33,156 nt of DNA from Sphingomonadales bacterium (GTDB lineage Bacteria > Pseudomonadota > Alphaproteobacteria > Sphingomonadales > Sphingomonadaceae): assembly GCA_017304125.1 (NCBI GenBank), contig JAFKLV010000370.1, forward strand, positions 1-33,156, in the 5' to 3' direction. Below the pieces are notes generated by a model, which worked only from the letters and a program-made list of their open reading frames with translations, did no database searches and was not told the DNA's origin. Positions 1 through 33,156 of this stretch are shown piece by piece (positions within the stretch are counted from its first letter, which is position 1; each line of letters begins with the position of its first letter). Both the position numbers and the translations under genes were made by a program.

Positions 1-2
1 GC

Positions 3-887
3 GCCGCCGCCGCGGCGGGGATCGGCTATGCGCTGTCGACCGCCGCCACCACCGCGCTGGAGCCGATCGCCGAAGCGGCGCCGAACGGCTGGTTCCAGCT
101 CTATGTCGGGCGCGACGCCGCGATCACCGACGATCTGATCCGCCGCGCGGACGCGGCCGGCTATCGCGCGCTGATCGTCACCGTCGACGTCCCCGCGCCG
201 GGCAAAAGGCTGCGCGATCTGCGCAACCGCTTCACCTTGCCGCTGCGCCCCGATCTGCGGATGGCGCTCGATCTCGTCCGCCACCCGCGCTGGGCGCTGG
301 CCACCGCGACCGGCGGTGCGCCGCGCTTCCCCAATCTCGAACCCTATTCGCCGCCGGGCAGCTCGACCCGCTCGCTCGCCGAACTGATGGCGGGGCAAAG
401 CTCCGCCCGGCTCGACTGGGCGTTGCTCGCCGGGATCCGCCGGCGCTGGCCGCGCACACTGATCGTCAAGGGCGTGCTCCGCCCCGACGATGCGGCACGC
501 GCGACCGCGCTGGGTGCCGACGCGATCGGCGTGTCGAACCACGGCGGGCGCCAGCTCGATGCCAGCCCCGCCCCGGCCGAGATGATCGCGCCGATCCGCG
601 CCGCGATCGGCGATACGGTGCCGCTGATCGTCGACGGCGGGGTGCGCAGCGGCGAGGATATCGCGCGCTGCCTCGCGCTCGGCGCCGATTTCGTGCTGCT
701 CGGGCGCGCCTTCCTCTATGCCGCGGCGGCGCTGGGCGGCGCACGCGGGCCGGCGACGCTGATCGAGCTGCTGCGCGACGAGCTCGATCGCGCGATGACG
801 CAATTGGGCTGCGCGCGGGTGGCCGAGATCGACCGCAGCCTTTTGTTTGCCCCGCCCCCTATTATGGGTGGAGGGCCGGCGAAATGA
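3..887 (+). CDS. FMN-dependent alpha-hydroxy-acid dehydrogenase/oxidase (L-lactate/mandelate dehydrogenase family), 5'-truncated by the window edge
   Basis: The frame is open from base 3 (AAAAAGIGYALST...GWFQLYVG...LIVTVDVP...KRLRDLRN). It carries the family motifs WFQLY, IVKG, VSNHGGRQLD, DGGVRSGED and LGRAFLY. The track start at 237 is internal. Confidence 0.93.
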   Translation, partial: AAAAAGIGYALSTAATTALEPIAEAAPNGWFQLYVGRDAAITDDLIRRADAAGYRALIVTVDVPAPGKRLRDLRNRFTLPLRPDLRMALDLVRHPRWALATATGGAPRFPNLEPYSPPGSSTRSLAELMAGQSSARLDWALLAGIRRRWPRTLIVKGVLRPDDAARATALGADAIGVSNHGGRQLDASPAPAEMIAPIRAAIGDTVPLIVDGGVRSGEDIARCLALGADFVLLGRAFLYAAAALGGARGPATLIELLRDELDRAMTQLGCARVAEIDRSLLFAPPPIMGGGPAK

Positions 888-933
888 CATTTATACTCTG
901 CGCGGCGATGGTCGCCATGTGCAGGGAGCCGCA

Positions 934-1449
934 ATGGCGCAACGCAACGGGCCTGCAAGCGCAGGCAAGGAGGACAGGACTGCCTTGGGACCGCTGAAAG
1001 ATTATATCGGATTCCAGCTCCGCCGGGCGCAGGAAGTTTCATTCCAGGCATTTGCCAAGCGCGTCGGCGAGGCCGATCTCAGCCCCGGCCATTTCGCGAT
1101 CCTCTCGGTGATCAACGAAAATCCCGGCCTCAACCAGACCGCGCTGAGCTATGCCACCGGGCGCGACAAATCGACGCTGACCCCCGCGCTCAAAAGCCTC
1201 GAGAAGCACGGCTTCATCGTGCGCGAACGCTCGAAGGTCGATCGCCGCGCCTATCACCTCAATCTCACCGCGGCGGGCAAAAGCTATTTGCAGAAGCTTG
1301 CCGTCCACGCCGAGGCGCATGACCGCATCCTCGACGAGATCGTCGGGGATTTCCACAAGCCGCTGCTGATCCATCTGCTCGAACGGATCGTCGACGGGCT
1401 GGGCCGCGACGCTGGCGAGGCGACCGACGAAGGCGACAAGGGCGATTAA
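934..1449 (+). CDS. MarR family transcriptional regulator
   Basis: ATG at 934 follows a GGGAG RBS. YIGFQLRRAQ, NPGLNQTALS, DKSTLTPALKSLEKHGFIVR and DRRAYHLNLT match the winged-helix MarR pattern. Its stop overlaps the convergent stop at 1446-1449 (TTAA). Confidence 0.92.
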   Translation: MAQRNGPASAGKEDRTALGPLKDYIGFQLRRAQEVSFQAFAKRVGEADLSPGHFAILSVINENPGLNQTALSYATGRDKSTLTPALKSLEKHGFIVRERSKVDRRAYHLNLTAAGKSYLQKLAVHAEAHDRILDEIVGDFHKPLLIHLLERIVDGLGRDAGEATDEGDKGD

Positions 1450-4418
1450 CGTGCAGGCGCGCCGGCATAAGGCGCGATCAGCTCATCAACGGTAAAATAG
1501 CGCCCGCCCTTCATCACCCCGCGCACCTTCATCAGATCGCGCACGTCCATATCGGGGCGGCCATCGACCAGCACGAGATCGGCGATCTTGCCCGGCGCGA
1601 TGCTGCCCAGATCGTCCGCCACGCCTTGCGCCGCGGCCGGCACGTGGGTCGCGGTCTGCAGCGCCTCGAACGGGGTGAGGCCGAATTTCTGCAAGGTGTA
1701 GAGATTCTGGAAGGTGCTGATCGTGAAGCTGTCGAGCGGCGCGTCCGATCCGATCATCACCCTGCCCCCGCCGCGGATCACGCGGATCAGATCCTGGGCG
1801 GTGAGCCGCGATTGTTCCTCATTGGGGGTGAGGAAGAAGTCGCACGGCCCGGTCTTCGCCGCGCAGGCCATGAACTCGCGCAGCGAGGCCTGTTCCCACG
1901 CCGGATAGAGCGCGGCGATCCGCGCGTCGCCGGGCAGGCCGGGCAGCTCGAGCAATTCCTGTCGCCCGGCGAAATTGGTGGTGGTGATCTCGACGCCGGA
2001 TGTCTCCAGCCCCTGGAAGATATCGTCATAGACATTGCCGCGAAACAGATGCGGGAAGCCGTAATTCCACCGCGTCGGGCCGACGAAATGCTCCTCCCCA
2101 TCGACCCCGTGCGCGATGCCCGGATAAGCGAAATGCGAGGTGACCGAGACCCCCATCCGCCGGTGCGCCGCCACCGCGACCTCGGCCTGCCAGTCGGAGC
2201 GGAAGCGCATATAGGTCTTGATCACGTCATAGCCGAGCGCCTGCGCCCGCGACAGTTCGAGATCGAGCTGCGCCTTGTCCTCGATCGGGCGCGAGAAGGA
2301 CCATAAGGGGCGCGAACCTTCGAGCATCTCGCCGGTCATGAAATGGCGCGGGCCGATCCGCGCGCCCGCCGCGAGCGATTCCTTGTCCTCCAGCGCGCGA
2401 TAGGCCGGATCGCCAGTCGAGCGGGTCGAGGTGATGCCATAAGCGAGCCACATCCGCCCCTGCCGGTCGCCGAGATATTTCGAGCGGAGCTGCTGGTGGT
2501 TGTGCATCTCGAACAACCCCGGGGTGACGGTGAAGTTCGAAGCATCGATCACCCGCGCCACGCCGTCATGCGACGCATGCGGCACGATCCGCGCGATGCG
2601 GTTGCCGTCGATCACGATATCCATGTCGCGTTGCACCGCAGGGTGCACGCCGTCCCACAATCGCCCGGCATGCACCAGCACGCGGCCGGTCGCGCGGTCG
2701 GCGCGCCAGTCGAGCTGCAACGGCACGATGCGGCTGCGGCGGGTCTCGCGGTCGAGCAGTTTGAGCGTGCCGTTGACGAGATAGAGCAAGGTGCGCGAAT
2801 CCCCGGCCCAGCTCGGCGCATCGCTCGCTTCATTGGTCAGCGCGGTCGCGGCGCCGGTCGGGGTGCCGTCGGGCGCGACCGGCAACGCCCAGAGGCGGCT
2901 CATCATGCTGAACGCGAGCCATTTGCCGTCGGGCGACCAATAAGGGCCGTCATCACCGCGGGTCGAGATCGAGCGGTTGGGCGCCGGATCGATCCAGCGC
3001 TGCGCCCCGCTCGCCACATCGACCAGCAGGATACGGTTGCGGCTCTGGTTGAGCGCGGTGAAGGCGATCGTGCGCCCGTCCGCCGACCAGCTCGGCCGGC
3101 TGGGGAAATCGAGCGCGGGAACGAGCATCCGGTCCGCGCCGTCGGCGAGCGTCAGGAGGCGCGTCTCGCCCGTCTCGGTCTGATAGGCGAGCCGCGCGCC
3201 GTCACGCGACCACGCCGGCGCGACATTGGCATGCACGGAATGGCTCACCTGCCGCGTGGCGCCGCTCGCCACGTCGAGCGTCCACAGCTGGGCGATCCCC
3301 GATGCGTCGCTGGCATAAGCGATCGTGCGCCCGTCGGGCGACCAGACCGGGTCGTTTTCGTAGAAGCGATCGTGCGTCAGCCGGCGCGGCTTGCGGTCGA
3401 GCCCGACGAGCCACAAATCGTTGAGCGCCTTGAACACGATCTGCCGTCCGTCAGGCGACAGAGCCGGCGCAACCACGCCCTTCACCGGATGCGTCGTACG
3501 ATCGTCGAAATCATAATATTTGCGGCGATAGCCGGCGCGCTCCAGCCGGAAGGTGGCGCGGAACGGGATCAGCGCATCGGCCCCGCTCGACAGGTCGAGC
3601 GCGTGGATCTTGCCGCCACCGCTGTACAGCAGGCGATCCTCGCCGCGCCACGCCGGCGCGGTCGGAAAGACGTCGTTCACGACGCCGATCGTGCGCGCCG
3701 CGCCGCCCGCGTCCGACAGCATCAGCCGGCCATATTGCGCGCCCGCACAGACATAAGCGAGCCGCTTGCCGGAGGGCGACAGTGCGGGCGCGGTCGCCGC
3801 GCCCTGCTCGCACGGCGCCGCCAGCGACGCGACCGCGCCGTCGAGCGACACGCGCTTCAACCGCCCCATATCGGACAGCAGCAGCGCGGCGCCGTCGGGC
3901 GACCAGTTCAGCGCCTGCGGCATCGCAAGCCCCGCCACCGCAATCTCGCGCAACGCGCCGCCCCGCGGATCGGCCAGCCAGATCGCCGGCCGCCCGCCGC
4001 GCGCCGACAGGAAAGCGATATGCTTGCCGTCAGGCGACCAGCGCGGAAACGTGTCGTCGAACGGCCCGTGGGTCAGTTGCCGCCGCTGCTGCCCGTCGGC
4101 CGACACCAGCCAGACATGCCACATGCCGTCGGCATAGGATTGCACCGCAATCTGCCGCCCGTCGGGCGACCAGCTCGGGTGCATCGCCTCGAACAGATCG
4201 GGGGCGCGCCGCCGCGCCTCGCCGCCCGCCGCCGGCAGCGTCCACAGGCTGCCCTGCAGATCGATCAGCAGCGCCTCACCGGACGGCGACGGGCTGACCG
4301 AAAAATCGGTTCCCTCGTCCGTCACATAAGAGACGATGCGCGCCTGCCGCAGCGGGGCGGCGGGCGCGATCGTGGCGGCGGCGCCGAGCAGCGCCGCCAC
4401 CGGGAACAAGGCCCGCAT
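1446..4418 (-). CDS. Secreted amidohydrolase with N-terminal TolB-like PD40 beta-propeller repeats (paralog 1)
   Basis: Signal peptide and many PxWSPDG repeats. The C-terminal metal-dependent amidohydrolase domain has PGLFEMHNH, IKTY, TSH, EEH, GSDAP and GSIAPGKIADLVLVDG. Confidence 0.9.
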   Translation of the reverse strand: MRALFPVAALLGAAATIAPAAPLRQARIVSYVTDEGTDFSVSPSPSGEALLIDLQGSLWTLPAAGGEARRRAPDLFEAMHPSWSPDGRQIAVQSYADGMWHVWLVSADGQQRRQLTHGPFDDTFPRWSPDGKHIAFLSARGGRPAIWLADPRGGALREIAVAGLAMPQALNWSPDGAALLLSDMGRLKRVSLDGAVASLAAPCEQGAATAPALSPSGKRLAYVCAGAQYGRLMLSDAGGAARTIGVVNDVFPTAPAWRGEDRLLYSGGGKIHALDLSSGADALIPFRATFRLERAGYRRKYYDFDDRTTHPVKGVVAPALSPDGRQIVFKALNDLWLVGLDRKPRRLTHDRFYENDPVWSPDGRTIAYASDASGIAQLWTLDVASGATRQVSHSVHANVAPAWSRDGARLAYQTETGETRLLTLADGADRMLVPALDFPSRPSWSADGRTIAFTALNQSRNRILLVDVASGAQRWIDPAPNRSISTRGDDGPYWSPDGKWLAFSMMSRLWALPVAPDGTPTGAATALTNEASDAPSWAGDSRTLLYLVNGTLKLLDRETRRSRIVPLQLDWRADRATGRVLVHAGRLWDGVHPAVQRDMDIVIDGNRIARIVPHASHDGVARVIDASNFTVTPGLFEMHNHQQLRSKYLGDRQGRMWLAYGITSTRSTGDPAYRALEDKESLAAGARIGPRHFMTGEMLEGSRPLWSFSRPIEDKAQLDLELSRAQALGYDVIKTYMRFRSDWQAEVAVAAHRRMGVSVTSHFAYPGIAHGVDGEEHFVGPTRWNYGFPHLFRGNVYDDIFQGLETSGVEITTTNFAGRQELLELPGLPGDARIAALYPAWEQASLREFMACAAKTGPCDFFLTPNEEQSRLTAQDLIRVIRGGGRVMIGSDAPLDSFTISTFQNLYTLQKFGLTPFEALQTATHVPAAAQGVADDLGSIAPGKIADLVLVDGRPDMDVRDLMKVRGVMKGGRYFTVDELIAPYAGAPAR

Positions 4419-4439
4419 CGTCCCCTTCCCCGCCGCCGC

Positions 4440-6806
4440 TCAGTAACGATAAGCGGCGGTGACGCCGAAGGTGACCGGCCGCACCGTGACGGCGCGATAA
4501 TTGTAGGTGATCTTCGAATCCCGGTAGATGCCATATTCCGGGTGCTGGTTGAGCACATTCTGCCCGAAGATCGACACGTCGAGCCGGTCGAACTTCATTC
4601 CGATGCGGAAATTGACATTGTTCGAGGCCGGCGCGCGCGGGATCGTCGGATCCTGGCTCGGCACATTGGGCAGCGGCGTGTCGTCGTGCGACAGATATTG
4701 ATAGTCGACGTGGACATAAGCGTCGCGGCCGAACGCCTGGGTATCATATTGGCCGTTGAGCGATACCTGCCACGGCGCGATCGGCAGCGGCTCGCCCTTC
4801 GGGCGGATCACGATCCCGCCCGCACCCAGAGTATTGGTGGTATAATGCGCATCGGCATAGCCGACCGCCGCGCCGAGGCTGAACCCGGCGCCGACCTTGG
4901 CATTGATCGACAGATCGAAGCCCTGGCTGCGCGCATTGCCGAAATTGGCGGCGAACGGCGTGTTGCAATTCGGCAAAGTGAGCCCCGACTGGATGTCGGT
5001 CCAGTCGATGCGATAGACGCTGCCGTCCATCACCATCCGCCCGCCGAACAGCTTGGTCTTGAGCCCGGCTTCATAGCTCCACACCGAATCCGGCTTGATC
5101 TCACGCGGATCGGTGGTGAGGCCGAGCGCGGCGAGATCGGGGCCGCACTGGCTCGATACCTTGCCGGTGGTCGAGCCGGGGCGGAAACCCTTCGAGGCGG
5201 AGGCATAGAGCATCGTCGCCGGCGTCGCCTGCCATGACACGCCGAACTTGGGCGTCACCGGGCTCGCCGTGGCATGCGCAGTATTGTTGGTCCCCGCGCC
5301 GCCCGCAACCGGGCCGGCCGAGAAGCTCGCGCTATTATAGGTCAGCTTAGAGGCGCGCGCGCCGGCGGTCAGCGTGAGATTGCTGGTCAGCTTGAAATTG
5401 ACCTGTCCGAAGCCGGCGACTTCCTCATCGACCAGAGAGCCGTTCGAATAGAGCAGGAAGCGGCCCTGATAGAGATTGGTGCCGAAAATCTGCCCGATCG
5501 TCAGCGGAACGCCCGCGGCATAGCTCAGGATGTCGTTGATGAAGGTGCTCTGGACATTGTACGAGCTGGTCTGCTTGGCATGCTGGTAATAGAGGCCGAG
5601 CACCCAGCTGATCCGCGCATCGGGGTTGCTGCTCTGCAACCGCACTTCCTGCGTGAAGGTGCGCTGCCCGGCGGTGAGGAACGCCGGCGAATAGACGTTG
5701 CGCAGCGCCTGGGGCGGCGGGATCGTATCGACCGGATGCCCGAAGATCGAGGTGAAGGACGAAATGTCCAGCGTGGTCGAATCATAGACATTATTGTTGT
5801 CGCGGTGGAAATAAGAGGTGTTCGACACCGCGGTGACCCCGCCCAGATCGACATTGATCTTGAGCGACGGCAGCCAGAAAGTGTCGTCATTCGGCGTGCG
5901 CACCTGGTTGCCGCTGACGAACTTGGTATCGTTCGGGTCGGAATAGGCTTTCCAGAACACCGATGAATCGTTGCTGTGCGATTTCTGGAAGAAGATCGCC
6001 GGGGTGATCGTGACGTTCGGCGCCGGCTGCCATTTCAGCGCGCCGCGCACCACCAGCGCGTTGCTCCAGTCGACATTCTGCGCCACGTCGCGCCGGTCGT
6101 ACCAGTCGACCTTGTCGACATAGCCGCCGTCATGCCGCGCCCAGACGCTGACGCGGAACCCCAATTTGTCCTCGACGATCGGCCCGCCGACCGCGACCCC
6201 CGCCTCGTAGCTGGGATCGCCATCCTTGGTCATCGCCATCTCGCTGCGCGCATAGACGCTGTAGCGCGAGAGGCTCGGCTCGGGGGTGATGAAGCGGATC
6301 GTGCCGCCTTCCGATCCCGCGCCGAACAAGGTGCCCTGCGGCCCGCGCAGGATTTCGACGCGATCGAGATCGAAGATGCGCGGATAGGGATTGCTCGAAT
6401 CGTAATTGCCGCTCGGCCGCACCTGCACCGGGGTCTCGTCGATATAGACGCCGACCGTCGCGGTGCCCGATCCCGATGAAATGCCGCGGATCGACACGTC
6501 GTTCGACGCGCCATTGCCGTGGGTGCCGGGGGTAAAGGTGACGCCCGGCGTCAGCGTCGCGATATCGCGGAAGGTGCGGACCGATTGCTGGTCCATCTGC
6601 TCCTGCGTGATCGCCGAAATGCTAATCGGCACGCGGCTGATCGCCTGCTCCTGCTTGGTCGCGGTGACGATGATGTCGGGGATCCCGCCATCCTGAGTCG
6701 CGGTACTGGCCGGCGCGGGCGCCGCATTCTGCGCCGCGGCCGGCGCCAGCGGAACGAGCGCGAGAGCGGAAACGGACGCACGAAGCGCCAAGGCGATGGG
6801 TCGCAT
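4440..6806 (-). CDS. TonB-dependent receptor
   Basis: Signal peptide, TonB box DIIVTA, plug motifs IRGI...TVGVYIDE and RVEILRGPQGTLFG, and a C-terminal beta strand TFGVTAAYRY. GGGGAGGA RBS. It lies 21 bp upstream of amidohydrolase 1. Confidence 0.95.
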   Translation of the reverse strand: MRPIALALRASVSALALVPLAPAAAQNAAPAPASTATQDGGIPDIIVTATKQEQAISRVPISISAITQEQMDQQSVRTFRDIATLTPGVTFTPGTHGNGASNDVSIRGISSGSGTATVGVYIDETPVQVRPSGNYDSSNPYPRIFDLDRVEILRGPQGTLFGAGSEGGTIRFITPEPSLSRYSVYARSEMAMTKDGDPSYEAGVAVGGPIVEDKLGFRVSVWARHDGGYVDKVDWYDRRDVAQNVDWSNALVVRGALKWQPAPNVTITPAIFFQKSHSNDSSVFWKAYSDPNDTKFVSGNQVRTPNDDTFWLPSLKINVDLGGVTAVSNTSYFHRDNNNVYDSTTLDISSFTSIFGHPVDTIPPPQALRNVYSPAFLTAGQRTFTQEVRLQSSNPDARISWVLGLYYQHAKQTSSYNVQSTFINDILSYAAGVPLTIGQIFGTNLYQGRFLLYSNGSLVDEEVAGFGQVNFKLTSNLTLTAGARASKLTYNSASFSAGPVAGGAGTNNTAHATASPVTPKFGVSWQATPATMLYASASKGFRPGSTTGKVSSQCGPDLAALGLTTDPREIKPDSVWSYEAGLKTKLFGGRMVMDGSVYRIDWTDIQSGLTLPNCNTPFAANFGNARSQGFDLSINAKVGAGFSLGAAVGYADAHYTTNTLGAGGIVIRPKGEPLPIAPWQVSLNGQYDTQAFGRDAYVHVDYQYLSHDDTPLPNVPSQDPTIPRAPASNNVNFRIGMKFDRLDVSIFGQNVLNQHPEYGIYRDSKITYNYRAVTVRPVTFGVTAAYRY

Positions 6807-6854
6807 GCGGTTAATCCTCCCCTGTCACGGCCAGCGGCATTCATGTGCGCAGCC

Positions 6855-7079
6855 GATATTGTTTGCAGCCCCAATGCTATGCTGCACGAAATTCAGCGTC
6901 AACCAAAAAAGGTTGGACCGCAAACTTGTTTTTGCACGGCGCGATGCGCGCCGAATGTGCACGCAGAAACAGTTACTTATCCAAATGTCGCCGGGTGTTG
7001 AGGGAATCCGCGAGGGTCGTTCAATGCCTTCGCCGCGTCGCAGTTTATAATTTGACAGCAAACAATATCCATGCTGTCA
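6855..7079. promoter_or_regulatory. Divergent promoter region with a repeated 12-mer (GCAAACAATATC), a TATAAT box and an 8-bp inverted repeat
   Basis: GATATTGTTTGC at 6855-6866 is the reverse complement of GCAAACAATATC at 7058-7069. TATAAT is at 7046-7051 and TGACAGCA-N11-TGCTGTCA at 7053-7079. Confidence 0.5.
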
Positions 7080-7153
7080 GTTGCTCAACACGGCGGGTCG
7101 CGACGCGGCTGCGCCGGCACGATAACGATGGTAAATTCGGGGGCGGGGACGCG

Positions 7154-10153
7154 ATGAAGGCCAAGGCGATGATCGGATCGAACCTGCTGGCGCTCGCTTG
7201 TTTTGCCGCCCCCGCGCTGGCGCCCGCGGCGCAGGCCGCCGAACCGATCACGATTCGCGTTTCGGAGGGCACCCACCTCGCCTTCGCGCTCGCGCCGGAC
7301 GGGTCGCGCATCGTGTTCGATCTGCAGGGCGTGCTCTATGTGATGCCCGCGTCGGGCGGCGCGGCGACCGCGATCACCGACGCGCTCTATGACGGGCGCC
7401 AGCCGAGCTGGTCGCCCGACGGCAAGTGGATCGCCTTCCAGTCCAACCGCGACGGCCATTACCGCATCTGGCTGATCGCGCCCGACGGCAGCGGGGCGCA
7501 TCCCGTGTCCGACGCGCCGCTGGAGGCGCGCGAGCCGGCGTGGTCGCCCGACGGCAAATGGCTCGCCTTCACCGCCGATCGCGACGGCAAGTTCGATATC
7601 TGGGCGCGCGACATGGCGAGCGGCGCGATGCGCAAGCTGAGCGCCGGCCCCGGCGGGAACAGCCGCGCGAGCTGGTCGCCGGACGGCACGCGCATCGCTT
7701 ATGTCTCGGATCGGATGGGGGCGACCGGCATCTATGTCGCGGACATGGCCGGGCATGAGACGCGCGCCGCTGCCGCCAATGTCATGGCCTTCGGGATGAA
7801 CGTCCCGATGGGCACGCCGACCTGGACCGCGGACGGCAAGCAAGTGCTCTGGGCGCGGATCGCCGAGGGCAAGGCGGTGCTGATGCGCGGCGACCAGCCG
7901 CTGATCGAGGGCGAGGACATCCACCCGTTCCGCGCCGCCTGGCTGCCGGGCGGCGACCTGCTCTATGCCGCCGATGGCAAGCTCAAGCGCCGCCGCGTCG
8001 ACGGCGACGGCAGCGAACAGATCATCCCCTTCACCGCCGAGCTGACGGTGCGGCACGCGGATTATGCCAAGCGGCATGTCGTGCTCGACGCCCCCGGCCC
8101 GCGCCCGGTGACCGGGGTGCAGCGCGCCACGCTGTCGCCCGACGGCAAACAGGTGGCGTTCACCGCGCTGGGCGATCTGTGGGTGATGCCGGTCGGCGGC
8201 AAGCCGCGCCGGCTGACCGACGGCGGCCCTTGGGCGGTGGTCGATCCCGCCTGGTCGCCCAACGGCGACCGGATCGCTTATGCCAGCGACCGCGCGGGTT
8301 CGCTCGACCTGTGGGCGGTCGACGTCGCCACCGGCAAGCATGAGCGGCTGACCGACGCGCCCGGCGCGGAGATGCGCCCGAGCTGGTCGCCCGACGGCAC
8401 CCGCATTGTCTATGTCGACGCGAGCGGCGCTTATAACGAAGCGGTGCGCGTGCTCGACCTCGCGACGCGCCAGAGCCGCGAGATCAAACAGGCCGGCACC
8501 AGCCCCGGCTATCCCGCCTTCACCCCCGACGGCCGGTCGCTGATCGTCGCGGCGCTGCATAATCCGTCCGCGTCGCAATCCTATGTCGTCGGCGGCTATA
8601 ACGAGCTGGCGATCGTCGCCGACGACGGCACGGGGGAGGCGCGCAATGTCTCGCTGGTGCCCGGCAAGTCGGTCGGCAACCGTTCCGGCGACGGCCCGGC
8701 CTTGTCGCCCGACGGCAAATATTACGCCTATCAGATGGACAGCGCGCTCTACCTCCAGCCCGCCGCGCCGGACGGCGGCCCGGCCGGCGCACCGCGAAAA
8801 TTGTCCGACACGATCCCGACCGGGGTGAGCTGGAGCGGGGATTCGCAGACGTTGCTGGTCAATACCGGCGGCACGATGCAGCTCTTCCCGGTCGCCGGCG
8901 GCGCAGCGCGCAAGGTCGCGCTGCCGCTGCAATGGACCGCGGCGCGCGGCGACGGCATCACCACGATCCGCGCCGGCCTGCTGGTCGACGGGGTGAGCGA
9001 GGCGGCGCGGCGCGACGTCGACATCGTCGTCGACGGCAGCCGCATCCGATCGATCACGCCCCACGGCACGCGGCCGGTGGAGGGGCGGCTGATCGACGCA
9101 TCCGGGCTGACGGTGATGCCCGGCCTGATGGACATGCACGTCCATCTCATCAAGGAATATGGTTCCAGTTTCGGGCGGCTCTACCTTGCCTATGGCATCA
9201 CTACGGTCCGCAGCCCCGGCAATGTGCCCGGCGACGTCATCGAAGAAAAAGAGGCGATCGCCGCGGGCCAACGGCCCGGCCCGAATATGTTCGTGACCGG
9301 CTATATCCTCGACGGCGAACGCACCGTGTGGGAAATGGGCACGCCGGTCGCCGATCGCGCCGCGGTCGGCCGCCAGATCGCGCTGGCGACGCAGCTCGGC
9401 TATGACATGATCAAATCCTACGTCCACACCGCCGAGCCGGTGCGGCAGGATATCGTCGCCGCCGCGCATGCCGCCGGGCTGCCGGTGAGCCGCCACGAAA
9501 TCTATCCCGCCGCTTTGTTCGGGAGCGACAGCGTCGAGCATCTCGACGGCAATGGCGCGGGGCGCGGCTATTCCGCCAAGGCGAGCCAGCTCAACATCGC
9601 TTACGACGATGCGGTGACGATCATCGCCACCTCGGGGATGACGGTGACGCCGACCATCTCCCTGTTCACCCCGACGACCGAATTGGTCGACCGCGATCCC
9701 GCGATCGCCAAGGCGCGCTGGGCGTTGCAGCCGGTGTGGGTGCGCGAGGGGCCGATCATGAGCTTCGCCAACGGCCCCGGCGCCGAGGTGCTGGCGAACA
9801 ATATCCGCCAGTCGATCAGCAAGATCTTCCGCGCCGGCGGGCGGATCGTGGTGGGGACGGATTCGCCCTTCACCCCGATCGGGATCAACACCCACAATGA
9901 GCTGGCGCAGGAAGTGAAAGCCGGCCTCTCCCCGCTCGAGGCGCTGCGCAGCGCGACGCGGGTGCCGGCCGAATTGCTCGGCATGGGCAAGGATCTCGGC
10001 ACGGTCGAGCCGGGCAAGATCGCCGACCTGGTGTTCGTCGAGGGCAATCCGCTCGACGACATCGCCAATGCCAGCAAGGTGCGCAAGGTGATGAAGACCG
10101 GCCGGCTCTATACGATCGAGCAATTGCTGGGCAGCGCCGCCGCGGCGCAATGA
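7154..10153 (+). CDS. Secreted amidohydrolase with N-terminal TolB-like PD40 beta-propeller repeats (paralog 2)
   Basis: Likely start ATG 7154 (MKAKAMIG..., signal peptide ending AQA). It has WSPDG repeats plus PGLMDMHVH, IKSY, VEH, GTDSP and GTVEPGKIADLVFVEGNP. The track's extension to 6845 is intergenic. Confidence 0.9.
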   Translation: MKAKAMIGSNLLALACFAAPALAPAAQAAEPITIRVSEGTHLAFALAPDGSRIVFDLQGVLYVMPASGGAATAITDALYDGRQPSWSPDGKWIAFQSNRDGHYRIWLIAPDGSGAHPVSDAPLEAREPAWSPDGKWLAFTADRDGKFDIWARDMASGAMRKLSAGPGGNSRASWSPDGTRIAYVSDRMGATGIYVADMAGHETRAAAANVMAFGMNVPMGTPTWTADGKQVLWARIAEGKAVLMRGDQPLIEGEDIHPFRAAWLPGGDLLYAADGKLKRRRVDGDGSEQIIPFTAELTVRHADYAKRHVVLDAPGPRPVTGVQRATLSPDGKQVAFTALGDLWVMPVGGKPRRLTDGGPWAVVDPAWSPNGDRIAYASDRAGSLDLWAVDVATGKHERLTDAPGAEMRPSWSPDGTRIVYVDASGAYNEAVRVLDLATRQSREIKQAGTSPGYPAFTPDGRSLIVAALHNPSASQSYVVGGYNELAIVADDGTGEARNVSLVPGKSVGNRSGDGPALSPDGKYYAYQMDSALYLQPAAPDGGPAGAPRKLSDTIPTGVSWSGDSQTLLVNTGGTMQLFPVAGGAARKVALPLQWTAARGDGITTIRAGLLVDGVSEAARRDVDIVVDGSRIRSITPHGTRPVEGRLIDASGLTVMPGLMDMHVHLIKEYGSSFGRLYLAYGITTVRSPGNVPGDVIEEKEAIAAGQRPGPNMFVTGYILDGERTVWEMGTPVADRAAVGRQIALATQLGYDMIKSYVHTAEPVRQDIVAAAHAAGLPVSRHEIYPAALFGSDSVEHLDGNGAGRGYSAKASQLNIAYDDAVTIIATSGMTVTPTISLFTPTTELVDRDPAIAKARWALQPVWVREGPIMSFANGPGAEVLANNIRQSISKIFRAGGRIVVGTDSPFTPIGINTHNELAQEVKAGLSPLEALRSATRVPAELLGMGKDLGTVEPGKIADLVFVEGNPLDDIANASKVRKVMKTGRLYTIEQLLGSAAAAQ

Positions 10154-10177
10154 TCACCCTCCCCGCCCCCCGGGAGC

Positions 10178-10213
10178 AGGGCGGCGCGCCGGCGCGGGCC
10201 GCCCTTTTTTTTT
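10178..10213 (+). terminator. Rho-independent terminator
   Basis: Stem AGGGCGGC (10178-10185) / GCCGCCCT (10198-10205) followed by a T run to 10213, about 25 bp after the amidohydrolase 2 stop. Confidence 0.85.
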
Positions 10214-10218
10214 GTGCT

Positions 10219-11289
10219 TCACACCTGACGCTTGCGGACCGACCAGACGAAGCCGTCATACCAGAAGTGGAGCAGCGAGCAGGCGATGAACGGCGCGACG
10301 AGCCAGCGAACGCTGCCCGTCGCCGCCGCCGCATAGCCGAGCCCGAATATCGCGCTGCCGGCGAAGAACAACAGCGCCGCGCGGTGGCGGTTGCCGCGCC
10401 CGAGCAGGCCGGTCATGCGGCCGCCTTCCTTGGTCCACACCAGCGCGAAATATTGCACGGCGTGGTAGAGATTGACCGTCGCCAGCGCGACCAGCGGCGG
10501 CGAGAAACCCCAGGCGAGGATCGAGACCGCGCCGGTGACCAGCAGCGTCGCCAGCTTATGCGCCGGCAGCCGGTATCCCGCGCGCGACGCGCGATGATAA
10601 TCGATCGCGGTGCGGCCGATCACGACGCCATAGAGGCTGATCGCCGCCAGCCGGATGACATGGTTTTCGCCGGCCAGCACCCCCGGCAGCGTGGTCAGCG
10701 CGTGGAATGCGGTGCCGTCGAATTTGAGGAAATGATCCATATGCGTGGCAAGCGCGGCGCCGGCCGCGATCGGCCCGACATAGAGCGCCCAGTTCAGTCG
10801 GAGATCGGTGGCGCGCAACTGGTGCGGCGGGTTGCCGGCCTTCATGTCGTAGATGCGCGCGAAGCCGAAATTCTGCATCGCCGAATGATGCACGTCCCAG
10901 AAAACCGCGAGGACGGAGGCGAGGATCAGCGCGGTCGGCGACAGCAGCAGCAGCGCGATCAGCACGACCGGCACGACGGTAAGCCGCATGCGATAGGCGC
11001 TGAACACCTCACGGTTCAGATAGGCGCGCGGCACCACCGCGATCAGATGCGCCCAGGTCAGCACCGACACCGCGCCGAACAGCCCGATCACCATCGGCGC
11101 GGCGGCGGCCTGCGGCGCCAGCGCGTCCCACCCGCGCAGCCACGCCTGAATGAGCAGGAAGGCGAGCAAAGGCGCCCCCCAGAAGAACAAGGCATCGCGC
11201 CGCGGCCCGAGAATCGCATGCGCCGGATCGGCCAGCGCGCCGGACGGGCCCGACGCGAAAGAAGACGAATAGTGCGTGGCCAAACCCAT
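10219..11289 (-). CDS. Uncharacterised polytopic membrane protein with His motifs (candidate membrane metalloenzyme)
   Basis: Roughly 9-10 hydrophobic segments. Motifs WAHL...RAY, WDVHHSAMQNFG, YHAVQY and HFWYDGFVW. Confidence 0.75.
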   Translation of the reverse strand: MGLATHYSSSFASGPSGALADPAHAILGPRRDALFFWGAPLLAFLLIQAWLRGWDALAPQAAAAPMVIGLFGAVSVLTWAHLIAVVPRAYLNREVFSAYRMRLTVVPVVLIALLLLSPTALILASVLAVFWDVHHSAMQNFGFARIYDMKAGNPPHQLRATDLRLNWALYVGPIAAGAALATHMDHFLKFDGTAFHALTTLPGVLAGENHVIRLAAISLYGVVIGRTAIDYHRASRAGYRLPAHKLATLLVTGAVSILAWGFSPPLVALATVNLYHAVQYFALVWTKEGGRMTGLLGRGNRHRAALLFFAGSAIFGLGYAAAATGSVRWLVAPFIACSLLHFWYDGFVWSVRKRQV

Positions 11290-11363
11290 TCTCCGACAAG
11301 CGCGGTTGGGGGATTAAGCTGCCACGGTTAACGCTCCATCTAATCTTCGCTTCATTTTCGCGC

Positions 11364-11717
11364 CTATTTCAGCGCCTTGAACTCCGCGATCAGCTTCGTG
11401 CGCTGCGCCGCATCGGGCATGCCGCTATAGATCATCCGCGTCCCCGGCACCGCGGCGCGCGGATTGGCGAGAAAGGCATCGAGCGCCGCCTCGCTCCACA
11501 CGCCCTTTTGCGCCTTCATCGCCGGCGAATAAGCGAAGCCGGCGACCGCGGCCTTGGGCCGCCCGACGACATGGCTCAATGTCGGGCCAAGGCGGTTTTC
11601 GCCCGGCTTGGTCGAATGACACATCGCGCACGGCGCGAGCGCCGCGCCGGTTTGCGCCGATGCCGCCACCGGCGACACGACCAGCGCAGCGCCCACCAAA
11701 ATCAATCGTTCGATCAT
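11364..11717 (-). CDS. Class I cytochrome c (c2-like), periplasmic
   Basis: ATG 11717 follows GGAAAGGGA. It has a signal peptide, a CAMCH heme motif, LGPTLSHVVGR, FAYSPAM and PGTRM (distal Met ligand). Confidence 0.92.
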   Translation of the reverse strand: MIERLILVGAALVVSPVAASAQTGAALAPCAMCHSTKPGENRLGPTLSHVVGRPKAAVAGFAYSPAMKAQKGVWSEAALDAFLANPRAAVPGTRMIYSGMPDAAQRTKLIAEFKALK

Positions 11718-11742
11718 CGCATCCCTTTCCGAAATTCGCGCG

Positions 11743-13692
11743 TCAGCCGCAACAGCCGCCGCCGTGGCGGATGCTCGCCGCATCGCGCGCGGCGGGCACG
11801 TCGCTGCCGGCATTGGCGGCGAAGAATCCGTTCGGCTTGAGCATGAAGCCGGCATATTCGACCGGCATCACCGGAAAATCCTCCGGCTTGCAGACATGGG
11901 TGTGGCCGAAACTGTGCCACAGCACGATATCGGCATTGGCGATATCGCGGTTGGCGGCGATGTAGCGCGGCAGCCCGTCGCCGCCCTGATGCTGGTTGGG
12001 ATAATCGCCGCTCGCATAGCGCTCGGCCGGGTCATAGCGCGTCACCCAGACATGTTTGGCGGCAAAGCCGCCGCGCGCGTGGACATAGCTGCCGGGCTGG
12101 GCGAGCATCAGCGGGCTGGGCTGGACGACCAGTTTATACCCCGGCGCGCCGCCGACCGAATTGGTGCGGTTGGGATTGACGATCTTCCAATAGCGCCCGG
12201 TGCGCCCGTCCGCCTCGCGCGCGGCGTCGCGCTCGCGCTCGAGCGGGCGGCTGACCAGATCGAAGACATTGCCGTGCGGATTGTCGGTGCCCCACGGGCG
12301 CGGATGGAATTCATGTTCGGAGACGCTGTTTCCCTCGTCGCCGTCGACCATCATATGCATGCGCACGTTGAAGAAATGCTGGTGGGTCGGCCCGCCCAGC
12401 CCGTCGTCGACCATTCCGCCCCAGCGATAGCGCTCACCCGGCGCGACCGCCGCGGTCTGGATGATCCCGGTCAGCTTCGCCTCGAGCTGGATCGTGCCAT
12501 CCTGATAGAGATACCAATAGAAGCCGTAATCGTAATTGCCGACCGTCGCGAAGAAGCTGATCACCAGCCGCCGCGAGCGCCGCGTTTCGTGAACCCCGGT
12601 GCGAAATTCGTGATGCTTCCACAGGATGCCATAATCCTCCTCATGCATGCAGATGGCGTTCTTCATCACCATCGGCCGCCCGAGATCGTCGACCGCCGGC
12701 ACGTCGAAATAATGGATATGGCCGAGGCAGTCGCACCCCAGTTCGAGCGCATTGGCCAGCCGCCCCAGGCCATATTCACCGGCATCGAACGCGCTTTTCC
12801 AATAATGATTGGCGGTGGGATCGGCATAAGGCACGACCATCTCGGTCACGCTCGCGCGATAGATGATCGGGCGCTCGCGCCCGTCGTCGGCATAGCTCAA
12901 TTGATGCAGCACCAGCCCCTCGCGCGGGGTGAAGCCGATGCGGAACGACCATTTCTGCCAATCGACCCGCCAGCCGTCGACCGCGAAGCTCGGCCCGTCC
13001 GGCTGGACGATATGCAGCGGCTTCAGGTCGGTGCGCGGCGCGGGGAGATCCTTGGCCTCGTAATTGCGCTTCTTGCGCGGGATCGGGACGATAACGGGCT
13101 CGTCGACCAAGGTGACGATCTCCTCGCGGTTGAGATCGACCACCGCGACCAGCCCCTCGATCGGATGGGCATAGCCATTGTCATTGGGCTGTTCGCGATA
13201 ATAAGCCACCGCGCGGACGCAGCGCCGCCCGGCCTCGGCGGCATAGCCGAAATGGCCGGCGGAAAAGGGATCGACCTGCACCAGATCGATCTCCGCCGCG
13301 CTCAGCCCGCGGCGCGCCACCGCCGCGCGCCACGCCGGATCGCGCTTCACCGCGCGCTCGACCGCCTGAAATTCCTCCAGCATCACCGCGGGCTGGCCGA
13401 ACGGTGGCTGGTCCAGCGCCAGGAGTTGCCAGTCGCTCACCACCCCGGCGGCCAGATCGACCACCGCCTCGATCGTCGCCCCGGTATCGCGCCGCAACAG
13501 CACCAGTGCCGCCTCGCGCCGCAGCGTGTCGCCGGGTCGCCACGCGAGCACCGCCGGCTTGGGCGGCTCGCGTAGCTCGACGCTGACGAAGCGCAACCGC
13601 GGATCACCCCCCTCGCGGGCGCGGATGGCGGCCAGCGCGACATCGATCTCGGCGGTGGTGAGCGGGTCCAGCGGGTGAGTCACGCGCGTCAT
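11743..13692 (-). CDS. tynA: Copper/TPQ primary-amine oxidase
   Basis: N-terminal HPLDPLT, catalytic base in AFDAGEYG, CDC, TPQ consensus TVGNYDY, and Cu ligands HQH and HTH. No signal peptide; GAGAGG RBS. Confidence 0.95.
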   Translation of the reverse strand: MTRVTHPLDPLTTAEIDVALAAIRAREGGDPRLRFVSVELREPPKPAVLAWRPGDTLRREAALVLLRRDTGATIEAVVDLAAGVVSDWQLLALDQPPFGQPAVMLEEFQAVERAVKRDPAWRAAVARRGLSAAEIDLVQVDPFSAGHFGYAAEAGRRCVRAVAYYREQPNDNGYAHPIEGLVAVVDLNREEIVTLVDEPVIVPIPRKKRNYEAKDLPAPRTDLKPLHIVQPDGPSFAVDGWRVDWQKWSFRIGFTPREGLVLHQLSYADDGRERPIIYRASVTEMVVPYADPTANHYWKSAFDAGEYGLGRLANALELGCDCLGHIHYFDVPAVDDLGRPMVMKNAICMHEEDYGILWKHHEFRTGVHETRRSRRLVISFFATVGNYDYGFYWYLYQDGTIQLEAKLTGIIQTAAVAPGERYRWGGMVDDGLGGPTHQHFFNVRMHMMVDGDEGNSVSEHEFHPRPWGTDNPHGNVFDLVSRPLERERDAAREADGRTGRYWKIVNPNRTNSVGGAPGYKLVVQPSPLMLAQPGSYVHARGGFAAKHVWVTRYDPAERYASGDYPNQHQGGDGLPRYIAANRDIANADIVLWHSFGHTHVCKPEDFPVMPVEYAGFMLKPNGFFAANAGSDVPAARDAASIRHGGGCCG

Positions 13693-13791
13693 TTTATTAG
13701 CCTCTCAAACATTTTATCGAACCGGCTTCGCGCAATTTTTCGATGTTTACCGTGTTATGATATCGAATCCGCGCCGCTCGTCGGCTCATAA

Positions 13792-13806
13792 ACAAGTTTG
13801 TTGCCA
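13792..13806 (-). promoter_or_regulatory. Possible sigma54 -24/-12 promoter for the amine oxidase
   Basis: The minus strand reads TGGCAA-CAAAC-TTGT versus consensus TGGCAC-N5-TTGC. Spacing is correct but -12 is GT rather than GC. Confidence 0.3.
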
Positions 13807-13821
13807 AATTAAATCGCCGCT

Positions 13822-13843
13822 GTAAATTATCATGATAAATTAC
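13822..13843. promoter_or_regulatory. AT-rich palindromic operator candidate
   Basis: GTAAATTATCATGATAAATTAC has a perfect 12-bp core TTATCATGATAA (13827-13838) plus GTAA/TTAC arms, and lies between divergent genes. Confidence 0.55.
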
Positions 13844-13857
13844 CGATGGAGAGGCGC

Positions 13858-13899
13858 ATGGCGGGAATCGGGCGGCGAGCGACGGGCGGTGCGTGGTGA
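13858..13899 (+). CDS. Putative 13-aa leader mini-ORF (MAGIGRRATGGAW)
   Basis: GGAGAGG at 13848-13854 precedes ATG 13858. Its TGA (13897-13899) overlaps the GTG at 13896 of the next gene. Confidence 0.35.
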   Translation: MAGIGRRATGGAW

Positions 13900-15014
13900 C
13901 CACCGGCTTCTTCCACGACGAGCGGACCTTGTGGCATTTCGGCGCGGTCCACACCGGCAATCTGCCGGCGGGCGGCTGGGTGCAACCGTCGAACGGCGGC
14001 TTCATGGCCGAGGCGCCCGATCCCAAGCGCCGCATCGTTTCGCTGCTCGAAGTCTCCGGCGTCGCGGCATCGCTCGACCGGCGCAGCGCCGAACCCGCGC
14101 CGGAGGAGGCGCTGCGCCGCGTCCATACGCGCGACTATCTCGATCGCTTCGCACAGCTCAGCGCGGCCGGCGGCGGCACCGTCGGGCAGGATGCCAGTTT
14201 CGGCCCCGGCGGCTATGACAATGCACGGCTTTCCGCCGGACTGGCGATCGCCGCGATCGAGGCGGTGCTGAGCGGGTCGCACGACAATACCTATGCGATG
14301 ACGCGCCCGCCGGGGCATCATTGCCTGCCCGACCGCGGCTTCGGCTTCTGCCTGCTCGCCAATGGCGCGATCGCGGTGGAGGCAGCGATCGCGCGGCATC
14401 GATTGTCGCGCGTCGCAATCCTCGACTGGGACGTGCATCACGGCAACGGCACGCAGGCGATCTTCGAGGCGCGGCGCGATGTGCTGACGATCTCGATCCA
14501 CCAGGACAATTGCTATCCGATCGCCTCCGGCGCCGCGTCGGAGCGCGGCACCGGGGCGGGCGAAGGCTATAATCTCAATATCCCGCTGCTCCCCGGCGGC
14601 GGCGATCAGGCCTATCTCGATGCGCTTGATCTGGTCGTCGCGCCGGCACTGCGGCGTTATCGCCCGGAGCTGATCGTGATCGCCAGCGGGGTGGATGCCA
14701 ATGCGCTCGATCCGCTCGCGCGGATGCTGGCGCATAGCGAAACCTTCCGCGCGATGATGACCCGCGCGCGCGCGCTGGCCGACGAATTGTGCGACGGGCG
14801 GCTCGTCGCGATCCACGAGGGTGGCTATTCCGAAGTCTATACCCCGTTCTGCGCGCATGCCTTGATCGAGGCGCTGAGCGGCGCGCGCAGCGGCGTGGTC
14901 GATCCGATCCTCGATTTCGTCCGCGCGCAACAACCCCATGAGGCGATGCGCGCGCTACAGCGCCGGCTGCTCGTTGAACAGGCCGAAGCGCTCGATCTCG
15001 CGAGGCGCGCATGA
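13896..15014 (+). CDS. Class II histone-deacetylase-like amidohydrolase (acetylpolyamine amidohydrolase/HDAH family)
   Basis: RPPGHH, GFGFCLLAN, DWDVHHGNGTQ, ISIHQ, SGVDANALDPL and HEGGY. Start is GTG at 13893 or 13896. Confidence 0.94.
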   Translation: MTTGFFHDERTLWHFGAVHTGNLPAGGWVQPSNGGFMAEAPDPKRRIVSLLEVSGVAASLDRRSAEPAPEEALRRVHTRDYLDRFAQLSAAGGGTVGQDASFGPGGYDNARLSAGLAIAAIEAVLSGSHDNTYAMTRPPGHHCLPDRGFGFCLLANGAIAVEAAIARHRLSRVAILDWDVHHGNGTQAIFEARRDVLTISIHQDNCYPIASGAASERGTGAGEGYNLNIPLLPGGGDQAYLDALDLVVAPALRRYRPELIVIASGVDANALDPLARMLAHSETFRAMMTRARALADELCDGRLVAIHEGGYSEVYTPFCAHALIEALSGARSGVVDPILDFVRAQQPHEAMRALQRRLLVEQAEALDLARRA

Positions 15015-16165
15015 AGGCCGGTGCCGCCCCCGCGCCCGAGACATGGGATAAGGTGGCGCGGATCGTCGCGTTCAGCGCGATCGTGCCGCTCGCCTTGCTC
15101 GTCGCGCCGGTGCTGACCACCCAGCTGATCGCCGAGCGCGGGCTGACCCCGGCCGATGTCGGCGATTATTTCCTGTTCGAGCTCGGCGGGATCAGCCTCG
15201 CCTCGCTCCCCGCCTTATGGTGGATGCGCCGCTTCACCTCGCGCCAGATCGCGCCGGTCGCGGCCGGGGTGTTCATTGTCGGCAACCTGCTGTCCGCCAT
15301 CGCCCCCGGCATCGCCTTGCTGTTCGCGATGCGGCTGGTGACCGCGATGGCGGGCGGCGCGCTGATGCTGCTGTGCCTCAACGCCGCCGGCGCCTCGGCC
15401 AATCGCGACCGGCTGTTCGGCTGGTGGATCGCCGGCCAGCTCGTCCTGGGCGCGATCGGGCTGACGCTGCTGCCGCGGCTGTTCGCTTATGTCGGGCTCA
15501 ATGCCTTTTATTTCCTGATGGCCGCCGCAATGGCCGCGGCCTTCCCGCTCGCCTTTCGCTTCGACGCGCCGACGATCGCGCCGCGCCCCGCCGGTGGCAC
15601 GCGACGCGGCGCGCTGCTGCCGGTCGTCGCGATGATCGCGGTGCTCGCTTTCTATGTCGGGCTCGGCGGATGCTGGGCGTTCATGTCGGTGATCGCCGGC
15701 CGCGCCGGGCTGAAGCCATTGCCGGTCGCCGATACGATCGCGCTCGCCTCGCTGCTCGGTATCGCGGGCGCGTTGCTCGCGACCTTTCTCGGCGGGCGCA
15801 TCCGCCGCGGCTATGCGCTGGCGATCGGCTATGCGTTGCTGCTCGGCGCGGTGCTGATGCTACCCGGCCGGCTCGACCTCACCGCCTTCGCCGGCGCGGC
15901 TTATGCCTTCAAATTCTCCTGGACCTTCACCCTGCCGTTCATCCTCGCGGCGATCGCCAGCCGCGATACCGGCGGGGGGATCATGGCGTGGGTCAATATG
16001 GTGATCGGCTTCGGCACCTCGATCGGCCCGGTGATCACCGGGCGCATCCTGAGCCACGCCGGCGCGACGGCGATGCTGGTCTTCTGCGCCGCGATGATCG
16101 CCGCTTCTGTCGCGCTGCTCGGATTGATCGAGGCCGGCGTGGTAACCGGAAAGGAAACGAGATGA
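15011..16165 (+). CDS. MFS transporter
   Basis: About 12 hydrophobic helices in two halves, with an MFS-type loop (LGGRIRRG). ATGA overlap with the HDAC stop. Confidence 0.85.
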   Translation: MKAGAAPAPETWDKVARIVAFSAIVPLALLVAPVLTTQLIAERGLTPADVGDYFLFELGGISLASLPALWWMRRFTSRQIAPVAAGVFIVGNLLSAIAPGIALLFAMRLVTAMAGGALMLLCLNAAGASANRDRLFGWWIAGQLVLGAIGLTLLPRLFAYVGLNAFYFLMAAAMAAAFPLAFRFDAPTIAPRPAGGTRRGALLPVVAMIAVLAFYVGLGGCWAFMSVIAGRAGLKPLPVADTIALASLLGIAGALLATFLGGRIRRGYALAIGYALLLGAVLMLPGRLDLTAFAGAAYAFKFSWTFTLPFILAAIASRDTGGGIMAWVNMVIGFGTSIGPVITGRILSHAGATAMLVFCAAMIAASVALLGLIEAGVVTGKETR

Positions 16166-16533
16166 GCTTCGACACCCCCCGCGCCACGCTCGACGCTTAT
16201 GCGGCAGGCTGCAAGGCGCTCGACCGCGACCTGCTCGCCCGCTGCTTCCACCGCGCTGCGGTGATGAGCGGCGACCTCGACGGGACGATGCTGATCGGCG
16301 GCCCCGCGCCGTTTCTCGACGATGTCGCGGCGCTCGCCGCGACGGGGATTGATCACGCGGATTTCGCCGCCAATGTGATCGAGCTGACCGTCAACGGCCG
16401 CGTCGCGGCCGGCGCGGTTCACTCGACCGCGTTCGCCGGCCGGTACGATTTCCTCGATCGCTTCCATCTGGTCGAGGATGCCGGCGGGTGGCTGATCACC
16501 AGCAAATGCTTCACCACCCTGGGGACGCGCTGA
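16162..16533 (+). CDS. NTF2-like (Lumazine_bd_2/SnoaL-type) small protein
   Basis: ATG 16162 follows AAGGA, with an ATGA overlap. LDAYAAG...LARCFH...AVM and FLDRFHLVEDAGGWLITSKCF are typical of this fold. It is the last 123 aa of track ORF 15217..16533. Confidence 0.8.
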   Translation: MSFDTPRATLDAYAAGCKALDRDLLARCFHRAAVMSGDLDGTMLIGGPAPFLDDVAALAATGIDHADFAANVIELTVNGRVAAGAVHSTAFAGRYDFLDRFHLVEDAGGWLITSKCFTTLGTR

Positions 16534-16539
16534 CGCGCC

Positions 16540-18807
16540 TCACCGCGGGCGATCATGCCCCGCGACCGCCGCGGCGTGAAGCTCGTCGAAGCAGCGCCGG
16601 TCGGACAGCGCGGCCATCAGTTCATCGCGGCTGAGCTTTTCCACCGCATTGATCTTGGCCAGCAAGGCGCCCGCCACCTGCGGCCGCGCGCGCGTCTCGC
16701 GGCGGTGGAGGACATAGAAACGCGGATCGCGCAGCGCCTCGGCAATCACCGCATCGGGCGCGGTGACATCGGGCAGCACATCGCGGAAACGCGCCTCCCA
16801 GCGCAGCACCGCGCGCACCACCGGCGGGGTCTCGATCTCTTCGGGGATCGCGAACAGGTGCCGCGACGCGACGCCGTCGAACGTCCGGCTGGTGATCGCC
16901 GCGATCCAGATCGAGAAGGTGAAGCCCAGCAGCACTGGCGAGAACCAGATCAACAGGTCGATCGGCTCGACCAGCCCGCCCGACATCGCCGAGAGCAGCA
17001 TCGTCTGCGTCCACGGCACATGGCTGATCGAATAGATCATCGCGGCAAGGCAGGCGGTGCCGAGCGCGCTGATCCAGCCGAAATGGCGCACGCACAATTC
17101 CATCGACAGCGGCTCGTCGCCGCGCGCCTGCGTGCCCCAGGTAATGCTCCGGCGCTTCACGAACATCCACAGGAAGCGCGTGATGCAGATCATGATCAGC
17201 GGCGAGAAGAAGAAGGAGAACAGGGTTTCGAGCAACACCGACAGCACCAGCTTGTCCTTGCCGCCGAACAGCCGCGCGCGATCCTGCGCGATATGGATGC
17301 CGACCGCGATCAGCCGCGGCATGAACAGGAAGACGAGCGAGGAGATCAGCAGCATCAGCATCGGCATCTGGATCATCTTCAGGCTGCCGAGGCCGAGCAG
17401 GCCATAATGCAGGAAGTTGAGCATCCCGAACACCGAGATCACCAGGAACGACGCCCATAATGGCGCCGACAGATAGCCCATCGATCCGTTGATGAAGGTC
17501 TCGCGGTGGATCGAACGCAGCCCGCGCAGGAAGACGAAGCGCAGATGCTGGAGATTGCCCTGCATCCAGCGCCGCTCGCGGATGATGAAGGCAAGGATGT
17601 TGGCGGGCATCTCCTCATAGCTGCCCTTGGTATCGGCGAGGAACCACACTTCGTAACCGGCACGCGCCACCAAAGCGGATTCGATGATGTCGTGGCTCAT
17701 CGGCTTGCCGCCCCACGGCTTGGGGCCGGACAAGGTGGGGAGCATCGCATGGCGGACGAACGGGGCCATGCGGAGCATCGCATTATGCCCGATATAGCTC
17801 GCATTCCCCATATACATGGCCTGCAGCCCGTAAGAGAAAACCGAGCCGTAGAGCCGCGCGCCGAATTGCTGCATCCGCCCGAACAGGCTGGTGCGCAGGA
17901 TCGGCGTGGGGTTGGTCTGGAGGATGCCGATGCGATCGTTGCCGGACATCATCCGCAACAGATCGACGATCGCATCGCCGTCCATCACGCTATCGGCGTC
18001 CATCACCAGCATATAATCGTAATCGCCGCCCCAGCGCCGGCAGAAGTCACTGATATTGCCCATCTTCGCATTGGCGTTGCTGACGCGCCAGCGATAGAAG
18101 AAACGCCCCTCGGGCAACGCCTCGCGCAGCCGCTGCACCGCTTCTTCCTCGACGATGCGATAGGCCGGGTCGCGGCTGTCGGAGAGCAGGTAATTGTCGA
18201 AATGATGCGCGAAGCCGGGGTGTTTGGTCGCAAGCGATTCCCACGTCGCGGCGATCCCCGCGGCGACCCGTTCGACATCCTCGTGATAGACCGGATAGAC
18301 GATCGCCACCCGCACATTCGGCAGCGGATCGCACGCGCGATGCGCCGGATGCCACGGATTCCCCTTCGGCCCGCGCAACATATACCAGGTGCCGAGCATC
18401 ATCTTGTAGAAGTTCGCGCACAGGAAGAAGGTCATCGTCCCGTAGACGAGCAGATAGAGCCAGAAGGCGGCTTCTGGCATCTGCTGCGCGCGCAGCATGA
18501 TCGCGGAGAGATAGAGGATCGCCCCGGTCGTCGCGATGGTCAGCGCGAGGCTGACGCGCTGGCGATATTCCACCACGCGCTGCCAGCCGCGCTGCGCCCC
18601 GCGCGCGAAGGGCTTGCTGCGCAAATTGCCCTTCAGCGACAGATCGAGCTGCGGCGTCGCGATCGGCCGGCGGCGCGGCGGCGGCTGGAGCGGGGGCGTC
18701 CCGTCGTCGTCGAGATGGCGGCGCAGGTCCGCCCAGTCGCCGACGCCGCCGTCGGGCGCCCCGTGGAAGCACAGGTGTCGCAGATAGAGTTCGAACGGCG
18801 CGTTCAT
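16540..18807 (-). CDS. mdoH: Glucans biosynthesis glucosyltransferase H (OpgH/MdoH, GT2)
   Basis: Two N-terminal TM helices, PVYHED, LSDS, KMGNISDFCRRWG, MDADSVM, LFGRMQQF, YIGHNA, SHDIIE, GSYEEMP, RRWMQGNLQH, several C-terminal TM helices and IPEE. Confidence 0.93.
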   Translation of the reverse strand: MNAPFELYLRHLCFHGAPDGGVGDWADLRRHLDDDGTPPLQPPPRRRPIATPQLDLSLKGNLRSKPFARGAQRGWQRVVEYRQRVSLALTIATTGAILYLSAIMLRAQQMPEAAFWLYLLVYGTMTFFLCANFYKMMLGTWYMLRGPKGNPWHPAHRACDPLPNVRVAIVYPVYHEDVERVAAGIAATWESLATKHPGFAHHFDNYLLSDSRDPAYRIVEEEAVQRLREALPEGRFFYRWRVSNANAKMGNISDFCRRWGGDYDYMLVMDADSVMDGDAIVDLLRMMSGNDRIGILQTNPTPILRTSLFGRMQQFGARLYGSVFSYGLQAMYMGNASYIGHNAMLRMAPFVRHAMLPTLSGPKPWGGKPMSHDIIESALVARAGYEVWFLADTKGSYEEMPANILAFIIRERRWMQGNLQHLRFVFLRGLRSIHRETFINGSMGYLSAPLWASFLVISVFGMLNFLHYGLLGLGSLKMIQMPMLMLLISSLVFLFMPRLIAVGIHIAQDRARLFGGKDKLVLSVLLETLFSFFFSPLIMICITRFLWMFVKRRSITWGTQARGDEPLSMELCVRHFGWISALGTACLAAMIYSISHVPWTQTMLLSAMSGGLVEPIDLLIWFSPVLLGFTFSIWIAAITSRTFDGVASRHLFAIPEEIETPPVVRAVLRWEARFRDVLPDVTAPDAVIAEALRDPRFYVLHRRETRARPQVAGALLAKINAVEKLSRDELMAALSDRRCFDELHAAAVAGHDRPR

Positions 18808-19920
18808 CTAGCGCAGCACCTGCACCGGGAGGGTCACCTGGAACAGCAGCCCGACGACCTTCTGGATCGAGACGATCGGCGCCTCCGCGACATAGACGAC
18901 ATCGCCGGTTTCGAGCGGGAATTGATCCGCCGCGACCAGCCCGTCGCCGCGCTTCCACGCGAATTCGTAGAGCACCGGCTTCGCCGCCGCGCGCCGGCGC
19001 AGCACGAATACCGCGTGATCATTGGCGAGATTATTGTCGAGCCCGTTGGCCTCGGCGACCGCTTCGGCCAGCACCGGCTGCCGGGCGAAGCCGAGCACGC
19101 CGTTCTTGCGCGTGCTGCCCAGCACCGTCACCTCGACCATCGGCGATTTGCGCACGATCACCCGGTCGCCCGGCTTGAGCGCGATCCGTTGCTCGAACGC
19201 GGCCGAGATCGGCACCTCGACCGGGCCGGCATCGCCGCGCACCACCGAGACGCGCACCGCGGCGCGCGTCGCGGAGAGATCGCCGGTGCCGAGCGTAGCA
19301 TTGCCGTCGCCCAGCGCCTGAGTGATCGCCTGCGCCAGCGTCATCCCGCCGGGGTTCCACGCGATCCGGCTCGGGTGGCCGATCGCGCCGGTCACCAGAA
19401 TGTCGTTCTGCGGCGAGGCGGCGAGCCGCACCGTTGCGCTCGGCTTTTGCAGCACGCGCTGGCTGGCATAGCGCTGTGCGATCGCTTGTTGCGCCTGCTC
19501 CAGCGTCAGCCCCGCCAGCGCGGTGCGCCCGGCATAAGGCAGCAGCACCGCGCCATCGTCGGCGAGCGTGAAGCTGCCGAGCGGGGTCGCCCCGGGCCCG
19601 CCGCCGAACGGCGTGCCGCCACCGGGCAGCGCGGCATAGCTCCACATCGTCACGTCGATGACGTCGCCCGGCGCGAACCGGAACGCCGCATGCGCGGGCG
19701 CGGCGCGCAGCCGGCCGAGCGCGTCATCGAGCGCGCGCTCGCGATCCGATGCCGCCTCGGCCTGCGCCGCCGCGGCCTGCGCCGGGGTGACCCTGACGAT
19801 CTCGACCTCCGGGGTCTTGCGGATCGTATGGGCGGAGGGGCCGCCGCCGGCCAGCGTGCTGCAGGCGCCAAGGCTCAGCGACAGCGCGGCCAGCCCCGCG
19901 ACGCGAAACACCGCGCTCAT
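18808..19920 (-). CDS. Outer-membrane polysaccharide export (OPX; Wza/CtrA/BexD-like) lipoprotein
   Basis: Start ATG 19920 overlaps the upstream TGA. Lipobox LGAC is followed by GGGPS. It has the PES motifs PGDVIDVTMW and DGAVLLPYAG...GLT, grasp repeats, DVVYVAEAP and an amphipathic C-terminal helix. Confidence 0.9.
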   Translation of the reverse strand: MSAVFRVAGLAALSLSLGACSTLAGGGPSAHTIRKTPEVEIVRVTPAQAAAAQAEAASDRERALDDALGRLRAAPAHAAFRFAPGDVIDVTMWSYAALPGGGTPFGGGPGATPLGSFTLADDGAVLLPYAGRTALAGLTLEQAQQAIAQRYASQRVLQKPSATVRLAASPQNDILVTGAIGHPSRIAWNPGGMTLAQAITQALGDGNATLGTGDLSATRAAVRVSVVRGDAGPVEVPISAAFEQRIALKPGDRVIVRKSPMVEVTVLGSTRKNGVLGFARQPVLAEAVAEANGLDNNLANDHAVFVLRRRAAAKPVLYEFAWKRGDGLVAADQFPLETGDVVYVAEAPIVSIQKVVGLLFQVTLPVQVLR

Positions 19921-21095
19921 CGCAGCAGCGCCCACAGCAGGAGGCTGGCGAGCAATGTCCCCGCCATCCACGCCAGCCGATAGGGTTTGTCGGGGGTGCG
20001 CGGCTCGGACGGGTTGCTGATGACGTTCAGATAATAGCGATTCTGCTCGGCGCTCGCCTGCGCCTGTTGCAGCGCCTGATTGGCCTGCCCCAGCAAGGTG
20101 ATGTTGGTATCGCGGCTGACCAGCAGCTTTTCGTAGCGCGACGAGCTGCGCGCCATCTCGGGGAAGTTGCGCGCGGTCGACGCCAGATCGCCGCGCACCG
20201 ATTGCGTCGCGGTCTCGAGATTGTCGGCCTGCGGATTATTGGGGGTCGCACGCGCGATCGCGTCGCGCTGCGACTTGAGGTCGGCCGCCTTGAGCGCGAG
20301 GCTGTTCATCAGCTCGAGGTTGGACTGATAGAGCTGCTTGGGATCGTAGGTGCCGGTCTGGTTGCGGAATTGCGCCAGCGCGGCGAGGTCGCGCTGGAGC
20401 GCGGTTTCGATCGCCTGTTTGCGCTGGGCTGCGTTGCGCACGAAATCGCCCTGCTGCTGCGCGTTCATCGCATCCATGTGCGCGATCGCCTGGGCGAGCA
20501 ATTGCCGCGCGAGGCCATTGGCATAGACCGGATCATAGGCATTGACGTTGACGGTGACGATGCCGCTCTTCTGCTCGATATCGACGTCGACCTGCTTCTG
20601 GAAATAGCGCCACAAGGCGAGGTCGCTCGTCCCGAACATCGTCGCGACGCCGCCGAAGCGGCTCACCAGATCGCCGGTGGCGAAATTGTCGGCGAGCTTC
20701 ATCGGCTTTTCGACGCGGCGAAACGCATCCCACGACCGGAAATATTCGCGCAGGATATAGCCGCCCTGCTCGGAGCTGTCGCCCGACGCGCCGGACAGCA
20801 ACGACGACAGGCTCGGCCCGTTCTGCTTCGGGTTGAGCACGATCAGCGCCGCGGTCGAGGTATAGACCGGCGCGGCGATCAGCCCGAAATAGAGCAATGC
20901 CGCGATATTGGGCAGCAGCACGACGGCGATGAACAACGGCCGGCGCAGCAGCCGCACGAGCCACGACGGTGCCCTTGCGGCATCGGGCTCGGCCGGGGTT
21001 TCGGCGCTGGCGCGTCGGTTGGGAAAGGGCAGCGGCTCGTGCTCGGCCGGCGCGCGCTCCTCTCGCATCCGTTTCACGTCGACTTGGGAATTCAC
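19917..21095 (-). CDS. Capsule export inner-membrane co-polymerase (PCP-3; KpsE/CtrB/BexC-like)
   Basis: N-terminal TM LFIAVVLLPNIAALLYFGLIAAPVYTS, EYFRSWDAF, KSGIVTVNVNAYDP, a coiled-coil periplasmic region, YLNVISNPSEP...PYRL and a C-terminal TM. No kinase domain. AGGAGA RBS before GTG 21095 (alternative ATG 21068). Confidence 0.85.
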   Translation of the reverse strand: MNSQVDVKRMREERAPAEHEPLPFPNRRASAETPAEPDAARAPSWLVRLLRRPLFIAVVLLPNIAALLYFGLIAAPVYTSTAALIVLNPKQNGPSLSSLLSGASGDSSEQGGYILREYFRSWDAFRRVEKPMKLADNFATGDLVSRFGGVATMFGTSDLALWRYFQKQVDVDIEQKSGIVTVNVNAYDPVYANGLARQLLAQAIAHMDAMNAQQQGDFVRNAAQRKQAIETALQRDLAALAQFRNQTGTYDPKQLYQSNLELMNSLALKAADLKSQRDAIARATPNNPQADNLETATQSVRGDLASTARNFPEMARSSSRYEKLLVSRDTNITLLGQANQALQQAQASAEQNRYYLNVISNPSEPRTPDKPYRLAWMAGTLLASLLLWALLR

Positions 21096-21156
21096 GGGGG
21101 CGTATCTCCTGATCGTCCGCCCTCAAGACGGAGCCGATCGGAAGCGGCCTTGATCG

Positions 21157-23547
21157 TCAGAACGAAAAATCGACCCCCAGCCGGAAGGTGCGCGGGCGCA
21201 GCGGGGTGATCTGCGACCGCCCGGTGACGAACGGGGTGCCCAAGGCGAAGCGATTGCCGATGCTGTCGGACAGGTTGGTCGCGCCGAACACCAATCCGAC
21301 GCGTGGCGTCCCCACCCGCATCGTCAGCGCGCTATCGGCATAATCGCCCTGTTCGGCGCCGAGCACCGGGCCGACCCCGATCCGCGACGGCCCGATATAG
21401 CGCGCCCAGCCGGCGACCCGCAGCGTCAGATCGTCGCGCAGCGTGTGCTGCCAGTCGAACCCGGCGCGCGCGGTGAAGCGCGCGACATTGGGGATGCGAT
21501 CGATCCCCCCGTCTTGCAGCGGGGCCGCCGCGAGCAGGAAGGCGCGATAGGTCTGGCTGGGCTGGGTGACCCGGCCGTCATTGACCGCGAAGGACGCATC
21601 GAGCCGCAGCGCGCGGACCGGGCGCCAGCCGACCGACGCCGCAACCGACCAGATCCGCCCGTTGCCGATATTGTCGGTCGAGGGGAGCCCGGCGCTGTCG
21701 AGGAAATCCGCCTGAATGTCGTGCCAGTCGGTATGCGAGACGCCCAGCGAGACATCGAACCCGTCGCGCCGCGGATCGCCATAGCGCAACCCGCCCTCCA
21801 CCGTCTCGACCCGATCGCCCGCGAACCGGCGCACGAAATCGCCGTCCAGCGTCAGCCCGCCGGGCCGCATGCCCTGCTGATAGCGGGCGTAGATCGACAG
21901 TTTCGGCGTGGCCTTGGCGAGCAGCGAGACCGACGGCAGTACCTTGGTCTCGTCATGATCCGCGACGATCGCGGCGCGCGCCAGCAAATCGACGGCGCTG
22001 AACACCGGCGTGGGATCGTGCGCCTCGCCCGACAGCATCGCGCGCGAAACACGGGCGCCCGCGGTCGCGATCAGCCACGGCACCGGGCGGTAGCTCGCCT
22101 CGCCGTAAAAGGTGAGTTCGCTGACGCGATTCTCGACCCCGGTCACCGGCTCGAGCCGGTCGGGGGCACCGAGCGAGCGCGTCAGCAAGGTGCGATTGTG
22201 GACGTAGCTCGCGCCGACCAGCCAGCCGAAATGATCGTCCAGCGGCTGCCACAGCCGCGTCTCGTTGCTGACCAGTTCGGTATAATTATGCTGGCGGAAC
22301 ACCGTCGGGGTGCCGCCCGGCGGGGTCGCGTCATAACGCTCGTCGAGCGTCTGCGCGATGCGCGCGGTGGTCGAGCGGAACCGCACCTTGCCGAAATCGC
22401 GCGACAGGATGAACTCGCCCATCCCGTAGCTCGCGTCGAACCCCTCCGCGACCGCGCTGTTGCGCACCAGCCGCGGCGCGCCGGCATCGGCATATTGGCT
22501 GTCGTCGCCGACGGTGCGTTGATAGACGCCGCCGAGTTCCGCGCGCCAGCCGCCGCCGAGATCGACACGCAGCGCGGCGCGCCCGCCGCCAGTGGTGGTG
22601 CGGTTGATATCGTCGCGCCGGCGCAGCGGATTGTCGATATAGCCGCCGTCGCTGATGCCATAGCCGACGATGCGCAGCGCCGCCCGGTCGCCGAGCACCG
22701 GCAGGTTGAGCGTCCCCGCGATATCGCCGCCGGGCGCGCCATGCTGGGTCGCCGAGACGCCCCCCGCGAACGATCCCGAGGTCACCCCGAATGCAGGCTC
22801 GTTGGGGACGATGCGGATGATCCCGCCGAGCGATCCCGCGCCGTAGAGCGTGCCTTGCGGCCCTTCCAGCACCTCGACCGATTGCACGTCATAGAGTTTG
22901 AGATCGGGATCGGGGGCGTTGTAGGTCAGGCGGATGTCGCCGAAATATTGCCCGACGGTCGCCTGGGTCGGGCCGGTGAAGCTCGAATCCGCGATGCCGC
23001 GGATGAACAATTTGTTGCGCCCGTCGCCAAGATAGGTCGACGAAATGGTGGCGAGGCGGGAGAGCACCGCATCGGTGCCCCCCACCCCGCCCAAATTGAT
23101 GTCGCTGCCCTCGACCACCGAGACGCTGCCGGCATAATCGCCGAGCCGCATATCGCGCTTGGAGGCGACGACGACGACCGTCTCGCCCTCGCCGGGCTGG
23201 TCGGCGGCGGGCGGCGGTGCGCGGCGCGGCCTGGGCCGGGGCGCCGGCTGGGCGCGCGCCGGGCGGATGCGCCACACGCCGGGCTCGATCGCCACCGCCT
23301 CCACCTTGTCGCCCAGCATCCGCCGCACCGCCTCGGGCACCGAATAGACGCCCTTCACCGCCGGGATGCGGCGTTGCCAGATCGCGCCGTCGTCGACGCT
23401 GATGCTGATCTTCGCCTGCCGCCCGAGCGCGGTCAGCACATCCCCCAGCCGGCCGGCGGGAAGGTCGAGCGGATAGGATTGCCCCGCGTGCGCTGGCGAT
23501 GCGGGGACGAGAGCAAGCAGCAGGACGGGGGCGGCCCAGCGGATCAC
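21157..23547 (-). CDS. TonB-dependent receptor with N-terminal STN signalling domain (FecA-type transducer)
   Basis: Signal peptide, then LDLPAGRLGDVLTALGRQAKISI (STN), a Pro-rich linker, TonB box TVVVVA, VEVLEGPQGTLYG and a terminal DFSF. Probable start is GTG 23547, overlapping the fecR TGA (track start 23568). Confidence 0.93.
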   Translation of the reverse strand: MIRWAAPVLLLALVPASPAHAGQSYPLDLPAGRLGDVLTALGRQAKISISVDDGAIWQRRIPAVKGVYSVPEAVRRMLGDKVEAVAIEPGVWRIRPARAQPAPRPRPRRAPPPAADQPGEGETVVVVASKRDMRLGDYAGSVSVVEGSDINLGGVGGTDAVLSRLATISSTYLGDGRNKLFIRGIADSSFTGPTQATVGQYFGDIRLTYNAPDPDLKLYDVQSVEVLEGPQGTLYGAGSLGGIIRIVPNEPAFGVTSGSFAGGVSATQHGAPGGDIAGTLNLPVLGDRAALRIVGYGISDGGYIDNPLRRRDDINRTTTGGGRAALRVDLGGGWRAELGGVYQRTVGDDSQYADAGAPRLVRNSAVAEGFDASYGMGEFILSRDFGKVRFRSTTARIAQTLDERYDATPPGGTPTVFRQHNYTELVSNETRLWQPLDDHFGWLVGASYVHNRTLLTRSLGAPDRLEPVTGVENRVSELTFYGEASYRPVPWLIATAGARVSRAMLSGEAHDPTPVFSAVDLLARAAIVADHDETKVLPSVSLLAKATPKLSIYARYQQGMRPGGLTLDGDFVRRFAGDRVETVEGGLRYGDPRRDGFDVSLGVSHTDWHDIQADFLDSAGLPSTDNIGNGRIWSVAASVGWRPVRALRLDASFAVNDGRVTQPSQTYRAFLLAAAPLQDGGIDRIPNVARFTARAGFDWQHTLRDDLTLRVAGWARYIGPSRIGVGPVLGAEQGDYADSALTMRVGTPRVGLVFGATNLSDSIGNRFALGTPFVTGRSQITPLRPRTFRLGVDFSF

Positions 23548-24491
23548 GGCGATGCGGCGAGCCTCCACCCGGCGCCGTCGCGGATCGCGCGCACCCCGGT
23601 CAGCGCGGCGAAGCGTGGCATGATCCGCTCCGCGCCGCCGTCGAGCCGCACCGTCGCGCGCACCGGCCGCCGCGCCAGCGCGGGGTCGACCGCGACGGGG
23701 GTACCCAGGGTCCGCGCCAGATCGGCCGCCGCCTCGGCCAGCGTCACGCCGTCGAACGAAAGCTGGCCCTGCGCCCAGCCGCCCACCGTATCGGGCGCGA
23801 CATCGGCCAGCTCGACCCGCGACGACCCGTCGGCGACGCGCAGCGACCGCCCGGCGTTGAGGCGCACCGAATTGCCGTCGCGCTGCCAGTCGACCGCGCC
23901 CTCCGATACCGCGATGCGCGTCTCGCGTGCGTCGCGCACGATATCGAACCGCGTGCCGACATCGACCACGCTCGCCCCGCCGACCGCGACGCGGAACGGA
24001 TGCGCCTCATCGTGCCGGACGGTGAAGGTCGCCTGGCCGTGGACCAAGGTCAGGCTGCGCGCATCGTCGCGGCTCGCCTCGAGCCGGGTGCCGCCGTTGA
24101 GGATCGCGCTGCTGCCATCCTCCAGCGCGATCGTGCGCCGCGCGCCGGCCGCCGTCTCATAGACCAGCGGGGCGGCGGGCTGGAGCTGGGTCTCGACCGC
24201 GACCGTGCCGACCACCGCCGCCGCCAGCGCCGCCGCCGCGGGGATCGCCCAGCGGCGCCACGCCGGGCGAGGGGCCGGAACGGGCAAGGGCACAACCTTG
24301 GGCTCGCTCGCCAGCATTGCGACCATCTCGGCCTCCGCCGCGCTCGTGGCATGATAGGCCGCGGCATGCGCAGGGTCGGCCGACAGCCAGCGCTCGAACC
24401 CCTCCCAATCGTCGAACGCAGGGTCGCCGACGCGGACTGCCCAGGCAATCGCTTCGTCCGTCATCGGATCGGGTTCAGGTCGGTTCGTCAT
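23544..24491 (-). CDS. fecR: FecR family anti-sigma/transmembrane sensor
   Basis: DEAIAWAVR, FERWLSADPAHAAAY, one TM, TAAGARRTIALEDGS, VGTRFDI and WAQGQLSFDG. Confidence 0.93.
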   Translation of the reverse strand: MTNRPEPDPMTDEAIAWAVRVGDPAFDDWEGFERWLSADPAHAAAYHATSAAEAEMVAMLASEPKVVPLPVPAPRPAWRRWAIPAAAALAAAVVGTVAVETQLQPAAPLVYETAAGARRTIALEDGSSAILNGGTRLEASRDDARSLTLVHGQATFTVRHDEAHPFRVAVGGASVVDVGTRFDIVRDARETRIAVSEGAVDWQRDGNSVRLNAGRSLRVADGSSRVELADVAPDTVGGWAQGQLSFDGVTLAEAAADLARTLGTPVAVDPALARRPVRATVRLDGGAERIMPRFAALTGVRAIRDGAGWRLAASP

Positions 24492-24521
24492 CTTGTCGCA
24501 CCTAAGACGGAGACTATCGCG

Positions 24522-25034
24522 TCAACCCTCATCCAAAGTGCTCCTGAGCTTCACGAGCACGCCGGTCGCCTTGCGCAGGTCGCTTTCCACGGTGCTGATG
24601 CTCACCCCCAGTTCGTCTGCGATCTGCCGCTGCGGCACGCCGTCGAGGCGGTGGCGGCGGAAGATCTGCTCGACACGCGGGCCGAGCGCGGCGAGCGCCG
24701 CCTGCACCCGCGCCAGCGTTTCGCGCGCGATCAGCACGCGCTCGCCGGCCGGCTCGTCGGAGCGGCCGGGCGCGGTGGCACCGGTCGCCTCGTTCCAGTC
24801 GCGCTCACGGATCGCCGCCTGCCGTAGCGAGCGATGGCGATCGAGCATCAGATTGTTGGCGATGCGATAAAGGTACGACAAGGGCTGCGCGATCGGCCCG
24901 CTCTGCGCGCCGCGCGCGCGCAGCCACATTTCCTGCAACAGGTCCTCCGCCGCCTCCCCGGCGCCATGGCCCTGGAGAAAGCGGAGCAATTGTGCGCGAT
25001 GCTGGAGGAAGACACCTTCGAGGCCCGTCGCCAT
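24522..25034 (-). CDS. ECF RNA polymerase sigma factor (FecI-like)
   Basis: Probable start ATG 25034. Region 2 is AEDLLQEMWLR...YLYRIANNLMLD and region 4 is QRQIADELGVSISTVESDLRKA. Confidence 0.92.
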   Translation of the reverse strand: MATGLEGVFLQHRAQLLRFLQGHGAGEAAEDLLQEMWLRARGAQSGPIAQPLSYLYRIANNLMLDRHRSLRQAAIRERDWNEATGATAPGRSDEPAGERVLIARETLARVQAALAALGPRVEQIFRRHRLDGVPQRQIADELGVSISTVESDLRKATGVLVKLRSTLDEG

Positions 25035-25177
25035 CCTGTCAGTCCTGCGTGCCCGTAAATGGCCTGAAATGACGGTGGATACCGTTCGCGAGGACCGCCG
25101 CATAGGCATCCTCGCCGATAGCCGCAAGTCGCGCGCACCGTGCCAGCGCGGGACAAGCCACGTCGGAAATGAACGCC

Positions 25178-25211
25178 GAGTCACATGACTGTCACGCCGC
25201 GCGCCTAGCGA
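25178..25211 (+). promoter_or_regulatory. Pho-box-like promoter for pit
   Basis: GAGTCAC-ATGA-CTGTCAC (25178-25195) versus PhoB consensus CTGTCAT-N4-CTGTCAY, then 10 bp, then a weak -10 TAGCGA, upstream of a phosphate transporter. Confidence 0.6.
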
Positions 25212-25235
25212 GAGCATGAATCAGGTGGAGCAGCG

Positions 25236-26843
25236 ATGATGAGCGCGACTCTCGCGGCGCATGAGAAAAGTGCCCGACCCAATCTCGACCAGGGGCTCGG
25301 CCGCGCCGGCCAGATCGGCTTTGCCGCGGTGGTCATCGCGGCGATCGGCTATGTCGGCTATAGCATCTATCTCGATGCCAGCGCCGCCGGGGTGCAGACG
25401 CTGGCGATCCTGCCCTTCATCCTGTTGTTCGTCGCGCTGATGATCGCATTGGGCTTCGAGTTCGTGAACGGCTTTCACGATACCGCCAATGCCGTCGCGA
25501 CGGTCATCTACACCAATGCGATGCCGGCGCATGTCGCGGTGGTATGGTCGGGCTTCTTCAATTTCCTCGGCGTGCTGCTGTCGACCGGGGTGGTCGCGTT
25601 CAGCATCGTCTCGCTGCTGCCGGTCGAGCTGATCCTGCAGGTCGGCTCCAACGCCGGCTTCGCGATGGTCTTCGCCTTGCTCATCGCCGCGATCATCTGG
25701 AACCTCGCGACCTGGTGGCTGGGCATCCCCTCCTCCAGCTCGCACACGCTGATCGGCTCGATCATCGGCGTCGGCGTCGCCAATGCGATCATGCACGGCA
25801 AGAGCGGCACCGCCGGGGTCGACTGGTCGAAGGCGGGGGAGATCGGCCAGGCGCTATTGTTCTCGCCGCTGATCGGTTTCGGCCTCGCCGCTTTGCTGTT
25901 CGTCGCCGCCAAGCTGCTGATCCGCAACAAGGCGCTCTATCAGGAGCCGAAGGACGGCCTGCCCCCGCCGCTGTGGATCCGCGCGCTGCTGATCTTCACC
26001 TGCACCGGGGTGAGCTTCGCGCACGGCTCGAACGACGGGCAGAAGGGCATGGGGCTCATCATGCTGATCCTGATCGGCACGGTGCCCACCGCTTATGCGC
26101 TCAACCGCGCGGTGCCGGCGCAATATGCCGCCGAATTCCACACCAATGCGCACAAGGCGGCGATCGCGCTGCACGATACGCCCAACAACGCGATCACCCC
26201 GGCCGATGCGCGCAAGGCCGTCACCATCTATATCGCCGACCGCAATTATCAGCCGGTCACCAAGCCCGCGATGGCCACGCTGATCCGCGACATCGACCGG
26301 CAGGTCGCCGATTACGGCTCGCTCGCCAAGGTGCCCGCCGCCGCGGTGGAGAACGTCCGCAACGACATGTACCTCGCCTCCGAAGGGCTGAAGCGGCTCG
26401 GCAAGGAAAAGGCCGCCGGGCTGAGCGAGGACGAAAAGACCGCGATCGGCACCTACAAGGCGTCGCTCGACGCGGGCACGCGGTTCATCCCGACCTGGGT
26501 GAAGGTCGCGGTGGCGGTCGCGCTCGGTCTCGGCACAATGGTCGGCTGGAAGCGGATCGTCGTCACCGTCGGCGAGAAGATCGGCAAATCGCATCTCACT
26601 TATGCGCAGGGCGCCTCGGCCGAGCTGGTCACGATGGGGACGATCCTCGCCGCCGACCAACTGGGGCTGCCGGTCTCCACCACGCACGTGCTCTCCTCGG
26701 GCGTTGCCGGCACGATGGCCGCCAACCGGTCGGGGCTGCAGATGAGCACGATCCGCAATCTGGTCATGGCCTGGGTGCTGACGCTGCCGGTGTCGATCCT
26801 GCTCGCCGGTGTCCTCTACATGATATTCTCCGCCCTGATCTGA
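25236..26843 (+). CDS. pit: Inorganic phosphate transporter, PiT family
   Basis: FVNGFHDTANAVAT, GIPSSSSHTLIG, HGSNDGQKGMG and GLPVSTTH. GGTGGAG RBS. Confidence 0.96.
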   Translation: MMSATLAAHEKSARPNLDQGLGRAGQIGFAAVVIAAIGYVGYSIYLDASAAGVQTLAILPFILLFVALMIALGFEFVNGFHDTANAVATVIYTNAMPAHVAVVWSGFFNFLGVLLSTGVVAFSIVSLLPVELILQVGSNAGFAMVFALLIAAIIWNLATWWLGIPSSSSHTLIGSIIGVGVANAIMHGKSGTAGVDWSKAGEIGQALLFSPLIGFGLAALLFVAAKLLIRNKALYQEPKDGLPPPLWIRALLIFTCTGVSFAHGSNDGQKGMGLIMLILIGTVPTAYALNRAVPAQYAAEFHTNAHKAAIALHDTPNNAITPADARKAVTIYIADRNYQPVTKPAMATLIRDIDRQVADYGSLAKVPAAAVENVRNDMYLASEGLKRLGKEKAAGLSEDEKTAIGTYKASLDAGTRFIPTWVKVAVAVALGLGTMVGWKRIVVTVGEKIGKSHLTYAQGASAELVTMGTILAADQLGLPVSTTHVLSSGVAGTMAANRSGLQMSTIRNLVMAWVLTLPVSILLAGVLYMIFSALI

Positions 26844-26846
26844 TCG

Positions 26847-27866
26847 ATGGACGGGCAGGCAAGCGAAGACCCTTGCACGCCTGCCCTCGGTTCGCTGCTG
26901 CCGTCCGGGGTCCGGCCGGGGCTGATCTGGGGGTATGATTTCACCGCGGACGGCGCGGTCGAGGTCGACCGTTGCGACGGCGCGCCGCCCGGCGCGCTGC
27001 GCTGGCTGCACCTCGGCCTGTCCGACAACGGCACCCGTCACTGGATCGATCAGGCGCCGCTGCCACCGGCGATCCGCGAACTGCTGCTCAGCCGCGATAC
27101 CTATCAGAGCGCGTTGATCGACAGCGGCGTGGTCGGCTGCGTGCTGCAGGATTTCGAACAGGCTTTCGACAAGGAGGATACCGGGCAGATCGGCGCGCTG
27201 CGCATCGCGCTCACCCCCGATCTGATCGTCACCACGCGCCCGCGCCCGCTGCGCTCGCTCGATATCGCGCGGCAGCGCGTCGCGCGCGGGCTCCATCTGT
27301 CCTCGCCCGCCGCGGTGCTCGATCTGGTGGTCGGCGCGAGCGCGGAGAGCATCAGCCGCATCAGCCGGACGCTCAGCGCAAATATGGAACAGGCGGAGGA
27401 TGCGCTGCTCGGCAACCGCCACCCGCCATCCAGCCGCGACCTGATCGAGATCCGCCGCCGCCTCGCGCAGATCCACCGCCTGCTCGGCGGGATGTGGGAC
27501 GTGTTCAAACGGCTCGAGGAAGACGAGGAATTGCCCGAGGCGCTGCGCCCGACGGTGGAGAAATTGTCGCAACGCCTGCAATCGCTCGACGGCGACATCA
27601 TCGGCGTGATTGCGCAATTGCGGCTGCTGCGCGAGGAACTCGATATCCGCGAGGCGCAGCGCACCAACCAGAATCTCTACATCCTGTCGATCATGACCGC
27701 GCTGATGCTGCCGGCGACCTTCGTCACCGGGCTGTTCGGGATGAATACCGGCGGGATGCCGCTGCAGACCGGGCTTGCCGGCACCTTCCTCGCGACGCTG
27801 CTCGCCGCCGGCGCCGCGCTCGCCACCTATCTGCTGCTCCGCTATCTCGGCTTCATGCGCCGCTAG
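26847..27866 (+). CDS. CorA/ZntB family divalent cation transporter
   Basis: WLHL, a long stalk helix, and two C-terminal TM helices with LPATFVTGLFGMN (GMN signature). Starts 3 bp after the pit stop. Confidence 0.92.
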   Translation: MDGQASEDPCTPALGSLLPSGVRPGLIWGYDFTADGAVEVDRCDGAPPGALRWLHLGLSDNGTRHWIDQAPLPPAIRELLLSRDTYQSALIDSGVVGCVLQDFEQAFDKEDTGQIGALRIALTPDLIVTTRPRPLRSLDIARQRVARGLHLSSPAAVLDLVVGASAESISRISRTLSANMEQAEDALLGNRHPPSSRDLIEIRRRLAQIHRLLGGMWDVFKRLEEDEELPEALRPTVEKLSQRLQSLDGDIIGVIAQLRLLREELDIREAQRTNQNLYILSIMTALMLPATFVTGLFGMNTGGMPLQTGLAGTFLATLLAAGAALATYLLLRYLGFMRR

Positions 27867-27875
27867 CGGCGGCGC

Positions 27876-28799
27876 TCAATAGACTTCGGGCACATACATA
27901 TCGCGCGGGATCGGGTGGCGGATATAGTCGGTGTGCCGCACGCGATCGGGCAGCACCACCGAATCCTTGGGCACATCGTCATACGGAATCTGCGCCAGCA
28001 GGTGCGAGATGCAATTGAGCCGCGCGCGCTTCTTGTCGACCGCCTCGACCAGCCACCACGGCGCCTCCGGGATATGCGTGTGCTCCAGCATCACTTCCTT
28101 GGCGCGGGTATAATCCTCCCATCGGCGGCGCGATTCGACGTCCATCGGCGACAATTTCCATTGTTTGAGCGGATCGTGAATCCGCACGTTGAAGCGGAAT
28201 TGCTGCTCGTCGTCGGTGATCGAAAACCAGTATTTCAGGAGGATGATCCCCGAGCGGACCAGCATCCGCTCGAATTCCGGCGCGGAGCGGAAGAATTCCT
28301 CCACCTCATCCTCGGTGCAAAAGCCCATCACCCGCTCGACCCCGGCGCGATTGTACCAGCTCCGGTCGAACAGCACGATCTCCCCGGCGGCGGGCAGATG
28401 CGGCACATAGCGCTGGAAATACCATTGCGTGCGCTCGCGCTCATTGGGGGCCGGCAGCGCCACGACGCGACACACGCGCGGATTGAGCCGCTGGGTGATG
28501 CGCTTGATCGCCCCGCCCTTCCCCGCGGAATCGCGCCCCTCGAAGATCGCGAGCACCTTCAGCCCCTTGTGCTGCACCCAATCCTGCAGGCGGACCAATT
28601 CATGCTGAAGGCGGAACAGCTCGCGGAAATACACCCGGCGGTCGAGCTGCTCGTGGTCGGGGTGATCGGAAAGGTCGCGAAACATGGTTTCGAGCCGGCT
28701 TTCGTCGATCTCCATCTCCAGCTCCTCGTCGAAGCTGTCGGCGATCTCCCGCTTGATGCGGTCCATTTCGAACGTGGGCTGGTTGGCGGCGGACGTCAT
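27876..28799 (-). CDS. ppk2: Polyphosphate kinase 2
   Basis: FEGRDSAGKGG (Walker A), TQWYFQRY, FDRSWYNRAGVERVMGFC and KQWKLSPMD. Start ATG 28799 (alternative GTG 28841). Confidence 0.96.
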   Translation of the reverse strand: MTSAANQPTFEMDRIKREIADSFDEELEMEIDESRLETMFRDLSDHPDHEQLDRRVYFRELFRLQHELVRLQDWVQHKGLKVLAIFEGRDSAGKGGAIKRITQRLNPRVCRVVALPAPNERERTQWYFQRYVPHLPAAGEIVLFDRSWYNRAGVERVMGFCTEDEVEEFFRSAPEFERMLVRSGIILLKYWFSITDDEQQFRFNVRIHDPLKQWKLSPMDVESRRRWEDYTRAKEVMLEHTHIPEAPWWLVEAVDKKRARLNCISHLLAQIPYDDVPKDSVVLPDRVRHTDYIRHPIPRDMYVPEVY

Positions 28800-28851
28800 G
28801 CGAGGGTTCCGTTCTTCCCGTCTCGCTGCACGGCCTTCCACATTTTCGTGA

Positions 28852-28953
28852 CCGGGGGATTACACCCCCCGGAAGGAGCGCGACCGGACCGGGGAGGGGT
28901 TCACGGTCGCGCTCCCGGAGAAGCCGCCAGCGGCGTGGGTGGGGAAACGCCGC
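28852..28953 (-). ncRNA. Structured RNA candidate: three hairpins, two with C-rich anti-Shine-Dalgarno-like loops (sRNA or ppk2 leader)
   Basis: The minus strand reads GCGGCGT-TTCCCCACCC-ACGCCGC, then GGAGCGCGACCG-(TGAACCCCTCCCCGGTC)-CGGTCGCGCTCC (12-bp perfect stem), then CCGGGGG-GTGTAAT-CCCCCGG. Confidence 0.5.
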
Positions 28954-28976
28954 GAGTCTACGTCCCCGAGAGCCCG

Positions 28977-29010
28977 TTTATAATTCGCCGTGATGACAGA
29001 TATTTGACGC
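28977..29010 (-). promoter_or_regulatory. Pho-box-like promoter upstream of the structured RNA and ppk2
   Basis: The minus strand reads GCGTCAA-ATAT-CTGTCAT (29010-28993), exactly 10 bp, then TATAAA (28982-28977). Confidence 0.65.
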
Positions 29011-29032
29011 CGATGACCGAAGGCAGCGCCGG

Positions 29033-29833
29033 CTAGCCTTTCACCGCCAGCGTCGCGATGAAGGTCGGCAGGAAGCGTTCCATCACGAAGCGCGGCACTG
29101 GCTGGTCATGCTCGAGGAAGCCCGCGATGCCGAACCCCGCGTCGATCTGCCCGGCGATCTGGTCGCTCAGGCTGTGGCCGAAGACCAGGGCCTCGCCGCG
29201 CGCGATCTTGGCGTCGCGCTGGTCGGCGCTCAGGTCGCGCGTATCGGCATAAGGCAGGCGGTAGCGCGGGCGGACCAGCCCCGCCCTGACCAGCTCGGGA
29301 TCGCGATCCCCCACGAACACCACGGGATTGTAGAAGCTCGCCAGCAGCCGCCCGCCGCGGCGCAGCGTGCGATGGCATTCGCGCCACACCGGGCGGACAT
29401 CCGGGACGTAGAGGTTCGAAATCGGGTTGAAGATGATATCGAACGACGCGTCGGCGAAGACCGACAGATCGCGCATATCGCCGCGAATTGTCACGAGATC
29501 GAGCCCGTCGCGCGCCGCGACGTGACGATCCTGATCGAGCTGCCTTTCCGACGCATCGAAGACGGTGACCCGTGCCCCCGCCGCCGCGAGGATCGGCGCC
29601 TGCTGCCCCCCGGCGGAAGCAAGGCACAACAGATCGCGCCCCTCGACCGCCCCCAGCCAGTGCGGCGGCAGCTCGCCGGGCGTCAGCCGCACCGACCATT
29701 GCCCGTGTCGCGCCGCGGCGACGGCTTCCGGCGATACCGGGCGCGACCATTCGCAGTCCTGCACCGCGAGTTGATCCCATGCCGCCTGATTGTGCGCGAG
29801 AATGTCGAATGATGATTGATTGGACGATGTCAT
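29033..29833 (-). CDS. Class I SAM-dependent methyltransferase
   Basis: HNQAAWD, LCLASAGGQQ (motif I), VTVFDAS, RGDMRDL, FDII and LRRGGRL. ATG 29833 follows GAGG (alternative ATG 29845). Confidence 0.9.
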   Translation of the reverse strand: MTSSNQSSFDILAHNQAAWDQLAVQDCEWSRPVSPEAVAAARHGQWSVRLTPGELPPHWLGAVEGRDLLCLASAGGQQAPILAAAGARVTVFDASERQLDQDRHVAARDGLDLVTIRGDMRDLSVFADASFDIIFNPISNLYVPDVRPVWRECHRTLRRGGRLLASFYNPVVFVGDRDPELVRAGLVRPRYRLPYADTRDLSADQRDAKIARGEALVFGHSLSDQIAGQIDAGFGIAGFLEHDQPVPRFVMERFLPTFIATLAVKG

Positions 29834-30115
29834 AAAGGCCCTCATGCGCGGCCATGGCTCGATCGCACCGATGACGATCGGCGCGATATGCGAACGATGG
29901 ACGTGGATAATCCTGTTTCGCCGGCGCGTTCTCGCGGGCGCGATGGAATCCGCATCGCCCGACGGGCGATCGACAGATTCGGCTCGATTACAGGATCACG
30001 TTGAGGGCACTCCGTTGCTGGCGGCGCGATTACCAACCCCGGTCCGGGATCGCAACAAAAGCTGGCCTGCGCGTCATAACAGGCGGATAAGCGCGCAAAC
30101 CGAGGGAGAGGATCG

Positions 30116-30829
30116 ATGAGCCGTCTGCTCGTGCTTGCCTGTGCCTTGCTCGCCGCATCGCCCGCCGCCGGCGGCACCCGCGCGACCTATAATGGCACGT
30201 CGGAGCCCAGGGAACTGGTGGTCGAGATCGCCGACAATGGCGGCGCGGCGCGCGTCTCGGTGCCGGGGCGCGACGATTATGGCCTGATGCTGGGCGATCA
30301 ATTCTATCTGGTGAAGCCGCAGGACGGAAAACCGCAGGTCGCGCGCGTCGCCGATGTGGCCGCGGCGCTCGATCGCGTCATGCCGCCGATCTTCAAGAAT
30401 CTGTTCGGCGCGGTGGGCGGCGCGATCAAGGATACGCCGCTCTATGCGGTGCGCGGCGGATCGAAGACCGTCGCGGGGATCGCGGGCGAGGTGTGGCTGG
30501 TCAAGGGGCTCGACGACGAGAAGCCCGATGCCGCGGCGGAGGTGGTCGTGTCGCATGATCCGGCGCTGGCGCCGGTCGGGCGCGCGCTGGCGGCGTTTCT
30601 GGAAAGCAGCATGGTGATGATGCGCCCGCTGATCGGCAGCGGCGCGGCGATGATGGTGCGGCAGAACCGGCAATTGTTCGCGCTGGGCACGCCGATCGCC
30701 TCCGCCGATCGCTTCACGCTGACCAAAGTGGAGAGCGTGGCGGAACCCGCCAGCCGCTTCGTCCTGCCGGCCAGGACCGCGACGGTCGACGAACTGGTCG
30801 CGGAGATGAAAATTACCCCGACGAACTGA
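30116..30829 (+). CDS. Hypothetical secreted protein (possibly DUF4412-like)
   Basis: Strong RBS GGGAGAGGA, a signal peptide, a beta-rich N half, GSKTVAGIAGEVW and a C-terminal SRFVLP. Confidence 0.7.
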   Translation: MSRLLVLACALLAASPAAGGTRATYNGTSEPRELVVEIADNGGAARVSVPGRDDYGLMLGDQFYLVKPQDGKPQVARVADVAAALDRVMPPIFKNLFGAVGGAIKDTPLYAVRGGSKTVAGIAGEVWLVKGLDDEKPDAAAEVVVSHDPALAPVGRALAAFLESSMVMMRPLIGSGAAMMVRQNRQLFALGTPIASADRFTLTKVESVAEPASRFVLPARTATVDELVAEMKITPTN

Positions 30830-30838
30830 CCCCCGCGG

Positions 30839-31891
30839 TCAATCCTCCAGATCGATGATCGATTTCCACCGCCGACGGCCGGCGACATAATGCAGTTCGA
30901 GCTGTTCGCCGTCGATCCATTCGATCTTGCTCGCCGCGGCGATCGACGTGCCGGCGGGCAGGGCCGGGACGATCCCGGCGTAGCGCCGCGCGACCTTCTT
31001 CAGCGAGATGTCTCTTTCCACCCCGACGCCGCGCCGATCGTCCCAGATCAGCGACACATGCCGCGATCCCCAAAAGGCATGAACCTCGGCCGCCGCGGGG
31101 CCGGCGCGATAGCGGACCCCGGCATTGTGCTTCACCAGCACCACCGGCACCGCCGAGGCCATCATGCTCACCCCGGCGACCGCCATCGCCGCATTGCCGG
31201 CGAAGCGGAAATGCTGCTCGCGAATATAGGGCAGCCCCCATTTCATCAGGAATGACGCCGCGACCGCGGCGACGCCCACCACCGTGCCGGCCATCAGGCT
31301 GCGCGCGGTGAGCAGGCCGAGCCACGCATAGAGCGCAAGCTTGAGCGCGTGGAGCAGCAATTCGTTGAGCGCGCGGGTGGCGACGATCTCCGACTTCTCC
31401 ATCCCCATCCGGAGGTAGAAGCGATTGAACAGCAGCCCGACCTGCCCGGTAAACCCCGAGAGCAATCCCGCGGCGGCCCCGATCAGCCGGACGGTCGACG
31501 GCCGAACGCGGCGCGATACGGTGCGTGCCGGGAACAAGCGGCCGACGAACAGCAGCAGCAGATTGGCGACAAGAAACGCGCCGAGCGCGAGCTTCACATA
31601 GACCGGATCGAACCGCGCCAGCAGCCACACCCCCAGCGCCGCGAACGGCAATGCGATCGGCACGAACAGTCGCACGACATCCCAGCGCACCGAGCGCCAG
31701 AAGACGATGCTGCGCGAGACCGAACTGGTCGCGGTGCCGAGCGACAGTGCCGCCGGCACCTGCGCCGCCGGCACCAGCAAGGCGAGGATCGGCATCAGGA
31801 TCAGCCCCGCGCCGCCCCCGGCCACGGTGCTGACCGCAAAGGCCGCGAGCGCCGCCAGGAACAGGAACAGGATGAGCATCGCGGCGGGCAT
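30839..31891 (-). CDS. Sulfite exporter TauE/SafE family membrane protein with a C-terminal soluble extension
   Basis: STVAGGGAGLILMP and a second repeat AAGLLSGFTGQVG, about 8 TM helices, and about 95 extra hydrophilic residues at the C terminus. Start ATG 31891 or 31879. Confidence 0.85.
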   Translation of the reverse strand: MPAAMLILFLFLAALAAFAVSTVAGGGAGLILMPILALLVPAAQVPAALSLGTATSSVSRSIVFWRSVRWDVVRLFVPIALPFAALGVWLLARFDPVYVKLALGAFLVANLLLLFVGRLFPARTVSRRVRPSTVRLIGAAAGLLSGFTGQVGLLFNRFYLRMGMEKSEIVATRALNELLLHALKLALYAWLGLLTARSLMAGTVVGVAAVAASFLMKWGLPYIREQHFRFAGNAAMAVAGVSMMASAVPVVLVKHNAGVRYRAGPAAAEVHAFWGSRHVSLIWDDRRGVGVERDISLKKVARRYAGIVPALPAGTSIAAASKIEWIDGEQLELHYVAGRRRWKSIIDLED

Positions 31892-31953
31892 AAGCGCGCG
31901 CCGCGCGGCGGCATAATTGTGAAATTGCAAGGTTGGGCGCTGCGCGCGCGGAA

Positions 31954-31982
31954 TTGAACTCGGCCGCGCCGCGTGCCATAGG
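31954..31982 (+). promoter_or_regulatory. Possible sigma70/RpoH-type promoter for the Hsp70-family gene
   Basis: TTGAAC-N17-CATAGG (TTGAA...CCATA) about 50 bp upstream of ATG 32032. Confidence 0.3.
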
Positions 31983-32031
31983 CGCCCGCCCTTCGGCCGG
32001 GCGGCCGTTCACCCCAGCCGGGAGCATCAAT

Positions 32032-33156
32032 ATGGCAGGCACGCACGCAGCCACCGCGCTCGGGCTCGATTTCGGCACGACCAATACGGTCGTCGCTTTG
32101 GCCGACGGCACCGGCGGCTCCGACCTTGTCGACTTTGCCGGGCCGGGCGCGACCGACGCGGTGTTCCGCTCGGCGTTATGCTTCTGGGAGGACGAGAAGG
32201 GCTGGAACGGCATCGCGCATGAGGCGGGGCCGTGGGCGATCGAGGAATATCTGCAATCCTCGCTCGACAGCCGTTTCGTCCAGTCGTTCAAGAGCGTCGC
32301 GGCAAGCCCGTTGTTCGAACGCGCGCTGATCTTCAACCGCCCGTTCCGCTTCGAGGATCTCGGGCGGCTGTTTCTGCAGAAGCTGGTGAGACATGCCGGC
32401 GGGCGGCTCGACCAGCGCCCGCGCCGCGTGATCGTCGGGCGCCCGGTCGAATATGCCGGCGCGCGCCCCGACGCCGCGCTCGCCCGGCAGCGCTACGACC
32501 TGATGCTCAAGGAGTTCGGCGTCGAGCTGCATTATGTCTATGAGCCGCTCGGCGCGGCGCACAGCTATGCCACCCGGCTGACCCGCCCGGCGACGATCCT
32601 GGTCGCCGATTTCGGCGGCGGCACGACCGATTTCTCGATCGTCCGCGTCGCCGCGCCGGGCGCCGCGCAGCGCTGCATCCCGCTCGCCTCCGCCGGGGTC
32701 GGCATCGCCGGCGACCGCTTCGACCAGCGCATCGTCAGCCAGCTGATCCTGCCGTTGCTCGGCAAGGGCGGCAGCTATCGCTCGTTCGGCAAATTGCTTG
32801 AAATCCCGGGCGGCTATTTCGCCGATTTCGCCGATTGGTCACGGCTGGCGATGATGCGCAACCGCCGCACGCTCGATGAGCTGCGCCGGTTGCAGCGCGA
32901 CGCGGTCGACCCCGCCCCGATCGGGCGGATGATCGCGCTGATCGAGCATGAGCAGGGCTTCCCGCTGTACGACGCGGTCGGCCGGCTCAAGCGCCAGCTG
33001 TCGAGCGAGACGCACGCCGAATTCCGCTTCAGCAGCGAAGGCGTCGAGATCGCCGCGGAGGTGCGCCGCGACGCGTTCGAACAATGGATCGCCGCCGATC
33101 TCCGCCGGATCGAAGCGGCGATGGATCATGCGCTCGATCGCGCCGCGCTGTCCCCC
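32032..33156 (+). CDS. yegD: Hsp70 family protein (YegD-like), 3'-truncated by the window edge
   Basis: Not in the ORF track because it has no stop in the window. ATG 32032 follows GGAG; it reads MAGTHAATALGLDFGTTNT, FVQSFKS, VIVGRPVEYAG, YEPLGAA, ADFGGGTTDFS and GIAGDRFD. Confidence 0.9.
   Translation, partial: MAGTHAATALGLDFGTTNTVVALADGTGGSDLVDFAGPGATDAVFRSALCFWEDEKGWNGIAHEAGPWAIEEYLQSSLDSRFVQSFKSVAASPLFERALIFNRPFRFEDLGRLFLQKLVRHAGGRLDQRPRRVIVGRPVEYAGARPDAALARQRYDLMLKEFGVELHYVYEPLGAAHSYATRLTRPATILVADFGGGTTDFSIVRVAAPGAAQRCIPLASAGVGIAGDRFDQRIVSQLILPLLGKGGSYRSFGKLLEIPGGYFADFADWSRLAMMRNRRTLDELRRLQRDAVDPAPIGRMIALIEHEQGFPLYDAVGRLKRQLSSETHAEFRFSSEGVEIAAEVRRDAFEQWIAADLRRIEAAMDHALDRAALSP

Follow-up and report, generated by a model that had tools for sequence, protein, structure and literature searches.

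A Conserved PCP-3/OPX/OpgH Gene Trio from a Sphingomonadales Bacterium: A Candidate Synthase-Dependent Glucan Exporter

Organization of the Locus

The window, by which we mean the whole stretch of 33,156 nucleotides that was analysed (contig JAFKLV010000370.1 of the Sphingomonadales bacterium assembly GCA_017304125.1), carries on its minus strand three consecutive genes encoding a polysaccharide co-polymerase (PCP), an OPX lipoprotein and a membrane glycosyltransferase of the OpgH type (Table 1). The tight coupling of this trio, reported in a preliminary description of the sequence, is real: the stop codon of the PCP gene (TGA, 19919-19917) shares an ATGA with the start codon of the OPX gene (ATG, 19920-19918), and the OPX stop codon (TAG, 18810-18808) directly abuts the OpgH ATG at 18807. 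This ATG was taken as the start of OPX, the GTG at 19971 proposed by the ORF finder falling within the PCP gene. An artefact of ORF calling was considered and rejected, as the genes are intact and conserved and present a dN/dS below 1. The promoter and terminator scan was uninformative, with two promoter-like sites observed versus 1.1 expected.

The same description had noted the absence from the window of opgG, KpsM/KpsT, Wzx/Wzy and any other glycosyltransferase, and our searches agreed: the Pfam scan (35 of the 98 window ORFs of at least 90 aa) gave no match to OpgG, an ABC-2 transporter, Wzx/Wzy or another glycosyltransferase, and a six-frame profile search of the contig returned no OpgG hit, no KpsM hit and none of KpsT level. 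The only nearby beta-barrel found by the Pfam scan was that of a TonB-dependent receptor.

Table 1. Genes and features of the trio.
Feature	Position	Strand	Length or basis
PCP gene: KpsE/CtrB-like class-3 polysaccharide co-polymerase (PCP-3)	21095-19917	-	392 aa
OPX gene: Wza-like (class-1) lipoprotein	19920-18808	-	370 aa counted from ATG
OpgH gene: OpgH/MdoH-family membrane GT2 synthase, distinct lineage	18807-16540	-	755 aa
Catalytic core motifs of the synthase: DADS 270-273, SHD 371-373, RERRW 410-414	17566..18000	-	alignment of 37 lineage and 45 control OpgH
Insertion of ~21 residues (~596-616) located between the final two predicted membrane helices	16960..17022	-	G583-P624 span lengths

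The Synthase

Judged by its sequence, the synthase is a member of the OpgH/MdoH protein family, with a score of 674.7 bits against the curated NF003958 MdoH model (cut-off of 419) and of 442 against NF003962 (cut-off of 328), and its GT2 motifs are intact. In the alignment of 37 proteins of its lineage with 45 control OpgH, the DADS and SHD motifs, together with D210 and R410/R412/R413/W414, are common to both groups, while the swaps W331M, W339I, I369P and D411E are specific to the lineage; the residues near the acceptor site (W331, W339 and I369) therefore deviate from those of ordinary OpgH. The lineage also differs by its insertion, since the span from G583 to P624 measures 41-43 aa in 32/32 lineage proteins versus 20-24 aa in 45/45 controls. 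This insertion is likely periplasmic and constitutes a candidate contact site for the PCP.

The sequence search for a solved relative of OpgH found none. In the structure model (pLDDT 88.0), which places residues 308-332 in a long helix, the synthase is predicted to fold like BcsA, ranked first by VIA-align (Z 24.0, rmsd 4.2, 470 aligned). Cgs was also related to the model (best Foldseek TM-score of 0.52; Z 20.4, rmsd 3.6, 488 aligned), so that the predicted fold is common to the channel-forming BcsA and the channel-less Cgs.

The PCP and OPX Proteins

With 192.6 bits against TIGR01010 (BexC/CtrB/KpsE), under the cut-off of 437.5, the PCP is best regarded as a divergent KpsE-family PCP-3. Its sole sequence match in the PDB is KpsE (8TSH, E 1.8e-13), also the top Foldseek match (E 9e-15) of its model (pLDDT 88.8), in which membrane helices at the N- and C-terminus accompany a dome beta-sheet and a long helical hairpin, without a kinase domain. 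This fold is also common to Wzz and Wzc.

The OPX protein combines a Poly_export domain (PF02563, above cut-off) with an SLBB domain (PF22461), presents a lipobox LGAC with Cys20 and aligns to Wza (2J58) over residues 79-360. Compared across loci, its C-terminal segment is conserved and matches the beginning of the outer-membrane helix of Wza. The 1:1 complex prediction of OpgH 66-670 with PCP 46-392, each with its own alignment, was uninformative (score 0.00, mark 0.32, controls not folded); in the cell the synthase would be expected to meet an eight-membered PCP ring.

Conservation of the Trio

The expectation that PCP-3, OPX and opgH would recur together without opgG or kpsMT was borne out, and the trio is a conserved cassette. 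OPX and PCP genes lie directly upstream of opgH in 32 of the 33 lineage loci for which 2 kb or more of upstream sequence was available, OPX is kept in 37 of the 38 loci having upstream DNA, and opgG or kpsM/kpsT were found in none of the 45 lineage loci around which DNA was fetched, the loci including near-duplicates. Ordinary opgH controls, in contrast, had opgG in 47/53 loci (six had none nearby) and OPX or PCP in 0/53, and ordinary kpsE controls had kpsM and kpsT in 16/17 and opgH in 0/17. The trio is carried by sphingomonads, a Burkholderia plasmid, Acetobacter plasmids and metagenomes; the annotated copies are those of one Burkholderia plasmid, with an adjoining galU, and of two Acetobacter plasmids, and no transporter lies within 9 kb of the plasmid-borne cassettes. 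Five of the 45 loci (L008, L046, L050, L060 and L073) are broken by a split gene or an interruption.

The order of the genes and their tight junctions persist at OpgH identities as low as ~33-36%, in loci that span 44-70% GC and whose flanking genes vary. The all-against-all comparison of flanking ORFs, in which many contigs were short downstream, revealed no conserved fourth gene (glucanase, anchor enzyme or porin), no lipid-anchor or retention gene conserved across loci and no conserved TPR scaffold, beta-barrel porin, Wzx, Wzy or initiating transferase. Recurring flank genes were those of an ECF-FecR-TonB receptor (8 loci) and galU (2 loci).

Phylogeny and Genomic Context

The distinct OpgH clade anticipated by the preliminary description was recovered with FastTree: 37 lineage proteins separated from 45 controls with a support of 1.0 and a stem of 1.03, a separation partly built in because the metagenome scan relied on lineage-specific motifs. 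The lineage also separated in the trees of PCP (29 versus 34 controls, support 1.0) and OPX (33 versus 19 controls, support 0.79), for which controls were drawn from the window's genus only. Distances among the trio genes correlate at 0.83-0.95; linkage by itself makes genes co-diverge, with or without contact between the products. Purifying selection acts on all three, with dN/dS values of 0.10-0.15 against the closest relative. The lineage was found in 3 of 400 genomes sampled in the family, and random samples of the class and the phylum contained no further member (0/400 each), which limits whole-genome context to the window's own family. No additional named organisms emerged when a profile of the PCP alignment was used for searching.

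The window's own genome carries elsewhere an ordinary opgG-opgH pair, split between contigs C466 and C76, and the idea that the trio synthase is a displaced ordinary opgH was therefore rejected. A separate pair is also retained in the trio genomes G696, G697 and G698, and opgG was not found in G295 (100% complete) and G963 (95%). Concerning kpsMT, neither kpsM nor kpsT was found in the own assembly (84.6% complete), its best KpsT score being 102 bits versus 311-412 for real ones. In G713 (99% complete), G733 (99%) and G963 no kpsM was found with a query that had matched in 3 of 5 genomes, and the KpsM profile gave no score at any of their 12 ABC2_membrane loci. The kpsM copies of other trio genomes each have their own adjacent PCP (5/5), contrary to the possibility that the PCP/OPX pair serves a kpsMT locus elsewhere.

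Proposed Mechanism and Alternatives

Taken together, these results make it probable that the trio is a synthase-dependent glucan exporter in which a PCP-3/OPX duct replaces the ABC transporter. The OpgH-type synthase would add glucose from UDP-glucose at the cytoplasmic face, a substrate suggested by the family and by the galU adjoining two loci, and would itself conduct the chain through the inner membrane by way of its membrane domain, as BcsA, whose fold it is predicted to share, does. A PCP-3 ring may enclose the synthase in the way the KpsE octamer encloses KpsMT, possibly touching the lineage-specific loop, and the Wza-like OPX, to judge from its family, would lead the glucan out through the outer membrane. 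Provided that there is export, the product is fairly likely to be beta-1,2-glucan.

The proposal that OpgH replaces the ABC transporter thus stands as the best reading as far as its genomic predictions go; that OpgH itself forms the membrane channel, that its linkage is beta-1,2 and that the product is long, uncleaved and held at the surface, we only infer. The fold of the synthase is BcsA-like, yet the related Cgs is described as having a compact membrane domain without an export channel (PMC10901819). The linkage is put in doubt by the deviating acceptor-site residues, and according to a passage of bioRxiv 2023.03.29.533101, biochemical confirmation that ordinary OpgH makes beta-1,2-glucan was never obtained. 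As for length, a missing opgG does not imply a long exported polymer, because Caulobacter, whose OpgH functions in the absence of OpgG, has a cyclic hexamer as its periplasmic glucan (PMC11389396).

Among the alternatives, the one that survives best, unlikely in our opinion, is that the trio cooperates without a continuous duct: the synthase would free short glucans into the periplasm like ordinary OpgH, the PCP would mainly be a chain-length regulator or scaffold, as Wzz is for Wzy, and the OPX an overflow exit. The complete Wza-like OPX lipoprotein, kept in nearly all loci and under purifying selection, speaks against such a role, as do the three relatives that retain a separate opgG-opgH pair for periplasmic glucan, even if the Caulobacter glucan made without OpgG, the fold shared by the PCP with Wzz and Wzc, and the term secreted oligosaccharides, applied to the Acetobacter products in a passage of the review PMC11842490, are in its favor.

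Clearly less probable still is a synthase building lipid-linked or cytoplasmic glucan, with an unlinked ABC transporter feeding the PCP/OPX duct; the pathway would then be ABC-dependent and its transporter, detached from the locus, may be very divergent or of MsbA type. Cgs depends on a separate ABC exporter, and kpsM is present in three of six related trio genomes. The missing channel of Cgs (PMC10901819, in part) and the normal caging of KpsMT by KpsE (PMC11041684, in part) point the same way, but the three trio genomes of 95-99% completeness without a kpsM-like gene, the PCP that accompanies each kpsM found and the plasmid cassettes devoid of a nearby transporter argue against it. Finally, a hitchhiking relic, in which an opgH copy and a pair for capsule export share a mobile piece but have no joint function, would suit the patchy distribution, the plasmid-borne copies and the broken loci and is highly improbable, given that order and junctions hold across such divergence and GC range while the flanking genes change, that all three genes are under purifying selection and that the insertion tracks the lineage completely.

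Significance

If the trio is indeed an exporter, it would show that caging by a PCP-3 extends to an inner-membrane engine of unrelated type. The trio makes testable the translocation by OpgH of its own product, the nature of this product without OpgG and the origin of extracellular beta-1,2-glucans that are linear, and its synthase lineage is represented in organisms both tractable and harmless (Zymomonas mobilis, Acetobacter, Gluconobacter and Asaia). Acetobacter is the genus for which extracellular beta-1,2-glucan was recorded (Amemura 1985, mentioned in a passage of PMC11842490), and it carries the trio, a match at the genus level and not with Amemura's strains. More tentatively, and leaning slightly against it ourselves, we raise the idea that the three genes constitute a minimal fourth Gram-negative secretion architecture, in which a PCP-3-caged processive synthase and a Wza-type pore suffice to export linear beta-1,2-glucan, and are the missing genetic source of the extracellular glucans of 1985. 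A three-gene producer would be of use, given that beta-1,2-glucans are in short supply and that plant immunity is triggered by their oligomers (PMC11842490, same passage). No earlier description of the trio was found in the open-access literature searched; the OPX synteny supplements of PMC9603273 possibly list mdoH neighbours. The parts consulted of papers on Acidithiobacillus mention wza AFE_1339, ordinary mdoG/mdoH and kps genes, with nothing tying them to the trio.

Comparison with Known Systems

With the OpgGH (MdoGH) system for osmoregulated periplasmic glucan of E. coli and with the OpgH of Caulobacter, the trio shares the synthase family and its catalytic motifs; it differs by a separate long-stemmed clade, the absence of opgG from the locus, the PCP-3 and OPX partners, the insertion and the four swaps. 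Cgs, of related fold and with a beta-1,2-glucan chemistry, is a protein of ~2,800 aa that includes cyclase and phosphorylase domains and lacks a membrane channel; the trio synthase has 755 aa.

Capsule export by KpsMT-KpsE-KpsD (also Ctr, Bex and Vex; PDB 8TSH) likewise pairs an OPX with a PCP-3 of KpsE fold and two membrane helices. The trio loci, however, have no KpsM or KpsT, no KpsM was found in three near-complete trio genomes, anchor or polymerase genes are not conserved, and a processive-type GT2 is the sole partner in the inner membrane. The Wzx/Wzy-dependent Wza-Wzc systems (PDB 2J58 and 9R64) have in common with the trio a class-1, Wza-like OPX, but the trio PCP lacks the kinase domain, and Wzx, Wzy and the initiating transferase are not conserved.

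The synthase-dependent systems for cellulose (BcsA/BcsC), PNAG (PgaCD/PgaA) and alginate resemble the trio by a membrane GT2 of (predicted) BcsA fold that would serve for polymerisation and translocation alike. According to sections of two reviews (PMC9603273 and PMC12220298), these systems employ a TPR scaffold and a beta-barrel porin; the trio instead has a PCP-3 and an alpha-helical Wza-type OPX, with no conserved TPR or barrel porin gene. The same sections separate synthase-dependent export (TPR and beta-barrel) from PCP/OPX export (ABC or Wzy), and the route proposed here is absent from their schemes, which makes the trio a candidate crossover of the two.

The gene cassette and its surroundings

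The three genes lie where the preliminary description had placed them, at 16540..21095 on the minus strand, and are as tightly coupled as it had claimed: the stop codon of PCP shares an ATGA with the start of OPX, whose own stop is followed without a gap by the OpgH start. OpgH scored above the cut-off of the MdoH model NF003958 (674.7 vs 419); the PCP scored 192.6 on the KpsE/CtrB model, under the cut-off of 437.5, with KpsE as its sole PDB sequence match and top fold match, this KpsE-like fold being a prediction. The OPX carries a lipobox with Poly_export and SLBB domains, and its alignment with Wza reaches as far as the start of the Wza C-terminal helix. The nearest named relative is Sphingomonas lycopersici (OpgH identity 96%). 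In line with the claimed absence from the window of OpgG, an ABC-2 transporter, Wzx/Wzy and any further glycosyltransferase, no such protein occurred among the 35 ORFs compared with Pfam, out of 98 of at least 90 aa.

An ECF sigma, FecR and TonB-dependent receptor set lies 62 bases from the PCP start; it adjoins the trio in 8 related loci, is inverted in one (L010) and might have a part in regulating the trio or in importing related sugars. Gene order shared with the closest relative extends only as far as the OpgH stop.

Coordinates of the cassette, its surroundings and other loci discussed
Feature	Position	Strand	Evidence or content
PCP (KpsE/CtrB-like)	21095-19917	minus	KpsE/CtrB model, PDB, fold match
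OPX (Wza-like lipoprotein)	19920-18808	minus	lipobox, Poly_export, SLBB, Wza alignment
OpgH synthase	18807-16540	minus	MdoH model NF003958
ECF-FecR-TonB receptor set	21157-25217	minus	directly upstream, co-directional
Catabolic-looking block	1446-16533		Pfam: two WD40/PD40-amidohydrolase fusions, TonB-dependent receptor, copper amine oxidase, histone-deacetylase-family protein, MFS transporter, lumazine-binding-like protein
ORF	10150-11331	plus	no Pfam match
ORF	11364-11855	minus	no Pfam match
ORF	30116-30829	plus	no Pfam match
L001 (own genome, contig C466)	427-2646	minus	740-aa ORF: CapD-like (Polysacc_synt_2) N-terminus, MdoG C-terminal part
L008 (complete chromosome, Sphingomonas sp. MMS24-J13)	5856-9258		OPX and OpgH both frameshift-split, from decay or sequencing error
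L073	1090-5950		about 4.8 kb of unrelated ORFs between OPX and OpgH; OpgH split in two frames
L044	8938-12563		galU (UDP-glucose pyrophosphorylase) directly 3' of synthase
L070	about 7300-8155		galU directly 3' of synthase
L120 (genome G058, contig C1)	3550-8675		ordinary kps locus, kpsM flanked by two KpsE-like genes

Conservation and evolution

The trio is a real, conserved and rare cassette. Its proposed recurrence without opgG or kpsMT was borne out by 45 loci gathered for the similarity of their OpgH, irrespective of gene neighbourhood (5 named genomes, 3 plasmids, 35 metagenome contigs and 2 further genomes): OPX then PCP lay directly upstream of OpgH in 32 of the 33 loci with at least 2 kb of upstream DNA, and opgG, kpsM and kpsT occurred in 0/45 within the fetched DNA, counts whose independence is overstated by near-duplicates (L007/L047, L060/L061, L055/L056). 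The exception, L073, has its OPX 4.8 kb off, where the fetched DNA ends. With 0.3-2 kb upstream, OPX was present in 5/5 loci and PCP was reached in 3/5; 7/45 had no upstream DNA. Ordinary opgH loci had opgG in 47/53 and OPX or PCP in 0/53 (flanks of only 1.5 kb in 29/53), and ordinary kpsE loci had kpsM and kpsT in 16/17 and opgH in 0/17. Junctions stay tight in most lineage loci, down to 33-36% OpgH identity, and the split gene or interruption in 5/45 reflects decay or assembly error. No fourth gene is conserved in the lineage loci, the ECF-FecR-TonB set standing upstream in 8 and galU after the synthase in two distant ones.

Lineage synthases were found in 3/400 genomes of the family, 0/400 of the class and 0/400 of the phylum, and a close PCP in 1/300 genomes of the genus. 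Named carriers, known from the synthase protein alone apart from neighbourhoods on three plasmids, are Zymomonas mobilis (chromosome-sized contig), Acetobacter, Gluconobacter, Asaia, Swingsia, Granulibacter, Acidithiobacillus, Pandoraea and Burkholderia. Paired KpsE-like copies, as in L120, occur in several other genomes of the genus.

The distinct OpgH clade anticipated in the preliminary description was recovered by FastTree (37 lineage vs 45 control proteins, support 1.0, stem 1.03; with 33 loci excluded by id as duplicate or short), partly by construction, as the metagenome scan used lineage-specific motifs. PCPs (29 vs 34 controls, support 1.0) and OPXs (33 vs 19, support 0.79) also formed their own groups, the lineage proteins being chosen by position and their controls coming from one genus. 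Tree distances correlated at 0.95 (PCP-OpgH), 0.90 (PCP-OPX) and 0.83 (OPX-OpgH), values reached by 0/2000 permutations and expected from linkage alone. All three genes are under purifying selection, with dN/dS against the closest relative of 0.13 (PCP), 0.15 (OPX) and 0.10 (OpgH), and of 0.15-0.53 in 20/21 more distant comparisons, the remaining one being saturated. The gene content, coupling, conservation and family identities of the trio, and the exclusion of opgG and kpsMT from its loci, are established. Linkage by hitchhiking without joint function is highly improbable.

Genome-wide context

In the window's own genome (84.6% complete), the PCP gene is the only KpsE-like gene, KpsM was not found, and KpsT scores peaked at 102 bits vs 311-412 for real KpsT. 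Checking for a separate opgGH, we found an ordinary opgG-opgH pair split over contigs C466 and C76; aligned to the operon of a relative, the two contigs adjoin end to end, with 90-91% identity. This makes the window synthase a specialised second copy. Homology of the L001 ORF to the relative's opgG ends at base 1707, and this ORF probably stems from a deletion or from a chimeric join in the assembly.

Could an unlinked ABC transporter carry the product, the PCP/OPX pair serving kpsMT elsewhere? Six related trio genomes make this improbable. In the three bearing kpsM, each of the 5 copies sits beside a PCP of its own; G713 (99% complete), G733 (99%) and G963 (95%) yielded no kpsM to a query that matched in 3/5 genomes, and their 12 ABC2_membrane loci gave no score with a KpsM profile. 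Relatives G696, G697 and G698 retain a separate opgG-opgH pair; in G295 (100% complete) and G963 opgG was not found, and the trio synthase is the sole OpgH match.

Synthase structure and proposed mechanism

The synthase model (pLDDT 88.0) is predicted to be BcsA-like: VIA-align matched it best to BcsA (Z 24.0, rmsd 4.2, 470 aligned), then hyaluronan synthase (21.6) and Cgs (20.4), whereas the best Foldseek TM-score was to Cgs (0.52). Cgs, according to passages of PMC10901819, has no export channel and an unwound first interface helix, whereas the model has a helix at the stretch taken as its counterpart (308-332); this speaks more for BcsA than for Cgs, any channel being putative. Alignment showed catalytic motifs common to lineage and ordinary OpgH, and control residues W331, W339, I369, D411 and C415 replaced by M, I, P, E and M. 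Motif order would place these swaps near the acceptor site, and linkage or processivity may therefore differ from ordinary OpgH. Between their last two predicted membrane helices, 32/32 lineage proteins have 41-43 aa and 45/45 controls have 20-24 aa; the lengthened loop of the lineage is presumably periplasmic and a candidate PCP contact.

We consider it probable that the synthase exports glucan directly through the PCP-3/OPX duct. It would use UDP-glucose and translocate the chain through itself; a PCP ring would encircle it, much as the octameric KpsE cage holds KpsM via the KpsE C-terminal helices (portions of PMC11041684), and the product, presumably beta-1,2-linked, would leave through the OPX. 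A 1985 paper, by its title on extracellular (1-2)-beta-glucans in Acetobacter and cited in two reviews, counts by analogy in favour of export. A looser reading, release of the product into the periplasm, is unlikely though the strongest competitor. Caulobacter OpgH without OpgG makes a periplasmic cyclic hexamer (excerpts of PMC11389396), and the ordinary OpgH product lacks biochemical confirmation according to part of bioRxiv 2023.03.29.533101; both advise caution against over-reading export by the trio.

Comparison with known systems

The preliminary description recognised no described export class here, and our searches of open-access papers likewise turned up no description of an OpgH-PCP-OPX operon. 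Sections of PMC12220298 and PMC13721041 treat synthase-dependent export (TPR and beta-barrel) separately from PCP/OPX export (ABC or Wzy). Most likely, the trio is a synthase-dependent exporter fitted with a duct of the capsule type. Judged by membership tests, it falls outside the OpgGH system, ABC-dependent capsule export, the Wzy-dependent pathway and the classical synthase-dependent systems, though it borrows parts from them.
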